The notes under the pieces: generated by a model
Seen by the model: only the letters and a program-made list of their open reading frames with translations
Databases searched by the model: none
Told to the model about the DNA's origin: nothing
Part shown: piece after piece, positions 1 through 64,000 of the stretch
How the letters are laid out: each line of letters opens with the position of its first letter
How positions within the stretch are numbered: position 1 is the stretch's first letter
Made by a program: the position numbers and the translations under genes
NCBI GenBank assembly: GCA_001823065.1
Contig: MHTJ01000003.1
Span: forward strand, 9,844 to 73,843
Reading direction: 5' to 3'
Source of the DNA: Candidatus Vogelbacteria bacterium RIFOXYD1_FULL_44_32
Lineage (GTDB): Bacteria > Patescibacteriota > Minisyncoccia > Phycocordibacterales > XYD1-FULL-46-19
DNA length: 64,000 bases

Positions 1-2
1 AC

Positions 3-758
3 GCGGAAGTTTTTGAAAAAATATTTTTTCCGACTTTTACCAAAGAGGATATGGTGGGCTTGGGTTTTGCCCAAATCTATTTATCACTGTCGATTGATGG
101 CATTGGGTCGAAGCCATTTTCCGCAGTGACTTTACCTCCGATTTTAAGTGCCGAGACTTCCAGTAAAGAGGAGGCGATTAGGCGGTCGCGGGCTCACTAT
201 ACACGGGCCCGGGAATTGGTGGAGAAAGAAATTATGGATATCCATATGCCAGCCACTAGTGGTAGCAATGTAGCCAAGTCGGTAAGTAGCAATTCTCCTA
301 GCCAAAATAATACTAGAAATAATAATTTTTCAGCTTCTAGTGACCGTCCAAAAAGGGACCTACCGCCACCACCGCCAGCCCGCCCGAGCCCAAAACCAGT
401 TATCTCTAAACCCGAACCACCAAAAAGTGCGCCGGCGGTTCCAGCTCCCACTTTGGTCAAGGCCGTCCCTTTGTCGGCCCGCCCAGTATCTTTGAGTGAC
501 CTACGGGCACAAACCGCCAAGGACCCGCAATCTAAAAGTAGTGAAGCTGGGCGCAGTGCGCTCCGGAGTGCTCTGGCCGAAATTATGAATGCGTCGAATA
601 AGTCAGCCGAACCTAAACCAGCTAAACCAAACATCCCTGAGGTTAAATCAGAGGCAAGGCTAATAAAACCAGAGCAAGTGGCAACGCCAACTAAACCTGC
701 TGTGGCTGAAGTCCCAGAAGATATCCTCCGTGGTATGCTTAATGTCGATGGTAAGTAA
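3..758 (+). CDS. 5'-truncated CDS (continues upstream of window); C-terminal Pro/Ala/Ser-rich low-complexity tail (PPPPARPSPKPVISKPEPPKSAPAVPAP)
   Basis: The open frame runs from position 3 with no stop until 756-758. There is a proline-rich repetitive C-terminus but no recognisable catalytic motif. Confidence 0.45.
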   Translation, partial: AEVFEKIFFPTFTKEDMVGLGFAQIYLSLSIDGIGSKPFSAVTLPPILSAETSSKEEAIRRSRAHYTRARELVEKEIMDIHMPATSGSNVAKSVSSNSPSQNNTRNNNFSASSDRPKRDLPPPPPARPSPKPVISKPEPPKSAPAVPAPTLVKAVPLSARPVSLSDLRAQTAKDPQSKSSEAGRSALRSALAEIMNASNKSAEPKPAKPNIPEVKSEARLIKPEQVATPTKPAVAEVPEDILRGMLNVDGK

Positions 759-1866
759 TAGACCAAAAATATTAATTTTCTCCACCGCTTATTTGCCTTT
801 AATTGGCGGAGCGGAGATAGCGATTAAAGAAATCACTGACCGTTGGCCGGATTGTGATTTTGATTTAGTGACGGCTAAACTTAGACCTGGTTTGCCGAGC
901 TTGGAAAAAATCGGGGCGGTGACAGTTTATCGGTTGGGTTTTGGTTGGTCATTAGATAAATTTTGGTTGGCGGTAGTGGGCGCCGCTTTTGCCAGTAAAT
1001 TGCACCGTCAAAATAACTATGATGTAGTGTGGGCCATGATGGCTAGCTTCGGTGGTTTGGCAGCCGTTTTGTTTAAGCAGAAATTTCCAGCCGTAAAATA
1101 TTTATTATCTTTGCAAGAAGGAGATGAACTGTCGCGACCAACCAAGAAAGCTTTTTTAATAAAAAAATGGTGGAGTAATATTTTTAAACTGGCCGATATT
1201 ATTCAAGTGATATCTAGTTATTTGGCAGAGTGGGCTAAGACAGAAAACCCGTCCGCTAAGGTGATGGTTATTCCCAATGGGGTTGATCTGGCTGGCTATA
1301 ATTTTAGGCCAAAAACTTGGTCGCTAGGCGCTAAAAAATTGGTCACCACTTCGCGCCTGGCTCATAAAAACGGACTTGATTTGGTGATTAAAGCTTTGCC
1401 TTTACTGCCAGCGGACATTACTTTTCATATTGCGGGCATGGGTGAGGAAGAAAATAAATTGCGGGGGTTGGCTACAAAATTAGGAGTGGCTGACCGCGTG
1501 ATATTCCACGGTTTAGTAGCGAGAGAAAATTTACCCAGCTTTTTAATGGCCGGGGATATTTTTATTCGCCCTTCCCGCTCGGAGGGTTTGGGCAATTCTT
1601 TTTTGGAGGCCATGGCGGTGGGTTTGCCGATTGTGGCCCCTTTGGTTGGAGGTATCACTGACTTTCTAGTAGACAAAGAGACGGGCTTTGTTATCAAGCC
1701 TGAAAGTCCCGCGTCGATTGCCGAAGTGGTCAAATATGTGTTAGAGGAGGAGAATAAGACAGAGGTTTTAGGGGTCACCCAAACCGCGCGCGAGCTAGTC
1801 GTGGACCGTTTTGACTGGACCAAAATTAGTCAACAATTTAGAGAATTATTTGAATCTATTATATGA
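742..1866 (+). CDS. GT4 family glycosyltransferase
   Basis: Shows the GT4/GT-B C-terminal motif EGLGNSFLEAMAVGLPIVAPLVGGITDFLVDKETGFV and starts with KILIFST. Its start (ATG 742 or 748) overlaps the stop of the upstream gene. Confidence 0.85.
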   Translation: MSMVSNRPKILIFSTAYLPLIGGAEIAIKEITDRWPDCDFDLVTAKLRPGLPSLEKIGAVTVYRLGFGWSLDKFWLAVVGAAFASKLHRQNNYDVVWAMMASFGGLAAVLFKQKFPAVKYLLSLQEGDELSRPTKKAFLIKKWWSNIFKLADIIQVISSYLAEWAKTENPSAKVMVIPNGVDLAGYNFRPKTWSLGAKKLVTTSRLAHKNGLDLVIKALPLLPADITFHIAGMGEEENKLRGLATKLGVADRVIFHGLVARENLPSFLMAGDIFIRPSRSEGLGNSFLEAMAVGLPIVAPLVGGITDFLVDKETGFVIKPESPASIAEVVKYVLEEENKTEVLGVTQTARELVVDRFDWTKISQQFRELFESII

Positions 1867-2876
1867 AAATCGTCATTGCGACTCCACTTTACCCACCAGA
1901 GGTGGGTGGTCCAGCGTATTATGCCTTTAATTTGGAACAGGCGCTGGTCGCCCAAGGGGTGAAGGTGCGGGTAATATCATATCGCTTCGAGAGGAAATTA
2001 CCACCCGGCCTTAGACATATCTTATTTTTTCTTCGTTCTCTGACCGTGGTACCAGGGTCAGATGGGATAATTGTTCTCGATACTTTTAGTGTTGGCTTGC
2101 CGGCGGGGTTGGCCGCCTTAATATTTCGGACGCCTATTATTGTGCGAGTGGGTGGGGATTTTTTATGGGAACAATATGTGGCCCGCCGGCAAGAGGCCAC
2201 AACGCTGAGTTCTTTTTACCTGGCTCCACGTTTTTTTACGATTAAAGAGAAAATAATTTTTAAATTAACTAAGATTTTTTTACACTGGGCGACGGTAATT
2301 GTCTTTAGCACTAAGTGGCAGGCCGATATTTGGCAACAGCCATATAATATTAGCCCGGCTAAAATAAAATATATTGAAAATTTTTATGGCCACAAAAAAA
2401 ATACTTCACCCCGGCCCTATCCCCAGGATTTTATTTTAGTCTGGGCGGGGCGTGATATTTTTCTAAAAAATTTAACACTACTGCAAGAAGCCTTCGCTTT
2501 AGCCCAAGTCGAACAACCGGCCTTGAAACTGCAAATTGTTACAAATGTCAGGCAAGCGGAACTTTTTCAAGTATTAGACAAAGCCTCGGCCCTTATTTTG
2601 CCTTCATTATCCGATATTAGTCCAAACATTGTTCTGGAAGGTTTGATGTTTAATCTGCCAATGATTGTTACAAAAGAGATGGGCCTTAAAGACCGACTAC
2701 AGGATACGGTTTTATATATTGACTCTTTAGATATTTCCGATATTAAAGAAAAAATATTGCTTCTCGCTAGCCGGGCGGGGTATGAGCAGGGGGCTAAGGC
2801 CGCGGCTAATTTTAGCTTTACCCACAGTTATGAAGCGATCGCCGAGGAGTTTATAAATTTATTTTCCAAATTATGA
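1863..2876 (+). CDS. glycosyltransferase (GT4-like, GT-B fold)
   Basis: N-terminus MKIVIATPLYPPEVGGPAYYAFNL is typical of GT4 enzymes. The ATGA start/stop overlap with its neighbours indicates an operon. Confidence 0.7.
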   Translation: MKIVIATPLYPPEVGGPAYYAFNLEQALVAQGVKVRVISYRFERKLPPGLRHILFFLRSLTVVPGSDGIIVLDTFSVGLPAGLAALIFRTPIIVRVGGDFLWEQYVARRQEATTLSSFYLAPRFFTIKEKIIFKLTKIFLHWATVIVFSTKWQADIWQQPYNISPAKIKYIENFYGHKKNTSPRPYPQDFILVWAGRDIFLKNLTLLQEAFALAQVEQPALKLQIVTNVRQAELFQVLDKASALILPSLSDISPNIVLEGLMFNLPMIVTKEMGLKDRLQDTVLYIDSLDISDIKEKILLLASRAGYEQGAKAAANFSFTHSYEAIAEEFINLFSKL

Positions 2877-3943
2877 AGGTGTTAAGTTTAGGATTGGATA
2901 ATAGTGTTTTAAACCAAGCTTCCAAAGTAGCTGATCGCTTGCGTCGCTTTGAAGGTCTAGTCGCTAAATATGTTGTGATTGTGCCTAGTTATAAATCTAG
3001 ATTTATTGAACTGGCGCCCACTATTCACATCTATGGTGTATCAGGTTTTGGTAAAGTCGGTCAATTGTGGCAAATATATCGTTTGGCCAATAAATTGGTC
3101 AAAACCGAGGGTTATAATATTTTAACCGTGCAAGATACTTATTATTTGGCTCTAGTGGGTTGGCTGATTGCTAAAAAAAATAAGCTTCCGCTTGAGATTC
3201 AGGTTCATGGATTTGAAAAGGAAAATTATTTGCGCCAATTGGTGGCCCGGTTTGTGCTAAAAAAGGCGCAGGTGGTACGAGTGGTTAGTGGGCGCTTAAA
3301 GTATGAAGTGTGCCGAGATTATAATTTAAATTTAGAGCAAGTTTATATTCTACCAATTTTCCCGCCACTTTTAGCTGGCCCGTTACCGAAATCAGATTAC
3401 AATATTGGTCAGCGGTTTATGTTTTTAGCAGTTGGTCGCTTGGTACCGATTAAACGTTTTGATTTACAATTGCGGGCGGTCGCCCAATTGGCCTTGCGTC
3501 ATAGTAATTTTGAACTTTGTATTGTGGGTGATGGTCCAGAGAGAGTTAAACTAGAAACTTTGGCTGTTAATCTTGGCATCAGAAATTTGGTCGAATTTTG
3601 TGGCCACCAATCTCCGTTTTATTTTTATCACAAAGCCGATGTATTTCTTTTAACCTCTGACCGTGAAGGATGGGGGATGGTGGCGATTGAAGCGGCGGCG
3701 GCTGGCTTACCAATTATTATGACTGATGTCGGCTTGGCTGGAGAGGTGTTGCATGGTAATAAAGAGGCCCTTATTATTCCCACTGGCGATGAGGAAGCGT
3801 TGGTTGAAGCGATGGCCAATTTAATGACTGATGATAAATTGCGCTGTAGTTTGGGGACCAATGCGACCAAAGCTATCGCCAAGCTTCCCGCTGGTGATAA
3901 AGTTGCCAGTCTTTACATTAAGGAGTGGAAAAAGCTATTATAA
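2873..3943 (+). CDS. GT4 family glycosyltransferase
   Basis: Motif EGWGMVAIEAAAAGLPIIMTDVGLAGEVL is present. It is translationally coupled to the upstream gene. Confidence 0.85.
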   Translation: MKVLSLGLDNSVLNQASKVADRLRRFEGLVAKYVVIVPSYKSRFIELAPTIHIYGVSGFGKVGQLWQIYRLANKLVKTEGYNILTVQDTYYLALVGWLIAKKNKLPLEIQVHGFEKENYLRQLVARFVLKKAQVVRVVSGRLKYEVCRDYNLNLEQVYILPIFPPLLAGPLPKSDYNIGQRFMFLAVGRLVPIKRFDLQLRAVAQLALRHSNFELCIVGDGPERVKLETLAVNLGIRNLVEFCGHQSPFYFYHKADVFLLTSDREGWGMVAIEAAAAGLPIIMTDVGLAGEVLHGNKEALIIPTGDEEALVEAMANLMTDDKLRCSLGTNATKAIAKLPAGDKVASLYIKEWKKLL

Positions 3944-3948
3944 AAGCT

Positions 3949-4806
3949 ATGAATTTTTCTATCGGCTTTATTGGTCAAGGTTGGATTGGCAAAAATTATG
4001 CCGATGATTTTGAAAATCGGGGATTTTCGGTTGTCCGTTATGGTTTAGAACCGAAATTTGCTGCCAATAAAGATAAAATCAAGGATTGTGACATTGTTTT
4101 TATTGCAGTGCCTACCCCCACTACGCCCACAGGTTTTGATGATTCGATTGTCCGTCAGGTGGTAGGGTTGGTTGGAGCGGGGAAAATTGCGGTTATCAAA
4201 TCAACCGTCAAGCCCGGAACAACCGAATCAATCCAAGCTGATTACCCAAATGTTTTAGTTTTACATTCGCCGGAATTTTTGGTTGAATCATCGGCCGCTA
4301 TCAACGCCGCTAACCCGTTTAGTAATATTATTGGTTTACCTAAACAAACCAAAGAATACCAAGTGGCAGCCGAAGCGGTGCTCAAAGTTTTGCCCCAGGC
4401 GCCGTTTGTGCAAGTTTGTTCGGCCCAAGAAGCGGAATTATTTAAGTATTTACATAATGTTCATGGTTTTGTCGAAGTGATCTTAATGAATCTTTGTTAT
4501 GATTTGGCTGAAAAACTAGGGGCGCGTTGGGAAGTATTAAAAGACGCGATGCTGGCTGACCCGATGTTCTCCAATTATTATCGGGAACCAATTCATAAAA
4601 GTGGCCGGGGGGCGGGGGGTCATTGCTTTATTAAAGACTTTGCGACTTTTCGTGATTTACACCGCAACTTGGTTGCGACTGATACCATCGGCCAGCAGAT
4701 TTTAACGGCTCTGGAAGCCAAAAATATTGAGCTACTTAGCCAATCGGGCAAAGACTTGGATTTGTTACAGGGTGTCTATGGGCCCCGTCATGAAAAAAGT
4801 GACTAG
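3949..4806 (+). CDS. short UDP-glucose/GDP-mannose dehydrogenase-family protein (N-terminal NAD-binding plus central catalytic domain only)
   Basis: Rossmann motif IGFIGQGWIG, the FIAVPTPT motif and the catalytic-Cys motif GRGAGGHCFIKD (GGxCxxKD) are present. At ~286 aa it appears to lack the C-terminal UDP-binding domain. Confidence 0.55.
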   Translation: MNFSIGFIGQGWIGKNYADDFENRGFSVVRYGLEPKFAANKDKIKDCDIVFIAVPTPTTPTGFDDSIVRQVVGLVGAGKIAVIKSTVKPGTTESIQADYPNVLVLHSPEFLVESSAAINAANPFSNIIGLPKQTKEYQVAAEAVLKVLPQAPFVQVCSAQEAELFKYLHNVHGFVEVILMNLCYDLAEKLGARWEVLKDAMLADPMFSNYYREPIHKSGRGAGGHCFIKDFATFRDLHRNLVATDTIGQQILTALEAKNIELLSQSGKDLDLLQGVYGPRHEKSD

Positions 4807-4820
4807 GTTTGTCTTGTGTT

Positions 4821-5876
4821 ATGCGACTTTTAATTATTACTCAAAAAGTTGATAGTAGCGACCCAATTCTGGGATTTTTTCACCAGTGGATTTTAGCACT
4901 GGCTAAGCATTTTTCCACAGTGATTGTTATTTGTCTCGAACGGGGTGAATATAATTTGCCCGCCCAGGTGCGAGTTTTATCGCTGGGTAAAGAAGCCAAT
5001 CAATCTCGCTGGCAATACCTGACTCGCTTTTACCGGTATATTTGGCAGGAGCGTAAAAATTATGATGTGGTTTTTGTGCATATGAATCCAGAGTATATAG
5101 TTTTAGGCGGTTGGCTGTGGCGGGTGATGGGTAAAAAGGTTGCTCTCTGGTACGCTCATGGGGCGGTTGGTTGGTCGCTTTGGTGGGCAATCTTTTTTAC
5201 CCATATTGTTTTTACTTCGACTGAATCAGGATTAAAAATAAAAACGCGGAAAAAAAATATTGTTGGACAGGGGATTGACACAAACTATTTTACCTTTGTG
5301 CCACGTCAGCGGGGGCGAGTCTTGCGCTTAGTCGCTGTTGGCCGACTAGCTCGGTCTAAAGACTGCCTTTTTATGGTTAAAGTTGTCGAGACTTTAAAAA
5401 ATAATGGGCAGGCGGTTTGTCTTACTATTGTGGGCGGGGCGGTGACAGCCGCTGACCGTCTTTATCAAGCAGAAATCGAGCGTTATATCACAGAGCATAA
5501 ATTAGCACCGGAAATCAATTTGACCGGGCCGGTTACAAGTGCGGGTGTGCGTGATTTTCTCTCTACTGCCGATATTATGCTATCGGCCAGCCATAATGGC
5601 AGTTTAGATAAGACAATTGTGGAAGCGTTGGCCACTGGTTTACCGGTGGTCACTTCCAATGAATCAGGACGGGCCCTTTTGGCTGAAAATTTTCCGGAAT
5701 GTGTTTATTCCGCGGGTGCACTTGATGAAGCTATTGAGCGTTTGCAGTATATCTTTGCTTTGTCTGATGGGGAATATTTTAAACTAGGGCAACGTTTGTC
5801 AGCTTTAGTCGAAAAAGAACACAGTTTACCGCGACTCATAAACGAAAAAATTGTCCCTTTAATAAGGGAAATATAG
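4821..5876 (+). CDS. GT4 family glycosyltransferase
   Basis: Motif KTIVEALATGLPVVTSNESG and N-terminus MRLLIITQKVD. The ORF track used an alternative TTG start at 4809. Confidence 0.8.
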   Translation: MRLLIITQKVDSSDPILGFFHQWILALAKHFSTVIVICLERGEYNLPAQVRVLSLGKEANQSRWQYLTRFYRYIWQERKNYDVVFVHMNPEYIVLGGWLWRVMGKKVALWYAHGAVGWSLWWAIFFTHIVFTSTESGLKIKTRKKNIVGQGIDTNYFTFVPRQRGRVLRLVAVGRLARSKDCLFMVKVVETLKNNGQAVCLTIVGGAVTAADRLYQAEIERYITEHKLAPEINLTGPVTSAGVRDFLSTADIMLSASHNGSLDKTIVEALATGLPVVTSNESGRALLAENFPECVYSAGALDEAIERLQYIFALSDGEYFKLGQRLSALVEKEHSLPRLINEKIVPLIREI

Positions 5877-5879
5877 CTA

Positions 5880-7151
5880 TTGCTGGCCCTTGCTCAATAT
5901 TCTAATAATTTAAAAATTGACTCGCTAAATATTATACCTATGCTCCATACTGATAATACTCATCGTCCCCTCATTTTTATTGTCAATTGCGATTGGCGTG
6001 ATATTTTTCGGACAGCCCCGGCAGAGTTTGAGGCCAAAATTAAGCGGGATCACCTAGGTTTAGACCAAAACGATTTCTTTTATTTGTCATTTGCTCATAT
6101 TAACTATAATCTAACAGTTAAAAATTTTTCGACTCGGCATCTCAAGACTTATTTAGGGTTTATCAAACCCTGGCTTGACTTGAAGGCGCTCTGGGCAGTT
6201 CCTTTGACAATTTATCGGTACCACTTGCGTCCTACTGTTTGGCTAGCTTACGATTTTGGTTCTTTGCCTGCCCTTTCCCTGGCGCGGGCAATTTGGGGAG
6301 GTACTATTGTTATGGTCCTGACCAATCAGCCCCGATTTTATTCGAGCACGAGACAATTTGGTGCCTTTAAATCTGTCTATTCGTTTTTCCTCGAGCGACT
6401 TTTTTCCGGTTTGCCGAATTATTTTATGACTATTAATGAGACGATGAAATCATATCTACTTGATTTGCAGGTGCCAGCGCATAAAATAAAAATATTTTCG
6501 ACTGATACTATCAACCGCGATCAGGTCTGGCTTAAACAAGCAAGGTCGGGTCGAGTGCGAGCTAAATTGGGTTTATCTTCAACTGCTAAAATAGTGCTTT
6601 CGGTTGGCCGACTTGAGCCAGAAAAAAATTTTTCCGAGCTGATTACTCTTTTTGCTACTTTGCCGGCTGATTATGTATTGATTATTCTAGGTCAAGGGCG
6701 CATGTTAGCAAGTTTACAGGCGGAGATTAAGGCTAAAAATCTAGAGGGACGAGTTTTTTTCCCGGGTTTTGTCAGTCGCGAAGATATATGGAACTATTAT
6801 CTTGATGCCAATGTTTTTGTTCTTTTGTCTAAAGCCGAGGCCCTAGGGATGGTTTTTTGGGAGGCGATGTATCTAGGAGTACCAGTTATTGGCAGTACTG
6901 CTTCGGGAATAGTGGAAACAATTGGTGCTGATTTTGATCGGGGTCGTCTGTGGCAGACCGAAGACAAAGTCGAGGTTTTCAAAGAGAAAATATTTTCTTG
7001 TGTTGAGGCTAGCACGGCCAAAGACGCGATGTGTGCCCGGGCCAAGGCTTATGTTGAAGTTAAAATCAAAAATAGTGTAACTCTAAATGATATTATTGAT
7101 ATGAGCCATAATGAGAAAAAAATTTCTGGCCAAAGCTTGCTCTCTGATTAA
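5880..7151 (+). CDS. GT4 family glycosyltransferase
   Basis: C-terminal motif EALGMVFWEAMYLGVPVIGSTASGIVETI. The start is uncertain (TTG 5880, or ATG 5940). Confidence 0.75.
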   Translation: MLALAQYSNNLKIDSLNIIPMLHTDNTHRPLIFIVNCDWRDIFRTAPAEFEAKIKRDHLGLDQNDFFYLSFAHINYNLTVKNFSTRHLKTYLGFIKPWLDLKALWAVPLTIYRYHLRPTVWLAYDFGSLPALSLARAIWGGTIVMVLTNQPRFYSSTRQFGAFKSVYSFFLERLFSGLPNYFMTINETMKSYLLDLQVPAHKIKIFSTDTINRDQVWLKQARSGRVRAKLGLSSTAKIVLSVGRLEPEKNFSELITLFATLPADYVLIILGQGRMLASLQAEIKAKNLEGRVFFPGFVSREDIWNYYLDANVFVLLSKAEALGMVFWEAMYLGVPVIGSTASGIVETIGADFDRGRLWQTEDKVEVFKEKIFSCVEASTAKDAMCARAKAYVEVKIKNSVTLNDIIDMSHNEKKISGQSLLSD

Positions 7152-7172
7152 ATACCTTTTATTATGTAAATC

Positions 7173-7829
7173 ATGACAGAAATCTTGGAAAAAATATATA
7201 CGACTCGTCACGACCATAAAGACGCCTTGGGTGGGGGGTCGAGTGGGTTTGAGGCCGAACGGGTAGCTCTTTTTGTTAGCTTGATTGGTAGTGGGAAACG
7301 GGTGCTTGATTTGGGTTGTCGTGACGGTCGAATCGCTCGTCATCTACTGGCTAGTGGTAATGAGGTGGTTGGTTTTGATGTTGATTCCAATGCTCTTAAA
7401 CGTTGCCCACCGGGGATGGTAACCGAATGGAAGGATTTGAATGATGATTGGCACCGCGGGTATGAAGGTCAGTTTGATGTTGTGGTTGCTTCAGAAGTGA
7501 TTGAACATATTTACTATGCTGACCGGACTGTGGCGAAAATTGTAGCTGTTCTAAAACCAGGTGGGGTGTTTATCGGTTCGGTGCCCAATGCATTTAATAT
7601 CAAAAATCGTTTACGCTTATTGTTTGGGCAAATCCAAAATACACCCTTGGCCGAGCCGACACATATCAATCACTTTTCGTATCAATCTCTTACTAGACTT
7701 TTAGCCCAACAATTTGCCGCCGTTTGGGTCAGTGGGATTGCCAGACCGCGCTGGCGTCTGGTGGCTAAATTGTTACCCGGTTTAGGGGGTTCACTTTTAG
7801 TATTTAAAGCTCAAAAACCGAAGAATTAG
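7173..7829 (+). CDS. class I SAM-dependent methyltransferase
   Basis: Motif I VLDLGCRDGRIARHL and a post-I acidic residue ...GFDVD. Confidence 0.8.
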   Translation: MTEILEKIYTTRHDHKDALGGGSSGFEAERVALFVSLIGSGKRVLDLGCRDGRIARHLLASGNEVVGFDVDSNALKRCPPGMVTEWKDLNDDWHRGYEGQFDVVVASEVIEHIYYADRTVAKIVAVLKPGGVFIGSVPNAFNIKNRLRLLFGQIQNTPLAEPTHINHFSYQSLTRLLAQQFAAVWVSGIARPRWRLVAKLLPGLGGSLLVFKAQKPKN

Positions 7830-8887
7830 TGAAGAAAATTTTATTTATAACCAGTGCTTCACTTGCCGATCTGAAACGAGGAACGCCGATTCGGATTTTT
7901 AACTTTGTTGAGCAGCTAAAAAAAGACCATCAAGTGTTGCTTTACGAGTCAGTGCCGACCAATCAGTTATTAAAACAACTGTGGCGGTTTTTGGTGATTG
8001 TTAAAAATGAGAAGCCAGACTTGGTGATGACTGCCACCGATGTCGATATTAGTTTGCCATTCTGGTTAAAAATTATAACCGGTGTCAAAATCGCGATTGA
8101 CCTACATGGTCTGGCCGCCGCGGAAATGTATTTTCATGGCCAAATGGGACAGATTAAGAGTTGGTTATTTCAGCGGAAAATAAGTTGGCAAATCCGTTGG
8201 TATGATCTAGTTTTTGTGGTTTCCCCTAAACTTATCGACTATTATGGGCACCGATTAAAACAGGGAGTGGTCGTGTATGGTGGTGTCACTACCAATGAAT
8301 TTTATCACGGTGCTATCAGGCCCCCAGCTGTTTTTACTATCGGCTATACTGGCAACTGCAATCCCTATCAAGGGGTAAACACTGTTCTCAATGTGGCTAG
8401 CCGTATTCGCCAGAAAAATTTATTTTCCTTTCGACTTAATTTAATTTTAAGTAATGGACGGGGTGAAATTGAAGATCAGCTTAAGGTTTTAGGTCTTTCA
8501 GATGTGACCGAGCTTCATTTTAAGGTGCCTCATGAGGAAGTACCGGCTTTAATTGCAGCTTCGGATGTTTTAGTTATTGCACGACCGAGTGTCCCAATGA
8601 CCGAATACGCCTACCCCTCAAAATTACCGGAATATTTGGCCACCGGTATTCCGGTGGTGACAACCCGAGTTGGTCCAGTGGAAGCTCTATTTCAGGATCA
8701 AAATTGTCTTATTATTATCTCGCCAGATCAGGTGGAGGTAGAGCTCGAGCAAGCCCTGGTCAAATTACAGGTTATGACGAGAGCTGAGCGCGAGATTTTA
8801 GGGTCACGGGCGGTGGCTTTTGTTCGTCAAAATTTGACTTGGGATGTCCTGGGTGCCACTATAAACAAAAATGTGGAAGCCCTGTGA
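7829..8887 (+). CDS. GT4 family glycosyltransferase
   Basis: Motif KLPEYLATGIPVVTTRVGPVEAL. A GTG start overlaps the previous stop (taGTG). Confidence 0.75.
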   Translation: MKKILFITSASLADLKRGTPIRIFNFVEQLKKDHQVLLYESVPTNQLLKQLWRFLVIVKNEKPDLVMTATDVDISLPFWLKIITGVKIAIDLHGLAAAEMYFHGQMGQIKSWLFQRKISWQIRWYDLVFVVSPKLIDYYGHRLKQGVVVYGGVTTNEFYHGAIRPPAVFTIGYTGNCNPYQGVNTVLNVASRIRQKNLFSFRLNLILSNGRGEIEDQLKVLGLSDVTELHFKVPHEEVPALIAASDVLVIARPSVPMTEYAYPSKLPEYLATGIPVVTTRVGPVEALFQDQNCLIIISPDQVEVELEQALVKLQVMTRAEREILGSRAVAFVRQNLTWDVLGATINKNVEAL

Positions 8888-9110
8888 TGACAAGTGGTAG
8901 TGTAAATTAATTATTGGCGTGCCGTAATACCCTGCGACTCGACCACAGGGATAAGAGGCACTAACGATAGGAGCGGCGGAGCCGCTACCTCTTCCAAAAA
9001 ACCAGCCCCGATGCTGTCCGCGTCATACCCCGTCCGCTTGCGGCGGGGAATCGACGGACAGACTGGTTTATTTGCTAGAGTATTTACCAATCTAATCTAT
9101 TTAGAAAAAT

Positions 9111-9926
9111 ATGGCAGTTACAGACAAAAAAGGCAGAGTAGCGGACAAAATCGCTTTAGTCACTGGTGGTGCGGATGGTATTGGCCTAGCGGTGGCCAAA
9201 CTTCTGGCCCAAGAAGGAGCCAAGGTAATAATTGCTGATATTAATGACGCGAAGGGGGTGCTCGCAGCGAAATTGGTGCGGGGGACTTTTCTACATTTAG
9301 ATGTATCTAATGAGGCGTCGTGGCAAGAAGCTAGTAATAAAATTAAAGCCAAATTTGGGCGGTTAAATATTTTAGTGAACAATGCTGGTATTCTGGGTCA
9401 GGGTGCCCAAGACCCAGAACATGTGACACTCGCCGATTGGCGAAAAATACACGCGATTAATCTTGATAGTGTTTTTTTGGGTTGTAAATATGCGATTGGT
9501 TTAATGAAAAAAAGCGGGGGTTCAATCGTCAATATGTCTTCCCGTTCCGGTATTGTGGGAGTGCCTTTTGCGGCCCCTTATGCCTCGACCAAGGCGGGAG
9601 TCAGAAATCATACTAAATCTGTGGCACTCTATTGTGCGGCGAAGAATTATCCCATCCGTTGTAATTCAGTCCATCCTGCTTCGATTATGACCGAGATGTG
9701 GAAGGCGATGCTTGGCACGGGTCAGACTTTTAAGAAAAATCTAAAACATCATAGCGAACACATACCAATGAAGCGTTTTGGTACAGTTCTCGAGGTGGCG
9801 CAAGCGGTTCTTTTTCTTGCTTCCGCTGAGTCTAGTTATACCACTGGTTCAGAACTTGTGGTGGATGGAGGGACTCTCGCCGGCACTCTAACCAGTCCAG
9901 ATACCAATATTAAGAAAAAGGTTTAA
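9111..9926 (+). CDS. SDR family NAD(P)-dependent oxidoreductase (3-oxoacyl-ACP-reductase-like)
   Basis: TGGxxGIG motif ALVTGGADGIGLAV, NNAG motif, and catalytic YASTK (YxxxK). Confidence 0.85.
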   Translation: MAVTDKKGRVADKIALVTGGADGIGLAVAKLLAQEGAKVIIADINDAKGVLAAKLVRGTFLHLDVSNEASWQEASNKIKAKFGRLNILVNNAGILGQGAQDPEHVTLADWRKIHAINLDSVFLGCKYAIGLMKKSGGSIVNMSSRSGIVGVPFAAPYASTKAGVRNHTKSVALYCAAKNYPIRCNSVHPASIMTEMWKAMLGTGQTFKKNLKHHSEHIPMKRFGTVLEVAQAVLFLASAESSYTTGSELVVDGGTLAGTLTSPDTNIKKKV

Positions 9927-10963
9927 TTAAGAGTCGCGGTTGGGGCTAGATGTAGTTCCTCAAAACTGAGTTTATGTTCAATGGGCGATTTACCCATCAT
10001 CAATAAAATAGCATTGGCGATGTCAACTTTTGTCGGGTAGAAAAATTCAGTTAAGGCTGTCGAGGTGGGGCAGGGAACATTAGGACAGGCCACCGCCACA
10101 GAAGTATTTTTGAGAGTAATTGATTTGTTTTTTGCCACTAGGGCAATAATTTCCGAACTGACACCAAAGGCCTCGTTGGTGGTGTCAATACATATTAACC
10201 TTCCGGTTTTTTCGACTGATTGCGAAATTGTTTGGGTATCAATCGGGTTTAGACTAACTAGGTCTATTAGTTCGACATCAGTTTCGTGGCCGATCAGTTC
10301 AAGGGCCTCGGTGGCAGAAAAGAGGCCATCGCCATAAGCAACAACAGTAATATCACGCCCAGTTTTAACGATTCGAGCTTTGTCCAATGGTTCCGCATAC
10401 CTTTCTATTGGGACATCTTGTTTTATATTGAAAATCCAGCGTGGTTCAAGAATAACAACTGGTGAGCTTTCCTTTAAGGCTGATATTAAAAGTCCTTTGG
10501 CCATTTTGGGAGTGGCGGGAATAACCACTTTAATACCTGGAACATTTCCAAAAAGGGAATAAAGCGCTTGGGTGTGTTGGGGCCCGTTGCCCCACTGTCG
10601 ACCAATATTAATACGAAAAACTATTGGGACAGGGTTGTTTCCACCAAACATATAATTCCACTTAGCGGCTTGGGTAAACATTTGATCCGAAGCGAGCAGA
10701 CTAAATTCGACTCGACCATGGTGTACAATAGGCCGTAGTCCGTTGATAGCTGCACCTACCGCCATGCCAGTAACTGAAGCTTCTGATACCGGCACATCAA
10801 AAATTCGTTCCGGGTATCTTTCTTTTAGTCCAGCCGTGGTACCATCAGCCCCATTTTTATAGGACACACCAAGGCCAATTACAAAAATAGTTGCATCAAT
10901 TGCCATCATTTGATCGGTTGCTTCTTTGATGGCTTCGGTATATTTTATAATTCGATCAGACAT
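9923..10963 (-). CDS. thiamine-PP enzyme, transketolase C-terminal section / 2-oxoacid dehydrogenase E1 beta-like
   Basis: Shows transketolase pyrimidine-binding and C-terminal domain features (GMAVGAAINGLRPIV, VVIPATP). The likely start MSDRIIKY overlaps the end of the alpha gene by 8 nt. Confidence 0.8.
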   Translation of the reverse strand: MSDRIIKYTEAIKEATDQMMAIDATIFVIGLGVSYKNGADGTTAGLKERYPERIFDVPVSEASVTGMAVGAAINGLRPIVHHGRVEFSLLASDQMFTQAAKWNYMFGGNNPVPIVFRINIGRQWGNGPQHTQALYSLFGNVPGIKVVIPATPKMAKGLLISALKESSPVVILEPRWIFNIKQDVPIERYAEPLDKARIVKTGRDITVVAYGDGLFSATEALELIGHETDVELIDLVSLNPIDTQTISQSVEKTGRLICIDTTNEAFGVSSEIIALVAKNKSITLKNTSVAVACPNVPCPTSTALTEFFYPTKVDIANAILLMMGKSPIEHKLSFEELHLAPTATLN

Positions 10964-11918
10964 ATAAATTAGCGTAGAGATTTTCTTTGTCTGGATATTT
11001 GGCCTCAATGGCGTACTTCAGACTCTTATCAACTTGATTGTGAATTTCTTTTTCAATTTCGACTAGCATATTTTCGGCAATTCCTTCGCTGTAAAGTTGG
11101 TCTTTTAATTTCTTTAGAGAATCTTTTTCAAGGCGGACTTCAAGCACATCTTCTTCACGATAACCTTGAGCATCATCAAATATTGGTGCGCTGTGTGCCA
11201 TATGTCGATAGGTTATACATTCTAAGACGGCTGGCCCTTCGCCATTCTTTATTTTTTCTACTAAACGCTTTGATTTATTAAATACATCTTGATAATCATT
11301 TCCGTCAGCTTTTATATACTCTACTCCAAAACCTGTAACAATTTGTTCTGTATTGTGTTTGGCCGATCTTCGATCTCTCATTTTTGAATTAACTGAATAA
11401 AGATTGTTTTCTACTACGAGTAAAAGGGGTAGATTAAACAGCGCAGCTAAATTTAAGGTTTCATACACTACCCCTTCTTCAAAGGCACCATCACCACAAA
11501 ATACGGCTGTAATATTTTTTTTGGCTGAGTATTTTTGTTCGAAAGAACTGCCATTTGCTAAAGGGACGGCACTTCCTAAAATTGGGGTTGAACCAATAAA
11601 ATTTACTGATTTATCAATCATGTGCATGGAACCACCTTTACCCTTAGCCAGTCCGTCCTCTTTTCCTAAAAGTTCACAGATCATTTTTTTTAAATTGCCG
11701 CCTTTGGCTAAATAGTGACCATGGGAACGGTGGTTACCCATAACCCGATCCTCTTTTTCTAGAGCATTACAAACGCCAACAGCAACCGCTTCTTGACCGA
11801 CACAAAAGTGAACAAAACTCATAACCTTGTTTTCTAAATAATATTTTGCAATTTCCTCTTCCGCTATTCGGATGGAAAGCATCTTTTTATAAGCATCAAG
11901 AAGGAGGGGGGAGGACAT
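10956..11918 (-). CDS. thiamine-PP enzyme, transketolase N-terminal section / E1 alpha-like
   Basis: ThDP-binding motif GDGAFEEGVVYETLNLAALFNLPLLLVVENNLYS. The preferred start is ATG 11918 (MSSPLLL), not the TTG at 11933. Confidence 0.8.
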   Translation of the reverse strand: MSSPLLLDAYKKMLSIRIAEEEIAKYYLENKVMSFVHFCVGQEAVAVGVCNALEKEDRVMGNHRSHGHYLAKGGNLKKMICELLGKEDGLAKGKGGSMHMIDKSVNFIGSTPILGSAVPLANGSSFEQKYSAKKNITAVFCGDGAFEEGVVYETLNLAALFNLPLLLVVENNLYSVNSKMRDRRSAKHNTEQIVTGFGVEYIKADGNDYQDVFNKSKRLVEKIKNGEGPAVLECITYRHMAHSAPIFDDAQGYREEDVLEVRLEKDSLKKLKDQLYSEGIAENMLVEIEKEIHNQVDKSLKYAIEAKYPDKENLYANLYV

Positions 11919-11922
11919 AAAT

Positions 11923-12957
11923 TTACATCTCAATCAAAATCCGGCTCGCCTGGCCTTTTCTGACCAGGTCTATTGCCTCGTTTATTTGCTCGAGCTTAAA
12001 ACGGTGAGTAATAATATGATCAATATTTAATATTCCCGCTTTATGTAATTTAACATAGCGGGGGATATCCTTGCTGGGAGAAAATTTCCCACCCTGAGTC
12101 GCTTTGATCATTTTTCCTTCACCACCAAACAGGTGGTTAGCATTTAATAAGCCTACCGTTTCGCCGGGTTTTGGTTGACCGACCATAATATATCTACCAA
12201 TACCACTTAAAAGGGGAATCGTATTTTCAATCGCTTGTTTATTGCCCGAGGTGTCAATAATAACATCCACCTCCTTGATATTAAATTTTTTATCTAACTC
12301 CTCCACAATATTTTGGGTTTGGGAATTAATAAAAAGATGTGCCCCCAAAGATTCCGCGAGCTCTTTTTTATGGTCATAGATATCAACCGAGATTATCGGG
12401 TAAGCGCTCGCAGCGGTTGCGGCTCGGACGAGGTTGAGTCCCAGTCCACCGGCGCCAATTATCATTATACTCTCGCCAAATTTGACCTCGGCCTCATTAT
12501 TAATCGTCCCTAGAGCGGTAGATAGGCCACAACCAAGAAGGGCACACAGCTCATTTGGGGTATCGTGGGGGACGGGGGTAATCCTATTTTCTGAGACAAT
12601 GGTGTATTCACTGAAAGTAGTAACTTTACCGCTCTTGATTACTTTGTCTTTAAAGAGATAGCTGGGGAAATCTGACTCAATACCATCACCTTTGCGCCAG
12701 TGCATTATAACTTTGTCCCCTTTTTTTACTTTAGTCACGCCCACGCCAGTGTCTTCTACTATACCGGCTCCTTCATGCCCTAAAAGATGGGGGACAAATT
12801 TAGCATTACCTTTATTGCCAGCTATTTCTTGCAACTGGGCGCCACAAATCCCACTAACTAGTACTTTCACTAGGACTTGGCCAAATGTGAGGTCGGTCAA
12901 CCCAACCTCGCCCACAGTCAGAGGGCCATTGATTTCTTCTAAAATAGCCGCTTTCAT
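11923..12957 (-). CDS. zinc-dependent alcohol dehydrogenase (MDR family)
   Basis: GHEGAGIVEDTG zinc-ADH signature, Rossmann GAGGLGLNLV, and a GroES-like N-terminus. Confidence 0.85.
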   Translation of the reverse strand: MKAAILEEINGPLTVGEVGLTDLTFGQVLVKVLVSGICGAQLQEIAGNKGNAKFVPHLLGHEGAGIVEDTGVGVTKVKKGDKVIMHWRKGDGIESDFPSYLFKDKVIKSGKVTTFSEYTIVSENRITPVPHDTPNELCALLGCGLSTALGTINNEAEVKFGESIMIIGAGGLGLNLVRAATAASAYPIISVDIYDHKKELAESLGAHLFINSQTQNIVEELDKKFNIKEVDVIIDTSGNKQAIENTIPLLSGIGRYIMVGQPKPGETVGLLNANHLFGGEGKMIKATQGGKFSPSKDIPRYVKLHKAGILNIDHIITHRFKLEQINEAIDLVRKGQASRILIEM

Positions 12958-13018
12958 TATTTAATCATTCTAGCACAAAGTGCCCCCTCGTCCAGAAAAC
13001 TTCTGCTATACTGTTTTT

Positions 13019-13810
13019 ATGTCCAAAATTATTCTGCTTTTACCTTTTGGCCTTGGGGATCATATTTATTGTAATGCGATTGTTCGGCATTATTGTCAGA
13101 AATATGAGAAAGTGGCAACTTTTTGCCTACCCCAAAACTACCCAACGGTCGCTTTTATGTTTCGTGACTTGCAAAATTTGGTTATTATTGCGGGGGATAA
13201 AAGTTTTGCCAAGCGATTTATTGCTACTCATAGTGGCGATAATGGCGATAGGGAATATGATGAAGCTAAAATAATTGGTTTTGAAAATTTTAATCGTCAA
13301 TCGGGTGAGCTTTTTCAACACCAGCTTTATCGCCTGGCTGGGGTAGATTTTGACCTACTGGAGAAAAATTTTTTGGTAGAGAGAGACCGGGGTCGAGAGG
13401 AAGTTTTGTTTGCAAAAATTGCTCCCAGTGGGAGCTATATTTTTCTCCACGAGGATCGTTCGAGAAATTACACTATTAAGCGCCAGAAAATCAACTTAAA
13501 ATATAAAGTTGTTGAGCCGGACCCTACTCTCACTGACAATATTTTTGATTACTGTACTTTGCTTGAACGAGCCAAGGAAATCCATGTGATAGATTCCTCT
13601 TTTATGTTTTTAGTTGACTGTTTACCTTATCAAAACTCTCAACAAAAATTATATGTTCATCGCTACGCTCGGCCCAATGAAGACTGGAAACTGCCAGTCC
13701 TTAAAAAAGATTGGCAGATTATTACTGTCGGCTATTCAAGACTAGAAAAATTTTATTTCGCCAGCTGGTTTTGGGGGCGAAAAATTATGCGGAAATTTTT
13801 TTCACTTTAA
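13019..13810 (+). CDS. hypothetical protein (weak resemblance to GT9 heptosyltransferase N-terminus: KIILLLPFGLGDHIY)
   Basis: The ORF starts with a likely ATG at 13019. No firm family could be assigned. Confidence 0.4.
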   Translation: MSKIILLLPFGLGDHIYCNAIVRHYCQKYEKVATFCLPQNYPTVAFMFRDLQNLVIIAGDKSFAKRFIATHSGDNGDREYDEAKIIGFENFNRQSGELFQHQLYRLAGVDFDLLEKNFLVERDRGREEVLFAKIAPSGSYIFLHEDRSRNYTIKRQKINLKYKVVEPDPTLTDNIFDYCTLLERAKEIHVIDSSFMFLVDCLPYQNSQQKLYVHRYARPNEDWKLPVLKKDWQIITVGYSRLEKFYFASWFWGRKIMRKFFSL

Positions 13811-14474
13811 AAATAGCTCCACCCCAACCAAAATAGCCTGTTAGCTCGGTGTCAATTTCCGGATGAAGGGCTAAAAATTCTCGCCAAGCCCGGCGTTCAC
13901 CTTTTTGTTCATCAGCTTCAAAACAGTTCCAGTCGTCAAAGAGGATGGCGGTACCGGGTTGGAGGTAGGGATAGATAAAATTGAGCACATCCCGAGCGGA
14001 TTCATATAGGTCAGAATCAATCAAAACCACTTTGGCGGGACCCAGTGGTAAGTGGTTTAGTTTGGCCTTATTTTTGAGCGACTCATTATAAAAACCTTTG
14101 ATCAAATAGACATTATCAGCCAGGCAATTTTTGCTTTTTAGGTTGGCTGTAACTTCCTCGAGGGACGAACGGTATTGACCACGCTTGAAGCGCCAGCCAG
14201 CGTCAATGCCAGTAACATCTGGTAATCCCTCAAACGAGTCAAAGCCAAAATAATGCGCTGTCTGGCCCCAGGTTTTGCCAAGCTTAATTGCCCGATAAAA
14301 TGAATAACCCTCAAAGAGGCCAAATTCATAGTAATCTCCAGCCAGGCTTTGTGTTTGTTTGAAAGCTTGTTTTAAACCCCGAGCCGTGTCTGGGGTCGGC
14401 GTATAGAAAGAATGCCAGCCAAACTTTTTTTTGAGATGATAGTATTTGCGAATCAAACGATCAGATAGTTTCAT
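13785..14474 (-). CDS. TylF/MycF-family (macrocin O-methyltransferase-like) SAM-dependent sugar O-methyltransferase
   Basis: Motifs GDYYEFGLFEGYSF and VVLIDSDLYESARDVLNF are typical of the TylF family. Confidence 0.7.
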   Translation of the reverse strand: MKLSDRLIRKYYHLKKKFGWHSFYTPTPDTARGLKQAFKQTQSLAGDYYEFGLFEGYSFYRAIKLGKTWGQTAHYFGFDSFEGLPDVTGIDAGWRFKRGQYRSSLEEVTANLKSKNCLADNVYLIKGFYNESLKNKAKLNHLPLGPAKVVLIDSDLYESARDVLNFIYPYLQPGTAILFDDWNCFEADEQKGERRAWREFLALHPEIDTELTGYFGWGGAIFKVKKISA

Positions 14475-15207
14475 AGTTGGTATCGAGGAAAATAGAATTA
14501 ATGTAGGTATCGCCAAAAAGAGTATAGCCCTGATGTCTCAATTTTTCAATTATATTGGCTTGTTTTTCGAGGTGTCCAGCCGCATTATAGCGCAACGTTT
14601 CGATGCAGATCACCTTTGGCCGATATATTTTAAAATTGAGCGAGCTAATAATCTCCTCGTCATAACCTTCGGTATCAAGCGACAGCAGGTCCAGGCCGGT
14701 GGGAAAATATTTTATCAGCAGTTCATTGATGGTGGCGAGGGGGATTTTAATTATCTCGCTAATACTTTGGGAGCCATATTTTTGGTCCTTGATATATCGG
14801 TCAGCCTCATCTTGGCGAAAAGTACTTAGGGATTTTGACTTCATAACGTAGAAATTGGTTGCTGGGGAGGGAACCGGAGCCACGCCTAGATTTAGACAAA
14901 TATCATTTTTACGAATTTTTTTGGTGAGAAGACAAAGTTTTGGGTCTGGTTCCACACATACACCATGATTACCTTGAGTGTAAAAAAGGAAGGTATTATT
15001 GTCACGCACCGGATAATTGCTACCAATATCAAGATAGGTTGGACGGCGAATACCTCTAGTGGCGAGTGCCGCCTCAATTATTAGGTCTTCTCCACATTGG
15101 GAGTAGCTCACCTTGTGAGGTTTGGTTAGGCGATATTTAAAAAATTCCCGGTAATTTTTAAGGGTAAAATATTTTTGGAAATTCATTGCAGTCAGAGTAT
15201 ATAACAT
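14461..15207 (-). CDS. FkbM-family methyltransferase
   Basis: The SQCGEDLII motif is characteristic of FkbM/Methyltransf_21 enzymes. Confidence 0.7.
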   Translation of the reverse strand: MLYTLTAMNFQKYFTLKNYREFFKYRLTKPHKVSYSQCGEDLIIEAALATRGIRRPTYLDIGSNYPVRDNNTFLFYTQGNHGVCVEPDPKLCLLTKKIRKNDICLNLGVAPVPSPATNFYVMKSKSLSTFRQDEADRYIKDQKYGSQSISEIIKIPLATINELLIKYFPTGLDLLSLDTEGYDEEIISSLNFKIYRPKVICIETLRYNAAGHLEKQANIIEKLRHQGYTLFGDTYINSIFLDTNYETI

Positions 15208-15275
15208 TTTCCAGATTTATTCATTAGTTGAAAAGTTGACGAAAAATTATTAGTAGACCAAAATACTCCGTCGGT

Positions 15276-15297
15276 TATATTGTGAGAGCACAATATA
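15276..15297. promoter_or_regulatory. palindrome TATATTGTG-AGAG-CACAATATA in the divergent promoter region between the FkbM methyltransferase (minus) and flippase (plus) genes
   Basis: Perfect 9-bp arms. It is a candidate operator. Confidence 0.35.
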
Positions 15298-15360
15298 GCC
15301 TAGTCTATTTTTCGAGCCAAATATTTTGCATGTGGCCTTAGATTAAGCTAGTATTTTCTT

Positions 15361-16635
15361 ATGTTACAAGTGCTTCAAGTTAAGTTTTATCGCTTCCTCC
15401 GGTGGAGCGAACAATACACGAAAACTGATATGGTCTATATGGCTAAAGGCGGGTCTTGGCTTGTCGCGAGCCAAGTGATTTCTTCTTTGTGTTCTTTGGT
15501 TCTAGTGATTGCTTTTGCCAATTTAATTCCCGCCGAATTGTACGGCAAATATCGTTATGTTATTTCAATCATCGGTATTTTGGCGGTCGCGACTTTTCCC
15601 GGCCTAAACTCGGTGGCTATCACCAGTGTGGCTCAAGGCCATGATTCGACTTTCTGGAAATTACTTTATCGGCGGACCCTCTGGTCATTTGTGAGTACTT
15701 TGGCTGGTTTTTTCATCGCCAGCTATTATTATCTACAAGGTAATAATGAACTTGCATTAGTCTTTGTAGTCGCGGCGGTGGCCACCCCACTTTTGAGTAC
15801 CAGTGGCATGTACGCCGCTTTTTTAAATGGTAAAAAAGATTTTCAGCGGTTGGCTCAATGGTCCACCATTGCCAAATTTGGTACAACCGGTGCTTTAGTC
15901 TTGGCCCTCTTTTTTGTCAAAAGTCTCTGGGTTTTATTCTTAGTTTATTTTATTCCAGAGCTAATCATTGAGAGTATTTTTCTGTGGTACTTATATCGGC
16001 ACAATATCAAAGGGGTGGAGTCCGAATTTGATTTTAAGAAATATAGCCATTTTGGTTTTCATTTAAGTTTAATGGAGGTTTTTAAAATTGTGGCCAGTCA
16101 GATAGACAAAATTCTGGTTTTCCATTATCTAGGGGCGACCCAGCTGGCGGTTTATGCGATTGCGACGACAGCGCCAGGACAAATTAAAAGTCTGTTTCAA
16201 AATATGACCACTTTGGCTTTACCAAAATTAAGCGCGGTGACTGAGGAGGATATAAGAGTCAACTTGCCTCAAAAGCTTTTACGGCTCGAATTGCTCATTT
16301 TGGGCTTTGTTGCGTTGTACTGGATTGTGGCGCCGGTTCTTTTTCCACTGTTTTTTCCTCAATACGCCGAGGCTGTGTTTATTTCTCAAATTTTTTCGCT
16401 CTCACTCCTATTTTTTCCTCGAACCTTCCTTTCAACCGCGATGACTGTGCATTTGAAGAAAACAGAAATGTATTGGATCCGCATCGTGGCTCCAGCTATT
16501 CGCATTATTGTTTTTGCAATTGCACTACCTTGGTGGGGGCTGTGGGGAGCGATTATTGGCTCAATTGTTTCTGGCGGTCTCACCGCTTTTGTCTACCAGT
16601 ATTTTTTCCGACGGGCGTTTAGGGGGGTAGTTTAG
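15361..16635 (+). CDS. polysaccharide flippase (Wzx/MOP superfamily)
   Basis: A ~12-TM hydrophobic protein of ~420 aa within a glycan locus. The start may be a downstream ATG (~15430). Confidence 0.65.
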   Translation: MLQVLQVKFYRFLRWSEQYTKTDMVYMAKGGSWLVASQVISSLCSLVLVIAFANLIPAELYGKYRYVISIIGILAVATFPGLNSVAITSVAQGHDSTFWKLLYRRTLWSFVSTLAGFFIASYYYLQGNNELALVFVVAAVATPLLSTSGMYAAFLNGKKDFQRLAQWSTIAKFGTTGALVLALFFVKSLWVLFLVYFIPELIIESIFLWYLYRHNIKGVESEFDFKKYSHFGFHLSLMEVFKIVASQIDKILVFHYLGATQLAVYAIATTAPGQIKSLFQNMTTLALPKLSAVTEEDIRVNLPQKLLRLELLILGFVALYWIVAPVLFPLFFPQYAEAVFISQIFSLSLLFFPRTFLSTAMTVHLKKTEMYWIRIVAPAIRIIVFAIALPWWGLWGAIIGSIVSGGLTAFVYQYFFRRAFRGVV

Positions 16636-16650
16636 TTTCAACCAAAAGAT

Positions 16651-16678
16651 TTGACATATATAATATATATGCTATAAT
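16651..16678 (+). promoter_or_regulatory. sigma70-like promoter (TTGACA -16 nt- TATAAT) upstream of the GC-rich gene
   Basis: Consensus hexamers lie 49 nt upstream of the ATG at 16727. Confidence 0.5.
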
Positions 16679-16726
16679 AGGTGATAGTTAGATTAAACTG
16701 AATATTTACAACTCGGAGGACGAAGG

Positions 16727-17425
16727 ATGAGAAAACTGGATTCTGGTTTACTCAATCAGCCGGTGGTGGCCGCTCAAGTGGCCCTCGCCTACGCTGTGAT
16801 GAGTGACTGGCCGCTGGAGCCGCTGCAGGTCGTGGTGTTGCACGGGCTCTCCGAGGGCATGTACGCCTCGGGGGATTTGTTCCGCTACACGGCAAGGGTG
16901 CAGAGTATTTGTCCGGTGGCGGTGGTTGGTGGTGATGGCCGAACGACTGGTGGCACGGTGCCCCAAGCGTCTTGGATTGGCTTTGAAGCGGTGGTGCAAA
17001 AACTGCTCCAAGCCGGAGTTGACCGACAGTCCATCATCGAGTTGGATCCAACCACCAACTCGAAAGAAGAAGCGGTGGCTATTGTGAAGATGGCCAAAGA
17101 GCGGGGTTTCAGTCGGGTCGGCAGTGTGTCGGTGGCCTACCATGGCGGGCGGATGTTCCCGTATATGGTGGCAGCGATGAAAGAGTTGGGTTACTGGCTT
17201 GACTATCGGATGTTGCCACCAGCGCGGACCGATTGGTGGCTGCCAATGGTCGCAAGCCAAGGGGCAGGGACGACCAACAGTATCGAGGCTACCTTGCTCG
17301 ATGCCGTCAAAATCGAGCGTCATATCGAACAGGGTTTCGCCGCTTCGTTTCCGGAGGTGTTCTACTACCTCGAACATCGGGCGGAGATTGTTCGCACCCA
17401 GGTGTGGGACTACCCCAACACCTGA
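16727..17425 (+). CDS. GC-rich hypothetical protein, tentatively DUF218/YdcF-like
   Basis: It has ~60% GC against ~40% flanks, a GGAGG SD at 16715-16719, an AT-rich sigma70-like promoter upstream and a terminator downstream. Long antisense ORFs here are a high-GC artefact. Confidence 0.55.
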   Translation: MRKLDSGLLNQPVVAAQVALAYAVMSDWPLEPLQVVVLHGLSEGMYASGDLFRYTARVQSICPVAVVGGDGRTTGGTVPQASWIGFEAVVQKLLQAGVDRQSIIELDPTTNSKEEAVAIVKMAKERGFSRVGSVSVAYHGGRMFPYMVAAMKELGYWLDYRMLPPARTDWWLPMVASQGAGTTNSIEATLLDAVKIERHIEQGFAASFPEVFYYLEHRAEIVRTQVWDYPNT

Positions 17426-17448
17426 ATAACCGTTTGCGTTAGGTCCCT

Positions 17449-17476
17449 GGCCGCTCTACAAAGAGCGGCCATTTTT
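17449..17476 (+). terminator. intrinsic terminator (GGCCGCTCT-ACAA-AGAGCGGCC + ATTTTT)
   Basis: A 9-bp stem with a T-run, located after the GC-rich gene. Confidence 0.65.
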
Positions 17477-17533
17477 GTATTTGAAAAGTGGTGGCTGGAG
17501 TGTTAGTATGGAAGTTACTTAAATTTACATTTT

Positions 17534-18493
17534 ATGGCTCGGATATTAATCACTGGCAGTAAAGGAGTAGTCGGAAGCTGGCTCTCTAAAATTTTACAAG
17601 AGCGCGGGCATGCTGTTTTTGGTTTGGATCTCACTCATCAGCTGGGGGCGGTTGGCTTTGAACATGAAATGTCCGCTGGGCATTTTCATTATGCTCGTTG
17701 TGATGTGGCCAATTTTCGTCAGTTAGAGCGTATTTTTGATAAGGCCGGACCCTTTGATTTTGTCTATCACTGTGCGGCCGAATTTGGGCGCTGGAACGGG
17801 GAAGATTATTATGACCAAGTTTGGAACACTAATGCGATTGGTACAAAAAACATAATCAAATTGCAGGAACGTTTGGGCTTTAAACTAATTCATTTTTCTT
17901 CGTCAGAAGTTTATGGTGATTTCCCAGGCGTAATGAAAGAAGAGGTAATGGAAACAACAGAGGTCAAACAACTAAATGATTATGCTTTGTCCAAATGGGT
18001 TAATGAACAACAAATTAGAAATTCCATCACTCAATACAATACGCAAACGATAATTGTTCGTCTGTTTAATACCTTTGGTCCGGGGGAGTGGTATCACCCT
18101 TACCGTAGTGTCAACTGTAAATTTTCTTATCATGCTCTACACGGTTTACCGATTACTGTTTATCGCGGTCACAAACGAACTTCTACTTATCTCGAAGATA
18201 CTTGCACTACTCTGGCCAATATTGTGGACAATTTTAAGGCCGGTGAGATTTACAATATTGGGGGTAAAGAGGAACATGATATTGAAACCTTGGCGGATAT
18301 AATTTGGAATTATACCGGGGCCTCACGAGATCTTATTACCTATAAAGATAGCGAAATTCTGACGACTAAGGTTAAACAAGTAGACACTTCCAAATCCGAA
18401 CGTGATCTTGGCCATACTTTGACTATTGATCTTAAAACCGGGGTAGAAAGAACTATTGATTGGATGAGGCAATATTATGGGTTATCTAAATAA
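17534..18493 (+). CDS. NAD-dependent epimerase/dehydratase (extended SDR, nucleotide-sugar modifying)
   Basis: N-terminal GxxGxxG motif ILITGSKGVVGSWL and a YxxxK motif (YALSK). Confidence 0.8.
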   Translation: MARILITGSKGVVGSWLSKILQERGHAVFGLDLTHQLGAVGFEHEMSAGHFHYARCDVANFRQLERIFDKAGPFDFVYHCAAEFGRWNGEDYYDQVWNTNAIGTKNIIKLQERLGFKLIHFSSSEVYGDFPGVMKEEVMETTEVKQLNDYALSKWVNEQQIRNSITQYNTQTIIVRLFNTFGPGEWYHPYRSVNCKFSYHALHGLPITVYRGHKRTSTYLEDTCTTLANIVDNFKAGEIYNIGGKEEHDIETLADIIWNYTGASRDLITYKDSEILTTKVKQVDTSKSERDLGHTLTIDLKTGVERTIDWMRQYYGLSK

Positions 18494-18521
18494 CCTATAA
18501 TCTTGATATTTACCGCAGTGT

Positions 18522-18965
18522 TTGTTGGCGAAAAAAAACGATGGTAGAACTATTTTACCTATTATGCTTGAAATGTTTAAAATTAAATTTTACCGCTACC
18601 TTTGGTTTGTGCTAATCGGTGCGCTTGGTTCTCTATTTGTGCTTGGAGGCACTTATGTTCTGACCGAGTTTTTGCATTGGTGGTATTTGCTGGCCTATGT
18701 TTTAGCCACTTTCGTGGCTTGGACAGCTGTTTTTTTTCTCAACGCGCAAGTAACTTTTAAGGACCATAACCGCGACCATTATCTGCAACGTTATCTAAGT
18801 TTTTTCGGATTGTACACGATTATTGGTCTTGTTAATTTTGGTTTGGTATTTCTTTTGACTTCAGTCGTCGGCCTTTATTACTTGTTGTCTATTGTTCTCG
18901 TCGTGGTTCCTCTCTCCCTTTTTAATTTCTGGGTCAACCAGATTTATATTTTCAATTCTACCTAA
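18522..18965 (+). CDS. GtrA-family membrane protein
   Basis: A small 4-TM protein starting FKIKFYRYLWFVLIGALG. The start may be an internal ATG at 18564 or 18573. Confidence 0.6.
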   Translation: MLAKKNDGRTILPIMLEMFKIKFYRYLWFVLIGALGSLFVLGGTYVLTEFLHWWYLLAYVLATFVAWTAVFFLNAQVTFKDHNRDHYLQRYLSFFGLYTIIGLVNFGLVFLLTSVVGLYYLLSIVLVVVPLSLFNFWVNQIYIFNST

Positions 18966-18969
18966 AATT

Positions 18970-20787
18970 ATGTGTGGCATTATTGGCGAACATAATCCAA
19001 GTGGGGATGACAAGGAGTTTACAAAGCGCCGAGACTCCATGTCCCACCGTGGTCCCGACGCTACTGGGTTTGTAAAGTTGTCTGATGGCCGAGTTCGTTT
19101 GGGGCACCGACGTCTCGCGATTATTGACTTGTCTAACCGCGCTGATCAGCCACTAATAATAGATGGTTATGCTCTTGTTTATAATGGTGAAGTCTATAAT
19201 TTTCGCCAACTAGCCCAAGAGATTGGTGGCCAATTTACCACCACTTCTGATACGGAAGTGATACTGCGGGGCTATATTAAATATGGGCCAGAAATTTTTG
19301 CTAAACTCGATGGAATGTTTGCCCTTGCTATCTATGATCCTCGACGCCAAATACTTGTTTTAGCTCGTGACCGTTTTGGGATTAAACCTTTATATTATTA
19401 TCACGCTGGTCAGGAATTTTCCTTTGCTTCAGAGCCACAAGCGGTGGCTAGACCCTTGACCTTAAGTCGGCCGGCTTTACGTTCTTACCTAACGCAGAAT
19501 TATATTTATGGTGATGAAGAAATTGTTGGAGGGCTTCGTTCTTTATTGGCTGGTAGTTATGCGGTGTTTGATTTAAACCAAGCCACTTTGTCCTCAGTGG
19601 TTTATGACAAGGTTAAATTTAGCCAAAAATTTAGCGAACCCACTCAAGCAGCTGATCATTTGCAGGCGGTGTTAAAACAGTCAGTCACCGATTCTTTAAT
19701 TAGTGATGTACCAGTTGGAGTTTTTCTATCTTCTGGTATAGATTCGAGTCTGATTGCTGCTTTGGCTCAGGAAATCACCGGCCAAATAAGTTCCTTCACT
19801 ATTAGCTTTGATTTTAAGTCATTTGATGAATCGCGTCGGTCAGCGGAAATTGCCAATATCCTCGGCACTGACCATCACACGGTGACCTTAGATAAAGCTG
19901 TTGTTTTAGAAGCTATTCCGACTATCCTCAACCAGTTTCATTTACCTTTTGGTGATTCGGGCGCCTTGCCATTTTACTTTTTATGTCAGTACGCTCGCCA
20001 ACATGTTAAGGTCTGTTTATCTGGTGATGGGGCTGATGAATTGTTTGGCGGTTATCCAATCTATTATTTACCCCCTTTGGCTACCCTCTACCAGCGGTTG
20101 CCTTGGCAACGACTAATCGAGCGCGTAGTAGCTATGCCTTTTGCCTCCTTTGCCAAAATGAGTTTTGATTATAAACTTCGGCGGTTTGTTGGGGCAGCGA
20201 AGTATAATTACCCCCAAGCTCATTTTCTTTATCGCGCCATGCACAACGAGGGCGTACTTAAGCCAGCATATCAAGCTGATCAGCAATATTTTGACAGTAT
20301 TTTTGCTCAAGTCCAAGGAGAGGATATTCGGGATCAGTTGATGTATGTTGACCAGAAAACAGTCTTAGAATATGACTATTTAGTCAAAGCTGATCGGATG
20401 AGTATGGCCCATGGTTTGGAAGTGCGGGTGCCATTTCTTAACAACCAAGTCGTGCAATTTAGTCGTGAGCTCGACCCAAATTTGAAAGTTCGTCGGCTTA
20501 CTACTAAATATTTACTCAAGCGTGTTCTCGAGCGTTACTTGCCCGCCAAATATATTTACCGCAAAAAAGAGGGTTTTGCTTTTCCCATCGCGTCTTGGCT
20601 CTGCTTAGAATTGCGGGATTTTATGCTTGATACTCTCTCAGCGAAAAACATAGCTCAAATCGAGTTTTTGGAGTATAGTAAAATTCGCCAGATGATAGAT
20701 GATCATTTGGCTCATCGCCGTGATTATAACCGTGAGCTTTGGGGTCTAATCAGTCTGGTTTGTTTTTTACGATCTAATCGTTTCTAA
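18970..20787 (+). CDS. asnB: asparagine synthase (glutamine-hydrolysing)-family amidotransferase
   Basis: MCGIIG N-terminal nucleophile, SGGIDSS PP-loop motif, and ~605 aa length. Confidence 0.85.
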   Translation: MCGIIGEHNPSGDDKEFTKRRDSMSHRGPDATGFVKLSDGRVRLGHRRLAIIDLSNRADQPLIIDGYALVYNGEVYNFRQLAQEIGGQFTTTSDTEVILRGYIKYGPEIFAKLDGMFALAIYDPRRQILVLARDRFGIKPLYYYHAGQEFSFASEPQAVARPLTLSRPALRSYLTQNYIYGDEEIVGGLRSLLAGSYAVFDLNQATLSSVVYDKVKFSQKFSEPTQAADHLQAVLKQSVTDSLISDVPVGVFLSSGIDSSLIAALAQEITGQISSFTISFDFKSFDESRRSAEIANILGTDHHTVTLDKAVVLEAIPTILNQFHLPFGDSGALPFYFLCQYARQHVKVCLSGDGADELFGGYPIYYLPPLATLYQRLPWQRLIERVVAMPFASFAKMSFDYKLRRFVGAAKYNYPQAHFLYRAMHNEGVLKPAYQADQQYFDSIFAQVQGEDIRDQLMYVDQKTVLEYDYLVKADRMSMAHGLEVRVPFLNNQVVQFSRELDPNLKVRRLTTKYLLKRVLERYLPAKYIYRKKEGFAFPIASWLCLELRDFMLDTLSAKNIAQIEFLEYSKIRQMIDDHLAHRRDYNRELWGLISLVCFLRSNRF

Positions 20788-20799
20788 TCTAATTTATTT

Positions 20800-21564
20800 A
20801 TGGCGTCTACTGATCGTTTTGGATATGAATGGGCTAAATATGACCAAATATTACCAGCTCATGAGGGTCAATTTTTGATGTGGGTAACACCACTGACGGC
20901 TGTTGATTTTAAAAATAAACGAGTTTTAGATGCGGGCTGTGGGATGGGGCGCAATAGTTATTGGGCCTGCCATTATGGGGCGAGGGAAGTGGTGGCTTTT
21001 GATTATGATAAACGTTCTGTGACAGCGGCTCTTAAGACATTGGCGAAATTTCCCCAAGCCAGTGTTCGGTATGAAAGCATTTACGATATCAATTATCAAA
21101 ATGAATTTGATATTGTTTTTTCCATTGGGGTTATTCATCATTTAGTCGATCCCGAAAAAGCCATTCTTAATTTATATCGAGCCCTCTGTCCTGGGGGTCG
21201 GTTGTTATTATGGGTCTATGGGGATATGCATAAGCACAAAATTCGGCTGATTAATTTGGTTCGTTTGGTGCTGTCTAGAATGCCGGTAGCTTTGGTCCAC
21301 TTTTTAACTTACTTTATTTCAGTGCCGTTTTATCTTTATTTAAAAGTATTTCCACAACGAAGTGATTATCTAAAACTGCTCAAGACCTTTTCTTTCCTCC
21401 ATGTTCACGCTATTGCCTTTGACCAATTAATCCCTCAAGTTGCTCATTACTGGAGTCGAGCTGAGATTGAAGTATTACTGCGAGTTTTACCTCCGGAGCA
21501 CGAGAGTTTAATAAGTCCTATTCGGGGTTATAGCTGGTCAGTGTTGATAACTAAACCACTATGA
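20800..21564 (+). CDS. class I SAM-dependent methyltransferase
   Basis: Motif I VLDAGCGMGRNSYWA. Confidence 0.75.
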   Translation: MASTDRFGYEWAKYDQILPAHEGQFLMWVTPLTAVDFKNKRVLDAGCGMGRNSYWACHYGAREVVAFDYDKRSVTAALKTLAKFPQASVRYESIYDINYQNEFDIVFSIGVIHHLVDPEKAILNLYRALCPGGRLLLWVYGDMHKHKIRLINLVRLVLSRMPVALVHFLTYFISVPFYLYLKVFPQRSDYLKLLKTFSFLHVHAIAFDQLIPQVAHYWSRAEIEVLLRVLPPEHESLISPIRGYSWSVLITKPL

Positions 21565-22418
21565 ACACAATTTCTGTTGTTATTCCAGTTTACAATGAAG
21601 AAAAAGGGATCAAGGGCACTTTAGAAATCCTGCAAAACCTGAGGCGTCAGTATCCCGATATTATTGAAATTATTGTCGTCAACGACGGGAGTGTTGATCG
21701 TTCGGGCGAAATTTTAAGCACAGAAACGGGAATTAAGCTTTTAACCAATGGTTATAATATTGGCTATGGTTCATCATTAAAACGTGGTATTAAAGCGGCG
21801 AGTGGCGATTGGATTTTTATTGCTGATGCTGATGGTACTTATCCAGTAGAACGTTTACCTGATTTTTTTAGTTTTATGGCTGATTACGATATGATTGTTG
21901 GGGTTAGAACAACGGCGGTCAATCATATACCAGTGTTACGTCGGCCGGCCAAGAAATTTTTAAATTGGTTTGCTGGCTGGATAGTAAATTTTCCGATTCC
22001 TGATCTCAACTCAGGTATGAGGTTGTTTCGTCGGCGAGAGTGTCTAGAGTTCTGGGGACTTTACCCAGAGCGGTTTTCTTTTACTTCAACTATTACTTTA
22101 GCTTTTATTCGGAGTCATTATTTAGTAAAATATGTGCCAATTGATTACCATAAGCGCTTAGGTAGTTCGAGCTTATCGCCGTGGAATTTTTTTACTTTTT
22201 TGGGTTTAGTTTTTCGGATTGCATTTTATTTTAATCCGCTTAGATTCCTGCTGCCATTTGTCCTATTACTTATAAGTACTGGCGTTATTAAAGGGGTTTA
22301 TGATCTGGCCTATTCTAATGCTATTGGGAACTTTAGTATTTTACTGGTAACAATAGGTTGTTTTGTTTTACTGCTAGCCTTATTATCTGATCTGCTTTTT
22401 CGCCAAAGATCAAAATGA
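21561..22418 (+). CDS. GT2 family glycosyltransferase (Dpm1/GtrB-like polyprenyl-phosphate sugar transferase)
   Basis: ISVVIPVYNEE and DADGTYP motifs, with a C-terminal TM segment. Confidence 0.8.
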   Translation: MNTISVVIPVYNEEKGIKGTLEILQNLRRQYPDIIEIIVVNDGSVDRSGEILSTETGIKLLTNGYNIGYGSSLKRGIKAASGDWIFIADADGTYPVERLPDFFSFMADYDMIVGVRTTAVNHIPVLRRPAKKFLNWFAGWIVNFPIPDLNSGMRLFRRRECLEFWGLYPERFSFTSTITLAFIRSHYLVKYVPIDYHKRLGSSSLSPWNFFTFLGLVFRIAFYFNPLRFLLPFVLLLISTGVIKGVYDLAYSNAIGNFSILLVTIGCFVLLLALLSDLLFRQRSK

Positions 22419-24091
22419 GAGTAAAGATATCAAACTTTTTCAATCTATTTTTTTCTTCGCCTTGGTTTTTTGGGCTTGGCTTGGTCGGGTTGATTTTGCT
22501 TTATGTTGTTAGTAATGTTGGAAATAATATTTCATCTGTGAGTAGTGATGTGTGGTTATATAATTTTTCTCATACTCAAACCATTGAAGGACTATGGAGT
22601 GAGGTGCCGAAAAATTATACTAATGAACCATATTATTTGGCGTATCCTATTCTTAATTGGGCGGCTGCCAATTGGCAGGTTGGAGTGGCGCGTTTTCACT
22701 TTTTAGCTCTTTTTCTTCTTACTGCTACTTATCTAGTAAATGGTCTGGTAATTTTTGCTTTTACTAAAAAGTGGTGGGCGGCCACTTTAGCGGGTCTTCT
22801 GCTTATTATTCCCCATAATGTGTTTTCCACCCAAATTGGAATGCTTAATTTCAATAATGTTCGGGGGCTGGGCTTTGCTTTTCCTTTTTATTTTTTACTT
22901 AGTTTCTATTGGATTCATTTTGGGCTTGGTCATAGGGTGCGTAATATTGTTTTAGCTATTACCGCTGGGGCTCTGGTTTATTTATACCCTCTAGTTGGCG
23001 TGATTATTGTTCCACTTTTTGTGTTGACAGCGGCTATCCTCAAAGGGAAAAAATATTGGCGAGAAATCTCTCTGTTTTTTGCTATCTACCTCTTGGTTTC
23101 AAGTTTATTCTGGTATGGTCATTTTACGGCTGGGTATACCGGTATGCTAAACCAAGAGTCAATACTTTCGCCAGCGCAAGCGAATTTACAAATTGAAATA
23201 TTAAAGGAACGTTTTCATGGTTCGCTATTTGATCTTGAATTTGGCAAATTAAAACGTTCCGCGTGGGATGGTCTACCACTTTTAGTTCTTTTTATTGGAT
23301 CGATTTGGTGGATTAGACGGCGGTCGCTGGAGATTACACCACCCCTTAAAAATTTCACCTCTATTTCCTTAGTTTTTTCTCTCCTGATGGTATCTTTTAC
23401 GGTTGGGGTAGAAATTATCAATCAAATTCTAAGTTTTTATGGTCAGCCGGCCTTTTTTATTGAACATATCAGACTTTTGCGGGCTTTAGGTTTTGTGCTG
23501 ATTGGTCAAGTTGTGGTTGGTCTTGTGGTTCTAGTGAATGCGGGTCGATGGGGGCAAGTCACCGCTTTTGTACTTGCCCTCCTACTTTTGTTTTCGCCCC
23601 TGTCATTGTCGACGCCAGTGGTTCGCCCGGTTGTTCGCACCGTGGTACCGACTTCCATTCGCACCAAGTACAATTTAGCCCCGATTGTCGATCAATCCGA
23701 CTACAAAAGTTTTTCTAATTTGGAGGCGGCCGCTATTTGGAGTCGAGATCAGCTAGCTCCCAAAGCCAAGATTTTTGTTTTTGATGATAGTCAATGGGAA
23801 TTTATTTTTAAGATACTAAGTAAACACGATACTAATCTTACGGTTAAAGAGGGTTCAGTTTGGACCACCGCTGGCTTTGCCAATAGTCTAAGGTGGTACA
23901 CCGAAAGACAAAATTATAAACAAAAGGTAGAGTCGGCGGGCACATTTGGGGAAATTGTTCTGTTTGCTCGATCCTTAGAGATGACCCACATGCTTATTCC
24001 GCGTGGAAAATATGAAGATTTATTTAAACAAAATAATTTTAATCTAAATACTGTCTATGTGAATCCGGATTATCGTTTAATTAAGTTATAA
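22415..24091 (+). CDS. polytopic membrane protein, possible GT-C glycosyltransferase or polymerase
   Basis: About 11 hydrophobic helices in the N-terminal 400 aa, followed by a soluble C-terminal domain. It is operon-coupled to the GT2 gene. Confidence 0.45.
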   Translation: MRVKISNFFNLFFSSPWFFGLGLVGLILLYVVSNVGNNISSVSSDVWLYNFSHTQTIEGLWSEVPKNYTNEPYYLAYPILNWAAANWQVGVARFHFLALFLLTATYLVNGLVIFAFTKKWWAATLAGLLLIIPHNVFSTQIGMLNFNNVRGLGFAFPFYFLLSFYWIHFGLGHRVRNIVLAITAGALVYLYPLVGVIIVPLFVLTAAILKGKKYWREISLFFAIYLLVSSLFWYGHFTAGYTGMLNQESILSPAQANLQIEILKERFHGSLFDLEFGKLKRSAWDGLPLLVLFIGSIWWIRRRSLEITPPLKNFTSISLVFSLLMVSFTVGVEIINQILSFYGQPAFFIEHIRLLRALGFVLIGQVVVGLVVLVNAGRWGQVTAFVLALLLLFSPLSLSTPVVRPVVRTVVPTSIRTKYNLAPIVDQSDYKSFSNLEAAAIWSRDQLAPKAKIFVFDDSQWEFIFKILSKHDTNLTVKEGSVWTTAGFANSLRWYTERQNYKQKVESAGTFGEIVLFARSLEMTHMLIPRGKYEDLFKQNNFNLNTVYVNPDYRLIKL

Positions 24092-24098
24092 TTTATTT

Positions 24099-25214
24099 AT
24101 GAATTTTTTTAATCCTTTTTATTCCTTACCTCGTCGTCTGGCGGTGATTGTTGGCACCAGACCGAATTTTGTGAAGGCAGCCCCTTTCTTACGTGAAGCC
24201 AAAAATCATCCCCGTTTTGATTACACCGTTATTCACACTGGCCAGCATTTTGACCAGAATATGTCGGAAGTTTTTTTTGCGGAATTAGGAATTCCACGAC
24301 CAGATGTTTTTCTTAATCCTGGGGGGGAAAAACATACAGAAAAAATTGCCCTGATGTTTGACCAGATGAAGGATGTTTTTAAGCAACACAAATTTGCGGG
24401 GGCAATAGTTTTTGGTGATGTTAATTCTACTTTGGCTGGGGCACTGGCGGCGATCAAACATAATGTTCGCTTGGCGCATATTGAAGCTGGTCTCCGCAGT
24501 CATGACCGACGCATGCCTGAGGAAATCAATCGGGTGATTGTTGACCATCTGGCTCATTTGCATTTTGTTACGGAACAGTCGGGTGTCGAAAACCTGCGTC
24601 GGGAGGGAGTGAAAGAAAGGAAAATTCACTTGGTCGGTAATATTATGATTGAATCCCTCGAGCTTTATCGAAACAAAATTGAGGCCTCGCCGATTTTAGC
24701 TCAACTTCAGCTAAAGCCTAAAGGTTATATTTTGGTCACCATTCATCGCCAAGAAAATACCGACAGTAAACAAGCTTTGGCCGAAATCCTCCAACTCGTG
24801 GCAGGTCTTAAGAACCAGTATCAGGTAGTTTTTCCGCTTCACCCGGGGACCAAAAAACGGATTGAGGAGTATGGCTTGGCCAGTTTTCTCACCGGACTAA
24901 CTGTGATCGAACCGGTTGGTTATTTTGATTTTGTAAAATTAACTAAAGATAGTCTGGGGGTGGTCACCGACTCTGGCGGGATTCAAGAAGAGACCAGCCA
25001 TCTAGGTATTCCCTGTGCTACTTTGCGAGACAATACTGAACGACCAGTGACTCTTGAACTTGGTTCCAATAAACTTTTTCCTATTGCCGAAGCGACCAGC
25101 AGTGAGATTCTTCAGCATCTCAAACGACTAGACTTCAAGCCTGGCCTTATTCCGTTTTGGGACAGCGGTGTCAGTAAGCGAATTTTTCAGGTCCTCGATA
25201 ATTGGGAAATTTAA
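24099..25214 (+). CDS. wecB: UDP-N-acetylglucosamine 2-epimerase (non-hydrolysing)
   Basis: Motifs VIVGTRPNFVKAAP, HIEAGLRS and DSGGIQEE. Confidence 0.9.
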   Translation: MNFFNPFYSLPRRLAVIVGTRPNFVKAAPFLREAKNHPRFDYTVIHTGQHFDQNMSEVFFAELGIPRPDVFLNPGGEKHTEKIALMFDQMKDVFKQHKFAGAIVFGDVNSTLAGALAAIKHNVRLAHIEAGLRSHDRRMPEEINRVIVDHLAHLHFVTEQSGVENLRREGVKERKIHLVGNIMIESLELYRNKIEASPILAQLQLKPKGYILVTIHRQENTDSKQALAEILQLVAGLKNQYQVVFPLHPGTKKRIEEYGLASFLTGLTVIEPVGYFDFVKLTKDSLGVVTDSGGIQEETSHLGIPCATLRDNTERPVTLELGSNKLFPIAEATSSEILQHLKRLDFKPGLIPFWDSGVSKRIFQVLDNWEI

Positions 25215-25234
25215 GTAGGTTATAATTTTTTACT

Positions 25235-26266
25235 ATGAAATTTGTTTTTATTGCCCCCCGTTTTCATACCAATTTTTATTATCTGGTCAAGACCTTGCTT
25301 GACCATGGCCACCAGGTTGATTTTTTGGCTCTTTATGAGGGTAAGTCTGAGGACCATAGCTTAGTTAAACCGATAATTGTGGGAAAGCCCAATTCACGCT
25401 GGCCTTTAATTATAAAATTAATCAAACAAATATTATTTAGTCAGGCTGATGTCCTTATTATTAAAGATATTGTTACGCCCTATTCACTTATTGCTCTTAC
25501 GACTGGTTTTTTGCTCCGAAAAAAAATGCTGGCGCTAACCCAGATTCCCAAATATCGAGCGCAACTGGTAAGTGGGGCGGTGACATGGCTCTGGCGAGTT
25601 TTTCACACGGAAGCTATTACGCCCGTCCAGGGTGACTTACGATTTTCCAACGGCAATCCAACCTTATGGTATGTGCCGTTTGTAATTGAGGCCAACGATA
25701 AACCCTATGAAGCTCATCCCGATGTTGGTCAAATAAATATCCTTTGTGTTGGTAAATTTCAGACGCGTAAAAATCAATTACTGCTGGTGCAAGCAGTTGA
25801 ACAACTTTGCCAAGAATTTCCGCTTAAGCTACTTTTGGCCGGTGAAGTAGAAGAATTTTCTTATTTTGAAAAATTACAGCACTATATACATAATCACAAT
25901 TTGGATTCCATTGTAACAATTGTGCCCCATTTGCCCTGGGCAAAAATGTCTGACTTGTATCGCGCCAGTGATATTTTTGTTCTTCCTAGCTCGGGTGAGC
26001 CAGCTGCTTATTCTATTTTAGAAGCCATGAGTTATGGTTTGCCGGTCGTAAGTTCTGATGACAATGGGACCCAGTGGTATATCAAATCTAACAGCAATGG
26101 TTTTATTTTTCGCCATGATGATCTGGCTGATCTGATTTTAAAACTGCGGACAATATTGGGCGACAAAGCTAAACTTAAGGTTATGGGTGGGGTTAGTTTG
26201 CAACTTACCAAACAACTCCACCAGCCGGTTATTTTCTATCAAAAAGTAATGGCCATAATTAACTAA
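25235..26266 (+). CDS. GT4 family glycosyltransferase
   Basis: Motif EPAAYSILEAMSYGLPVVSSDDNG. Confidence 0.75.
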   Translation: MKFVFIAPRFHTNFYYLVKTLLDHGHQVDFLALYEGKSEDHSLVKPIIVGKPNSRWPLIIKLIKQILFSQADVLIIKDIVTPYSLIALTTGFLLRKKMLALTQIPKYRAQLVSGAVTWLWRVFHTEAITPVQGDLRFSNGNPTLWYVPFVIEANDKPYEAHPDVGQINILCVGKFQTRKNQLLLVQAVEQLCQEFPLKLLLAGEVEEFSYFEKLQHYIHNHNLDSIVTIVPHLPWAKMSDLYRASDIFVLPSSGEPAAYSILEAMSYGLPVVSSDDNGTQWYIKSNSNGFIFRHDDLADLILKLRTILGDKAKLKVMGGVSLQLTKQLHQPVIFYQKVMAIIN

Positions 26267-26273
26267 AAGTGTT

Positions 26274-27341
26274 ATGCTCAAAAACACTATGGTCAAAAAA
26301 ATTATTCCTCATGTCCGTTTGACCCTTGGTCCGGCCGAGCTCGAGGCTGTGGCCAAAGTTCTTAAGAGTGGGTATCTCGCTCCTGGTCTGGTTGGTGAGA
26401 CTCTCGAGCGGGGGATTGCCCGTTTGTCTAATCAAAAGTCTGGGGTGGCGGTCAGCTCTGGTACCGCTGCCCTTCATGTTGCTTTACTTGCACTTGGAGT
26501 TAAGGCTGGAGATGAAGTGATTATTCCCGCTTATTCCTGCCAAGCCCTTTTAAATGCCGTCCTTTATGTTGGCGCTCGGCCAGTGGTTGTTGATATTGAC
26601 CTTTCTACTTTTAATATTGATCCTCAGGAGGTTCAAAAAAATATTACTAAAAAAACCAAGGCCATTATTGTACCACATATGTTTGGTTTGATGGCTGATA
26701 TAGTTGCTATCAAGCGTTTTAGCATTCCGATTATTGAAGATTGTGCGCTATCAATTGGGGCCAAATTTAAAGGTCAACCCGCTGGTTCTTTTGGCGTAGT
26801 GGCGATATTTTCCTTTTATGCCACCAAGACTATCACTGGCGGTGAGGGGGGTATGGTGGTGTCTTCAGTTGAAGCAATTGTCGACCAGGCGCGCGATGTG
26901 CGTGAATATGACAAAAAGAAAAACTTTATTATCCGCTATAATTACAAATTAAGTGATGTTAATGCGGCTATTGCCCTCGCTCAACTAAAACAACTTCCGT
27001 CTTTTGTTACTAAAAGGCAGGCCATCGCTAAAAAATATACCAAAGCCCTTGCTGGCACTAATTTTATCTTGCCCACCGTGCCGGTCGACTATCATCACAC
27101 TTTTTCCCGCTATATTATTCGTACCCCCCAAGCGGAACAATTGCGAACGTATCTTAAAGACCACGGTGTTGGCACAGGCCGAGGGGTTGTGCTTGGTATT
27201 CATGAGCTAATAAAAACTAAAGCCTCTTTACCTAAAAGCAAGCAAGCTCTTCGTGAGGCGGTATCACTTCCAATTTATCCTACTTTGACGGCTAGCGAGC
27301 AACAAAAAATTATTACACTTTTGATAAACTTTAAATCATAA
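26274..27341 (+). CDS. DegT/DnrJ/EryC1/StrS-family PLP-dependent sugar aminotransferase
   Basis: Motifs SSGTAALHVALLALG and ATKTITGGEGGMVV (PLP lysine region). Confidence 0.85.
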   Translation: MLKNTMVKKIIPHVRLTLGPAELEAVAKVLKSGYLAPGLVGETLERGIARLSNQKSGVAVSSGTAALHVALLALGVKAGDEVIIPAYSCQALLNAVLYVGARPVVVDIDLSTFNIDPQEVQKNITKKTKAIIVPHMFGLMADIVAIKRFSIPIIEDCALSIGAKFKGQPAGSFGVVAIFSFYATKTITGGEGGMVVSSVEAIVDQARDVREYDKKKNFIIRYNYKLSDVNAAIALAQLKQLPSFVTKRQAIAKKYTKALAGTNFILPTVPVDYHHTFSRYIIRTPQAEQLRTYLKDHGVGTGRGVVLGIHELIKTKASLPKSKQALREAVSLPIYPTLTASEQQKIITLLINFKS

Positions 27342-27344
27342 GTT

Positions 27345-28040
27345 ATGCCTGAAGAAGCGATTAATAAAACTACTTACAGCACCGCCAAATCGGTTGAAAT
27401 CTATTCCCAATTATATCTTTGGCCCTATGAAAAAGTGTTGTTCGACCGCTATATTACGCCAGGTCTCTCTGTCCTTGACGTGGGTTGTGGTACTGGTCGG
27501 TCAACTTATTTTTTAAACCAGCGGGGAGTGACCGTGATTGGTATTGATATGGTTGAAGCTTTTATCAATCATGGACACGAGCTCTACCCCGAGCTTGATC
27601 TACGGCTTATGAATGCCACTAAGCTCGAATTTCCGGACAATTCATTTGATATTGTTTTCTTTTCCAATCAGGGTATCGATTATACTGACCGGCGGCTTGA
27701 CGTTTTGCGAGAAGTTTACCGTGTGACCAAGCCGGGTGGTGTTTTTGCTTACTCTAGTCACAACAGTTTGTATTTACCCCGTACTAAAAAAGGGTGGGTT
27801 AATTTCGGTCGTAATCTACGCTATTTTCGACTTGGCTATCACTTTCGGATTGAGCATCATCCAAACGGTGATCTCCATGTTGCTCATAATAATATTTGGA
27901 ACGAAGCAAAAACTTTGCGCCAGCTTGGTTTTAAAGTTATCGAAATTCTCTCGAATAGTCAGCGGTTTTCAAGCTTACCAAAACTCATCACTGGGCTTTT
28001 TACTCGTTGGCCCCTTTTTGTTTGTCGTAAACCATTATGA
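27345..28040 (+). CDS. class I SAM-dependent methyltransferase
   Basis: Motif I VLDVGCGTGRSTYFL. Confidence 0.75.
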   Translation: MPEEAINKTTYSTAKSVEIYSQLYLWPYEKVLFDRYITPGLSVLDVGCGTGRSTYFLNQRGVTVIGIDMVEAFINHGHELYPELDLRLMNATKLEFPDNSFDIVFFSNQGIDYTDRRLDVLREVYRVTKPGGVFAYSSHNSLYLPRTKKGWVNFGRNLRYFRLGYHFRIEHHPNGDLHVAHNNIWNEAKTLRQLGFKVIEILSNSQRFSSLPKLITGLFTRWPLFVCRKPL

Positions 28041-29176
28041 AGAAAGTCCTTTTCCTGATTAATAATCTAAATCGGGGCGGAGCTGAACGAGTGTTTGTTA
28101 ATCAAGCTAATAATTTGCACCGAGCTGGTGGACTAGTTTATTTTGGACTTTTGTTTTCTTCCCCCGTAGATAGTTTTGCCAGCGAGCTAGAATTACCAGT
28201 CGAGCAGATTTTTTCTCTAGCTGGATTAAGGAGCGGAAATCTGGGTCGGTTTTGGACTCTGCAGAAAATAATTCGTCGGCACAAAATCGAGGTGATTTAT
28301 TCTACCCTTGAGCTTTCAAACATTTTTGCGCGTCTAACCAAGATTTTTAATCCCCGTTTGCGTGTAATTATTCGCGAAGGGAGCGCTGTTATTGACAAAA
28401 ATGGTCAAACATCGCCGAAACCTACCAAATTTAGACTGCTTGATATTATCCTTAATCTTTTGGCCAGTCGTGTTATTGCTGTCTCGGACGAGATTGCCAT
28501 TATTTTGCGGGGCTATCAACCCCATATCGCTTCTAAGATTGTTGTTGTGGAAAATGGGGTAATGCTCGGAGAGTCGCGGGCCGAAGTTGAAAAGCGACTT
28601 AAAGCAAAAACTAGCCAGAACACTTTTCAGATTCTGACTGCCGCTTCGATGAATTATTACGAGCGGGCGTTTGAATATCTAATTGAAGCCATTTCACTTT
28701 TGCCAACTGAATTACGAAATCGCACAACCTTGATTTTTGCTGGTGATGGCACCTTGCGGCCGATGTATGAAAAACAGACCAAGGAGCTTGGTTTAGAGAA
28801 ACAAATTAAATTTTTGGGTCGGCTCGATACGGCCCGGCTTGTCGAGGAGTACAAACGGGCCGATGTTTTTGTGCTGTGTTCCACTTCCGAAGGTTCGCCT
28901 AATGTCATTATCGAAGCCGCGTCCCGTGGTTTGCCGGTGGTGACGACGCGCGTTGGCTCGGCTGTGACCATGGTGGTGGAAGGGGAGACGGGCTGGTTTA
29001 TTCCGTTTAAAAATAGCCAAGCAATCGCCGATAAACTTATCTGGTTGGCAACACACGAGTCCAAGCGACTAGCGATGGGTTTAACGGCCTATGACCATGT
29101 GGCCAAGCAATTTTCCTTTGTCAGTAAAATGGAGGAGCTAAAGGGTTTACTTTTTGGGTCAAATCCTGTTAAATGA
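28037..29176 (+). CDS. GT4 family glycosyltransferase
   Basis: Motif EGSPNVIIEAASRGLPVVTTRVGS. Confidence 0.85.
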   Translation: MKKVLFLINNLNRGGAERVFVNQANNLHRAGGLVYFGLLFSSPVDSFASELELPVEQIFSLAGLRSGNLGRFWTLQKIIRRHKIEVIYSTLELSNIFARLTKIFNPRLRVIIREGSAVIDKNGQTSPKPTKFRLLDIILNLLASRVIAVSDEIAIILRGYQPHIASKIVVVENGVMLGESRAEVEKRLKAKTSQNTFQILTAASMNYYERAFEYLIEAISLLPTELRNRTTLIFAGDGTLRPMYEKQTKELGLEKQIKFLGRLDTARLVEEYKRADVFVLCSTSEGSPNVIIEAASRGLPVVTTRVGSAVTMVVEGETGWFIPFKNSQAIADKLIWLATHESKRLAMGLTAYDHVAKQFSFVSKMEELKGLLFGSNPVK

Positions 29177-29188
29177 CATCATTAACTT

Positions 29189-29830
29189 ATGTTTAGTCAA
29201 GCTAAAAAAGTGCTCATTATTAGTGCCCATGCCGATGATATGGAGATTGGCTGTGGGGGCACTGTCCAGAAGCTCCTGAAAGAGGGAAAAGATGTCTATC
29301 AACTTATCCTCTCATTAAATATGAAAGGGGCTTCGGATAAATTTTCCGAAGATCAAATTCGGGCTGAAGTCTATGCCAGTGCGAAGGTTCTTGGCCTGCC
29401 CCAGGAAAATATCTTTTTTGAGAGATTTGAAAATCGGGTTTTTCCTGAGCATCGCCAAGAAATTCTTGACACACTTTGGGTCTATCATCGCAAACTCAAT
29501 CCCGATGTTGTTTTTACAATGGCTCTTGATGATATGCATCAAGACCATGTGACCGTTGCTGTCGAAAGTTTTAGGGCTTTTAAAGAATGCACCTTACTGT
29601 CCTATGGCTATGACTGGAATCGGCTCAACAAAACGGCTGACTTTTATAATGTGTTGTCGGAGGAAGAATTGACTAAAAAAATTACTGCTGTTCAGTGTTA
29701 CCAGAGTCAGCAAGATGGTCGGGCCTATTTTTCACCGGAATATATTAGAAGTTGGGCGATTGCTCGGGGAGTCGAGATTAAGGAAAGATACGCTGAGGCG
29801 TTTAATATTATTCGCTTTATTGTCCGTTAG
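29189..29830 (+). CDS. PIG-L/LmbE-family N-acetylglucosaminyl deacetylase
   Basis: Motif VLIISAHADDMEIGCGGT. Confidence 0.8.
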   Translation: MFSQAKKVLIISAHADDMEIGCGGTVQKLLKEGKDVYQLILSLNMKGASDKFSEDQIRAEVYASAKVLGLPQENIFFERFENRVFPEHRQEILDTLWVYHRKLNPDVVFTMALDDMHQDHVTVAVESFRAFKECTLLSYGYDWNRLNKTADFYNVLSEEELTKKITAVQCYQSQQDGRAYFSPEYIRSWAIARGVEIKERYAEAFNIIRFIVR

Positions 29831-29833
29831 TTT

Positions 29834-30520
29834 ATGCTTGTGTCTATGCATCAGCCGGACTATTTGCCTTGGTGTGGCTACTTCAATAAAATTGTCACAG
29901 CCGACGCCTTTATTTTTTTTGATACGGCCCACTTTTCTAAAGAAGGTTTTCATGAACGGAACAAAATAAAAACCGCAACCGGTTGGGCCTATTTGACTAT
30001 CCCCATGCCCCACGAGTCGGCCTTTAAACCACTCAAAGATGCAAAATTGCCGATCGACACTAGGTGGGCCAATAAGCATTGGCGGGCATTAATATCTTCC
30101 TATAATCGTACCCCTTATTTTAAAGAACATGCGCCCTATTTTGAAGATTTATATGCTAATGTTGGACGTTTTACCACTTTGGCAGATTTGAATATTGATA
30201 TTATTACTTATCTGTGCCAAGCTTTTGGTATCAAGACTATGTTTTCACGAGCCAGTGACTATCCCTTTGATTCGGGTTTAAAGTCTACTGAAGCCATTTT
30301 GGCCATTATTAAGCAAGCCGGGGCCACCGAATTTCTGGCCGGTCCCTCGGGCAAAAAATATCTCAATCAGCCCCGTTTTCCCGAGGAGGGAATTAAGCTA
30401 ATTTTTCAGGAATATCATGAACCCGAACATACTCAAAGGAAACAGCCGTTTGTGGCGGGCTTGTCGGCCGTTGACCTGCTTTTTAACGAAGGGCCACAAG
30501 CTATAAATTTTTTAAGATGA
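29834..30520 (+). CDS. WbqC-family protein
   Basis: The N-terminal MHQPDYLPWCGYFNKI is the WbqC-like signature. Confidence 0.75.
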   Translation: MLVSMHQPDYLPWCGYFNKIVTADAFIFFDTAHFSKEGFHERNKIKTATGWAYLTIPMPHESAFKPLKDAKLPIDTRWANKHWRALISSYNRTPYFKEHAPYFEDLYANVGRFTTLADLNIDIITYLCQAFGIKTMFSRASDYPFDSGLKSTEAILAIIKQAGATEFLAGPSGKKYLNQPRFPEEGIKLIFQEYHEPEHTQRKQPFVAGLSAVDLLFNEGPQAINFLR

Positions 30521-31188
30521 TTCGTTTAGCTATCAGACAATATATTTATCGGCATCACTCACTTGTACGTAGGTTGTTGGGTTTGTTTATCCGTTTGCAT
30601 AATTACAGTTACAAAAAAATCACCGAATACTCCACAATTTTAAACGACGGTTTCAATCCGAAATACCAGATCACTCGCTATCATGATTTTTTCAGTGAGC
30701 GTGTTGCCCCGGGTGAGAGAGTGTTGGATATCGGCTGTGGGGTGGGTTTTTTGGCCAATCGTTTGGCGGATAAAGCGGGGAAAGTCATTGGTATTGATAT
30801 TTCGGCGCGCAACATTGCTCGTGCCCAAGCTGACTACCAACAAGACAATTTGGAATTTATCTTAGGCGATGCCACAACCTACAATTTGGCCGGCCGTTTC
30901 GACAAATTGGTTTTATCAAACGTCCTCGAACATATTGCCGACCGCGTCGCTTTATTGCAAAAAATCGGCCGGTTGGGCGACACTTTGCTTCTGCGGGTGC
31001 CCATGATTACACGTGATTGGACCGCTGCCTACAAGCGCGACCATGGCTACCCCTACAAGCTCGACGATACTCACGAAACAGAGTTTACCCTTGAACAAAT
31101 AAAGGAGGAAACTGCTCTGGCCGGTTGGCGCGTGGAATCTTATCAAGTAAATTGGGGGGAGTTTTGGGGTGTATTAAAGCGGGACTAA
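30517..31188 (+). CDS. class I SAM-dependent methyltransferase
   Basis: Motif I VLDIGCGVGFLANRL. Confidence 0.75.
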   Translation: MIRLAIRQYIYRHHSLVRRLLGLFIRLHNYSYKKITEYSTILNDGFNPKYQITRYHDFFSERVAPGERVLDIGCGVGFLANRLADKAGKVIGIDISARNIARAQADYQQDNLEFILGDATTYNLAGRFDKLVLSNVLEHIADRVALLQKIGRLGDTLLLRVPMITRDWTAAYKRDHGYPYKLDDTHETEFTLEQIKEETALAGWRVESYQVNWGEFWGVLKRD

Positions 31189-31195
31189 TTCTATT

Positions 31196-31990
31196 ATGAC
31201 CAAACTTTCTTTTGCCGCTTATCGAGAAAAAGTGCATACGACCAAATCCGCGCGCATGGAGGTGGATACTATTTATTGGCTGGAGCGACATATCTCGGTT
31301 TGGTTGTCGTATATTTTAATCCGTCTTTGGCCTCAAATTTTACCAACCTATGTTTCTGTGGCCAATGTTTTATTAGTGCTCTTGGTGCTGGTGCTAAATC
31401 TTGGTAAACCCACTGGTTCAATTATTGGGCTGACTTTGGTTCAGTTGTTTTTATTGCGTCTAGCCACTATTGGCGATAAGGTTGACGGGGAAATTGCTCG
31501 TTATCGCGCTTATTTTACTCAGGCGGGTATTTATTTTGATTTAGCTTTTCATTTTTTTTATCCTTTTGTTTTTATTTTTTCGATTGGCTATACCTTTTCA
31601 CTTATTCTCAACAACCCACCACTGACCATTGCTGTGGTAGTGGTAGCCATTCTGATGGTCCACTATCGTCTCTTAGGTAAATTACGTCATCATATTCGTT
31701 TCAAGATCCAACTTGAAAATCACGGGGGAGTCTTGCGTGACTATCGGGAAAAAAATATCCGCTCAGTTGCTTGGCCAGCTAGTTTTCGCTTCATCCGCTA
31801 TCTTCTCTTTTTTATTTATGACTGGACTTGGTTTTTCTATTTACTCCTTATTTTAGGCTTAACTTTTAGTCCATACGCCATGGCGGTTATTTACTGCTTT
31901 TATTTGGCTGTGCTGGCTTTTGCTCTTCTCTTGCAAATATTCGTTATTTATCCTAAACATTATTTGTTTAGTGTTGATGATTTTTCTTAA
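31196..31990 (+). CDS. membrane protein, possible CDP-alcohol phosphatidyltransferase family
   Basis: Multi-TM protein with a D-G-x2-A-R...G...D...D-like motif (DKVDGEIARYRAYFTQAGIYFDLAFH). Confidence 0.45.
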   Translation: MTKLSFAAYREKVHTTKSARMEVDTIYWLERHISVWLSYILIRLWPQILPTYVSVANVLLVLLVLVLNLGKPTGSIIGLTLVQLFLLRLATIGDKVDGEIARYRAYFTQAGIYFDLAFHFFYPFVFIFSIGYTFSLILNNPPLTIAVVVVAILMVHYRLLGKLRHHIRFKIQLENHGGVLRDYREKNIRSVAWPASFRFIRYLLFFIYDWTWFFYLLLILGLTFSPYAMAVIYCFYLAVLAFALLLQIFVIYPKHYLFSVDDFS

Positions 31991-32080
31991 TTTTTTGCCA
32001 ACAGTAAAGGTTGGGTATTCTTTAGCTGTTTTTAGGGTTAACTTGGCAATGACTGATTATCGGGTTATGATATTCGCAAT

Positions 32081-34288
32081 ATGAAAAAACTATATGGTGA
32101 GGAGTTTTTGGCCCCAGTCCTAATTTTTGGCTTGTTTTTAGTGCCCTTTTTGGTCTTATTTGTTCCATCATCATTCTTTTTTCCTTATATTGCCGGCAAA
32201 GCCTTTGCGTTCCGACTGATTGTGGAAATTATCACGGCTGGCTGGCTAGTACTCGCGGTTCAAAGTCCAAAATACCGTCCCCACCGTTCTTATATTTTAC
32301 TCGCCGCCACTATTTTTATTGTCGTTCTGGGGGTGGCCATGGTGGCGGGCGAAAATCCGTATCGCAGTTTTTGGAGCAACTTTGAACGGATGGAAGGACT
32401 AGTGACCCACCTTCATCTTTTCTTTTATTTTTTAGTGGCTACTTCGGTTTTGCAGACTAAAGCTATTTGGCACCGCCTATTCCTAACCAATGTGGTGGCC
32501 AGTATTTTGGTCGGTGTGTATGGTTTTTTTCAACTGGTGGGAGCGATACCGATTAGACAAGGTGGGGGTCGTCTTGATTCAACCTTGGGTAATGCCGCTT
32601 ATCTAGGAACTTATATGTTTTTTTTGTTTTTTGTCACGTTGTATTTATTAATCAATGATTGGCAAAATCGCAGTTGGCGTTATTTCTATCTAGGAGCGAT
32701 GTTGTTGCAGACAATTATCCTTTACGAAACCGCCACCAGAGGCGCTATTCTTGGTTTTATTTTTGGCCTGCTCCTGGCGGCGGGTCTGGGGGCCTGGTCG
32801 GAGCGGAAAAATATTTTTGTCCGCAATATTGCCCTCGGCACCTTAGTCGGACTCGCCCTACTAGCTGGCGGTGTTTGGTTGGCCCGCGATTCTGCTTTTA
32901 TTAAAGGTAATCCAGTGTTGTCTCGTTTTGCCTCTATGTCTTTAACTGAAGGGACAGTCAAATCTCGGTTTATGATTTGGAATATTTCTTGGCAGGGGGT
33001 CAAAGAGCGACCAATTCTGGGCTGGGGTCAAGATAATTTCCAATTTGTGTTTACCAAGTATTATAATCCGCAGATGTATGCCCAGGAGCCGTGGTTTGAT
33101 CGCTCGCATAATGTTTTTCTCGATTGGTTGGTGGCGGCGGGGGTGGTGGGACTGGGCGCTTATCTATATTTATTTTTTAGTGCCACTTATGTCTTGATTA
33201 GGCCTAAAAATAAAATATTTAGCTCGGCCGAAAGAATAATTTTACTTGGTTTGTTGGGGGGCTATTTTCTCCAAAATTTGGTTATTTTTGATAATCTCAT
33301 TAGTTACGTTTTGTTCTTTAGTCTTATCGCTTATATTCATGTTCGTTCCGCTGAGCATAATAAAAATATTATGCCGTATGAGTTGGATCGTGAATCAATG
33401 GTTAAATATGCACCGGCGGTTGGAGCGGTGGCAGTAGTGTTGTTTGGCCTAGTTTCATTTTTGGTGGTGGTTCGTCCGGTTTTAGCATCGTCTAGTTTAA
33501 TCAATGCTCTGCGGGCCACTGGCCAGGGTGACTTAAAAACTGCCACTGAGTCATTTGCCCAGGTCTATCGTTATCATACTTTTGCGGATCGGGAGACGTC
33601 TGAACAAGCCACTTCGGCTTTGACTAGTGCCATTGTTTATCGCAATCCTGATACGGCTAGTATCACTCAATTAAGTGCAGTGGCTGAAGCGGGGCTAAAA
33701 AAACAATTAATTTCGGCTCCCAAAGATGTCCGGTTGCACATTTTTTATTCCGAATTGTTGCAATTGACCAATCGTCCACAGGAGGCTCTAGCTGAACTTG
33801 AGCTGGCTCGCACTTATTCCCCCAAAAAACAAGATATTTTGTATCGGTTGGCTTACTTTTCAGCTAGCAATGGTAACTTGAAAGAAGCTTTACGCTATGC
33901 CCGAGAATCTTATGAATTACTGCCGGCCAATGACCAAGCGGCCAAGATGTATGGTTTGATGGCTATTCAGACGGGTGATCAGGCATTAGCCAAAACCATC
34001 CTATTGCCTCGCTTTGGCACTTTAGCTGTCGATGATGATAATTTTATTAATTATTATTCCAAAATAAAACGTTATGATTTGGTCGCCGCCATCTGGGGCC
34101 AAAGAACCAAAAATAGTCCCAATGATATTAATGCTTGGACTAAATATGCCATGTCTTTATATGCTATTGGAGAGCGGGCCGAAGCGGTCAGTGTTTTAGA
34201 ACAAGCTATAGTTGTTAATCCACAATTCAAGACCGAAGCAGACAAAATTATCGAAATTATTAAAGCGGGCCGAGCGGAGGTTGGTTAA
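32081..34288 (+). CDS. O-antigen ligase (Wzy_C) family membrane protein with C-terminal TPR repeat domain
   Basis: About 12 TM helices, the O-antigen-ligase signature loop (SHNVFLDWLVAAGVVGL), and a C-terminal ~250 aa of TPR-like repeats. Confidence 0.75.
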   Translation: MKKLYGEEFLAPVLIFGLFLVPFLVLFVPSSFFFPYIAGKAFAFRLIVEIITAGWLVLAVQSPKYRPHRSYILLAATIFIVVLGVAMVAGENPYRSFWSNFERMEGLVTHLHLFFYFLVATSVLQTKAIWHRLFLTNVVASILVGVYGFFQLVGAIPIRQGGGRLDSTLGNAAYLGTYMFFLFFVTLYLLINDWQNRSWRYFYLGAMLLQTIILYETATRGAILGFIFGLLLAAGLGAWSERKNIFVRNIALGTLVGLALLAGGVWLARDSAFIKGNPVLSRFASMSLTEGTVKSRFMIWNISWQGVKERPILGWGQDNFQFVFTKYYNPQMYAQEPWFDRSHNVFLDWLVAAGVVGLGAYLYLFFSATYVLIRPKNKIFSSAERIILLGLLGGYFLQNLVIFDNLISYVLFFSLIAYIHVRSAEHNKNIMPYELDRESMVKYAPAVGAVAVVLFGLVSFLVVVRPVLASSSLINALRATGQGDLKTATESFAQVYRYHTFADRETSEQATSALTSAIVYRNPDTASITQLSAVAEAGLKKQLISAPKDVRLHIFYSELLQLTNRPQEALAELELARTYSPKKQDILYRLAYFSASNGNLKEALRYARESYELLPANDQAAKMYGLMAIQTGDQALAKTILLPRFGTLAVDDDNFINYYSKIKRYDLVAAIWGQRTKNSPNDINAWTKYAMSLYAIGERAEAVSVLEQAIVVNPQFKTEADKIIEIIKAGRAEVG

Positions 34289-34430
34289 CCGAGCCGAGCA
34301 CTAATGATTTAAATGGTGCTCGGGTGCTCAACCCAGTTGACTTTTATTGCTTAATTTGCTAGACTGGAAGGGTGAGTGTTGTAATCTAATTCTAGGTTGC
34401 GACTCTAAGTGCAATTTAAATGTCTTACAT

Positions 34431-34452
34431 AAAAACCCCTTCGGGGGTTTTT
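34431..34452. terminator. intrinsic terminator hairpin (AAAAACCCC-TTCG-GGGGTTTTT), bidirectional
   Basis: A perfect 9-bp stem with a tetraloop, flanked by an A-run and a T-run. Confidence 0.6.
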
Positions 34453-34607
34453 ATGTTCGTAAATATTGCATTTAGGTGTAGTTGCTATATCATAAAGTAG
34501 TGGGTTGCCGGTACAAGTGGCCGGCGGCTGCACTCACATTAAGACATTTAGCCTTTGGAGTTCCGCCCCGCCGGCCTCTTGTGCCCACTGGGCAACCAAA
34601 CTAAACT
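34453..34607 (+). ncRNA. candidate small structured RNA bounded by two intrinsic terminators (strand uncertain)
   Basis: A ~155-nt GC-richer non-coding segment with several hairpins (GCCGG-N9-CCGGC; GTGGGTTGCC/GGCAACC; AATGTCTTA/TAAGACATT) sits between terminators at 34431-34452 and 34608-34645. No known RNA family was recognised by eye. Confidence 0.3.
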
Positions 34608-34645
34608 AAAAGTGCGACCGCCTTCGGCGGTCGCACTTTTAGTTT
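34608..34645. terminator. strong intrinsic terminator (AAAAGTGCGACCGCC-TTCG-GGCGGTCGCACTTTT)
   Basis: A 15-bp perfect stem with a tetraloop, flanked by A and T runs. Confidence 0.7.
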
Positions 34646-34776
34646 CTAAATAGTATAAATATTTTTTAACCCTGTTATATTTTTTAGATCAAATTATAAA
34701 ATTATTTTTAAAATTAATTAAAATTAAAATAAAAATTTAAAAATAATTAAATATAAAAAGTTTTTAAATTTTTTAG

Positions 34777-34785
34777 TTATCCACA
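34777..34785 (+). promoter_or_regulatory. perfect DnaA box TTATCCACA inside a ~280-bp extremely AT-rich region (34650-34930)
   Basis: An exact match to the 9-mer consensus, followed by a degenerate box TGTGGTAAA. The surrounding A/T tracts resemble a DNA unwinding element. Confidence 0.35.
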
Positions 34786-34933
34786 TTTTTGTGGTAAAAA
34801 ATATTGTGAGCAAGACATATTTGCTTGATAATGTAATTAACAGTTTGTAACAACAAAATTTTTCATCGACAAAATTTCCTAACAAAGGTCGAAGGTTGTT
34901 ACAAAAACTTTTAAAAATAATTTTTTCTAAACC

Positions 34934-35044
34934 ATGGCTAAGAAGAAAAAAGCTGCCAAGAAAAGCGCAAAGAAGCGCCCAGCAGCAAAAAAGAAGGCAA
35001 CCAAAAAGACTGCCAAGCGCCGCACTGCAAAGCGCCGCAAATAG
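34934..35044 (+). CDS. 36-aa Lys/Ala-rich highly basic small protein (histone H1-like / nucleoid-associated), absent from the ORF track
   Basis: The sequence is MAKKKKAAKKSAKKRPAAKKKATKKTAKRRTAKRRK. The stop sits 12 nt before a strong terminator and an AT-rich promoter-like region lies upstream. Confidence 0.5.
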   Translation: MAKKKKAAKKSAKKRPAAKKKATKKTAKRRTAKRRK

Positions 35045-35055
35045 TCTTTACCAAA

Positions 35056-35087
35056 CACCCCGCAAGCGAAGCTTGCGGGGTGTTTTG
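35056..35087 (+). terminator. intrinsic terminator (CACCCCGCAAGC-GAA-GCTTGCGGGGTG + TTTTG)
   Basis: A 12-bp stem with a 3-nt loop and a T-run, immediately after the small basic ORF. Confidence 0.7.
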
Positions 35088-35128
35088 AGTTAGATTTGAT
35101 TTAGATTTCATTACTAAAAATTACAGTT

Positions 35129-35155
35129 TTCAAACCGCCCATTTTATGCTAAAAT
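35129..35155 (+). promoter_or_regulatory. candidate secA promoter (TTCAAA -35; extended -10 TGcTAAAAT)
   Basis: Lies 26 nt upstream of the secA ATG. The spacer is ~15 nt, slightly short. Confidence 0.3.
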
Positions 35156-35180
35156 ACAACTTTCTCCTAAGTGTAAAATA

Positions 35181-37691
35181 ATGAGTATTTTCAAGGCCAT
35201 ATTTGGTGACAGTGACGCCCGTGAGGTCAAAGCTATCCAGCCCGTGATTACTAAAATCAATGCGTTGGAAGCGACTTTTGCGGTCCTGTCGCCCGAAGAA
35301 TTAAAAAATAAGACTGCCGAGTTTAAACAGCGCGTCGCTGCTGGAGAAACTCTCGAACAAATTTTACCCGAAGCTTTTGCAGCGGTACGCGAAGCTTCAA
35401 AGCGGACTTTAGGCCAGCGCCATTTTGATGTGCAGTTGGTGGGCGGAGTGGTGCTGGCTCGGGGTGGTATTGCCGAAATGCGCACTGGTGAAGGAAAAAC
35501 TTTAGTGGCGACCGCACCGGTTTATTTACATGCTTTAACAGGTAAGGGGGCGCATGTGGTGACGGTCAACGATTATTTGGCGCGTCGTGATGCCGCGTGG
35601 ATGGGACAAATTTATAACGCCCTTGGTTTTTCGGTGGGGATTGTCAATCAACATGAGAGTTTTCTTTATGACCCCACTCATATTGAAAAAGATCACGAAC
35701 GTGATGATGTTGCTTCTTATAAAGTCGTTTATGAATTTTTAAAACCTTGCGCTCGTCGTGATGCCTACTATGCTGACATTACTTACGGCACCAACAATGC
35801 TTTTGGTTTTGATTATTTACGTGACTATTTGGCGCACAGTGACCAGCAGTTGTCGCAACGGCGAGCCAAAGACGAGCGTCACCACTTTGCGATTGTGGAC
35901 GAGGTGGATTCAATTTTAATCGACGAATCGCGCACCCCACTTATTATTGCTGGTCCCGCCGCCGAAGCGGAAAATCTTTATGGCACTTTTGCTAGTCTGG
36001 TGGCTAGTTTTAAAGAAGATGAAGATTACACCGCTGACCATAAATTTCACGCGATCACGGTCACTGAGCGTGGTATCGAAAAAACCGAGCAAGCGCTAAA
36101 GGTGGATAATATTTATACTGACAAGGGTATCAAATATGTTCATCATTTGGAAACAGCTATTCGGGCCAAGGCCCTCTACGAACGGGACAAGGCCTATGTG
36201 GTGAAAGATGGCGAGGTTATTATTGTCGATGAATTTACGGGGCGTCTTCAACCAGGGCGACGCTGGTCCGAGGGTTTACATCAGGCCGTCGAGGCCAAAG
36301 AGGGGGTGGCTATAAAAGAGGAGTCGCGCACTTATGGTTCCGTGACACTCCAAAACTATTTTCGCTTGTATCAAAAAATAGCGGGGATGACTGGGACGGC
36401 CAAAACCTCGGCCGAAGAATTTGAAAAAGTTTATGGTCTCGATGTTATTTCTATTCCCACCAACCAAACCCCAACCCGTCTCGACCATCCTGATTTTATT
36501 TTTCAAACCGAAACGGGCAAATTTAAAGCGATTGCGAAAAGGGTGCGCGATCTGTACGATAAGGGCCAGCCGGTCTTGATCGGTACGGTATCAATTGAAA
36601 AAAATGAATTATTGTCAGCTTATCTGAAAAAAGAGGGAATACCACACGAAATATTAAATGCTAAAAATCATGAGCGAGAAGGGGAAATTATTGCCGCCGC
36701 GGGCAAGAAAAAGGGGGTAGTCATTGCCACCAATATGGCTGGGCGCGGAGTGGATATTAAGCTGGGGGGGATTTCGGCCACCGCCGAAGAAATGGCCGAG
36801 GTTAAAAATCTCGGTGGTTTGTTTGTGCTCGGTACCGAGCGTCACGAAGCCCGCCGGATCGACAACCAGCTCCGCGGGCGCTCGGGGCGCCAAGGTGACC
36901 CAGGGGCGACCCAGTTTTATATTTCCCTCGAAGACTCGCTGATGAAAGTTTTTGCTTCGGACCGTGTCAAAAATATGATGGGGCGTTTTGGTATACCCGA
37001 AGACGAGCCCATTCAAAATAGTATTGTGTCGCGAGCAATTGAAAGCGCCCAGTCACGGATTGAAGGGATGAACTTTGATACCCGTAAACATCTGTTGGAA
37101 TATGATGATGTGGTCAATTTTCAACGCGTGACCATGTATGGCCGGCGCGAAGATGTGCTTTTGGGAGGTAATGCTGAAATTGCCGATTTTCTGGAGCGGG
37201 CCACGATTGAGCTTGGCCTCTCGGTCGAGGAACAGCGCGCGGTGAGCGACCAATTTACCTCGAAGGTGGCTTCACTTGGTCAGGAATATGTCGGAGCAGT
37301 CCGCGAGCTTATTTTGCAGGTGATTGATATGTATTGGATGCAACACCTCGAAGCGGTGGAATATATGAAAGGGTCGGTGCGCTTGCGCGCCTATGGTCAA
37401 CGCGACCCACTGGTGGAGTTTAAGCGTGAGGGTTTGAAAATGTTTAAGGATTTAGAAGCGTCCATTTTTTCGGATGTTATTCGTTTATTTCCCAATGTGG
37501 GCACCGATTTGAAACCACCCGAAGTAGTAAATTTACAGGAAGTCCATACCGATATTACCGCTTTACCAGGCACCGACCCAATTAATGCTGGCGATGTTCC
37601 CACTCCAACCACTAGTGAGCCAAAAATCGGTCGCAATGACCCTTGCCCGTGTGGCTCGGGTAAAAAATATAAAAAGTGTCATGGGCAGTAA
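35181..37691 (+). CDS. secA: preprotein translocase ATPase SecA
   Basis: Walker [16 protein letters not shown]-like motor motifs, N-terminus [17 protein letters not shown], and the C-terminal zinc finger [14 protein letters not shown]. Confidence 0.95.
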
Positions 37692-37713
37692 AAATTAGTG
37701 TTATAATTAAAAT

Positions 37714-38241
37714 ATGTTAAGGATCAAGATACATTTCTTGTTAAATATAGCTTTATTTTCTTTGTTGATTTTGGCTTCGGTTGCAATAATGTTTTATACG
37801 CAAGATTCGCGTAATCCATTAAGGTTTAGTGATGGCCAACAGTGGGGTTTTATTGCCGTTTTGGTTTGGTTTTTACTATTTTGGATTTTTGGTTTAGTAA
37901 CTTCTAATTTAAATAGCCCCTGGTTTAGGGTCTCTCATATTCTTAATTATACAGTGGGGCTGATTTCTCTTTTTATTGCATATAGAACCGTACCAACAGC
38001 TTCTCATCTAGAGTCGTTAAGAGGAGCTAGTCCGGGGATCTTTCCGGTCGAGTTTTTAATCTTAGGTATTGGCGGAATTTTGGCGGTGATTTCTCTAATT
38101 TTTCTGGCCAGTGGAATTTTGGTAACGCAGAAAAATGGCCGAACCAAATGGTCCTACTTTTGGTTTTTCTTTCTGCTATTTTTACCTGTAATCTTATATT
38201 TATCTCAGATTCCACTAGGGTATATTTATAATCTTTTATAG
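37714..38241 (+). CDS. hypothetical integral membrane protein (5-6 TM)
   Basis: The ORF is hydrophobic throughout and is followed by a terminator at 38338-38366. Confidence 0.5.
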   Translation: MLRIKIHFLLNIALFSLLILASVAIMFYTQDSRNPLRFSDGQQWGFIAVLVWFLLFWIFGLVTSNLNSPWFRVSHILNYTVGLISLFIAYRTVPTASHLESLRGASPGIFPVEFLILGIGGILAVISLIFLASGILVTQKNGRTKWSYFWFFFLLFLPVILYLSQIPLGYIYNLL

Positions 38242-38337
38242 ACCATTCTTTTAAAAATCACCCTATGTGGTGAGTAAAATATAATAAAAAGTGCTTGTTA
38301 TAAGTCAGTAAAAAATAAAAAAGTAATAAATCATATC

Positions 38338-38366
38338 AAAAAATCGCGCCCGGCGCGATTTTTTGT
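38338..38366 (+). terminator. intrinsic terminator (AAAAATCGCGCC/GGCGCGATTTTTT)
   Basis: A GC palindrome hairpin followed by T6. Confidence 0.6.
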
Positions 38367-38374
38367 GTGGATAA
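38366..38374 (-). promoter_or_regulatory. perfect DnaA box (TGTGGATAA, = TTATCCACA on the minus strand)
   Basis: An exact 9-mer. It is paired with an inverted copy at 38455-38463 flanking a 45-nt palindrome. Confidence 0.35.
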
Positions 38375-38407
38375 CTTTTAAAATATAATTCAAAAAAATA
38401 TCATAAT

Positions 38408-38452
38408 CCCCACCAAAAATACACCATAATTTATGGTGTATTTTTGGTGGGG
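38408..38452. promoter_or_regulatory. 45-nt perfect palindrome (22-bp arms, CCCCACCAAAAATACACCATAA-T-TTATGGTGTATTTTTGGTGGGG) upstream of the giant protein gene
   Basis: Read directly from the sequence. It lies 74 nt upstream of the 38526 start. Confidence 0.6.
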
Positions 38453-38454
38453 AT

Positions 38455-38463
38455 TTATCCACA
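38455..38463 (+). promoter_or_regulatory. perfect DnaA box TTATCCACA
   Basis: An exact 9-mer adjacent to the palindrome. Confidence 0.35.
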
Positions 38464-38525
38464 AAATCGCCTTTATTTTCAATAATAAATAACGCAAAAA
38501 ATGATAGAATAAGAGTAATTAAATA

Positions 38526-41500
38526 ATGCCAACAAGTTACGGAAAACTGTTACAGACAATCCGTTATTATGTGTTGGTTTTGAAGCAAATAATTTTTAAA
38601 TTTGCTTTTTCAAAGTGGATTAGCAAAAAAAATATCCTAGGAAAAATAAGGGTATTTGGAGTAGTGGTGATTATCCTAGCCAATATTTTTACTCCACTTA
38701 CCGCCAGTGCCGCTATTAATCAGCAAATAAACTATCAGGGTAAACTTACTACTACGGCTGGCGCCGCGGTCACCGACGCTACCCGTAGTACTGTCTTTTC
38801 ACTTTACACCGCTTCGTCTGGGGGCACCGCTATTTGGACCGAAACTCAAAGTGTCTCCACGACTGATGGCTTGTTTAGCGTGATGCTCGGTTCAGTGACT
38901 TCGCTAGCGACAGTCAATTTCAATCAAACTCTCTATCTGGGGGTCAATGTGGCCAGTGACGGCGAAATGTCACCCCGCAAAATTATCGGCGCTGTGCCCG
39001 CTTCTTTTTATTCTAGCGATTCCGATAAACTCGATGGTTTGACCGCCTCTGATTTTCTGTATGCCACTACCACCAATGCCACCGCCACTATTACCTCTTT
39101 AAATGTTGGCAATTCTACGACCACCAACGCGACCACTACCAGTTTATATGTTGGGTCAACTGCCACCGTGGCTGGATCTTTGGTTGTATCAGGAACAGCC
39201 ACTAGTACTTTTAATGGAGGTATAAATCTTCTTGGGACTAATGCTACTTTGACTATTGGCAACAATCTGGCTGAAAATAATTATCTTAAATTCAACTATT
39301 CGTCGACGGGTGGTGGTGATGTGACCGGCCAGCTCGAAGGGGTAGACCAAATGTCCTATGGGTTTAACAATCGGGCTTACTACGGCGGCACGGCGGGCGT
39401 AGCCAGCGGTCGGACTTTGTATATTCTTGATCGCGTGGCCGGGCTCAATCGGGGTGGCTTCAACGCCTCTGGCGATTTCTATGTTGGCCCATCCACTACC
39501 AACTATGGTCTCAATGTCAAAGGTCCCAATTCTGGCGTTACCGGGCTCACTGTTTTGGGAAACGGATATGTGGGCATTGGTACTAGTACTCCAGATACAG
39601 ATTTGGCGGTTTTTGCTAGTACCGGCACCACTACTTTAAAGATTCATAATTCTGGCACCGATTTAAACGCTGTCTTGCAATTTATGGAAGATACAGTGGG
39701 ACAGGGAATGGAACTTCTCTACGATGCCAATGGTAATGATCTAACCATTCGGGGTATTACTGAACAAACACCAATTTTTACGGCGGAACGTACTGGCCGA
39801 GTGGGTATCGGCAAGGCCAACCCTTCAACTACATTGGATATTGTGGGTACTGCTTCCTCAACTGGTTTACAAGTAAATGGCAGTGGAACAATCGCGGGGA
39901 GTTTGACTTTGGGTACTGCCCTAGGTGTTGCCAGTGGTGGTACCGGCCTTACTTCCTACACTTTGGGTGATGTTATTTATGCTTCTGGTACAGGGACACT
40001 GGCTGGCACTTCTACCGCCAATTTGAAAACCACTTTAAGTTTGAACAATGTCGAAAACACGGCCCTGTCCACTTGGGCGGGAACAACCAATTTGACAACG
40101 TTAGGGACAATCGCCACCGGCCTCTGGCATGGCACGGCAATTGAAGATGCTTACATTACCAAAACTGGTGCTTGGACTGGTACCTTTGATGGTCAAGAAG
40201 GTAGTTATTATTTAGACGCCACGAACCTCACCAACTTTGGTACACCGTTCTACACCTATTTCTCCGCCACCACCACCGATGCTCTGACTCAAGGTTCAAC
40301 CAACAAATATTACGCCGACTCTTTGGTTAATGCTTACATTCATGCTTCATCAACTATCCCTAAAACTTACACCGCCAACACTTTCACCGGCGCCAATACT
40401 TTCAACAGCACTTTCACTATCGGCTCCTTCACTGGCCCATTGCAAGCCGCCAACGGCGTCGTCTCCGCCACCACTTCCATCGGCGTCGTCTACGGTGGCA
40501 CCGGTCTCACTTCCGCTCCGGCCTACGGCAACCTGCTGGTTGGTAATGCTTCCAGTGGCTACACTTTGACGGCGACTTCGTCACTCAACCTCGCTATCTC
40601 CGACACTGTTGGTACCTTGAGTGTGGCCAAAGGGGGGACGGGCGCCACCACATTCGGTCAAGGTTGGATATATTCCGATGGTGGCACTGGTGCGCTCGCT
40701 GCTTCAACTTCACCAACGGTCAATTATATTACCGCTACCTCGACCATCGCCACTTCCACCTTTGCTGGTGGCCTCGCGGTGGAGACGAGTGGTTTGGTAT
40801 ATGACTATTCGACCAATAAGGTTGGTATCGGTACAGATAGTCCCACCAATGAACTGCACGTAAATGGCAATGCCCGCATTGGTGAGCTCGGCTTTATAGC
40901 CAACTGGCCGGTGGTATGGTTCAACGCCTACTATGACGATACTGACGCACGGGCAGAGTTTACCACCAGCGATTCTGCTTTTGCTTTGTATCATGATCAA
41001 ACCAATGACTTGTTCAAGATTTTATATAACGCAGTAGGCACGGCTGGAAACCAGGTGAGCTCATCAAACGTTGCATTGTCAGTAAATACATCTGGCAATG
41101 TCGGCATTGGTTCTACCACCCCTGAGGCAAAACTCACCGTTCAAAATACTGGCACGGGTAACTCGTTCATCGTCGAAGACCAAGCCGACGATACCTCACC
41201 TTTTGTCATCAATGCCAGTGGCAATGTGGGTATTGGCATGACTGCTCCCGGCTATAGCCTAGAGGTTTCCAATGCGATTGTCTCATCTTTGGCTAATGGT
41301 TCTGGTCACCCTTATATCGGTATTCGGTCTTCTGGAGCTTCAATGTGGTATTTGTCTGACAATGACACAACCAATGACTTTCATCTCGGTACATCTCTCA
41401 ATGATACAAAGTTTGTCGTTGACTTTTCAACAGGCAACGTCGGCATCGGCGACTCCACTCCCGACTATACCCTCGATGTCACCGGCAACGCTCGATTCAC

Positions 41501-44500
41501 TTCGCTTGTTGATGCTGCCAACTTTGTCGCCACTTCCACCACCGCCACCTCCACCTTTGCTGGTGGCCTCGCGGTGGAGACGAGTGGGTTGGTGTATGAC
41601 TACTCCACCAATTTTGTGGGTATCGGTACAGCTTCGCCATCTCAAGAATTGGAAGTTATCTCCTCGGCAAGTAATAGTAATGTTTTTGTTGTTTCCGATT
41701 CCGCGGGTACTGATACCAGTATTTTCCGTATCTTTGAAGTATCTGGTGGCGGTGGGCTGGCCTCACTTTATAGTGCGTCTGATGCAGAAGCGATTAGGCT
41801 AAGTGCCACCGGTGACTCGTGGATTAACACCGACAATGATCTGGGTATTGGCACCACTTCACCCCTGGCTCGCCTCGATGTCGTCGGCTCTCTATCTGGT
41901 ACTACACCGCTATTTCAAGTTTCTAGTCTGGGCGCGAGCTATGCCACCACGACTCGAATGATAATTGATTCGAGTGGTAATGTGGGGATCGGTTCATCCG
42001 CTCCTTCTGAATTGCTCACTATTCAAGGAGCAAGTGGTGGTATATCGGGTGTTACAGCCGATACGGTGAGAGTTATGATCCATGATACCTCTAATGGTGG
42101 AACTTGGGATATTGTAAATCCGTTTGCTTCTTTTGCTTTTTCGCGGGCTGACACTAGCGGCGAAGGCGCTGGAATAGCCGCGGAAATTGGAGCCGTCCAT
42201 AATGTCTCTAGCACTGGTGGTAATGTGCGAATAGGATTTTTTACCGCTCCAACAACCTCTGGGACTATGTTGGAAAGAATGAGTATTATGGATGCTGGTG
42301 AGGTGGGTATAGGTACCACTACTCCAAGTGCTAAATTGACTGTTACATCAGATACCGCCAGTGATACTTTTGCTTCTTTGTATCTTGGAGCTATTGAAAC
42401 AGCCAGTGACACCTATCTGACTGGTCTATTTAAATCTGGTACAACCAATGGAGCTCCAGATGTGCGGATAGTAGACAAGGATACCAGTCAAGCTCGCGCT
42501 GCTTTACAGATTCAAGGTAATAATGGAAGTACCGAAATCGCTTTCTTTGGGGCCGGTGGTAATGTCGGCATCGGCACCACTACTCCCCAAAATATTTTGA
42601 CAGTAAATAGTGCTTACAATGTGAGCAATGATTCATTGGATGTGAGAATTAACAATACGACCGATAGTTATAATCGGGGGGCGGGTATCCTTTTCTCTGA
42701 CGCCTATCTTACTACTGGGCGGATAATGGGTATGCGTAGTCGGGGGGCATCACTAGCTGCCGACCCACTTTATGGCAGTATGTTTTTGGATTATCGCAGT
42801 AATTTTCATCTATTTAATAATTTAGCTGGTACGACGGAATTTATGCGGATTACTTCAGCGGGCAACATGGGGATTGGCACTACCACACCCCTTGCCCGTC
42901 TTGATGTTGTCGGCTCTCTATCCGGCACTACCCCACTCTTCCAAGTTTCCAGTCTGGGGGCCAGCTATGCTACGAGCACTAAATTTATAATTGATTCCAG
43001 TGGTAATGTCGGCATCGGTACTACCACCCCCGGCACTTCACTTGGTGTCGCGGGGGCTGGAGTCTTCGGGGCCAATGTAACAGCCAGTGTTTTCAATGCG
43101 ACCTCCACCACCGCTACCTCCACTTTTGCGGGGGGTTTGGCGGTGGAGACAAGCGGGTTGGTGTATGACTATTCAACCAATTTTGTGGGAATTGGAACCG
43201 CTAATCCTCATGGAGCTTTAGAAGTCGATGGTAGTATATATACAAGTCGTGAAAATAGAGGCATCTTCTTTAATAATTTTTTCAATGGTACTAATTACAC
43301 AACCATTAATAACGGAGAATCTGGCGTTTTAAATTTCGGTTCTTCTGGGGAGTTAAATTATAGTACCGCCGCTTCTCGCTCAGCTGGGGCAACTGGTTCG
43401 CAGACAAATATATTTACCGTTCTTAATACTGGGAATTTTGGTATCGGCACCTCCACTCCCGGTACCCAACTTGGTGTCGCTGGCGCGGGTGTCTTTGGTA
43501 CTTATGTCAATGCCAGCATATTTAATGCGACTTCTACAACCGCCACCTCCACCTTTGCTGGTGGGCTGGCAGTAGAAACCAATGGACTGGTTTACGACTA
43601 CTCCACAAATTTTGTGGGGGTTGGGACGGCTGCCCCTCAAACAAAATTCAACGTTAATACAGCTAGTGCTTCTCTAAGTTGGAATGGTATGTTTAGAAAT
43701 ACGACTCATCAGTCGGCTGTTGGTCCTGGAGTGGGAGTAAAGTTTCAGCTGGGTGGTGCCGACACTCCTTCTGAATTGCAAAAATGGGCGGGTATTGCCG
43801 GGGTCTCAGAAGTAGGCACTTATGAACAAACAGTCGCTCTAGCCTTTTATACTCGTTTGGAAGCTAGTGCGGCTGATGCGACTGAAAAAATGAGAATTAC
43901 AGGATCGGGCAATGTCGGCGTGGGTACCACCACCCCCTTAGCTCAACTCACCGCTTCGTCTACTAGTAAGATTGGTCTTATTATTGATCAGCGTGGAACT
44001 TCTGACATTGCTCAATTTCAAGATGCTGGTACTTCAATTTTTGTGATTAAAGATGGTGGCAATGTCGGTATCGGTACCACTACCCCGGGGTCGCTTTTGT
44101 CTATCGGCAACACCGGCACCGGGCCTATCAACCTGTCCGCTACCGCCACTTCCACCTTTGGTTTTGGCATCAACCTCCGCGGCGGTTGTTTCTCGATTAA
44201 TGATTCCTGTCTCGCCAGCGGTGGGTCGGGGACCCCGGTGGGTAGTAATGGAAATATTCAGTTTAATAATTCCGGTTCTTTTGGTGGGGAAAATGACTTA
44301 AACTGGAATTCTACTTTGGACATCTTACAAGTTGCAACATCTACTGGTGGTCAGATACATGTCGGATATATAAATAACAGTAATATCACAGGTACAGCAG
44401 CCGCTAATACCTATATATCGTCCGGCCATAGTTTTCTTTCAAACGGAACAAATGCGGCAACTATCTATCTTGCGGTTGGAGGCGCCGACACTTCGATTGG

Positions 44501-45899
44501 GGTTGGCCAAGGAGGAGATGGTGGAGTTGTAAATATGGTTCAGGGGGGTAGTAGTAGTGATACTAACGGTGCTGATGGCACAGTCAACATTGGTCTATCA
44601 ACCGGTAACAAAAATGCCACCGTCAATGTTTATGGGACCATCAATACTATGTTTAGAAATACTGCTACCACTAATGGCGTCTGCCATTCTGGTACTGATC
44701 TAGATACTACTGACACAACTAATACCTACTCTTTAGTTGCCTGTTCGGCGGCACCGGGTGACATCGCCGAATTTTATCCTGTATCTGACGAGGATATAGA
44801 AGCTGGCGATATTGTTGCACCATCACTAGATGAATTTTTGTATAGTGCCGAAGGTAGTGATCCTTATACTGGAGTTGTTAAATCTCTAGGCACTCAAGAT
44901 GTTTCAATAATGGACAAGGCTACTAAAGAGACGGGTTTTGTTGGGGTTGTATCTACTGGTCCATTCCAGACTTTTGGTAAGGATATTTTGAAAGCTAGAG
45001 GCAAAGACAAATCTCGAGCTATTGCCCTAGTTGGTCGGGTGCCAGTAAAAGTAAATGGCGAAGGGGGAAATATAAAGCCCGGTGACCGCATTACTATTTC
45101 ATCCGAACCAGGCATTGGGATGAAGGCTACTACCACTGGTATGACTTTGGGTGTGGCTCTCAATTCTTTTGCTGGCGAAAGTGTCAGTGATACTGGCGAA
45201 GTTATGGTATTTATAAATATGTCTTACGCCAAGATTTCCGATAGTGTCAGTGACGGTGATATTACTGAAGCTTTGTGGCAGATAGACAACACAACTGGAG
45301 ATATCAAAGCTCTAGCCTCGCTTGATTTAGGTGGTAAATCACTAAAAAACATTTCTTCACTTTCTAGTATTACTGGTAAATGGAGTATTAGTGAAGATGG
45401 CAAGCTGGTTGTTGACGAAATAGAAACCAACAAGCTGACAGTCAAAAATGGGATTACGACCCAAGATAAAACCACTGGTGATTTTTATTGTATATATATA
45501 GACAATGGCACTCTTGAAACTGAACAAGGTAGGTGTGAAGATTTGGTTGTAGAAGTAGTGGCTGAACCAGAGCCTGAGCCAGAACCACCGGCCGGTGATA
45601 GCGGTACTGGTGGCGAAACAGGAGACGGAGACGGTGATGGTGACGCTGGTGGTGATATCGGGGGCGAAGAAAATTCCAGTGGTACAACAGAAGAGGGTGG
45701 AAGCACAAGCGGTTCTGCTGGAGAAGAATCGACAGGAGACGAGGAGGCTACTACTGGAGGAGAAACTGGTGGTGGGACAGACCCCGGCGCAAGTGAATCG
45801 GATGTAGGAACTTCTGAAAGTGGAGAGCCATCAGTCGAGTCGGGTGGCGATAGTCAGACCGGTGATTCGAGTGGTGGGGAAACTACTAGTGGTGTGTAA
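38526..45899 (+). CDS. giant (2457 aa) secreted/surface fibre-like protein with Thr/Ser/Gly-rich beta-repeat arrays and an acidic low-complexity C-terminus
   Basis: It has an N-terminal hydrophobic anchor or signal. There are at least 4 copies of ATSTFAGGLAVETSGLVYDYSTN(F/K)VGIGT, many (S/G)GNVGIGTTTP...L(T/D)V motifs resembling phage tail-fibre-like repeats, 2 copies of a ~45-aa LARLDVVGSLSGTTPLFQVSSLGASYAT block, and a C-terminal EPEPEPEPPAGDSGTGGETGDGDGDGD tail. Confidence 0.8.
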   Translation: MPTSYGKLLQTIRYYVLVLKQIIFKFAFSKWISKKNILGKIRVFGVVVIILANIFTPLTASAAINQQINYQGKLTTTAGAAVTDATRSTVFSLYTASSGGTAIWTETQSVSTTDGLFSVMLGSVTSLATVNFNQTLYLGVNVASDGEMSPRKIIGAVPASFYSSDSDKLDGLTASDFLYATTTNATATITSLNVGNSTTTNATTTSLYVGSTATVAGSLVVSGTATSTFNGGINLLGTNATLTIGNNLAENNYLKFNYSSTGGGDVTGQLEGVDQMSYGFNNRAYYGGTAGVASGRTLYILDRVAGLNRGGFNASGDFYVGPSTTNYGLNVKGPNSGVTGLTVLGNGYVGIGTSTPDTDLAVFASTGTTTLKIHNSGTDLNAVLQFMEDTVGQGMELLYDANGNDLTIRGITEQTPIFTAERTGRVGIGKANPSTTLDIVGTASSTGLQVNGSGTIAGSLTLGTALGVASGGTGLTSYTLGDVIYASGTGTLAGTSTANLKTTLSLNNVENTALSTWAGTTNLTTLGTIATGLWHGTAIEDAYITKTGAWTGTFDGQEGSYYLDATNLTNFGTPFYTYFSATTTDALTQGSTNKYYADSLVNAYIHASSTIPKTYTANTFTGANTFNSTFTIGSFTGPLQAANGVVSATTSIGVVYGGTGLTSAPAYGNLLVGNASSGYTLTATSSLNLAISDTVGTLSVAKGGTGATTFGQGWIYSDGGTGALAASTSPTVNYITATSTIATSTFAGGLAVETSGLVYDYSTNKVGIGTDSPTNELHVNGNARIGELGFIANWPVVWFNAYYDDTDARAEFTTSDSAFALYHDQTNDLFKILYNAVGTAGNQVSSSNVALSVNTSGNVGIGSTTPEAKLTVQNTGTGNSFIVEDQADDTSPFVINASGNVGIGMTAPGYSLEVSNAIVSSLANGSGHPYIGIRSSGASMWYLSDNDTTNDFHLGTSLNDTKFVVDFSTGNVGIGDSTPDYTLDVTGNARFTSLVDAANFVATSTTATSTFAGGLAVETSGLVYDYSTNFVGIGTASPSQELEVISSASNSNVFVVSDSAGTDTSIFRIFEVSGGGGLASLYSASDAEAIRLSATGDSWINTDNDLGIGTTSPLARLDVVGSLSGTTPLFQVSSLGASYATTTRMIIDSSGNVGIGSSAPSELLTIQGASGGISGVTADTVRVMIHDTSNGGTWDIVNPFASFAFSRADTSGEGAGIAAEIGAVHNVSSTGGNVRIGFFTAPTTSGTMLERMSIMDAGEVGIGTTTPSAKLTVTSDTASDTFASLYLGAIETASDTYLTGLFKSGTTNGAPDVRIVDKDTSQARAALQIQGNNGSTEIAFFGAGGNVGIGTTTPQNILTVNSAYNVSNDSLDVRINNTTDSYNRGAGILFSDAYLTTGRIMGMRSRGASLAADPLYGSMFLDYRSNFHLFNNLAGTTEFMRITSAGNMGIGTTTPLARLDVVGSLSGTTPLFQVSSLGASYATSTKFIIDSSGNVGIGTTTPGTSLGVAGAGVFGANVTASVFNATSTTATSTFAGGLAVETSGLVYDYSTNFVGIGTANPHGALEVDGSIYTSRENRGIFFNNFFNGTNYTTINNGESGVLNFGSSGELNYSTAASRSAGATGSQTNIFTVLNTGNFGIGTSTPGTQLGVAGAGVFGTYVNASIFNATSTTATSTFAGGLAVETNGLVYDYSTNFVGVGTAAPQTKFNVNTASASLSWNGMFRNTTHQSAVGPGVGVKFQLGGADTPSELQKWAGIAGVSEVGTYEQTVALAFYTRLEASAADATEKMRITGSGNVGVGTTTPLAQLTASSTSKIGLIIDQRGTSDIAQFQDAGTSIFVIKDGGNVGIGTTTPGSLLSIGNTGTGPINLSATATSTFGFGINLRGGCFSINDSCLASGGSGTPVGSNGNIQFNNSGSFGGENDLNWNSTLDILQVATSTGGQIHVGYINNSNITGTAAANTYISSGHSFLSNGTNAATIYLAVGGADTSIGVGQGGDGGVVNMVQGGSSSDTNGADGTVNIGLSTGNKNATVNVYGTINTMFRNTATTNGVCHSGTDLDTTDTTNTYSLVACSAAPGDIAEFYPVSDEDIEAGDIVAPSLDEFLYSAEGSDPYTGVVKSLGTQDVSIMDKATKETGFVGVVSTGPFQTFGKDILKARGKDKSRAIALVGRVPVKVNGEGGNIKPGDRITISSEPGIGMKATTTGMTLGVALNSFAGESVSDTGEVMVFINMSYAKISDSVSDGDITEALWQIDNTTGDIKALASLDLGGKSLKNISSLSSITGKWSISEDGKLVVDEIETNKLTVKNGITTQDKTTGDFYCIYIDNGTLETEQGRCEDLVVEVVAEPEPEPEPPAGDSGTGGETGDGDGDGDAGGDIGGEENSSGTTEEGGSTSGSAGEESTGDEEATTGGETGGGTDPGASESDVGTSESGEPSVESGGDSQTGDSSGGETTSGV

Positions 45900-45998
45900 T
45901 CAAAAATTAAAAATTTTTTCTAAACGAAAAAGTGCCCGCCCAACGAGTGAGCGGACACAGAGGGTTCCAGGGAGAGAGACTAGTTCTGCCTTAAAACC

Positions 45999-46496
45999 CT
46001 AAAGCTTACAGACTAGCCCGGCGACCGGACTGGTCATAAAAACGTAGACGGTTTCGCCGGTGGTGAGAGTGCCGGCCTCAGCGGGAGCGAGAGAGAGGAA
46101 AATAATTTTCCCTTCAATGTCAGCGGTTCCGTGGAACCGCCAAATCGAAGAGTTCTCCCTCACTGTCACTGACGTGAGCTTGGTCTCGACAACTTCTAGA
46201 GTGTCGAGGTCCCAGCCCTGGGCCTCCCACCAGTCGCGGGCGGGGGTGGTGGCTTCGATCCTCGCATTTTCCTCCGTCCGTTCGCGTCCGCGCGCGAGCT
46301 CGGATTCCGTCATCGGAATCATGCTCGAGTTGGCGGCCGCGTACACCGTGTCCATCGGTGTACCCGGGATGAAAAACGGAATCAACGCAATTGTGCCGAT
46401 AGTGATGGATACCGCCACCATCCCGGCGATCAACACCCGCATTCTCCACGTCATCTTTTTGACGGTCTTTGGGCCGTCATTGTTAACAGTCAACAT
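45999..46496 (-). CDS. GC-rich hypothetical membrane-anchored protein (165 aa from ATG 46496)
   Basis: A GGAGG SD lies 4 nt upstream of the ATG on the minus strand and there is one N-terminal TM helix. Coding DNA is ~60% GC. Confidence 0.45.
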   Translation of the reverse strand: MLTVNNDGPKTVKKMTWRMRVLIAGMVAVSITIGTIALIPFFIPGTPMDTVYAAANSSMIPMTESELARGRERTEENARIEATTPARDWWEAQGWDLDTLEVVETKLTSVTVRENSSIWRFHGTADIEGKIIFLSLAPAEAGTLTTGETVYVFMTSPVAGLVCKL

Positions 46497-46672
46497 ATGG
46501 CCTCCTTGCTGGATAACCAGCCCTAATGATAAGTGCTCTAATTTAGATAATACACAATATAGAAAAAAAGTCAAGTACAAGGGGAAAATAGGGGATAAGT
46601 GATATTTAGGTATAAAAATAGCGCCGACTCTGGGGGAGAGCCGGCGCGCTTGGCTTTGTTCTGGTCTTGAAC

Positions 46673-47545
46673 CTAGAACAAAGCCGTGAGGATTGCGTTC
46701 AGACGGGAAGCGGGACCCCGTCCGGTTGGGTACTTTTCAAACGAAACGTGTCCGTCCATGTACAGGATGTTGGCGCCACCAGGAACGTGGTTGAAATCGT
46801 CGGCTTGGGCGTCGACGATATCCCAGAGGACGTAAACATTGCTCTGGGCCGCTGAGCTTGCCGCCGCGTTGTTGATGTCGGTAATGAAAAATCGCTCAAT
46901 GCCTTCGCGCAAGCGCAAGCCTTTGGTGGCTGCTCCACCCGCGTTGGTCCAAGACAAGTCGTTATCCGCGGCCGTTGCGTTTCCGCCACCGACAGCGGTG
47001 GCCACTCCAACTAAGGCGCCGACAAATCCGGCGTCGATATAGGTGCCAACGGCGTTGGCTAGGGTCATGGCACCGTCGTTGAAGTTGACCCCGGGTACTC
47101 CAATCAGGTCTTGGAAGGCCCAACCGGAATACACCAACGAAAGCGAATCTAATTCACAGGGGGCAAACGTCCCGCTGGGGCTGTTTCCCACCTGCCACCG
47201 ACCACCGGTGAAGCGGTCGATGCCGTCGGAATCGGACGGGCAGACAAACACCTTCAAATCAGCGATGTACTCGGGGAACACTGAGTCCCCGCGCACGATG
47301 AAGTCAAACCCGGGCGACTCGCAAAAGTCCCCGTCCCTCGTCTTCGCGGTTGGGAACTTCTCGCCCTTGCTCTCGTTCGCGTACATCTTGAGCACTATTC
47401 CGATCTGCTTGAGATTGTTGGCGCAGGACGCCCGACGGGCCGCTTCGCGCGCCCGGGCCAGTGCCGGCAACAGAATGGCCGCGAGGATGCCAATGATGGC
47501 GATGACCACCAACAGTTCGATCAGGGTAAATCCCTTTTTCTTCAT
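46673..47545 (-). CDS. DUF1559 / H-X9-DG protein with type IV pilin-like (prepilin-type) N-terminal cleavage/methylation domain
   Basis: N-terminus [49 protein letters not shown] and C-terminus [15 protein letters not shown]. This family is hugely expanded in Planctomycetota/Verrucomicrobiota. It has ~60% GC and a GAAGGAG SD. Confidence 0.85.
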
Positions 47546-47696
47546 TTCTCAACACTCCTTCTTTTTCTGTATTTTACCTCACGCCAGGGCGACGCCCTTA
47601 GCAACTAGATGAGGTGTCAGTCCGCTACCAGTTATACACTTCATATAAATAATGTCAAGGTGTGAAATTTGGAATTTAAATTTGAAAATCTGGGTT

Positions 47697-47737
47697 AGCC
47701 ACCATTCATTTATTCCCCACGAGGTTCAACCTCGTGG
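47697..47737 (+). repeat. 41-bp direct repeat copy 1 (AGCCACCATTCATTTATTCCCCACGAGGTTCAACCTCGTGG) containing an 8-bp-stem hairpin
   Basis: It matches 48468-48508 at 40/41 positions. Confidence 0.8.
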
Positions 47738-47862
47738 TGGGGATCTATTTTCCAAAGTTTAACCTTGGAATTTAGCCGGTGGGTTGTAATTTCCCCCCGT
47801 TTTGGCGAAGCCAAAACGGGGGGAATTTACTTAATATTTTTTAAAATGTTACAATAATTTAA

Positions 47863-48339
47863 ATGAACAATTACGCATTTATTGATGCTCAAAATGTCCA
47901 CCTAGGCATCAAATCTTTGGGTTGGGATTTGGACTGGGGAAAATTTAGAGTTTATCTGAGAGAAAAGTATAATATTTTCACGGCCTATATTTTCATTGGA
48001 TTTATCCAGACCAACCAAGATTTATATTCCGAGCTACAGAAAGCGGGTTATATTTTGATATTTAAACCAATTATTTTAGACAACAACGGAAAAGCTAAGG
48101 GAAATTGTGACGCGGATCTAGTATTGCACTCTCTTATAGAAAAAGATAAATATGACCAGGCGGTTATTGTTACCAGTGATGGAGATTTTTATTCCCTCGT
48201 TCGCTATTTATACGAGAACGGTAAACTGGCAATGGTGCTAAGTCCTTATGCCGAAACCTGCTCCAAATTGTTAAAAAGAGAAGCTAAAGATAAGATAAAC
48301 TATATGGACAATTTGAAGGGGAAAGTTGGGCAAAAATGA
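47863..48339 (+). CDS. NYN-domain (LabA/DUF88-like) protein, predicted RNase
   Basis: Motifs FIDAQNV, GNCDADLV and VIVTSDGDF are characteristic of the NYN/PIN-like family. Confidence 0.75.
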   Translation: MNNYAFIDAQNVHLGIKSLGWDLDWGKFRVYLREKYNIFTAYIFIGFIQTNQDLYSELQKAGYILIFKPIILDNNGKAKGNCDADLVLHSLIEKDKYDQAVIVTSDGDFYSLVRYLYENGKLAMVLSPYAETCSKLLKREAKDKINYMDNLKGKVGQK

Positions 48340-48381
48340 AAACGCACCGCATAAGGACAAAACCTTATGAAGTGCGTTTTC
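48340..48381 (+). terminator. intrinsic terminator (nested hairpin AAACGCAC...GTGCGTTTT)
   Basis: The stem plus T-run lies immediately after the NYN gene stop. Confidence 0.55.
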
Positions 48382-48467
48382 TTGTGGATATATACATCAT
48401 ATAGAAATTACCCTAAAAGTCAACTATTTTGATAGGTCTGGAAATTTAGCATCGGAGAATTGGGGTC

Positions 48468-48508
48468 AGCCACCATTCATTTATTCCCCACGAGATTCAA
48501 CCTCGTGG
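48468..48508 (+). repeat. 41-bp direct repeat copy 2
   Basis: Has one mismatch relative to copy 1. Together the two copies bracket the NYN gene. Confidence 0.8.
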
Positions 48509-49026
48509 CGAAGCCCAATTTTTTGAGAGTTAAAGTAAAAACCGTTCTTGCTTAAAAAATTCCTGCTCTTCCTAGTTCTCCAATGACTCCTTTTAGATAG
48601 CTCAGCGAAGTCTGACCTCAAATGGGTAAGTTGTTGGGGGTAGCTTTTTAGGTATTGTGAGGGTAATTTAGAAGAATAAAGTTTAAAGGACAGGTATTTC
48701 TATCGGACATTTAGGAGGGGAGAAAGTAAAACAGGGGGTTTTTAGGTGGTGGGGGAGTAAAGATGGGGTCAGTTTTTAGACAAACTAAATCTTAAAAAAT
48801 ATATATTTAGACGTAATAAAAAATTTATAAACCAGCCAATAATCTTTTCCTTGACAAGTGGGCTCTAAAGTAGTAGTAATTTCAGGGTAGATAGATCTTT
48901 CCCACCTGTTTCTTTGTAGAAATTGCGGTGGGTTCAACTCAGGTGAAAGTTTGTCTTTCACTCAGTGCTCAATTTAAATTATAAATCTCACTTTGTCCTA
49001 AACGAGGCTCTAACTCGTCGTTTTTT

Positions 49027-51204
49027 GTGTATATGTTCAAAAGTATCCTAAAGACCAATAAAACAAAAATCTTCACTCTACTCCTAGTAGCGGTGGTAGT
49101 TTTTGGTGCCTTTGGTTTACCCCTGACCACTTATGCCGACGACGGTAGTGCTACCGCTTCAGTGGATTCAACCTCGACTGCGGACACTGGTGATACTGGT
49201 AGTACAGACACCGGCAGTGCGGATGCTAGTACCAGCGAAAGTGCTTCTGGTTCAGCTGATACTACTGCCACCGGCTCAACCGAAGAGCCAACGGGCACTG
49301 GAGAGGGTGTATCGGACACTGACCAGAGTGTATCGGACACAGATTCAACCACCACTTCCGGTGAGGGTGAGACTGGTACCAGTGACCAGAATACTGGCGA
49401 TACTCAAACTGGGGATAACTCTACAGGGGAAGAAGAAACCAGTGATACTGGCACGACCACTACTCCGATCTTGCCTGATACAGAAAACACTGATACTGGC
49501 ACGACTACGGAGCCGACCTTACCTGGAGATAATGGGACCACGACGGTTCCTGTGCTTCCTGAAGGGGGTGATACTGGTACGACCACCGTGGCGACTACTA
49601 CCGAGCCAGTGACTGGTGGTGAAGACCAAGATGAACTTCCTTTAGTAGAGGGATATCTTCCTCCGGCGGAAGATGTGTCAGGTGAATATGATATGACTAC
49701 ATCCGAGGACGATGGGTTGCCAGCGGTAGCTGAAGATGTTTCCGCTGAATACAACTTCACCACTCTATCGGACACTCTGCCAGCGGTGGAAGAGGAGGTC
49801 TCCCTCGAATACAATTTTAATACACTTGAATCAGGAGGGGGAACTCTAGCTGAAGATGTTTCCGCTGAGTACCACTTCACGACTCTATCGGACAATAATC
49901 CTCCAGTTGACGAGGAGTATTCCTTGGAGTACCACTTCACCACTCTATCGGACACAAATCCTCCAGTGGATGAGGAACACTCCAATGAATATTTCTTTAC
50001 GACATTGTCCGATACAAATCCTTCTAGCGAGGAGTTTTCTAATGAATACAATTTTACCACCGACGATGATGGTGGTACTAATCCACCAAATGAGGAATAT
50101 TCTAATGAGTACCAATTTGGAACTACTGGTGGGGGTGGAACAGAAACGGAAGAAGAATATTCCAATGAGTACAGCTTTACCACCGACGATGATGGTGGTA
50201 CTAATCCACCAAATGAGGAATATTCTAACGAGTACCAATTTGGAACTACTGGTGGGGGTGGAACAGAAACGGAAGAAGAATATTCCAATGAGTACAGCTT
50301 TACTACCGATAACGGTGGCTGTACCGAAAATTGTGGTGGCGGAGGTGGAGGCGGTGGTGGCGGAGGCGGGCATAATCACAAAAAGAATAAAGTTTTGCCT
50401 AGTCCGTGCATGCCACTACTCTTGAAATATATTCGCTTGGGGGCCAACAACGATCCGTATGAAGTTTACAAACTGCAGTGGTTCTTGCGGACTTTTGAAA
50501 ATATGGAAATACCTTTGTCCGGAGTGTATGACCAGACCACATATGAAGCAGTAAAAATATTCCAAGCGCGCCATGCGACAGATGTGCTCCACAGCTGGGG
50601 TATTACTGAGCCGACCGGCTATGTCTATATCACCACCCAACTGATGGTAAATTATATTTACTGTGATATTGACGAGCCACTGCGTCTAGAATTATTGCTC
50701 GAGGAACAAACGGGCACTGGTTTTGGTTATACTAAATTACCAAGTAAAGGTGATGGTCTAGACTATCTGGTCTATCCGCCAAAAACCGAGCGTACGGTGT
50801 TTGAAGGTATCACTCTTGATTTACCCGCCGAAGCAGACAAAAAAGTTGGTAATATTTTTCAACTAGCCACCGCCGGTTTTATGGATTGGCTTCAGGGTAC
50901 CGAAGGTAAGTATTGGTGGTGGTTGATTATTTTGCCGTTGGTAGTGGTTGCTGGTTATCTATATCGGCGATTGAAAGTTGAACAAACTGACAAAGAATTA
51001 GCCCAAGAGGCGCAGGCCACAATTTTGGAAGCCGACCGCGAAATGACCGCTGAACCAATTGTCGGAGCCGAGGCGGAGACACCACATAAAGAAGATGTGC
51101 CCGATGAAATTATTGCCGAATACAATGCGGCTAATGGCGGACACCAAGCTGGCCAAGAAGCCATAGTTTTGCCAGGCGAGAGTCTAGAGGACCGAGAGAG
51201 TTAA
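49027..51204 (+). CDS. secreted acidic repeat protein with a PG_binding_1-like peptidoglycan-binding domain, a single TM helix and a cytoplasmic tail
   Basis: It has a signal peptide, a Thr/Asp/Glu/Gly-rich region with ~19-aa repeats (EEYSNEYxFTTLSDTNPP), and a G12 tract. The PG-binding region reads YEVYKLQWFL...SGVYDQTTYEAVKIFQARH and the TM segment is WWWLIILPLVVVAGYLY. Confidence 0.75.
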   Translation: MYMFKSILKTNKTKIFTLLLVAVVVFGAFGLPLTTYADDGSATASVDSTSTADTGDTGSTDTGSADASTSESASGSADTTATGSTEEPTGTGEGVSDTDQSVSDTDSTTTSGEGETGTSDQNTGDTQTGDNSTGEEETSDTGTTTTPILPDTENTDTGTTTEPTLPGDNGTTTVPVLPEGGDTGTTTVATTTEPVTGGEDQDELPLVEGYLPPAEDVSGEYDMTTSEDDGLPAVAEDVSAEYNFTTLSDTLPAVEEEVSLEYNFNTLESGGGTLAEDVSAEYHFTTLSDNNPPVDEEYSLEYHFTTLSDTNPPVDEEHSNEYFFTTLSDTNPSSEEFSNEYNFTTDDDGGTNPPNEEYSNEYQFGTTGGGGTETEEEYSNEYSFTTDDDGGTNPPNEEYSNEYQFGTTGGGGTETEEEYSNEYSFTTDNGGCTENCGGGGGGGGGGGGHNHKKNKVLPSPCMPLLLKYIRLGANNDPYEVYKLQWFLRTFENMEIPLSGVYDQTTYEAVKIFQARHATDVLHSWGITEPTGYVYITTQLMVNYIYCDIDEPLRLELLLEEQTGTGFGYTKLPSKGDGLDYLVYPPKTERTVFEGITLDLPAEADKKVGNIFQLATAGFMDWLQGTEGKYWWWLIILPLVVVAGYLYRRLKVEQTDKELAQEAQATILEADREMTAEPIVGAEAETPHKEDVPDEIIAEYNAANGGHQAGQEAIVLPGESLEDRES
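50050..50289 (+). repeat. 2 x 120-bp near-perfect tandem repeat inside the 49027 gene
   Basis: NEYNFTTDDDGGTNPPNEEYSNEYQFGTTGGGGTETEEEYS is encoded twice, with only 1-2 nt differences. Confidence 0.8.
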
Positions 51205-51285
51205 ACGTTCGCTAATTTCTGTTGAAAATTTGCTCGGCTCGGGCTTTACTTTTTATTCTCGTGGAGTATAAAGGAGATAATCAAA

Positions 51286-54200
51286 ATGGTGTCTAACCAC
51301 TCTAAGCGGTATAAAGGCCGATATTCATTTCTAACTTACATCAAGCCAGCTTTCCTAGTGCTGGCTTTTTTATTCTTTTTCCAATTAATCACGCCAGTCG
51401 CCCTGGCTCAAGACGGGACGGTGGAGGAATCATTGCCGCTTCCTCCGGCAGAGGAGCCAGCACCCGTTCTTCCGCCGGCCGGAGGTAGTATCAGCGACCC
51501 CGAAGCTCCAGCCGAACTGGCAGCAGTTGCGGAGGAAGACAACCTAGTCGCTTTGTCACTTACTGTCACCAGTCGTTCGCCGGTAGACTTAGGCAAGCCA
51601 CCAGTGGGAACGGGCTTTAAAATTTCGGCCGACACCTCGGACGGCTCGCTGGCATATGAGTTTCCCCTGACTCTCCCTCCTGGCCGCCAGGGTTTGGCCC
51701 CGGAGCTGTCTTTGCTCTATTCTAGCCGTCCTACTAGCGCTACCTCTTTATTTGGTTACGGTTGGACGTTGTCGATTCCTTTTATCGAACGAAAAAATCT
51801 TCATGGTTCGGATCGGCTGTACGAGGAGACAGATTTCACTTCTTCCTTAAGTGGTGACTTGGTGGCCTTAGGCGGCGAGACCTATCGCGCCAAAGTTGAT
51901 GAGGGGGAGTTTCTGGTTTATGTTTTCCGCGATAATGCTTGGACAGTGACAGACAAAAGCGGCATGGTCTACCGCTTCGGCCAGACCGCCGCCGCCCGTC
52001 AGGATGATGCTGATCATCCGACCCACGTCTACAAATGGATGCTCGAGGAAGTTCGCGATCTAAACGGAAATTATGTTACCTATCGTTATGCCAAAGATTC
52101 CAACCAAATTTATCCGGAATCAATAACTTATACTCACCATGCTGATACGGCTGGTCTATATTCAATACGCTTCATCAAAACTCCACGTGATTATCCCGTC
52201 ACCTCTTGGGCGGCAGGTTTTAAAGTTGTCACCAATCATATTATAAGTGAAATAGTTGTTGAAGTCGGAGGAGGGTGGACGAGGAAGTATTCTTTCGCCT
52301 ATACCCAGCGAGACAACCAGAGTCGGTCATTGCTAACCTCAATCATCGAATGGGGAAATGACGGTTCAAAAATCATCTCTTTACCACCGACCACCTTTAC
52401 TTATCAAGTATCAGCTAAGGCCTGGGTTGAAAACAGCCGTTGGACTTTGCCAGTGTCTCTTGTCGGAGACAACTACGAAGACACGGGCGCGCGAATTGCC
52501 GACATTAATGGCGATGCTTTACCCGATATTATAACTAATAATAATGGCTCCTTTCTTAACACTGGTTACGGTGACTGGGACAGAGCCGGCCCCGAGTGGA
52601 CCCTGCCTGTGGCGTTGACGAAACCAGATGTGGTCCACCCTGGAAGTATGTTGATTGACGTTAATGGTGATGGATTGATTGATATTGCCCAAAGTCGGGA
52701 TGGTGATGAGGACCCGGATATTGTCTATTTTAATACTGGCCACGGCTGGGTGACATCGTCGACCACGGTTCCGGTCTATTTTGCGACGCGAAACGGCAGT
52801 GATAACGGAGTCCGGGTTGCCGACATTAATGGCGACGGTCTGCCTGATTTGTTGCGTTTTCATGCTGGCGACGGCGCATTGGGTAATCGTGTTTATATCA
52901 ATAATGGTTCCGGCTGGAGCGAAGATCGGTCCTGGGTTTTACCGGAGCCGACCCTTGCCGGCGACGGCCAGACTGATTTGGGCACGCGTTTTGGCGACGT
53001 TAATGGTGATGGCCTAGTCGATATCCTTCGCAAAGATGAAAGCGTTAGTAAAGTCTATTTCAATACTGGTCACGGTTGGGAACTGGCCTCTGCTTGGGTT
53101 ATTACCGCCGAGGAATTTATGAACGACGGTGGTGATCGAGGCACGCGAGTTTATGATGTCAATAGTGACGGATTTGACGATCTTGTGAATAGTCAGGCGC
53201 CAGGTGATGTTGGTGTTTATCTCAATACGGGTAGTCCTTCTAACGACTGGACTTTAGACATGAGCTGGCGTATTCCTTTCAGGTTGGTTGATTATCTTCG
53301 CGACGGGGGCCGTTACGTTGATCCGGGAACGCGGTTGGTGGATTTAAACGCTGACGGACTCCTGGACATACTTCAGTCACGATCAAGTGGCCCGAACCAG
53401 GTTTATTTTCAAGCTGGCCCACAGCCTGATCTCCTTCAGAGTGTGACATTTAGTCGGGGCGGTGGGGCGAACATTACCTATCTCTCCAGCACCTTTTATC
53501 ATCCAAATGGTCTTGGTCGTCTCAATCAAAAGTTGCCGTTTCCGATGATAACGGTTAGTACGATTACCGAGCACGATGGCCTCGGCGGTAGTGCCACTAC
53601 CGAATATAGTTATAAAAATGGCGAATATTATCACGAGAACATTCTTGACCGAAAATTTGCCGGCTTTGGCCAAGTGGAAAAAACCGATGCCATGGGCAAT
53701 ATTACTAAAACCTATTTTCACCAAGGTAATGATTCTGATTCTGGTCGCGGGGAATTTGAAGATCATTTTAGTAAAATTGGGCGAATTTATCGAGTAGAAA
53801 AATATGATTCAGCTGGCAATTTATTGACCCAAGAAATTAGTCGGTGGGGGAGGGTGGCCTTGGCTGTCAGCGCTGGCCTTGATCGATCTTTTGTTCCATT
53901 GTTAAACAATATAAAAATGACTTACGATGGCGACAATAGTCACCGTGATGTGGCTGAAGCCTATACTTATGATAATTTTGGTAATTTAGTTCGGGCCGAA
54001 AATTATGGTGAAGTGGTGGCTAGTGACGATGGAAGTTTTAGTGATCTGGGTTCTGATAAAACAACCAAGATTTTGAGTTATGTCACAAACTCAACAACGG
54101 GCATATTGGGGTTAGTAAGGATGGAAGAATTGAGAAATAACAATGGAGCCAATGTGGCGGTCAAAAAATATTATTATGATAATCTTCCCATTGGGGCAGT

Positions 54201-57192
54201 TCAACGGGGCAATTTAACCAAAACGGAAAGTTGGGTTGGGGGCACTAAATGGGTGACGACGGCCAATAGTTATGACAACCAGGGTTTACTTAAAACAAGT
54301 ACTGATGGGCGAGGATATTCCACCACTTATTTATACGACGAATTTGGCTTGTACCCTAGTACAATATCCAATTCTCTAGGGCAGGTCACGTCCTATCAAT
54401 ATGATTATGCTTCAGGGCAGGTCACTAAAGAAACTGACCCTAATGGTTTTGCTAAAATTAAAATATACGATGGGTTGGGGCGAGTGGTTACTGAAAAAGA
54501 GCAAACAGGTGGGGTGGCCGAGGTGGTGACAAAAGAAACATTTTATCGTGACGATATTGTACCTAAACTTATTCAGACCAAAAAATTTCTTCTCTTAAAT
54601 TTATCTAACGAGGTCTATAGTTATTTTGATGGTCTGGGTCGACTAGTCGAAGAGAGGACGCAAATGGAAAATGCCGGCGACTATGCTGTGACCTCGCTTA
54701 AATACAACCCAAAAGGAGAATTATTAGCTAAGACTTTGCCCTACCTGGAAACTGGTTCAAGTTATACTGCACCAACCTTTCCCGTTGGTCTTACCACTAA
54801 TTTTACTTACGACTCTCTTGGTCGGGCTAAAACGGTGAGTGATTCGCTGGGCACGACCAATTACTCTTACACCGATTGGGTGACTACAATTACCGACCCG
54901 CTTGGCAAAGTCAAAAAATATACGACCGACGCTTATGGCCGACTAATCTTGGTTGATGAGGGGTATGGCAAGGGCTTTTATCATACTCGGTATTATTATA
55001 GTCCCACGGGTAATTTAATCAGGATTATGGATGCACTGAATAATATCCGTGATTTTACTTATGATAACCTGGGGCGTCGTCTGTCGGCTCAAGACTTGCA
55101 TCAGTCGAGCGATACTAGTTTTGGTCTGTGGTCTTATACCTATGACGATAATAATAACCTGTTTTCCAGGAAAGATCCGCTCGGTCAAACTGTAAATTAT
55201 ACTTACGATGGCCTAAATCGGCCATTAATAGAAGACTATCTCGGTCGAGCCAATCCGGAGGTAAAATATACTTATGACAATTGTATAAATGGAGTGGGGC
55301 GCTTGTGTAAGGTGGCTATAGTTGGACTGTCTAAAAATTATCAATATACTCCGCGTGGTGAAGTACGGGTGGACAACAGAGTTTATAATCAAGCTTCTTA
55401 CACTACAGTCAATGCTTACGATTTAGCTGGCAATATAGTATCTATTCGTTTACCCGACAACAGTCAAATTATTTATGAATATAATTTAGTTGGAAAAGTT
55501 GAAAACATATCACGCCGTGATATTTTCAATAGCTCGGCCATTATCCCCGTTGTTTCCAATTTTGATTATAGCCCTCATGGCTTACCTGTTTATCAGCAAA
55601 ATGCTGATGGCATAAAAAATATATTTACCTATGACCCGACCAAAAGTTATCGTCTGCAGACAAAGACAACCAAAAAAGATAATATCAATTATCAATTAGT
55701 TAGTTATGAATATGATTCAGTTGGTAATATTACCAAACTCATTGATACCTCTCCTAACCTATTAGCCAAGACAGTTAGTTATACTTATGACGATCTCTAC
55801 CGACTGACCAAGGCCGTAGCGACCAACGCCAGTTCGACTTTATATTCCCAAGATTTTCTTTATGGCCCAACGGGGAACATTTTGAAAGGGTCGATGGGTA
55901 TATATGCTTACAGTGGTATCGATTTTACTTCACCTCAAGCTGTAACCTCAATTGCTTCTTCTACTTACAGCTATGATAAAAACGGCAATATGTTAACCGC
56001 CCCTAGCGCCACTTACGCTTGGGACTACAATAATCGCTTAGTTAAGAGTGTGGCCGGAACCACTACCACCACCTATGAATATGACAACGAAGGCCAACGA
56101 ATCTCTCAAAAAACTGGAGCCAGTGCTACACTGTATATTAGCCCCAACTACGATTTGACCGGTTCGGTCATTGATAAACATGTCTATGCTGGTGACCAGT
56201 TAGTCGCTACTCTCCGTACTCAAAACGGCACCACTAGCCCTTATTACACCCACTCCGACCACCTGTCCGGCACTAGTCTGGTAACTGACCAAAATAGTAA
56301 CGTGATGCAGAGCATAGACTATTTACCTTATGGTGCCAAAAGAATAAGTTCTGGAACGGATGTTTCTCAAAGAGAGTTCATTGGTCAAATTTATGATGAA
56401 TTGACTTCGCTAAGCTATCTGAATGCACGCTACTACGATGGGTCGAGAGGACAATTTCTTTCCCAAGATCCAATGTTTTGGCAACTTCCATCGACCTTGC
56501 TCGTAGATCCTCAACAGCTAAATTCTTATAGCTACGCAAGAAACAATCCTCTAATATATAAAGATCCACTAGGTCTATACAACATAAAAACTGGAGCTGT
56601 TGAAAAGGGTGATAATCTGTCTAAGATTAGAAATTTGATTAATGGGGCAAATGGAACAAGCTACTCTGTTTCTCAACTTGCGAAGCTAAATAATATATCA
56701 AATCCAGATCGTATTTATGTTGGTCAAACAATCAAACCGAATAACTTGGTCCCAGATATTACAAGATCCCTGAATAGTGTCAATCAATCACATGGAGTGC
56801 AAGCCCAGGGTCCGGTTGTTGCAGGTTCTGGTTCTACCAATTCTACTCCAGCGGCCAAGGGTATAGGGTCGGTTGAATTTGGATGGAATTTTAGGGAAGG
56901 AGGTAAATGGGATTTGAAGTCGCAGGGTTCAAATGTAGAAGGAGGAGTATTCTGCCAGAAGTCAGCTTGTGGAGGACAGAGAGCAACAAGTTATATTTAC
57001 AATTCTCAAGAAGTCTCGGGTGACGCACCAGGAAATATTCATTATGGTTATGTTGGCAAAAGAGCAGAGTATAGTGAAAGCACACTCTTATTCTTCGGTG
57101 GAGCAGTTCAAACTATTACACACCCAGGTCAATTTGGAGACCCTAGTTCTGACAAAACTTACATCATGCAGGGTTATGGGTTAAACTATTAA
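51286..57192 (+). CDS. RHS/YD-repeat polymorphic toxin with SpvB-like N-terminal domain and FG-GAP beta-propeller (Tc-toxin TcB-TcC-like fusion), C-terminal LysM plus unknown toxin domain
   Basis: Signal peptide; SpvB motif GSLAYEFPLTLPPGRQGLAPELSLLYSS; six DxNGDGxxD FG-GAP repeats; more than 20 YD repeats (YxYDxxGRL); RHS core end DPQQLNSYSYARNNPLIYKDPLGL; and then a LysM (GDNLSKIRNL...IYVGQTIKP) plus a ~110-aa Cys-containing domain. Confidence 0.9.
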   Translation: MVSNHSKRYKGRYSFLTYIKPAFLVLAFLFFFQLITPVALAQDGTVEESLPLPPAEEPAPVLPPAGGSISDPEAPAELAAVAEEDNLVALSLTVTSRSPVDLGKPPVGTGFKISADTSDGSLAYEFPLTLPPGRQGLAPELSLLYSSRPTSATSLFGYGWTLSIPFIERKNLHGSDRLYEETDFTSSLSGDLVALGGETYRAKVDEGEFLVYVFRDNAWTVTDKSGMVYRFGQTAAARQDDADHPTHVYKWMLEEVRDLNGNYVTYRYAKDSNQIYPESITYTHHADTAGLYSIRFIKTPRDYPVTSWAAGFKVVTNHIISEIVVEVGGGWTRKYSFAYTQRDNQSRSLLTSIIEWGNDGSKIISLPPTTFTYQVSAKAWVENSRWTLPVSLVGDNYEDTGARIADINGDALPDIITNNNGSFLNTGYGDWDRAGPEWTLPVALTKPDVVHPGSMLIDVNGDGLIDIAQSRDGDEDPDIVYFNTGHGWVTSSTTVPVYFATRNGSDNGVRVADINGDGLPDLLRFHAGDGALGNRVYINNGSGWSEDRSWVLPEPTLAGDGQTDLGTRFGDVNGDGLVDILRKDESVSKVYFNTGHGWELASAWVITAEEFMNDGGDRGTRVYDVNSDGFDDLVNSQAPGDVGVYLNTGSPSNDWTLDMSWRIPFRLVDYLRDGGRYVDPGTRLVDLNADGLLDILQSRSSGPNQVYFQAGPQPDLLQSVTFSRGGGANITYLSSTFYHPNGLGRLNQKLPFPMITVSTITEHDGLGGSATTEYSYKNGEYYHENILDRKFAGFGQVEKTDAMGNITKTYFHQGNDSDSGRGEFEDHFSKIGRIYRVEKYDSAGNLLTQEISRWGRVALAVSAGLDRSFVPLLNNIKMTYDGDNSHRDVAEAYTYDNFGNLVRAENYGEVVASDDGSFSDLGSDKTTKILSYVTNSTTGILGLVRMEELRNNNGANVAVKKYYYDNLPIGAVQRGNLTKTESWVGGTKWVTTANSYDNQGLLKTSTDGRGYSTTYLYDEFGLYPSTISNSLGQVTSYQYDYASGQVTKETDPNGFAKIKIYDGLGRVVTEKEQTGGVAEVVTKETFYRDDIVPKLIQTKKFLLLNLSNEVYSYFDGLGRLVEERTQMENAGDYAVTSLKYNPKGELLAKTLPYLETGSSYTAPTFPVGLTTNFTYDSLGRAKTVSDSLGTTNYSYTDWVTTITDPLGKVKKYTTDAYGRLILVDEGYGKGFYHTRYYYSPTGNLIRIMDALNNIRDFTYDNLGRRLSAQDLHQSSDTSFGLWSYTYDDNNNLFSRKDPLGQTVNYTYDGLNRPLIEDYLGRANPEVKYTYDNCINGVGRLCKVAIVGLSKNYQYTPRGEVRVDNRVYNQASYTTVNAYDLAGNIVSIRLPDNSQIIYEYNLVGKVENISRRDIFNSSAIIPVVSNFDYSPHGLPVYQQNADGIKNIFTYDPTKSYRLQTKTTKKDNINYQLVSYEYDSVGNITKLIDTSPNLLAKTVSYTYDDLYRLTKAVATNASSTLYSQDFLYGPTGNILKGSMGIYAYSGIDFTSPQAVTSIASSTYSYDKNGNMLTAPSATYAWDYNNRLVKSVAGTTTTTYEYDNEGQRISQKTGASATLYISPNYDLTGSVIDKHVYAGDQLVATLRTQNGTTSPYYTHSDHLSGTSLVTDQNSNVMQSIDYLPYGAKRISSGTDVSQREFIGQIYDELTSLSYLNARYYDGSRGQFLSQDPMFWQLPSTLLVDPQQLNSYSYARNNPLIYKDPLGLYNIKTGAVEKGDNLSKIRNLINGANGTSYSVSQLAKLNNISNPDRIYVGQTIKPNNLVPDITRSLNSVNQSHGVQAQGPVVAGSGSTNSTPAAKGIGSVEFGWNFREGGKWDLKSQGSNVEGGVFCQKSACGGQRATSYIYNSQEVSGDAPGNIHYGYVGKRAEYSESTLLFFGGAVQTITHPGQFGDPSSDKTYIMQGYGLNY
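52501..53375 (+). other. FG-GAP/integrin-like beta-propeller repeat region of the RHS protein
   Basis: Repeats DINGDALPDI, DVNGDGLIDI, DINGDGLPDL, DVNGDGLVDI, DVNSDGFDDL and DLNADGLLDI. Confidence 0.7.
56579..57189 (+). other. hypervariable C-terminal toxin module (CT1) downstream of the RHS DPLGL autoproteolysis motif; LysM at ~56590-56730
   Basis: Sequence similarity to the orphan copies stops exactly after YKDP(L/T)G. Confidence 0.7.
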
Positions 57193-57201
57193 TAAATTGA
57201 G

Positions 57202-57777
57202 ATGAAAAAATATTCATTCAAAAAAATAATTACTATTTTAGCTGTTGCACTAGTACTGGTAATTCTAATTTACTATATTCTTGGTGAGTTAGGAGGAAAT
57301 GCTTTCCGTATCCGAGCAGGTTTGTTGATTCATAAAGAAGAATTTAATGAATTTGTAGACAAGTTCCTTAATCAAAATTCTATAAAAAATATTCAAACGT
57401 CTGTTGGTTTCTTTAGCACTACGGAAAGTATAAATAGTTGTAGCCGCTATCCTGAAGAAGGCGATACACCTTGGACTTGTAGTGAGGGGGAATACCCAAA
57501 TATCGTATCAATAAATCTTGCGAGTATTAATGCAGTTTTAGAACATGAACATATCCCGAATGAAGAATACCAATACTTTGTTGATTTTATGGAAAGATAT
57601 AAATTCAACGGTGTGGGTAAGAATAATAATGACAGATCTGTCGAAATAGAAGATAAACTAAAAGGCTTGAGATATTACGAACAACAAAATTCAAGTAAGC
57701 TTACTGAAAATAATGAGTATCTTTTTGTTAAAAAAATTAATGAACATTGGTTTTACTATGTGAGAGATTGGAATTAG
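57202..57777 (+). CDS. putative cognate immunity protein for CT1 (N-terminal TM anchor)
   Basis: A small ORF 10 nt downstream of the toxin gene. Both position and size are typical of RHS immunity genes. Confidence 0.5.
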   Translation: MKKYSFKKIITILAVALVLVILIYYILGELGGNAFRIRAGLLIHKEEFNEFVDKFLNQNSIKNIQTSVGFFSTTESINSCSRYPEEGDTPWTCSEGEYPNIVSINLASINAVLEHEHIPNEEYQYFVDFMERYKFNGVGKNNNDRSVEIEDKLKGLRYYEQQNSSKLTENNEYLFVKKINEHWFYYVRDWN

Positions 57778-57789
57778 GATAAATAGAGA

Positions 57790-58881
57790 TTGAAATTTGA
57801 CAACGAAGGCCAACGAATCTCTCAAAAAACTGGAGCCAGTGCTAAACTATATATTAGCCCCAACTACGATTTGACTGGTTCGGTCATTGATAAACACATC
57901 TACGCTGGTGACCAGTTGGTTGCCACCCTGCGTACCCAAAACGGCACCACTAGCTCTTATTACACCCACTCTGACCACTTGTCTGGCACTAGTCTGGTGA
58001 CTGACCAAAATAGTGTGATTACTGAACTAATCGACTATTACCCCTACGGCGATATTCGCCTAGACCAAAAAACCTCCACCTACAATGAAAGCAAGAAATA
58101 TATTGGTCAGGAGTATGATGAGGCTACTGGTCTTTCTTATATGAATGCCCGTTATCAAAATGGAAAAACAAGTCGATTTTTGAGCCAGGATCCTGTGTTT
58201 TGGGAAATCGGAAATGAGGGAGAGATCAAGCAGAAGACGGGGCTCGGTCTACAAGAACTCCTAGCTGATCCTCAGCAATTTAACAGCTATTCTTACGCTC
58301 GGAACAATCCGATTACATATAAAGATCCAACAGGTAATCTTACTTGGGGGGCTCTCTTAAATCATCCTATTGGTAGCATACAAAGTGCGACAAATTGGGG
58401 ATTATTTTCTCTCGGCGGAAACATTATGAATAAACCATTTGCAGCCTCTCTTTTGAGACATTCAGCTTCCCTTAATCCTTCTGCAGAACTTAATATAGAT
58501 TCTGGTAATCAAAAGCAATATGGAAATCCAGTTGACCAAGTAATGCAGACAGATCAGTACAAGAACTACATTAAAGATACAATCCAGAGAGCGGAGAGCG
58601 GTAAGATGAAAAACTCAACTCACTTTGAGTTTGAAAATAGAAGTGATTTGTACTACGCCTTACATGGTGCAAATATTGAATCACAAATTACTCAAGAAAA
58701 TGGGGAATGGGTAGTAAATAGCACTGTGTCAGATAAATATGATTTTAATAAACCTAATCCTCAAACAGAGAAGGGTAGAGTAATTAAAATTCCTGCAAGT
58801 AATGCTTATAAAGCTCAAAGTAAGGGTATCCTAAGTAACTATAATGTAAAGATTAAAATTAGTGATAGAATTAAAAAATAA
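57790..58881 (+). CDS. orphan RHS C-terminal fragment (rhs core remnant plus alternative toxin domain CT2), TTG start
   Basis: 57796-58020 is ~90% identical at the DNA level to 56086-56310 of the main rhs gene. It retains DPQQFNSYSYARNNPITYKDPTG and then a novel ~185-aa C-terminus. Confidence 0.8.
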   Translation: MKFDNEGQRISQKTGASAKLYISPNYDLTGSVIDKHIYAGDQLVATLRTQNGTTSSYYTHSDHLSGTSLVTDQNSVITELIDYYPYGDIRLDQKTSTYNESKKYIGQEYDEATGLSYMNARYQNGKTSRFLSQDPVFWEIGNEGEIKQKTGLGLQELLADPQQFNSYSYARNNPITYKDPTGNLTWGALLNHPIGSIQSATNWGLFSLGGNIMNKPFAASLLRHSASLNPSAELNIDSGNQKQYGNPVDQVMQTDQYKNYIKDTIQRAESGKMKNSTHFEFENRSDLYYALHGANIESQITQENGEWVVNSTVSDKYDFNKPNPQTEKGRVIKIPASNAYKAQSKGILSNYNVKIKISDRIKK

Positions 58882-58886
58882 ATATC

Positions 58887-59396
58887 ATGAAGAGAAAACT
58901 GCTAATTATTGTAACTAGTGTCACATTAATTATTTTGGGTGGTGCCATGTTTCTGTACTACTTTTGGTTTGTTGCTCCAGAAAAAAAGATTGCATTGGAG
59001 TGTCAAAATTTTGTTCCAAGTTGGTTGGATTTTATTGAATGTTCAGGAGTAGTTGCTATCAATGATGGGTGGGATATGGATTATATTTCACTCAAGGATC
59101 ATGTTCATGACTATGAAATTGCACGTGTCTATGATCAGAAGCAATACTTGTTTGTTGAGAATAAGCTATTTGTAATCAATCAAAAGTATATTGAAAATAG
59201 TGCCTCAGATAACGTTGAGGTTACTTATTATCATAAGTTGTTCCAAAATGGAAAATTGATTGAGAACTCTTACGGTAGTATTTCTGATATCCCGACCTAT
59301 TTAATTGTCGACACTAAAACGGGGGAAGTAAAAGCATATAAAGATCTGATGGAAGCTTCTGAAGCAGAAAAGAAGTATTTTTCTGAAATAGAATAA
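58887..59396 (+). CDS. putative immunity protein for CT2 (N-terminal TM helix)
   Basis: Immediately follows the orphan CT2 with a 5-nt gap. Confidence 0.5.
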   Translation: MKRKLLIIVTSVTLIILGGAMFLYYFWFVAPEKKIALECQNFVPSWLDFIECSGVVAINDGWDMDYISLKDHVHDYEIARVYDQKQYLFVENKLFVINQKYIENSASDNVEVTYYHKLFQNGKLIENSYGSISDIPTYLIVDTKTGEVKAYKDLMEASEAEKKYFSEIE

Positions 59397-59408
59397 ATAT
59401 CTCTACAA

Positions 59409-59723
59409 ATGCCTCAGGTAATACCATTAGAAATATTGAATAATTGTGTCGTAAATTTAAGACAAGAAACTAGCGCTGGTGATTTTAAGGTGGGAACAGG
59501 AATTCTTATTGGAAAAGATAACAAACTTTTACTCCTTACAGCTGAACATGTCGCACGGGATATGAAGAATGATGAGAAGCTTATCTTAAGAGTTGATAAT
59601 AATTTACCAATAAGCTTAGAAATTATTCAAGTTTGTAAGTTAGATAATTCAGGAAATATACCATATATAATGGTTCAAATGATCATGCTAAAAGATATGG
59701 AGAAAGAATTAATGCTCAATTGA
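59409..59723 (+). CDS. short protein resembling the N-terminal fragment of a trypsin-like serine peptidase (GTGILIG...LLLTAEHVA)
   Basis: The catalytic-His-like motif TAEHV is present but the ORF is only 104 aa. It may be a gene remnant. Confidence 0.3.
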   Translation: MPQVIPLEILNNCVVNLRQETSAGDFKVGTGILIGKDNKLLLLTAEHVARDMKNDEKLILRVDNNLPISLEIIQVCKLDNSGNIPYIMVQMIMLKDMEKELMLN

Positions 59724-59804
59724 ATAACCCAAACTATAATAAGAACATCGTTGCTAATCAATTGAAAAAATTTATTAAATCATTTAATAAATCAAAGTAA
59801 AAAT

Positions 59805-60143
59805 ATGAAAAATAAAGCGGTTAAAAATCTATATTTAATAACAGGATTATTTTCAATCGTTCCTTTCTTTATTTATTACTGGGAAGCGATGCGTGGGAGG
59901 TTGCCAGATCCAGATGTATGGTTTATGGATTCCAATCACGGTCCTTGGAGATATGAATTACAGGGATTTCTAGTCCTTAATCCGATCCTGTTATTGCTAC
60001 TTATCACAGGAATATTATTCTTGAAGAACGTATTTAAGCTTAAAGAAAATAAAGATGCTGCATTTTATTTGGGATCTTTGATTGTCATTCAAATTCTAGT
60101 TCTTTTACTACAGCTTTTTGTGATGGGATGGACTATAGATTAG
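59805..60143 (+). CDS. small membrane protein (3 TM)
   Basis: A hydrophobic ORF within the cassette array. Confidence 0.4.
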   Translation: MKNKAVKNLYLITGLFSIVPFFIYYWEAMRGRLPDPDVWFMDSNHGPWRYELQGFLVLNPILLLLLITGILFLKNVFKLKENKDAAFYLGSLIVIQILVLLLQLFVMGWTID

Positions 60144-60822
60144 TCCCATTAAAGACATTTAAATCAACGTTCCCTTTTATTCCATCAATACTCCCTCTGG
60201 GATTATATTGCCAAATTTCCCAATCACCGATTTTTTTTGTATCAGGTTTTGAAAAAATATCTCTTATCCATATCTTTTCTTTCTCAAATTCTGGGTAGAG
60301 ATAATCTTCATAAAACTCGTAAGTAGTATAAAGAATTGGCTGTTTATTATAGTGACTCGAAATAACTCTTAGGTAGATTCTAAGTCCATTTACAAATTCC
60401 TCTTTTGGGGGTCTTTTTTTACTGTTACCGACATATTCCAGATCGACAACTGGTGGAAGCTGATACTTATCTAGTGGTACAGTTTTGATAAAATTTTCTG
60501 CTTGGATCTTGCCAGAGTGGGCTAAGGAATAGAAGTGGTACGCTCCAGTCGGAATATTATTTTTTATTGCATTATTCCAATTGAACATAAATTTAGCATC
60601 TCTTAAGTCATTAGCTTCTGTAGCTTTTATGTAAGCAAACCCTACGTCATCTTTTGAGACAGCTTGCCAATCAATGTCTCCCTGATAGTGTGATACGTCT
60701 ATACCCCTTATAGGGTATTTACTTCGATCCGGGTTGACTAGCCAAATCTTTCCCTGAATAAATAAAAAAAGTGATATGACAAATGCCAACAACAAAAAAA
60801 ATAGGAGTAATTTTTTACACAT
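60133..60822 (-). CDS. secreted GH25-family lysozyme (muramidase)
   Basis: It has a signal peptide. Motifs GIDVSHYQGDIDWQAV, GFAYIKATE and GAYHF form the GH25 signature. Confidence 0.8.
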   Translation of the reverse strand: MCKKLLLFFLLLAFVISLFLFIQGKIWLVNPDRSKYPIRGIDVSHYQGDIDWQAVSKDDVGFAYIKATEANDLRDAKFMFNWNNAIKNNIPTGAYHFYSLAHSGKIQAENFIKTVPLDKYQLPPVVDLEYVGNSKKRPPKEEFVNGLRIYLRVISSHYNKQPILYTTYEFYEDYLYPEFEKEKIWIRDIFSKPDTKKIGDWEIWQYNPRGSIDGIKGNVDLNVFNGTNL

Positions 60823-60851
60823 CGTCTATATGTTAATATTAAAAGCAAAAT

Positions 60852-61793
60852 ATGAAAAGCCCCTATTACACCCACTCTGACCACTTGTCTGGCACTAGTC
60901 TGGTAACTGACCAAAGCAGTGTGATTACTGAACTAATCGACTATTACCCATACGGCGATATTCGCCTAGACCAAAAAACCTCCACCTACAATGAAAGCAA
61001 GAAATATATTGGTCAGGAGTATGATGAGGCTACTGGTCTTTCTTATATGAATGCCCGTTATCAAAATGGAAAAATCGGGCGGTTTTTGAGTCAGGATCCA
61101 GTATTTTGGGAGGTAGGACAAACCGATGAAGGTAAAGCCTCCCTAATGAATCCGCAAGCGCAAAATAGCTACAGCTATGCGGGTAATAATCCTATAACTA
61201 ACAAAGATCCGAGTGGACGTTTCTGGTGGGTTGGGTTCTATGATTGGAGCGGTTATGAGGGAATGAGTGGTGTGGCTATGAAAGCGGGTGAGGTCTTAGG
61301 AGGTCACTCGCGTGCTATGAATGCTATTCAACAGAATCAGAGCACGATTAATTCAGCGAGTTCAAAATACGGTGTCGATCCGGCCTTAACTAGTGCAATC
61401 ATAAGGGAAGAGCAATCACATCTTCTGCCTGGCGAAGGAATGAAAGATGCCGCGTTCCCAGACTCTCAACTGGCGGGATATGATGGAGGTGTGGGTATTA
61501 TGCAGGTAAGCGGTCGTGTAGGAAAAGACTTCGGTGGCTACACAAAAGCCGAGCTTGCTCGAAATCCTCAGAAGAATATTGATTCAGGGACGGCGTACTT
61601 GGAAAATATAAGTAGCTCTAGAAATACGACTAATCCTGCCACTATTGGAACAGCGTATAATGGCGCAGGCGCATACGGACAACGCATCCAATCACAGATG
61701 AATAATCCAAATTACAATACAAACGTTGTAGTTTATGGACTTCAGAAACTTGTTAAATCATTAAATTCTTATGTTAAAAGTCTTAAAAAATAA
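60852..61793 (+). CDS. second orphan RHS C-terminal fragment with lytic-transglycosylase (SLT)-like toxin domain (CT3)
   Basis: 60862-61110 is ~97% identical to 57957-58205. After NPITNKDPSG it carries AIIREEQSHL...GGVGIMQVSG...TAYL...AYNGAGAYG (E...GxMQ...AYNxG, SLT family 1-like). Confidence 0.75.
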   Translation: MKSPYYTHSDHLSGTSLVTDQSSVITELIDYYPYGDIRLDQKTSTYNESKKYIGQEYDEATGLSYMNARYQNGKIGRFLSQDPVFWEVGQTDEGKASLMNPQAQNSYSYAGNNPITNKDPSGRFWWVGFYDWSGYEGMSGVAMKAGEVLGGHSRAMNAIQQNQSTINSASSKYGVDPALTSAIIREEQSHLLPGEGMKDAAFPDSQLAGYDGGVGIMQVSGRVGKDFGGYTKAELARNPQKNIDSGTAYLENISSSRNTTNPATIGTAYNGAGAYGQRIQSQMNNPNYNTNVVVYGLQKLVKSLNSYVKSLKK

Positions 61794-61799
61794 AATGTC

Positions 61800-62285
61800 A
61801 TGAAAAGAAATACTTTAATTTTGTTAGGGATTCTTGGCTCAGTTGTTCTAGTAATTGCCTTATATGTAGGAGGCTTCATCTGGATTGTGCCGAAGATGCA
61901 CGATGAAACCCTAACTAAGTTCTCAAACCAAATCTTTTCTGTGCAATTACCCGCTGATACTACCCAGGTCGATTCAATAAGTGTAATTGGCCAGCAATTT
62001 GCGAATGGAAATCATTGTGATTATCTGGCGGCGAGGTTGCTTGAGACATCGCTCCAAAAAGAAAAGCTAGAAAATGACTTTGAAGAGAACTACCAAGGAA
62101 CATCAAAACTACAATTTATCTGGCTGGATGAAAGTAATGCCTACACTGATGACATCTTTGACTCTTCAAAGATTTACTCATTGGATGATTGGCTAGACCA
62201 ACACGCACAAACTTCAAAAGCTGATGTAGTTGTCTATCTTTTTGAAGGCCATATGACATCATCATTTGATTATCGTTGTCGCTAG
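61800..62285 (+). CDS. putative immunity protein for CT3 (N-terminal TM anchor)
   Basis: Lies 6 nt downstream of CT3. Confidence 0.5.
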   Translation: MKRNTLILLGILGSVVLVIALYVGGFIWIVPKMHDETLTKFSNQIFSVQLPADTTQVDSISVIGQQFANGNHCDYLAARLLETSLQKEKLENDFEENYQGTSKLQFIWLDESNAYTDDIFDSSKIYSLDDWLDQHAQTSKADVVVYLFEGHMTSSFDYRCR

Positions 62286-62451
62286 GTAGCTGTCGTATTC
62301 ACCTCTACTTATCACTGCAGTTGAAGCATATGGTCTTCTTTCTATCTTTACTGAGAGGGTAAGGTTGATGAGGTAGGAGCTTACTTTGAGTAATTCTTTA
62401 TCTCGGTTGGTCTATATTGATTTTTTGTAGGATCTAGTAATGTGACTTTAT

Positions 62452-62649
62452 ATGAAAAATAACATTACTATAAAGTTGTTGATTGTAGGTATAATAATGC
62501 TTCTTTGTTATGTTGCTGGTTTGTTTGTGTATGATGTAGTATCCGATCGCGACCCAGTAGTAAAATATGTCTCTAATTCGCGCGAATCAGGGAATATAAA
62601 AAAGTGGGTGGATGATGGGTGGATTAAGGCGGGGCGGACAATTTTATAA
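62452..62649 (+). CDS. small membrane protein (65 aa)
   Basis: Has a single TM helix. Support is weak. Confidence 0.3.
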   Translation: MKNNITIKLLIVGIIMLLCYVAGLFVYDVVSDRDPVVKYVSNSRESGNIKKWVDDGWIKAGRTIL

Positions 62650-62699
62650 ATATGAAATGGACAAATGACATTTTAGGGAGGGCTTGGTAGGATTGGGAG

Positions 62700-63509
62700 A
62701 TGAGAAATATTTTGTTGGTTGGTGGCGGTTTAATTTTACTGACCATATTGGTTTCTTTTGTATTATCCGCAGGGGTGGAGACGGGAGTTCAATCTAAGAC
62801 CGTAGCGATATTAGCGACTAGTACGGCAAAAATAGCGATTGAGGCGACATCAACTGGCCCTGCGTTTTTAGTAGTGCCGAAAGTATTAAACAGCTATCAA
62901 GTGGTAAAAGTAGTGGATGGGGACACGGTAGTGGTAAATATAAATGGCAAGACAGAAACTTTGCGCCTGATTGGGATAAATACGCCTGAGACAGTGGACC
63001 CGCGGAAAGCGGTGGAATGTTTTGGTAAAGAAGCCTCGGCCAAAGCCAAAAGTCTGCTTGCTGGGCAAACGGTACGGCTAGAAGCCGACCCAAGCCAAGG
63101 TGAACGGGATAAATATAACCGGTTGTTGTGCTATGTTTTTTTAGCTGACGGGACTAATTTTAATAAACTAATGATAAGCCAGGGCTTTGCTTACGAGTAC
63201 ACCTACAACTTGCCCTACAAATATCAGGCGGAATTTAAATTAGCGGAAAGGGAAGCGCGTGAACTAAAAAAAGGTTTGTGGGCTGATGGGGTGTGCGAAG
63301 ATAAAATCGTGACCAAAGAGACCCCCGCCGCGCAAAGCGCGGCGGGGGTGGGGGAAAATTATATTTGTGACCGCAATGTTTATAATTGCACAAACTTTAA
63401 GACTCAAACTGAAGCTCAATCAGTTTTTACAGCTTGTGGTGGTCCAATGGCTGACCCCCACAAATTGGACAGTGATGGCGATGGGGTGGTGTGCGAGAGT
63501 TTAAAATAA
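62700..63509 (+). CDS. secreted thermonuclease (SNase-family) with C-terminal Excalibur calcium-binding domain
   Basis: N-terminal TM/signal segment. The SNase core reads [29 protein letters not shown]...[13 protein letters not shown]. The C-terminal [10 protein letters not shown] is the Excalibur motif. Confidence 0.85.
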
Positions 63510-63602
63510 AAAGTGGACAGAGAGATTTTATTGTTGTAGTAATAGAACAGATAAATAAGTCACCAGTGATTAAACCGCAAAGAAAAACAGAAGGGAAAAA
63601 CA

Positions 63603-63875
63603 ATGGGCAGTTTGTCGCGCCAACCAAATTCCAATGAGTCAACGCCAGCCCCAATGACCAATCCGTGGGCCCCAGCTGACACAATGTTTGCGCTCTTGAG
63701 CAAGGGGGCAGTGCGTTGTTGCGTATGTTATCGGCCCACAGCCAAAGAACATGTGACTGTCAAAGGTGAACACGTGTTTTGCCCCGATCATTGTGACGAA
63801 GAGTGTTGCGAGCCTGCTGAATTTGATCACCACTACAATGTGAAAGGCTATTTGGACTATCATTCTAGTCGGTGA
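63603..63875 (+). CDS. small Cys-rich hypothetical protein
   Basis: It contains 8 Cys in 90 aa (CCVCY...CPDHCDEECCEP) and is followed by a strong terminator at 63899-63933. Confidence 0.4.
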   Translation: MGSLSRQPNSNESTPAPMTNPWAPADTMFALLSKGAVRCCVCYRPTAKEHVTVKGEHVFCPDHCDEECCEPAEFDHHYNVKGYLDYHSSR

Positions 63876-63898
63876 GGAGAATATTCCGGAGTTAGTTG

Positions 63899-63933
63899 CC
63901 GTGAGTCCCAGCTGGGACTCACGGCATTTTTTC
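63899..63933 (+). terminator. intrinsic terminator (GCCGTGAGTCCCA-GC-TGGGACTCACGGC + ATTTTTT)
   Basis: A 13-bp perfect stem followed by a T-run. Confidence 0.7.
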
Positions 63934-64000
63934 TAGACAAAAAATTAAATATATTGTAGAAGTATGGGTGGAAAAAACCGCTAAGCGGAAGGAGATTGAA

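Follow-up and report, generated by a model that had tools for sequence, protein, structure and literature searches.

Putative REP/BIME-like satellites on both sides of an independent NYN nuclease module with a predicted antisense RNA in a patescibacterial genome

The window, that is, the whole 64-kb stretch of DNA analyzed here, contains a short gene for a NYN-domain protein with one copy of a direct repeat on either side (Table 1). The preliminary description had assigned this gene to the NYN family, in agreement with the match to PF01936 (E = 1.6e-13, 51.8 bits against a cut-off of 24.2). Residues D8, D83, D85, D106, and D108 are invariant among 19 NYN homologues, as in NYN/LabA-like proteins. 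The end of a GC-rich island and repeat copy 1 are about 125 nt apart. The island had been called foreign, and the best non-self relatives of its pilin-like gene, at most 60% identical, are indeed found in Hydrogenedentes; the island was acquired from another phylum, from a Hydrogenedentes-like donor. The suggested variability of the locus is also observed: in the close relative L004, in which the NYN protein is 96% identical, HicAB and a Y1 transposase occupy the place of other DNA present here.

Table 1. Features of the NYN locus (positions in the window)
Feature	Position	Strand	Remarks
GC-rich island	46000..47560	-	53-63% GC vs about 43%; two minus-strand genes
Prepilin-type DUF1559/H-X9-DG protein gene in the island	46673-47545	-	
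Repeat copy 1	47684..47751	+	head GGGTTAGCCACCATTCATTTATTCC from 47692
Copy 1 palindromic unit CCACGAGG-TTCAA-CCTCGTGG	47717-47737	+	CC/GG extension across T bulge
Second kind of palindromic unit, CCCCCCGTTTTGGC-GAA-GCCAAAACGGGGGG	47786..47830	.	counterpart in L004 directly after head AATTGGGGTCAGCCACCAT
NYN promoter TTTACT, 18 nt, TG-extended TACAAT	47826..47855	+	ends 7 nt before ATG
NYN-domain protein, 158 aa, predicted PIN-like nuclease	47863..48339	+	PF01936
Predicted antisense RNA, ~59 nt	48331..48389	-	5' tail AUCCACAAG, long hairpin, U-rich tail
Long hairpin	48338..48381	.	overlaps NYN stop codon; 10-bp outer stem, internal loop, 7-bp inner stem, 6-nt loop
Sigma-70-type promoter TTGACT-16-TATGAT, near-consensus	48396..48423	-	points into the long hairpin
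Repeat copy 2	48455..48522	+	head AATTGGGGTCAGCCACCATTCATTTATTCC; GGGG from 48462
Copy 2 palindromic unit	48488-48508	+	G>A breaks top pair
Three decayed units GGGG(G)T..TTTTTAG	48620..48790	+	one is AAAGATGGGGTCAGTTTTTAG at 48759-48779

The NYN gene belongs to an independent module of ~580 nt that consists of (i) a promoter, (ii) the ORF, (iii) a bidirectional hairpin, and (iv) a convergent antisense promoter. Because the promoter ends so close to the start codon, a leaderless NYN mRNA is probable. Of the 11 NYN loci inspected upstream, most have a comparable -10 box at a distance of 6-9 nt from the start codon. The DNA is 90.7% identical to that of L004 over positions 47794-48423, and conservation ends at these two points, the second of which is the -35 box of the antisense promoter. 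Over 1600 relatives of the NYN protein were found, the best 120 being 69-100% identical, and the viral collection yielded only two distant ones. Eight NYN loci on cellular contigs (57 kb) outside this lineage are located after rpoC, between ftsW and murG, after ribosomal-protein genes, and inside integrative elements.

The long hairpin at the 3' end of the ORF is likely the terminator of the NYN mRNA. Read on the opposite strand, the same hairpin is the body and terminator of the predicted antisense RNA, whose ends were placed from the promoter and the terminator; the minimum free energy of this RNA is -26.8 kcal/mol (z = -7.1). Both the minus-strand promoter and the hairpin are present in 12 of 12 distinct NYN loci, and the position of the promoter is kept although the spacer sequences differ. 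The hairpin covaries strongly across these 12 loci: 93.1% of cells are paired and 13 of the 17 pairs change on both sides. This level of pairing was reached by none of 500 shuffles, and slid controls gave 39-54%. The hairpin contains 13 G.U pairs when read on the minus strand vs 2 on the plus strand.

The predicted overlap in cis of the antisense RNA and the mRNA is a hallmark of type I toxin-antitoxin systems, and the predicted layout matches a type-I-like toxin-antitoxin or addiction module, in which the antisense RNA would be transcribed and the NYN protein would be toxic. The module resembles the type I loci txpA/RatA, bsrG/SR4, and fst/RNAII: it is compact and horizontally mobile, has two promoters, and encodes a short cis-antisense RNA that overlaps the 3' end of the mRNA, with a common bidirectional terminator. 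Unlike in these loci, the protein is not a small hydrophobic membrane peptide but a soluble nuclease of 158 aa, with putative toxicity and antisense control. SymE and RalR are known exceptions among type I systems, being nuclease-type toxins, and the SymE/SymR and RalR/RalA loci provide a comparison in this respect. No described family matching the module was found in Rfam and the literature, nor any paper on a NYN-antisense toxin-antitoxin pair. We tentatively consider that NYN and the ~60-nt antisense RNA could form a so far undescribed module of toxin-antitoxin, addiction, or defence that is type-I-like and has an RNase as its toxin. Such a module would be widespread and mobile in Patescibacteria, entering housekeeping operons (rpoBC, the ftsW-murG cell-division cluster, ribosomal-protein genes) and integrative elements, and here it might in addition lie between ends that a Y1 enzyme can use.

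The repeats themselves had been described as 41 bp long, and the 41-mer is found at 47697-47737 (no mismatches) and 48468-48508 (one mismatch). These are its only two occurrences in the window, where none is expected by chance. Similarity of the two copies, spaced by 771 nt, extends over 68 nt with 84% identity, rising to 95.7% in the most similar 46 nt. The repeat is modular, with a head of ~30 nt (AAT-GGGGTYAGCCACCATTCATTTATTCC; also given as AAT-GGGGTYAGCCACCATTYATTTATTCC) joined to a GC-rich palindromic unit. The hairpin attributed to each repeat, CCACGAGR-TTCAA-CCTCGTGG, is matched at both copies and nowhere else in the window. Folded as DNA, the two hairpins are more stable than shuffles, with z = -4.4 and -4.0, and likewise as 68-nt RNA, with z = -2.3 and -3.2. 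The G>A change in copy 2 is uncompensated and leaves 7 bp in the stem and 7 nt in the loop.

The claim that the repeats enclose exactly one gene and its terminator holds for the single NYN gene but not for the exact content: the enclosed DNA also includes the hairpin at 47786-47830, the NYN gene's own promoter, and the minus-strand promoter at 48423-48396. This additional hairpin, likewise noticed earlier, is indeed strong, with 21-nt arms that are 95% complementary (DNA z = -8.7).

The bracketing of one gene had also suggested a cassette with attachment-type borders. The repeats would then be attL/attR-type or IS200/IS605-type ends of a non-autonomous element with NYN as cargo, on which a recombinase or Y1 transposase from another locus would act in trans. 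Indeed, hairpin-bearing direct repeats bracket a single gene unit; the heads and hairpins of both copies all lie on the plus strand, as in IS608 and as expected of IS200/IS605 ends; and NYN is clearly mobile across contexts. In L004, too, the NYN module lies between same-strand GGGGTCAG-type repeats (729, 1477), adjoining the Y1 transposase. However, the L004 flanking elements are of a different subtype, and the DNA conserved with this closest relative stops inside the repeats rather than at them. Such elements are absent from ten other distinct NYN loci, which lie outside this lineage and contain no GGGGTCAG (the eight cellular loci and two on viral contigs). Neither a recombinase nor a transposase was detected among the window ORFs scanned. 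The three other assemblies of the same strain show neither an empty site nor a variant, and, being 99.95-100% identical at the locus, they carry no information on polymorphism.

Comparison with the ends of IS200/IS605 elements and with PATEs leads in the same two directions. The likenesses are the Y1 family, subterminal same-strand hairpins at both ends, no requirement for terminal inverted repeats, and possible cargo between the ends. In contrast, patescibacterial Y1 genes look single-copy and carry inverted, not direct, copies of GGGGTCAGGTACC, the window is devoid of a Y1 gene, and the repeat-to-repeat segment shows no sign of moving as a unit, with no polymorphism among the four assemblies. 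We consider a cassette delimited by the repeats unlikely.

Other types of mobile-element borders fit no better. Inspection of the ends of the 68-nt unit revealed neither the terminal inverted repeats nor the duplicated flanks of a MITE. ARAGORN detected no tRNA or tmRNA in the window, and the repeat is not the 3' part of such a gene, as attL/attR sites may be. Integron cassettes are similar in that a structured repeat follows one small gene, with similar repeats on both sides; unlike in integrons, the two repeat copies form no array, the NYN gene has its own promoter, and the scan of ORFs for an integron integrase or recombinase found none. An attC site was rejected on architecture: there is no R''/L''...L'/R' arrangement, the only match to RYYYAAC (GTTCAAC/ATTCAAC) is located in the loop and not at the stem base, and GTTAGCC/GTCAGCC do not match the core site GTTRRRY.

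The second proposal of the preliminary description, a repeated cis-regulatory RNA element, found no support in a structure-aware Rfam search, where both gathering and permissive thresholds gave only meaningless sub-threshold hairpin or miRNA-like matches. A broader version is that the head-plus-hairpin units serve nearby genes as terminators, insulators, or mRNA-stabilizing 3' structures, their similarity being kept by selection. The hairpins are stable, and copy 2 also has an outer stem (AATTGGG/CCCAATT) with a T6 run behind it. In L044, a head without any hairpin (TAATGGGGTCAGCCACCATTTATTTATTCC) occupies the 20-nt gap between the convergent priA and another ORF, exactly where a terminator is typically located. 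REP elements are known to play secondary roles of this kind. On the other hand, a terminator scan yielded nothing but a weak sub-stem of 5 bp in copy 1 and was negative for copy 2, the sole difference within the stem is the uncompensated one, and the head is paired with different hairpins or with none. Moreover, the genes on the two sides of copy 1 diverge, and copy 2 is located past the NYN terminator and upstream of the antisense promoter, so that neither is obviously transcribed. Selection for a cis-acting function in RNA or transcription seems an improbable origin of the similarity.

Duplication offers another explanation of the paired copies. The NYN module together with the repeat could have been duplicated in tandem with a 771-nt period, the first NYN copy being later replaced by the GC-rich foreign DNA, which would now use the old antisense promoter. 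A promoter-like sequence TTGACA-16-TATAAC at 47660-47633 (minus strand) precedes copy 1 by 32 nt, much as the antisense promoter precedes copy 2 by 39 nt, and patchy similarity is observed upstream of both copies. However, the score of the upstream local alignment is equalled by 88 of 2000 shuffles and is not significant, and a profile of 12 module 3' ends matches the promoter part only (E = 46). On both counts, the idea that remains of another NYN module precede copy 1 is not supported, and we regard a segmental duplication as very improbable.

The association of the repeats with mobile DNA, which had been anticipated, finds its basis in the head, a 2-nt variant of a motif flanking Y1 transposase genes in Patescibacteria. 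The first 13 nt of the head coincide with GGGGTCAGGTACC in 11 positions, the relation resting on these 11/13 bases and on co-occurrence in L004 and L041. The motif (also GGGGTCAGGTACC(TTTT)) is found on the flanks of the Y1 genes as inverted copies. These genes appear to be single-copy, with products of ~224 aa of the HUH, IS200/RAYT-like type, and have arrays of GGGGTCAGGTACC beside them. L004 contains seven GGGGTCAG sites within 3 kb (0.04 expected); six of them are AAAGGGGTCAGGTACCTTTTT, interleaved with head elements, and two inverted AAAGGGGTCAGGTACCTTTTT flank the Y1 gene. The L004 Y1 protein matches PF01797 (E = 5.7e-16). Two further Y1 lineages (62-65% identical) retain the same gene context in all of the many metagenomes sampled. 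In both, the start codon is preceded by GGGGTCAGGTACCTTTT at a distance of 27-44 nt, and an inverted copy extends over the stop codon; in one of the two lineages, 7-8 copies are arranged in tandem upstream. In the viral collection, GGGGTCAGGTACCTTTT occurs in only two near-identical contigs.

Outside the studied genome, the head is attached to a different hairpin or to none in other Patescibacteria. The 19-mer AATTGGGGTCAGCCACCAT of copy 2 adjoins in L004 the other hairpin, CCCCCGTTTTGGC..GCCAAAACGGGGG, of the CCCCCCGTTTTGGC-GAA-GCCAAAACGGGGGG kind, and a second copy of this hairpin, in the opposite orientation, is part of another head-plus-hairpin of this relative. In L041, the head comes after AAATGGGGTCACAT. 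The decayed units downstream of copy 2 resemble the AAAGGGGTCAGGTACCTTTTT repeats at the equivalent place of L004, beside its Y1 transposase. In the 64 kb, the two copies of the repeat itself, one related hairpin, and the decayed units are all confined to 1.2 kb. The scan of a genome collection (source genome not included) with AGCCACCATTCATTTATT gave 19 matches vs ~17 expected by chance, and the sole match in Minisyncoccia was discarded, as it falls within a coding region resembling an aminoacyl-tRNA synthetase. Metagenomes scanned with GGGTYAGCCACCATNNANNNATNCC yielded six stretches, the source contig not among them; two look genuine, and four are GC-rich, coding-like chance matches. The viral collection contained no match to the head.

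Because the head is a close variant of the Y1-flanking GGGGTCAGGTACC, we lean towards the view that the repeats derive from a Y1 system as REP/BIME-like satellites or decayed ends located in a variable spot, and that the NYN module is a separate entity. A Y1 enzyme would recognize the head, and the hairpin would be a single-strand DNA structure of the type bound by such enzymes. The copies would be mobile through Y1 and could have been spread or duplicated locally by the enzyme or via recombination between copies. The repeats would be found on both sides of the NYN gene because the intergenic stretch is a variable site of accumulation, not because they delimit the gene.

RAYT genes are single-copy, are located in a fixed context, and are flanked by inverted copies of their motif (PMC5581495, PMC3116915). 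The patescibacterial Y1 genes of relatives are similar: they look single-copy, keep a fixed context, and have inverted copies of the GGGGTCAGGTACC variant on their flanks. The repeats, in turn, resemble the REP/BIME elements of Proteobacteria: both copies are intergenic, with GC stems of 7-8 bp, and thus are short extragenic units with an imperfect palindrome beside a conserved short motif, and different units form mosaic clusters, as in BIMEs. The differences are also several. The motif flanking patescibacterial Y1 genes is conserved across very divergent members rather than species-specific, the head may stand without a palindrome, and inverted REP doublets (REPINs) were not seen here. The L004 Y1 protein matches the REP-associated tyrosine transposase family of NCBIfam (NF047646, E = 5.4e-19) with 68.5 bits, under the cut-off of 80.

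Several observations speak against a satellite origin. The copies are few and local within the 64 kb, unlike the high, dispersed number that defines classical REPs. Neither a Y1 gene nor a relic of one was detected by tblastn in the window, and no Y1 gene with the CCACC variant of the head on its flanks was encountered. Finally, the NYN modules of this genome and of L004 are both bracketed by same-strand GGGGTCAG-type elements, although of different subtypes, and this coincidence could perhaps be not accidental.

In themselves, the repeats are of modest importance. Together with the phylum-wide motif GGGGTCAGGTACC, these modular derivatives suggest a REP/RAYT-like system in Patescibacteria, whose genomes are tiny and poor in repeats; a literature search retrieved no paper on this motif or on REP/RAYT systems in Patescibacteria. 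The Hydrogenedentes-like island may give a hint as to which organisms are physical partners of this episymbiont. Of greater importance than the repeats is the NYN/antisense module. If NYN and the RNA do act in toxin-antitoxin or defence, the pair would represent a selfish element common in an uncultivated phylum and a rare type-I-style system with a nuclease toxin, directly testable by expression in a model host.

The 41-mer occurs only twice in the 64 kb of the window (47697-47737 and, with 1 mismatch, 48468-48508; 0 expected by chance), and similarity extends to 84% identity across 68 nt (copy 1, 47684-47751; copy 2, 48455-48522). Both copies, and no other place in the window, contain CCACGAGR-TTCAA-CCTCGTGG. 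The hairpins of copies 1 and 2 fold more stably than shuffled sequences (DNA z = -4.4 and -4.0, RNA z = -2.3 and -3.2, respectively), and a third hairpin at 47786-47830 has arms of 21 nt and z = -8.7. The enclosed ORF (47863-48339) encodes an NYN-domain protein (PF01936, E = 1.6e-13) identical to one from Candidatus Vogelbacteria bacterium RIFOXYD1_FULL_44_32 (Patescibacteria). The locus was recovered in three further assemblies at 99.95-100% identity and is therefore not an assembly chimera; copies this alike yield no information on polymorphism. Thus, the direct repeats differing by one base, the strong hairpin between repeat 1 and the gene, and the NYN-type gene of the preliminary description are all real; its interpretation stands as to mobile DNA and a variable spot, but not as to cassette borders.

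One reading offered at the outset, a repeated cis-regulatory RNA, has to be set, together with a terminator role, against the stem itself: the sole difference between the copies there is G>A in copy 2, which costs a pair that no second change restores. Neither copy is obviously transcribed, and the structure-aware search proposed earlier brought up no Rfam family, whether at gathering thresholds or at permissive ones, so that such a role is unlikely. A search for tRNA and tmRNA found none. That the pair is the remnant of a duplication was tested, with no significant result, and is very improbable.

The composition of the repeat can be observed in L004, a 3-kb contig of a close relative with a 96% identical NYN protein. 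The 19-mer AATTGGGGTCAGCCACCAT with which window copy 2 begins also occurs in L004, but there it is joined to the other hairpin, CCCCCGTTTTGGCGAAGCCAAAACGGGGG (the 47786-47830 unit of the window), and not to CCACGAGG; a second head-plus-hairpin has the CCCCCGTTTTGGCGAAGCCAAAACGGGGG-type hairpin in the opposite orientation. These junctions argue that the repeat is modular, an exchangeable palindromic unit being attached to a head of ~30 nt. Two more organisms turned up with the head in a metagenome scan. One of them has the head alone (TGGGGTCAGCCACCATTTATTTATTCC, L044 2867-2893), where it takes up the entire 20 nt that separate convergent priA from an ORF, near dnaA, a terminator-like position but with no hairpin; in L041 it is placed behind AAATGGGGTCACAT.

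L004 contains 7 GGGGTCAG sites per 3 kb versus 0.04 expected, six of them being AAAGGGGTCAGGTACCTTTTT, interleaved with head elements. Two AAAGGGGTCAGGTACCTTTTT copies lie, inverted, on either side of a gene for a 223-aa Y1 (HUH, IS200/RAYT-like) transposase. This protein matches PF01797 (E = 5.7e-16) and scores 68.5 bits, below the cut-off of 80, against the NCBIfam REP-associated tyrosine transposase; it has >8000 relatives of about 224 aa each, and nearly all top matches with a source name are labelled Patescibacteria-group. Two Y1 lineages 62-65% identical to it recur in many samples, always in the same gene context, with GGGGTCAGGTACCTTTT ahead of the start codon by 27-44 nt and a copy in inverted orientation over the stop codon (..AAA GGT ACC TGA CCCC). 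In one lineage (L045), 7-8 tandem AATAAAGGGGTCAGGTACCTTTTAG units precede the gene. Assemblies break into runs of N at tandem units before the Y1 gene (L046, L048). Such a combination, a Y1 gene present once in a constant gene context with inverted copies of a short motif around it and more copies nearby, is the published RAYT/REP signature (PMC5581495, PMC3116915).

The head in the window, GGGGTCAGCCACC, matches the Y1-flanking motif at all but 2 of 13 positions, which upholds the suspected tie to mobile DNA. Where L004 has the Y1 gene and repeats, the window has three decayed GGGG(G)T..TTTTTAG units (48620-48790). The proposed integration hotspot is supported to this extent, as a variable spot. 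None of the Y1 genes found had CCACC-type flanks, and the window ORFs scanned include no recombinase or transposase; tblastn of the window with a Y1 query found nothing. From these sequence comparisons we conclude that the window repeats, low in copy number and local within the 64 kb, are probably REP/BIME-like satellites of a Patescibacterial Y1 system. On this reading they would be a variant of the REP/RAYT kind in an unusual phylum, and of modest interest.

The other initial reading, attachment-type borders of a cassette, here taken together with the left and right ends of an element, agrees with the position of the NYN module between same-strand GGGGTCAG-type elements in both the window genome and L004. 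It is weakened because the repeat is modular and Y1-linked and because NYN loci elsewhere are free of GGGGTCAG-type elements: 0 of 8 on cellular contigs (57 kb) and 0 of 2 on viral contigs (L062, L063). In addition, the window and L004 are alike in DNA (90.7% identity) only over 47794-48423. Cassette borders are thus quite unlikely, and the repeats do not appear to delimit the NYN gene.

Features of the NYN region and settings of NYN and Y1 homologues (L handles are contigs; other positions refer to the window)
Feature	Location	Strand or position	Remarks
GC-rich island	about 46.0-47.56 kb	upstream of NYN, divergent	53-63% GC vs about 43%
Prepilin-type DUF1559/H-X9-DG protein	46673-47545	minus, in GC-rich island	
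Promoter-like site TTGACA-16-TATAAC	47633-47660	minus	GAAGGAG ribosome-binding site further downstream
TG-extended -10 box of NYN	47847-47855		ATG at 47863
Antisense promoter TTGACT-16-TATGAT	48423-48396	minus	
Repeat-rich 725-aa protein gene	49027-51204	downstream of NYN	
RHS/Ntox44 toxin locus	51286-61300	downstream of NYN	
NYN homologue	L007, L034	after rpoC	
NYN homologue	L036	between ftsW and murG	
NYN homologue	L033	after ribosomal-protein genes	
NYN homologue	L010	adjoining RNase III and SMC-type ATPase gene	
NYN homologue	L066	beside methyltransferase gene	
NYN homologue	L064, L068	inside integrative elements	resolvase or integrase, ArdC, phage replication protein
Repeats flanking Y1 genes	L045 2800-2975, 3660-3676; L055 2958, 3679	stop codon inside inverted GGGGTCAGGTACC repeat	

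The adjoining GC-rich segment was rightly taken as foreign. The best non-self relatives of its pilin-like protein are from Hydrogenedentes (<=60% identity), and none of the matches carrying a source name is Patescibacterial, which indicates what looks like a transfer from another phylum into an episymbiont. The promoter-like site appears to drive this gene; it lies 32 nt from copy 1, a mirror image of the antisense promoter, which 39 nt separate from copy 2. A neighboring 193-aa ORF (45999-46580, minus strand) matches no family. Farther upstream, a giant 2457-aa protein (38526-45899), probably a surface fibre, has no Pfam match; it contains >=13 GNVGIGTTTP-type motif copies besides larger internal repeats. 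A perfect palindrome (38405-38455; AATCCCCACCAAAAATACACCATAA / TTATGGTGTATTTTTGGTGGGGATT, 25-nt arms 1 nt apart) immediately precedes its gene. On the other side, the 725-aa secreted protein has tandem acidic repeats of 20 and 41 residues (..EEYSNEY.FTT..), a 14-glycine run, and a peptidoglycan-binding domain; in L004 the N-terminus is only weakly conserved, versus 90.7% identity of the adjoining NYN module. The toxin locus encodes a 1968-aa RHS/YD-shell polymorphic toxin (SpvB, TcdB_toxin_midN, Ntox44), followed by orphan toxin-tip modules marked by repeats 92-93% identical (56078/57794; 57952/60858), and by three copies of the conserved DP..N.Y.Y..NNP junction (56506, 58267, 61149).

The NYN gene itself was compared across 12 distinct loci, including two viral-contig homologues at 48-49% identity. 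Five acidic residues of the protein, of a kind typical for PIN-like/NYN nucleases, are invariant among 19 homologues. The protein also gives weak matches to a PADLOC NYN model (E = 5.4e-8) and to PDB 2QIP, whose function is unknown. In L004 (874-1365), the assembly's gene caller passed the TGA stop, apparently by using an alternative genetic code, giving 163 aa versus 158; cluster P0002 therefore carries an artefactual 5-residue tail. Two elements, unlike the repeats, accompany the gene from place to place. In most of the 11 loci with the upstream region inspected, a TG-extended -10 box precedes the start codon by 6-9 nt, and the conserved non-coding DNA 3' of the ORF covers about 85 nt.

On the strand opposite to NYN, all 12 loci have a sigma-70-type promoter (TTGaca / TAtaaT; spacing 16-18 nt in 11, spacer sequence not conserved) and, about 10 nt downstream, a long hairpin overlapping the NYN stop codon. 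Standard pairs occupy 93.1% of cells versus 39-54% in slid controls, and both sides changed in 13 of 17 pairs, values reached by 0 of 500 shuffles. G.U pairs number 13 on the minus strand and 2 on the plus strand; this asymmetry points to selection on the hairpin as an antisense transcript. The predicted RNA of ~59 nt (about 48389-48331; -26.8 kcal/mol, z = -7.1) consists of the hairpin and a U-rich tail, and its homologues are alike in predicted fold. Homology between the window and L004 stops exactly at the antisense -35 box, 48423.

Thus, the NYN gene is, as predicted from sequence, a self-contained module of ~580 nt (47826-48423) with a leaderless-type mRNA promoter, the ORF, a bidirectional hairpin, and a convergent near-consensus promoter for a ~60-nt antisense RNA. 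Some copies lie in housekeeping operons, others within integrative elements. Rfam has no family for this RNA, and the literature search found no paper describing an NYN/antisense-RNA pair. Similar to 3'-overlapping type I toxin-antitoxin loci, the module is compact and mobile, its two promoters converge, and its mRNA and a predicted short cis-antisense RNA share a bidirectional terminator; unlike in the loci compared, its protein is a 158-aa nuclease. We infer that NYN may be toxic and regulated by the antisense RNA. Within this region, the NYN/antisense-RNA module is a more interesting object than the repeats.

Follow-up and report, generated by a model that had tools for sequence, protein, structure and literature searches.

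Immediately upstream of a gene for an Rhs polymorphic toxin, the DNA analysed here (a stretch of 64,000 nt, referred to as the window) contains a gene for an acidic, repeat-bearing protein with a predicted signal peptide, a peptidoglycan-binding domain and a transmembrane (TM) helix. This arrangement raises the question whether the protein serves the toxin or has an envelope function of its own. A first-pass annotation had proposed the former, naming the protein as a candidate co-factor, anchor or chaperone of the toxin, and had also considered a tether spanning the envelope. The adjacency was observed as described: the rhs start codon (ATG, 51286) was located on the same strand, 81 nt past the stop codon of the acidic repeat gene (80 nt in the first-pass annotation). 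The features of the locus are listed in Table 1.

Table 1. Features of the acidic repeat gene and its surroundings (window positions; residues counted from the GTG at 49027).
Feature	Position	Strand	Basis
Conserved upstream region and 5′ leader	48851..49032	+	TTGACA, three predicted hairpins, alignment with relatives
Acidic repeat/PG-binding/TM protein, coding sequence	49027..51204	+	ORF list; homologues in 83 loci; start-codon comparison
Sec-type signal peptide (predicted), aa 1–37	49027..49137	+	Hydropathy and charge; predicted cleavage after T-Y-A
Acidic Thr/Gly/Asp/Ser-rich low-complexity region, aa 38–215	49138..49671	+	Composition; net charge −39
Array of ~20-aa repeats, aa 216–435	49672..50331	+	Ten S-x-E-x-x-F-x-T copies; net charge −56
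Recent in-frame tandem duplication, 2 × 123 bp	50053..50298	+	122/123 identical; absent in the L006 orthologue
C-T-E-N-C (C432, C436), then Gly12 (aa 437–448)	50320..50370	+	Composition; read as hinge/linker
PG_binding_1-type three-helix domain between C461 and C546	50407..50664	+	Pfam PF01471, PDB profiles, AlphaFold, Foldseek, invariant columns
Variable linker (aa 547–600), then conserved juxtamembrane helix (aa ~601–624)	50665..50910	+	Alignment, AlphaFold
Single TM helix (predicted), aa ~629–646, then RRLK	50911..50964	+	Hydropathy, AlphaFold helix
Acidic, poorly conserved cytoplasmic tail (aa 647–725) and stop codon	50965..51204	+	Composition, alignment
Rhs polymorphic toxin: signal peptide, SpvB, FG-GAP, TcdB_toxin_midN, RHS repeats, LysM, Ntox44	51286..57192	+	Pfam; context

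The open reading frame is a real gene, and its extent in the ORF list agreed with the first-pass annotation except that the start is probably to be shifted. Counted from the GTG at 49027, it encodes 725 amino acids. In the alignment with the homologue loci L006 and L004, this GTG was replaced by GCG in the two closest relatives, and the ATG at 49033 was conserved. Since the former was not kept and the latter was, the true start is probably at 49033, with a product of 723 amino acids. An exact-sequence look-up of the protein returned no record. Approximately 240 nt upstream of the gene were shared with L006 at 78% identity, and long invariant blocks were observed when this upstream region was aligned with L006 and L004. 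The 5′ leader region contained a −35-like TTGACA at 48851–48856 and three predicted hairpins, the last of which (49002–49018), together with a U-run, directly abutted the start codon. The z-score of the leader RNA fold was −1.97. No Rfam match was obtained for the whole window at gathering scores or, at E ≤ 1, for the 5′ region, and a search for tRNA genes was also negative.

The identity of the PG_binding_1-type domain was confirmed by profile and model comparisons. Scored against Pfam PF01471 (gathering cutoff 23 bits), the isolated domain was above the cutoff (24.4 bits, E = 3.4 × 10−5) and the full-length protein just below it (21.3 bits), while 39 of 40 relatives matched, with a best E-value of 1.9 × 10−9. 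The PDB profile matches of the domain were PG-binding proteins (5tv7, 1lbu, SleB and endolysins). AlphaFold predicted approximately aa 460–555 with a pLDDT >90 and with three main helices (model residues 28–42, 54–66/68–71 and 86–97). In a Foldseek comparison of this model with the PDB, the top 11 matches all contained PG_binding_1 (probability 0.99–1.00), and the top matches included 5tv7, SleB-N (target TM-score 0.70), SleC, CtpB, the AP3 endolysin and EpsAB; the E-values were just 0.05–0.1 because the domain is small. C461 and C546, which flank the domain, were invariant across 40 sequences and probably form a disulfide. Invariant in the domain family were also W524, G525, T530, G531 and T536–T537, and the domain carried an extended W-G...P-T-G-Y-V-Y-I-T-T loop. 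Its identity to the L006 domain was 86% at the protein level versus approximately 73% at the nucleotide level, which indicates purifying selection on the domain. Both the sequence signature and the modelled fold suggest that the domain binds peptidoglycan.

On either side of this domain, the predicted topology agreed with the first-pass annotation and fits its idea of a membrane-to-wall tether: signal peptide, repeats and domain outside, C-terminal TM helix, tail inside. The N-terminal 37 residues contained four lysines, a hydrophobic core of 19 amino acids and the sequence T-Y-A|D-D, where cleavage after T-Y-A would be expected, and a hydrophobic segment was present at the N-terminus of 52 of the 59 homologues with complete 5′ ends. 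C-terminal to the domain, the linker was modelled as disordered and a helix was predicted ahead of the TM helix; G594 and A614 in this linker/juxtamembrane region were invariant (alignment A1). The RRLK following the single TM helix is consistent with the positive-inside rule. TM segments after the domain were found in 63 of 80 distinct homologues (one in 46, two or more in 17). The tail comprised 79 amino acids, the last 65 of which had a net charge of approximately −14. Across homologues the tail was of low complexity and variable in sequence, with lengths from 9 to 157 amino acids; the motif D-E-V/I-V/I-A-E-Y-N was common to close relatives.

Between signal peptide and domain, the acidic repeat-bearing region of approximately 400 amino acids was recovered from composition (aa 38–435, mainly T, G, D, E, S and N) and had a net charge of approximately −95. 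Residues 38–215 were without secondary structure in the AlphaFold model (pLDDT <50), and the full-length model had no structure across aa 30–473. The repeat region is thus predicted to be disordered, based on a shallow alignment of 6 sequences, and a folded or ligand-induced structure is possible. The repeats were marked by the motif S-x-E-x-x-F-x-T, which occurred ten times over aa 239–427 at a spacing of approximately 20 amino acids; shuffling gave an expectation of approximately 1.6 copies even for a looser version of the motif. Among 1037 ORFs of related loci, two or more copies were found only in members of the PG-binding family. When the repeat region alone was used as query, a word-indexed homology search returned nothing at E ≤ 0.001; the description of the repeats is based on the loci of relatives.

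A DNA tandem repeat was present within the array, although it was neither exact nor 120 bp long, as had been annotated. Its unit of 123 bp corresponds to 41 codons, in frame, and thereby to two protein repeats. The two copies (50053–50175 and 50176–50298) differed by one synonymous T/C substitution (50106/50229), with identity extending 5 nt further, and the duplication was missing from L006, the closest full-length relative. The run of 12 glycines (50335–50370), likewise noted before, was encoded by mixed GGT, GGC, GGA and GGG codons and is consequently a homopolymer of amino acids and not of nucleotides. The CxxxC ahead of it was also present in L005, L006 and L014, and runs of at least five glycines occurred within 70 amino acids upstream of the PG-binding domain in 46 of 75 homologues. 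The tandem repeat and the glycine run had both been singled out as potential sites of length variation, and length did differ among relatives, which contained between 2 and 18 copies of the motif and from 0 to 26 consecutive glycines.

As judged from homology, the protein belongs to a family in ultra-small Patescibacteria that is very large and uncharacterised: 2882 cluster representatives were retrieved at E ≤ 1 × 10−30, and the named loci among the 83 with homologues all belonged to Patescibacteria. The architecture of the family (signal peptide, poly-Gly shortly before the domain, one or more TM segments approximately 40–100 amino acids after it) was complete in the window protein, with its signal peptide, Gly12 placed 12 amino acids before C461 and the TM helix 83 amino acids after C546. 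The best 150 matches of the broad family mostly ended in a short amphipathic C-terminus and had no full TM helix, so the form with TM helix and tail is one subtype. In L010, L019 and L043, PA14/fn3-like or Cna-B-like regions took the place of the repeats. The constant part of the family would accordingly appear to be the hinge, the PG-binding domain, the linker and the membrane segment, combined with an N-terminal passenger that varies. Some genomes encoded multiple copies (two in tandem in L051; L041 and L072 from one MAG). In the close clade, the gene order was Wzy_C/TPR, SecA, often a giant fibre gene, the family gene, MurB, GatB, Gap, RpiB, Rpe and Tkt. The window contained the upstream half of this block, with Wzy_C/TPR at 32081–34288 and SecA at 35181–37691 (72% identical to the SecA of L007). 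Downstream of the acidic repeat gene came the Rhs island, and the MurB/GatB/Gap half was not seen before the end of the window at 64000. The downstream genes of L001 (including MurB, GatB and Gap), L003 and L004 had no tblastn match in the window, and nothing downstream of the family gene in L005, L006 and L007 matched it either. With these genes unmatched, an insertion is indistinguishable from a larger rearrangement.

The gene product is probably a wall-tethered envelope or surface protein of bitopic (type I) topology in a Patescibacteria (Paceibacteria/Vogelbacteria-like) cell. The N-terminus would be exported by Sec and the signal peptide removed. The C-terminal TM helix would serve as the anchor in the cytoplasmic membrane, leaving the short acidic tail in the cytoplasm. 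Close to the outer face of the membrane, the PG_binding_1 domain would bind peptidoglycan non-covalently; a disulfide joining its two invariant cysteines probably clamps the domain. The Gly-rich hinge would link this anchor module to approximately 400 amino acids of disordered, strongly polyanionic sequence, which carries the S-x-E-x-x-F-x-T repeats and may extend into the wall or across it, forming a stalk or brush at the surface. Plausibly, the exposed part with its acidic repeats would contribute surface charge or bind cations, act as a spacer, or mediate adhesion. Passenger length would shift by duplication and loss of repeats, and the gene would belong to a block of conserved gene order close to SecA and MurB. 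Patescibacteria account for a large share of bacterial diversity and live attached to other cells, and almost none of their envelope proteins are characterised. A conserved membrane-to-wall module with variable passengers, found in thousands of protein clusters, would offer a useful handle on how their surfaces are built and decorated.

A role as Rhs accessory, encoded in one operon with the toxin and acting as co-factor, wall anchor or chaperone in its export, positioning or delivery, is very unlikely and disfavoured. Rhs and Tc toxins usually have their accessory genes upstream, where the acidic repeat gene also lies, on the same strand, and the 81-nt gap contained just a weak terminator-like hairpin with a single 5-bp stem. 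Promoter and terminator scan counts were near the shuffle expectation and are uninformative on operon structure. However, Rhs similarity was found near the family gene in none of the 83 Patescibacteria homologue loci even at E ≤ 0.1, 60 of which extended at least 3 kb downstream. Conversely, the PG-binding domain was absent from all three loci with Rhs homologues, and in one of them (L084) the upstream gene encoded an unrelated surface protein of 1348 amino acids. Nucleotide and protein similarity with the closest relatives (L005 and L006) stopped at the stop codon of the family gene, which also has its own conserved upstream region. The toxin, in turn, has its own signal-peptide-like N-terminus and its own wall-binding LysM domain. 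The likeness to known accessory proteins of Rhs and Tc toxins (EagR/DUF1795, PAAR, VgrG, TcA) extends no further than gene position, just upstream of the Rhs gene and co-oriented with it: in a Pfam scan, the window protein matched PG_binding_1 alone and none of these families, an NCBIfam scan returned nothing, and conserved co-occurrence with Rhs was lacking. A further difference from those systems is that the neighbouring Rhs protein carries a signal peptide itself and is Sec-type. The adjacency was found solely in this genome among the loci examined; it is not supported as a partnership and appears to be non-functional. Co-transcription with rhs is possible, and a lineage-specific functional link is conceivable though very unlikely. 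Proximity to the toxin gene is not in itself a sign of partnership, and we advise against annotating the gene as a toxin accessory.

Other functions compatible with an envelope location were weighed against display at the surface. Membrane proteins with a PG-binding domain such as ExeA/GspA, FtsN-type SPOR proteins and MotB/Pal analogues offer models for a scaffold of wall synthesis or division, which would position an envelope machine or couple membrane to wall with the acidic region as a spacer. Such a role would agree with the conserved juxtamembrane and TM helices, with a gene position that is kept between SecA and MurB and with the presence of the EpsAB periplasmic PG-binding domain among the fold matches, but we rate it as quite unlikely: no domain is recognisable in the short acidic cytoplasmic tail, which is also poorly conserved, several copies occur in some genomes, and the highly variable passengers, with adhesin-like domains in relatives, fit display better than machinery. 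A transmembrane sensor, with the outer domain sensing wall fragments and the tail signalling, would suit the bitopic topology, in which the ligand-binding domain faces outwards and the tail lies in the cytoplasm. It is extremely improbable, as the Pfam and NCBIfam scans revealed no kinase, anti-sigma or other signalling domain and the tail is of low complexity and inconstant length; a signalling tail was rejected since its defining features were absent. Unlikely, too, is that the protein serves as surface attachment element for a giant MAT-like trimeric fibre, with the S-x-E-x-x-F-x-T motifs as sites for the fibre N-terminal domain. In approximately 19 loci, homologues of a 2457-aa protein (38526–45899) were encoded a short way upstream of the family gene and in the same orientation, the motif was exclusive to the family, and the N-terminal domain of the Bdellovibrio MAT presumably binds an unidentified surface element (PMC10769870). 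The N-terminus of the 2457-aa protein matched NF053851 (Bdello_MAT_N; E = 1.1 × 10−6) only weakly, with 28.6 bits, well under the 60-bit cutoff. Moreover, the motif-rich L007, L029, L030, L034 and L048 genes directly followed SecA with no fibre gene nearby, three unrelated genes separated the fibre gene and the family gene in the window, and the adjacency may simply stem from common ancestry or from an insertion hot spot used by both genes. A broader version, also rather improbable, would make the hinge/PG-binding/TM module a Patescibacteria-specific, sortase-independent display anchor and the motifs of the repeat clade docking (or modification) sites for adjacent giant MAT-like host-recognition fibres. 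If true, the protein would be the missing "surface element" bound by fibre N-terminal domains, and the SecA-to-MurB interval would be the organising locus of an episymbiont contact apparatus that receives insertions of fibre and Rhs toxin genes.

The preferred reading, a wall-tethered surface protein, has partial counterparts among known systems. SleB and SleC, which are spore-cortex lytic enzymes, the Zn DD-peptidase of Streptomyces albus G (1lbu), the AP3 and phiKZ gp144 endolysins and C. difficile 5tv7 share the three-helix PG-binding fold and its sequence signature. In contrast to these PF01471 wall enzymes, the window protein has no catalytic domain, its PG-binding domain is bracketed by cysteines and carries the enlarged loop, and it is predicted to be tethered to the membrane by a C-terminal TM helix, with a poly-Gly hinge and long acidic repeats ahead of the domain. 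ExeA/GspA-EpsAB, involved in type II secretion assembly, is likewise bitopic and ties a membrane component to the wall by an extracytoplasmic PG_binding_1 domain (4g54 was among the fold matches). In ExeA, a cytoplasmic AAA+ ATPase forms the N-terminal part and the orientation is reversed, whereas the window protein has a predicted cleavable signal peptide and a C-terminal anchor; an ExeA-like ATPase was rejected, as the N-terminus is a predicted signal peptide and the Pfam and NCBIfam scans detected no ATPase domain. Among Gram-positive surface proteins that span the wall and have acidic or low-complexity stalks, the Sdr/Clf serine-aspartate repeat proteins and SasG/Aap also combine a signal peptide, a stalk or passenger of copy-number-variable repeats and a C-terminal anchoring module, although their repeats are unrelated to those of the window protein. 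A sortase anchor was rejected, given a sequence ahead of the TM helix (...MDWLQGTEGKYWWW) without LPXTG and an acidic tail of 79 amino acids. While Sdr/Clf and SasG/Aap are linked covalently by sortase via LPXTG, the window protein would be held by its TM helix and by putative non-covalent binding to peptidoglycan.

The best-supported reading of the ORF at 49027..51204 (+), and in our judgement a likely one, is that it encodes a wall-tethered type I membrane protein displaying acidic repeats. The ORF was present, and its 725-aa product had the signal peptide, acidic repeats, transmembrane (TM) helix and charged tail described in the first-pass annotation. Position 49027 was GTG in the window versus GCG in the two closest relatives, while the ATG at 49033, two codons on, was conserved, so that the true start is probably 49033. 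About 240 nt 5' of the start were common to the window and L006, the locus of one of the closest relatives. The upstream region and 5' leader (48851-49032) were better conserved versus L006 and L004, another locus with a homologue, than the coding sequence. A TTGACA in this stretch was conserved, and three hairpins were predicted there (z -1.97), the first with one apparent compensatory change; a leader hairpin with a U-run directly adjoined the start codon. Rfam gave no match to 48851-49032.

Features of the window and of the 725-aa product (aa counted from GTG 49027)
Feature	Position	Strand	Description
Wzy_C (O-antigen ligase-like) and TPR protein	32081-34288	+	Conserved upstream of SecA, same syntenic block, in 6 loci; might glycosylate nearby Thr/Ser-rich surface proteins
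SecA	35181-37691		72% identical to that of Vogelbacteria locus L007
Giant secreted protein	38526-45899	+	2457 aa; Gly/Thr/Ser-rich; ...G-N-V-G-I-G-T-T-T-P... repeats
ORFs of GC-rich segment	45999-46580; 46673-47545	-
68-nt direct repeats	47684-47751; 48455-48522		84% identical
Palindrome	47786-47830		Strong; 21-nt arms, 95% complementary; 3-nt loop; just 5' of NYN gene
NYN-domain gene	47863-48339		Bracketed by the 68-nt repeats
Sec-type signal peptide	aa 1-37		Four Lys, 19-aa hydrophobic core, T-Y-A|D-D
Thr/Gly/Asp/Ser-rich region	aa 38-215		Net charge -39
Repeat region	aa 216-435		Net charge -56
C-T-E-N-C then Gly12	aa 432-448
Folded domain			Roughly 100 aa, between Gly run and variable linker
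Variable linker			Between folded domain and hydrophobic helix
Single hydrophobic helix	aa ~629-646		RRLK directly after
Acidic C-terminal tail			79 aa
Rhs toxin	51286-57192	+	SpvB, FG-GAP, TcdB_toxin_midN, RHS repeats, LysM, Ntox44 (Pfam)
Rhs 'orphan' arrangement, typical	57202-62285		Downstream of main toxin
Small ORFs	57202-57777; 58887-59396; 61800-62285		May be immunity genes
Displaced orphan Rhs C-terminal tips	57790-58881; 60852-61793		Ends differ; the second carries an SLT lytic transglycosylase domain
GH25 muramidase	60133-60822	-	Amid the Rhs orphan region

The proposed PG_binding_1-type domain was confirmed by Pfam search, profile and fold. PF01471 scored 21.3 bits on the full-length protein, just under the 23-bit cutoff, and 24.4 bits on the isolated domain; 39 of 40 relatives matched it (best E 1.9e-9). 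Scanning the Pfam and NCBIfam libraries gave no model for the protein other than PG_binding_1. The PDB matches of the family profile were peptidoglycan-binding proteins (5tv7, 1lbu, SleB, endolysins and an L,D-transpeptidase). For aa 450-660, AlphaFold predicted three main helices with pLDDT >90 over the domain, and the best Foldseek matches of this model all contained PG_binding_1 (5tv7, SleB-N with a target TM-score of 0.70, SleC, CtpB, AP3 endolysin and EpsAB). C461 and C546 bracket the domain and, like the signature W-G...P-T-G-Y-V-Y-I-T-T, were invariant across 40 diverse sequences, from which we infer a disulfide clamp.

The full-length AlphaFold model was without structure over aa 30-473. 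The repeat region contained ten copies of S-x-E-x-x-F-x-T spaced by about 20 aa. Close relatives had 2 to 18 copies. Among 1037 ORFs of related loci and all window ORFs, those with at least two copies were all family members. The consensus was (V/I)-S-x-E-x-S-F-T-T followed by P/G-rich spacers (period 18-22 aa). The tandem repeat previously described as exact and 2 x 120 bp exists, with a period of 123 bp (50053-50175 and 50176-50298), in frame and with one synonymous mismatch. Likewise, the 12-Gly tract was real but not a homopolymeric codon run, being encoded by a mix of GGT, GGC, GGA and GGG. Both had been flagged as potentially length-variable sites, rightly so: at the level of sequence, the recent 123-bp duplication and the differing repeat and Gly counts in relatives show that the passenger changes length by duplication and loss. 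The C-x-x-x-C motif immediately before the Gly run (C-T-E-N-C; 50320-50334, aa 432-436) also occurs in L005, the locus of another of the closest relatives, in L006 and in a further locus, L014. In the predicted cytoplasmic tail (51100-51125), close relatives have D-E-V/I-V/I-A-E-Y-N in common, similar to the extracellular repeat core.

A first homology search returned five relatives, all Patescibacteria. Searching GTDB with a single genome for each species returned 129; those with names were all Patescibacteria, with Vogel-, Zambryski-, Lipton- and Paceibacterota among them. HMMER over 1.84 billion cluster representatives gave 2882 matches at E<=1e-30, rising to 6714 at E<=1e-10. The family is very large and uncharacterised, and appears restricted to Patescibacteria. 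One locus labelled 'Anaerolineaceae bacterium' (L031) encoded a 778-aa family protein with the features of that of a Patescibacteria MAG (L030), and is probably a mis-binned contig. Among 80 distinct homologues in the fetched loci, one TM segment followed the domain in 46 and two or more in 17. An N-terminal hydrophobic segment was present in 52 of 59 5'-complete homologues, and in 46 of 75 a run of at least five Gly stood no more than 70 aa ahead of the domain. The C-terminus of the best 150 matches of the broad family was mostly short and amphipathic, not a full TM helix, which makes the TM-plus-tail form a subtype. The N-terminal part was variable; in more distant relatives, PA14/fn3-like or Cna-B-like regions replaced the S-x-E-x-x-F-x-T repeats.

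The first-pass annotation had also cast the protein as a candidate co-factor, anchor or chaperone of the downstream Rhs toxin, 80 nt away on the same strand. The strand was correct, and the rhs ATG lies 81 nt past the stop codon. Service to the toxin is very improbable. The window Rhs protein was unmatched in all 83 homologue-bearing loci even at E<=0.1 (downstream sequence of at least 3 kb in 60 and at least 6 kb in 50), and the PG-binding domain was absent from all three Rhs-homologue loci, a small sample from metagenomes. One of these had an unrelated 1348-aa surface protein upstream of Rhs. Nucleotide and protein similarity to the closest relatives, L005 (75%) and L006, stopped at the subject gene's stop codon. 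Together, the two absences and this stop mark the adjacency, on sequence grounds, as a break in synteny found in this genome alone. The Rhs N-terminus resembles a signal peptide of its own. Co-transcription may still occur, since the spacer has only a weak hairpin. In one Rhs-homologue locus, the distant L086, Rhs is preceded by a gene (619-4087) whose repeats resemble the ones in the giant fibre protein of the window.

Upstream, the window retained half of the close-clade gene order: Wzy_C/TPR, SecA, often the giant protein, the family gene, one or two secreted low-complexity/fn3 proteins, MurB, GatB, Gap, RpiB, Rpe and Tkt. In a more distant clade, the upstream neighbours were genes for a membrane protein and for proteins resembling an aminoacyl-tRNA synthetase and Hsp20, and the downstream neighbour resembled TsaD; these are putative identities, read off cluster representative sequences. 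The segment 46000-47500 had a GC of ~0.6 versus ~0.42 for the contig and encoded, on the opposite strand, a prepilin that carries DUF1559 and H-X9-DG motifs and is of the kind characteristic of Planctomycetes and Verrucomicrobia; horizontal transfer or mis-assembly could explain the segment. The direct repeats flanking the NYN gene, each containing a hairpin (CCACGAGNTTCAACCTCGTGG), suggest a small mobile or duplicated cassette.

The envelope tether already proposed is supported by the signal peptide, PG_binding_1 domain and TM helix. The domain would couple membrane to wall just outside the bilayer, and the Gly hinge would connect it to a polyanionic stretch, disordered and bearing the repeats, on display within the wall or past it. 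Of the two parts, the anchor module is the constant one and the passenger the one that evolves. Set against this tether, a scaffold for an envelope machine seems improbable, and a sensor more so than any other role considered. It is also unlikely, if slightly less so than the scaffold, that the protein is the attachment point for the giant fibre, an idea whose sole basis is that the genes are neighbours and that one domain matches weakly. In about 19 loci a homologue of the giant protein lay a short way upstream of the family gene; the window's giant protein has an acidic, PEPEPE/G-D-T-rich C-terminus and an N-terminus that weakly matched NF053851 Bdello_MAT_N (E 1.1e-6, below cutoff). That N-domain belongs to the Bdellovibrio 'mosaic adhesive trimer' fibre and presumably binds a surface element (PMC10769870). 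The wall-tethered reading is preferred here. Unlike the endolysins and SleB among its structural matches, the subject protein is non-catalytic; it would be a membrane-tethered PG_binding_1 surface protein.

Follow-up and report, generated by a model that had tools for sequence, protein, structure and literature searches.

Organization of the locus

The window, that is, the whole 64-kb stretch of DNA analysed, comes from Ca. Vogelbacteria bacterium RIFOXYD1_FULL_44_32 and encodes a 1968-aa Rhs protein followed by a series of small open reading frames (ORFs) and truncated Rhs cassettes. A deposited Ca. Vogelbacteria entry, 'hypothetical protein A2571_01535', has the same sequence as the 1968-aa product. 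The features of the locus are the following:

51286-57192, plus strand: main Rhs polymorphic toxin gene, a TcB-TcC-like single chain (ATG start, 1968 aa)
51286-51408, plus strand: predicted Sec signal peptide, aa 1-41, with the junction between ALA and QD (by eye and hydropathy scan)
51409-51585, plus strand: Pro/Ala/Glu-rich linker, aa 42-100 (sequence composition)
51586-52455, plus strand: SpvB/TcB N-terminal β-rich domain, about aa 101-390 (Pfam SpvB, 4.4e-22)
52456-53445, plus strand: FG-GAP (integrin-like) β-propeller of six blades, about aa 391-720 (FG-GAP_3, 1.6e-19)
53446-56319, plus strand: TcdB_toxin_midN and RHS/YD-repeat shell, about aa 721-1678 (Pfam)
56078-56298, no strand assigned: putative recombination homology block in the main gene, 92% DNA identity (221 bp) to 57794-58014 in orphan cassette 1
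56236-56293, no strand assigned: sub-block of the preceding, 93% DNA identity (58 bp) to 60858-60915 in orphan cassette 2
56320-56577, plus strand: Rhs-associated core/aspartyl autoprotease, aa 1679-1764 (TIGR03696, 1.4e-15)
56578-56751, plus strand: LysM domain, first module of the tip, aa 1765-1822 (Pfam LysM)
56752-57189, plus strand: Ntox44 module, aa 1823-1968 (Pfam Ntox44, 3.3e-12)
57202-57777, plus strand: candidate immunity protein 1, 191 aa, one N-terminal transmembrane segment (TM), starting 9 nt past the toxin stop
57790-58881, plus strand: orphan Rhs C-terminal cassette 1, 363 aa, TTG start (Rhs_assc_core, 1.5e-16)
58887-59396, plus strand: candidate immunity protein 2, 169 aa, one N-terminal TM (aa 3-31)
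60852-61793, plus strand: orphan Rhs C-terminal cassette 2, 313 aa (Rhs_assc_core, 6.5e-18)
61800-62285, plus strand: candidate immunity protein 3, 161 aa, one N-terminal TM (aa 1-34)

The main protein starts with a K/R-rich basic stretch that precedes a hydrophobic segment spanning aa 13-43, and we read this region as a predicted Sec signal peptide by eye and from the hydropathy scan, without a dedicated predictor. The Pro/Ala/Glu-rich linker that follows is probably disordered, and the first 14 residues of our AlphaFold model (protein aa 96-109) have a pLDDT below 50. A sequence search matched aa 105-195 to YenB (2.6e-11). Six DxNxDGxxD calcium-type motifs are present at aa 406, 458, 513, 571, 624 and 686. 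Pfam also matched TcdB_toxin_midN (5.1e-18, aa 682-809) and RHS_repeat (5.5e-37), with a precomputed TEN_YD-shell match in the RHS/YD shell region; TcdB_toxin_midC is absent from the Pfam matches of the protein.

The NCBIfam Rhs_assc_core match covers aa 1679-1764 and ends with the only PxxxxDPxGL motif of the chain, PLIYKDPLGL (aa 1755-1764). The protease aspartates D1728 and D1760 are unchanged in all homologues compared (37/37). An autoproteolytic cut is predicted after L1764, downstream of which lies a 204-aa tip comprising LysM and Ntox44. The Rhs structures 8h8a and 7q97 match the RHS region at ~1e-14 in a PDB sequence search. The Pfam and NCBIfam assignments agree with the sequence-only reading, which had described the ORF as a secreted fusion in the order TcB then TcC, with an SpvB N-domain, six FG-GAP blades, an RHS shell, a core bearing the PxxxxDPxGL motif and a LysM at the start of the C-terminal tip.

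The N-terminal third is modelled as TcB-like

We searched an AlphaFold model covering aa 96-820 with Foldseek. The best structural match is TcB (6suf_F, E 3.5e-36, TMq 0.76), and ranks 1-13 are all occupied by TcB or BC chains (E 1e-29 to 1e-36), with YenB at ~1e-31. The propeller, which is modelled confidently, aligns with the propeller region of TcB, and the SpvB N-domain 6p0x appears beside TcB among the matches for the N-terminal β-rich domain. The model shows that the N-terminal third adopts a TcB-like fold, in keeping with the fusion order claimed earlier.

The order of the modules (SpvB, six-bladed propeller, midN, RHS shell, aspartyl protease and variable tip) is identical to that of TcB-TcC in Tc toxins, such as Photorhabdus TcdB2-TccC3 and TcdB1-TccC2 and Yersinia YenB-YenC, although sequence identity is only ~18-19%. 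The main protein also shares with TcB-TcC the cleavage motif PxxxxDxxG, as given in a Tc survey (PMC7861908). Unlike TcB-TcC, it is a single chain with a predicted Sec signal peptide and without a TcdB_toxin_midC match, it is followed by immunity-like ORFs and orphan cassettes with no TcA nearby, and its payload carries peptidoglycan-related modules, whereas the payloads of TcB-TcC are eukaryote-directed enzymes.

Two other groups of proteins share parts of this architecture. The T6SS Rhs effectors RhsA (7q97), RhsP (8h8a), Tse5 (8cp6) and Tse15 (8uy4) have the RHS shell and, as predicted for the main protein, C-terminal aspartyl autoproteolysis, and are the best PDB sequence matches for aa 1154-1762 (~1e-14), whereas their matches to the N-terminal third are of low TM (TMq ~0.2). 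These effectors depend on a T6SS and carry a PAAR or plug domain at the N-terminus. Mosquito SGS1 and the teneurins are single-chain YD shells that work without TcA, and SGS1 (8fjp, E 1.2e-13) is the second-best structural match, behind TcB; they differ from the main protein in being eukaryotic, in their much weaker similarity and in having no toxin-immunity system.

The tip combines LysM and Ntox44

The LysM domain (PF01476) was detected at aa 1772-1817 (5.9e-07; 29.8 bits versus a cut-off of 20.9) and shows the β-α-α-β fold. Ntox44 (PF15607), which the sequence-only reading had left unnamed and which was found by Pfam, matches aa 1868-1966 (47.1 bits versus a cut-off of 24). The tip displays the Ntox44 motifs DxK, GNxxxG and DxxxD as DLK1876, GNIHYG1916 and DPSSD1952, and it keeps every residue that is invariant in the family alignment (W, D, K, N, G, D, D, G). 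The module as delimited here includes, upstream of the Pfam boundary, a conserved 'PDIT' helix, whose residues D60, T62 and L65 (tip numbering) each show conservation of 90% or more. Of the 35 nearest Ntox44 proteins, 11 carry LysM, which makes LysM-Ntox44 a recurring unit; the earlier remark that LysM is unusual on an RHS payload is not supported.

Pfam and the literature annotate Ntox44 as a predicted RNase or nuclease, which is a prediction only, and no experimental study of Ntox44 or of its RNase activity appeared among the papers listed in our literature search (15 of 18). The survey by Zhang et al. 2012 describes the domain as 'all-alpha' with motifs, gives no immunity family for it and lists T2SS, T6SS and T7SS as its carrier routes, the TcdB/TcaC route not being among them (PMC3482391). 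A fold comparison matched Ntox44 to no solved relative and to no nuclease-like fold.

In eight out of eight Ntox44 loci, which include Paenibacillus and Cytophagaceae, the next gene encodes an exported, membrane-anchored or lipoprotein-like product; in three of them this product is DUF5412, a family on which we found no publications. Because the next-gene product has this character throughout, our data suggest that Ntox44 acts on the cell envelope and not as the annotated RNase, and the context argues against a cytoplasmic target. An envelope-targeted tip of this kind would need no injector. In Paenibacillus and its phages, Ntox44 also exists as a stand-alone protein that has a Sec signal peptide but lacks any domain for translocation. 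With low confidence, we propose that Ntox44 may be a metal-dependent hydrolase acting on the wall or on lipid-linked precursors. An envelope role, if true, would correct a widely copied RNase annotation. We also considered phage context as a functional clue and rejected it: the Paenibacillus phage Ntox44 gene is isolated on the opposite strand, outside any lysis cassette, so its position gives no functional hint.

The annotated activity would be retained if the tip were a cytoplasmic RNase, with LysM serving only in receptor binding at the wall and the tip crossing the membrane by a TcA-independent route. The RNase or nuclease annotation itself points that way, as does the occurrence of Ntox44 on T6SS, T7SS and eCIS-type carriers: an eCIS-core domain is found in 5 of the 35 nearest Ntox44 proteins, and such carriers would point to injection into cells. 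Moreover, some SpvB-RHS homologues bear tips of PF01844 (HNH), PF00545 (ribonuclease) and PF15649, which we take to be nucleases; with nuclease tips elsewhere, the SpvB-RHS family as a whole must cross membranes somehow. We nevertheless consider a cytoplasmic RNase unlikely, given that the partner gene product is membrane-anchored or lipoprotein-like, and not cytosolic, at all eight loci, that the stand-alone proteins are Sec-secreted without a translocation domain, that the fold resembles no nuclease, that no RNase experiment appeared among the papers listed, and that Zhang et al. list no immunity family for Ntox44.

Candidate immunity genes and orphan cassettes downstream

The part of the locus downstream of the toxin gene had been missed by the sequence-only reading. 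All three candidate immunity ORFs encode a single N-terminal TM and are separated from the upstream toxin gene by 5-9 nt, a position and shared topology that would suit immunity genes, candidate immunity proteins 2 and 3 beginning 5 nt past orphan cassette 1 and 6 nt past orphan cassette 2, respectively. The TM of candidate immunity protein 1 lies at aa 3-35, with a predicted N-in, C-out topology. This protein has no family match, shares 23% identity over its full length and a 'DWN' terminus with the equivalent ORF of locus L006, a distant homologue in the same position, and was rejected as a DUF5412 relative (hhalign probability 8%). Candidate immunity proteins 1, 2 and 3 are unrelated to each other, and none matches a known Imm family.

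Both orphan Rhs cassettes are N-terminally truncated, and each is paired with its own membrane-anchored ORF. Orphan cassette 1 is 62% identical to main-protein aa 1598-1777 and continues after PITYKDPTGN into a 180-aa tip with no Pfam and no PDB match. Orphan cassette 2 is 57% identical to main-protein aa 1651-1765, and its tip is an SLT lytic transglycosylase (SLT, 1.6e-09; MltC/EmtA-like matches). Three different tips follow the same Rhs core within the locus. The homology blocks listed above were identified by blastn of 55900-57192 against the window, and tip swapping would be possible with orphan and main-gene DNA that are 92-93% identical. The locus is a typical Rhs array, with the main gene followed by small ORFs and orphan cassettes; the presence of three candidate immunity ORFs and two orphan cassettes marks it as an interbacterial polymorphic-toxin array and not a Tc locus.

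The locus belongs to a widespread toxin class

The 'TcdB/TcaC-type' polymorphic toxins were defined across many phyla by Zhang, de Souza, Anantharaman, Iyer and Aravind in 2012 through a signal peptide, SpvB, an integrin-like β-propeller, RHS, a variable C-terminal toxin and linked immunity or cassette genes (PMC3482391). The Vogelbacteria locus corresponds to this definition in its SpvB, propeller and RHS modules, its variable tips and its orphan cassettes, with candidate immunity genes downstream of the toxin and a signal peptide recognized by eye and hydropathy. CPR/Patescibacteria are absent from the lineages tabulated in the 2012 survey (PMC3482391).

Database searches returned more than 500 relatives, many of them from Patescibacteria/CPR and including a Methanoperedens homologue (P0018), and SpvB and RHS are present in all of the best 120 of these relatives. 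The bodies of the homologues are 35-45% identical and, according to their Pfam lists, carry different tip families past DPxG. Small ORFs lie downstream in each of the three related loci examined. Our literature search found nothing on the combined SpvB, FG-GAP and RHS architecture. The architecture is not rare, and the locus belongs to a widespread, previously described class of bacterial competition toxins. The impression of an unusual or unexplained object that the sequence-only reading gave is not supported, in view of the tabulation of the class in 2012 (PMC3482391), the more than 500 relatives and the three related loci without TcA. A Tc-like toxin "without an injector" comes as no surprise in a class that was already catalogued in 2012 and whose members abound in metagenomes.

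The locus might instead be directed mainly at a host and not at kin: an episymbiotic CPR cell would use the cocoon for attack and scavenging by bringing wall-damaging enzymes to its host, in concert with the GH25 muramidase and the secreted SNase nuclease encoded nearby, while the immunity genes would do no more than prevent self-damage. The CPR affiliation and small genome, the exported surface genes around the locus and the peptidoglycan-related tip modules (LysM, SLT) would all fit. However, orphan toxin-immunity cassettes together with hypervariable tips are a hallmark of competition among relatives, as established for Rhs, CDI and WapA systems (PMC3482391), and free-living bacteria with large genomes share the architecture (L004, on a 5.3-Mb contig). 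We regard host attack as rather unlikely, and note that it is compatible with, and does not exclude, the competition toxin that we favour.

No TcA at this and three related loci

The neighbours of the toxin array comprise a giant fibre-like protein, a pilin-like protein, a GH25 muramidase, a secreted SNase-Excalibur nuclease and a surface-polysaccharide cluster, and the 64-kb window contains no tRNAs. Searches with Pfam, NCBIfam and PDB assigned no TcA-type family to any large ORF of the window, as the sequence-only reading had stated, and the 10 kb past the gene in the parent contig likewise contain no TcA. Around the three related loci, no TcA family was found within ±10 kb. The two large secreted neighbours, already described as not TcA-like, were rejected as TcA candidates: the 2457-aa protein has no Pfam or PDB match, no NCBIfam similarity to TcA and a content of 38% Gly/Thr/Ser, and the 725-aa protein has only a weak PG_binding_1 match and no TcA similarity. 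The 2457-aa protein appears to be fibre-like from its sequence and weakly matches, below the threshold, the N-domain of a Bdellovibrio adhesive fibre.

A canonical Tc (ABC) role would make the main protein a B-C fusion directed against eukaryotic cells, with TcA encoded elsewhere in the genome. TcB is indeed the top structural match, and natural B-C fusions and 'orphan' TcC genes are known in Tc-bearing bacteria, according to the Tc survey (PMC7861908). The discussion in that survey, however, sets Tc loci ('no predicted immunity proteins...') against immunity-encoding polymorphic toxins (PMC7861908), and immunity-like ORFs and orphan cassettes are what we find here. TcA is missing from ~51 kb upstream and 13 kb downstream and from the three related loci, peptidoglycan, the material bound or cut by the payload modules, is absent from eukaryotes, TcdB_toxin_midC was not detected by Pfam, and a ~7.5-kb TcA gene would presumably be costly for a genome of <1 Mb. 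A Tc role is highly improbable on these grounds. Even less credible is a teneurin-like, non-toxic surface adhesion protein with a vestigial toxin tip, which the resemblance of the FG-GAP propeller to integrin and lectin propellers and the adhesin-like neighbours might suggest, since the protease aspartates and cleavage motif are intact, every invariant Ntox44 residue is kept, the immunity-like ORFs are tightly coupled and the teneurin matches are weak (E ~5e-05, TM ~0.1).

A proposed model for toxin export and action

We conclude that Ca. Vogelbacteria, a CPR bacterium, probably carries here an Rhs polymorphic toxin locus of the TcdB/TcaC type, which may function as follows. The 1968-aa protein would leave the cell by Sec via its N-terminal signal peptide. 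By analogy with solved TcB-TcC and Rhs structures, we infer that SpvB, the six-bladed FG-GAP propeller and the RHS/YD repeats form a closed TcB-TcC-like cocoon, within which the aspartyl protease (D1728 and D1760), whose motifs are present, would cleave after DPLGL1764 and free the 204-aa tip inside the shell. Since the LysM-Ntox44 tip would act outside the cytoplasmic membrane, its release at a neighbouring cell would require no TcA translocator; LysM may bind peptidoglycan and Ntox44 may harm an envelope component, as the membrane-anchored partners at 8/8 loci suggest. From its position and topology, the product of 57202-57777, predicted to be membrane-anchored and outward-facing, would shield the producer. 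The orphan cassettes could serve as a store for tip replacement, with recombination proceeding via the 92-93% identical core DNA.

The propeller is the gate opened by TcA in Tc toxins and is, by analogy, the obvious candidate for a cocoon-opening sensor here. The locus shows no sign of needing a TcA injector, whether in the window, the 10-kb flank or the three related loci. The sequence-only reading had inferred a periplasmic or cell-wall target, consistent with the LysM-Ntox44 and membrane-anchored partner evidence, and had treated delivery as a puzzle; a cell-wall target would largely dissolve the question of the missing injector for this payload. We offer more tentatively a broader possibility: a Sec-exported, self-sufficient 'grenade' whose propeller gate opens at a foreign wall and whose enzymes act from outside, Ntox44 being an unrecognised envelope-toxin family countered by exported or membrane-anchored immunity proteins, including DUF5412, and the whole serving CPR bacteria as a main weapon, whether against hosts or against rivals.

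WapA of Bacillus subtilis and Streptococcus suis is a Sec-exported protein with RHS repeats, a C-terminal polymorphic toxin and a downstream immunity gene, and the B. subtilis WapA tips are tRNases. To our knowledge, WapA has neither a dedicated injection machine nor an SpvB and FG-GAP propeller module. The main protein resembles this monoderm Rhs toxin, which is the subject of an S. suis paper (PMC12704120), in its predicted Sec signal, its RHS region and its downstream candidate immunity gene, whereas the tips in the window carry LysM-Ntox44 or SLT. TelC-TipC offers a purely functional analogy for the proposed tip, on a different carrier. TipC, the TelC immunity protein, is said by Whitney et al. 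2017 to be membrane-associated, and TelC reportedly has an Asp-rich motif. TelC, a T7SS toxin of Streptococcus intermedius, is active solely outside the cell, on lipid II, and Ntox44 is not among the Lipocone/TelC families in the same source (PMC12419801, 0 mentions).

The genomic context of the locus argues clearly for an action of Ntox44 outside the cytoplasm and for its pairing with DUF5412 or other membrane-anchored immunity proteins. As a small monoderm-type system with an extracellular-acting payload, it would also be a simple model for the opening of TcB-like cocoons that lack TcA. CPR/Patescibacteria with genomes of <1 Mb retain a ~6-kb Rhs cocoon toxin and spare cassettes, an investment so large for such a small cell that it points to contact-level conflict in the CPR lifestyle. 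The sequence-only reading had assigned the DNA to a small-genome, low-GC bacterium: the small genome agrees with the contigs of 495-688 kb, and the GC content, at ~42-44%, is only moderately low.

Structure prediction and sequence point to a TcB–TcC-like protein

The main toxin has been deposited, with an identical sequence, as a 'hypothetical protein' of Candidatus Vogelbacteria bacterium RIFOXYD1_FULL_44_32, whose CPR/Patescibacteria genome lies on contigs of 495-688 kb.

51286-57192, + strand: main toxin ORF, 1968 aa

Pfam matches to SpvB (4.4e-22), FG-GAP_3 (1.6e-19), TcdB_toxin_midN (5.1e-18), RHS_repeat (5.5e-37), LysM (5.9e-07, exceeding the curated cut-off) and Ntox44 (3.3e-12), together with an NCBIfam Rhs-associated core at residues 1679-1764, bear out the SpvB, FG-GAP, RHS and LysM order proposed in a sequence-only reading of this DNA. 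The six FG-GAP-like blades and the PxxxxDPxGL autoproteolysis motif described there correspond to six DxNxDGxxD motifs spread over residues 406-686 and to a single PLIYKDPLGL at residues 1755-1764, beyond which a 204-residue tip starts. The Rhs autoprotease aspartates Asp1728 (LSQDP) and Asp1760 (KDPLGL) are unchanged in 37 of 37 homologues. The N-terminus, with a Lys/Arg-rich start, a hydrophobic segment (residues 13-43) and ALA|QD, looks by eye like a Sec signal peptide.

An AlphaFold2 model of residues 96-820, built with an alignment of 37 homologues (pLDDT 89.4, pTM 0.88), retrieves TcB or BC chains as all of its 13 best PDB matches, in agreement with the TcB–TcC-type build claimed earlier. 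It aligns with TcdB2 and TcdB1 in holotoxins (E 3.5e-36, TMq up to 0.76) and with YenB (E about 1e-31); mosquito SGS1, the SpvB N-domain, T6SS Rhs proteins, fungal GlcNAc-lectin propellers and teneurins match far more weakly. By sequence, residues 103-195 are nearest to YenB (2.6e-11) and the C-terminal two-thirds to T6SS Rhs shells (about 1e-14). The predicted fold and these matches identify the main protein as TcB–TcC-like. The model (window 51571-53745) superimposes on TcB in the TcA-bound holotoxins 6suf_F and 6h6e_F with a TMq of 0.76 and an r.m.s.d. of about 5 Å, and more poorly on the free TcdB2–TccC3 crystals 4o9x (TMq 0.64, r.m.s.d. 9.6 Å), a difference that alignment noise or the conformation of the propeller gate may explain.

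The gene heads an Rhs polymorphic-toxin array

The locus is an Rhs polymorphic-toxin array of standard anatomy, comprising a full-length toxin, a candidate immunity gene and orphan toxin cassettes with candidate immunity ORFs of their own; the earlier reading missed these ORFs and the two orphan Rhs cassettes downstream.

57202-57777: candidate immunity ORF, 191 aa
57790-58881: orphan Rhs fragment
59409-59723, + strand: 104-aa ORF with a faint match to the Trypsin_2 start, in the gap that separates the first orphan from GH25
59805-60143, + strand: 112-aa protein with three TM segments, in the same gap
60133-60822, − strand: GH25 muramidase (7e-41) in mid-array; signal anchor at the N-terminus
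60852-61793: truncated Rhs fragment
62700-63509, + strand: exported staphylococcal-nuclease homologue with a fused Excalibur Ca-binding domain, immediately beyond the array

The 191-aa ORF has one N-terminal TM segment and begins nine nt past the main-gene stop codon. Twelve nt beyond it lies the first orphan, which is N-terminally truncated, shares 62% identity with main-protein residues 1598-1777, retains its own Rhs core and a PITYKDPTGN motif, and carries a 180-aa tip unlike that of the main protein. A 169-aa single-TM ORF follows after 5 nt. Three more ORFs, the GH25 muramidase among them, separate this pair from the second orphan, which has an SLT lytic-transglycosylase tip (1.6e-09; also MltC/EmtA-like) and is followed after 6 nt by a 161-aa single-TM ORF. 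Main-gene DNA at 56078-56298 is 92% identical to 57794-58014, and its sub-block 56236-56293 is 93% identical to 60858-60915, a homology through which the orphan cassettes could replace the tip by recombination. The muramidase could serve the cell as an autolysin or be a further wall-attacking factor, and the 104-aa ORF is possibly a gene remnant. The nuclease–Excalibur protein would fit a CPR cell that scavenges extracellular nucleic acids.

A known toxin class with no TcA nearby

As had been claimed, no TcA match was found among the large ORFs of the 64-kb window; the parent contig likewise has no TcA in the next 10 kb downstream, where small ORFs and housekeeping genes alone occur. Three loci with homologues (two from Patescibacteria, one on a 5.3-Mb contig) have no TcA family within ±10 kb and small ORFs alone after the Rhs gene. 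The absence of TcA is the norm for this toxin class.

The two large neighbors were rightly described as not TcA-like.

about 1-34288: surface-polysaccharide biosynthesis cluster
35181-37691: SecA, after this cluster
38526-45899, + strand: 2457-aa exported protein
46673-47545, − strand: type IV pilin-like protein (N_methyl + DUF1559)
47863-48339, + strand: NYN-domain protein; this and the pilin-like gene lie between the two large ones
49027-51204, + strand: 725-aa exported protein

The 2457-aa protein is TcA-sized but has no Pfam or PDB match. It is 38% Gly/Thr/Ser, with many 'GNVGIGT' units, about five copies of a 'ATSTFAGGLAVETSGLVYDYSTN(F/K)VGIGT' repeat and an acidic low-complexity tail, and its N-terminus weakly matches the fibre N-domain of a Bdellovibrio 'mosaic adhesive trimer' (1.1e-06, under the cut-off); overall it resembles a surface fibre or adhesin rather than TcA. 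The 725-aa product is an acidic protein with tandem repeats, a weak PG_binding_1 match, a C-terminal TM segment, a run of 12 Gly and degenerate 'EEYSNEY.F(T)T' peptide repeats; its gene contains a 123-bp tandem repeat (50037-50309, 2.2 copies, 96% match). The polysaccharide cluster encodes several GT4 glycosyltransferases, a Wzx-type flippase, a Wzy/O-antigen-ligase-like protein with TPR repeats, a DegT aminotransferase, a UDP-GlcNAc 2-epimerase and an asparagine synthase.

The architecture of the main protein is not unusual. It has 520 relatives at E<=1e-10, many of them from Patescibacteria: named sources are Kaiserbacteria, Wolfebacteria, Paceibacterota, Doudnabacteria and 'Patescibacteria group', besides Thermoanaerobaculia, Bacteroidales and the archaeon Methanoperedens. 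SpvB and RHS occur in all of the best 120 of the 520, and FG-GAP in nearly all. Tip families vary; we take their accessions to include wall hydrolases of the CHAP and VanY/M15 families and nucleases of HNH and barnase type. The locus departs from Tc toxins, which lack immunity genes, in showing no TcA gene and in carrying candidate immunity ORFs, and it agrees with polymorphic toxins. The sequence-only description of the gene holds up, and its interpretation does so in part. It thus represents a known toxin kind, now in a lineage absent from the listing of the 2012 survey by Zhang et al. (PMC3482391).

Genomic context of the Ntox44 tip

LysM was earlier called unusual for an RHS payload, yet the LysM–Ntox44 unit also stands straight after DPxGL in other Rhs C-termini, and LysM is present in 11 of the 35 closest Ntox44 proteins (RHS repeats in 5, SpvB in 3, an eCIS-core domain in 5).

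Databases and papers label Ntox44 a 'predicted RNase', a label for which we found no supporting experiment among the papers listed. Ntox44 relatives linked to eCIS, and those members of the broader SpvB–RHS family that carry nuclease tips, favor this prediction and are the main counter-evidence to an envelope target. The genomic context speaks against it: in 8 of 8 loci inspected (the window, the SpvB–Rhs loci L005-L007, the Rhs array L009, Paenibacillus thiaminolyticus L010, L011 and Cytophagaceae L012), the toxin gene is immediately followed by one for a small protein bearing either N-terminal TM segment(s) or a signal of lipoprotein type, and stand-alone Ntox44 proteins of Paenibacillus and P. 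larvae phages carry a Sec signal peptide and no other module. Immunity proteins against cytoplasm-acting toxins are normally cytosolic, and exported immunity is the pattern of envelope-acting toxins such as TelC. TelC is active outside the cell only (PMC12419801). Since the partners are membrane-anchored or lipoprotein-type throughout and exported immunity typifies envelope toxins, we see a roughly even chance that Ntox44 has its target in the wall or on the outward side of the membrane.

Partners matching DUF5412 (PF17428; n = 3, at 5e-46, 4e-08 and 4e-05, the last just under the cut-off) follow Ntox44 at:

L010 (Paenibacillus), 3588-3965
L011 (1.9-Mb contig), 3427-3867 and 2328-2687
L012 (Cytophagaceae), 3393-3722

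Each of them carries either a TM segment at the N-terminus or a signal of lipoprotein type, and DUF5412, on which we found no literature, is a candidate Ntox44 immunity family. The window and L006 partners align over their full length (23-26% identity, C-terminal DWN in both), and are unrelated to DUF5412. We propose, as a testable reading, that Ntox44 is an envelope-acting toxin whose immunity is DUF5412-type or otherwise membrane-anchored.

In the most likely mechanism, the main protein would be exported via Sec, fold into a TcB–TcC-like cocoon (its N-terminal fold modeled, its closure presumably by the propeller) and, given its motifs, cleave itself after Leu1764. LysM–Ntox44 would be released at the wall of a neighboring cell and need not cross a membrane, the producer would be protected by the product of 57202-57777, predicted to face outward, and tips would be swapped with the orphan cassettes.

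In fourteen P. larvae phage records, an isolated gene on the opposite strand, close to the right genome end (2106-2693 in Paenibacillus phage Norbert, MW927521.1), codes for an Ntox44 protein of 195 aa that begins with a Sec signal peptide. It is annotated 'polymorphic domain RNase protein', with no DUF5412-like gene annotated alongside. In the Cytophagaceae locus, the Rhs core end (…NNPISFTDPDGM…) and Ntox44 occupy separate ORFs (2612-2932 and 3001-3396, about 70 nt apart), which suggests a disrupted or frameshifted orphan cassette.
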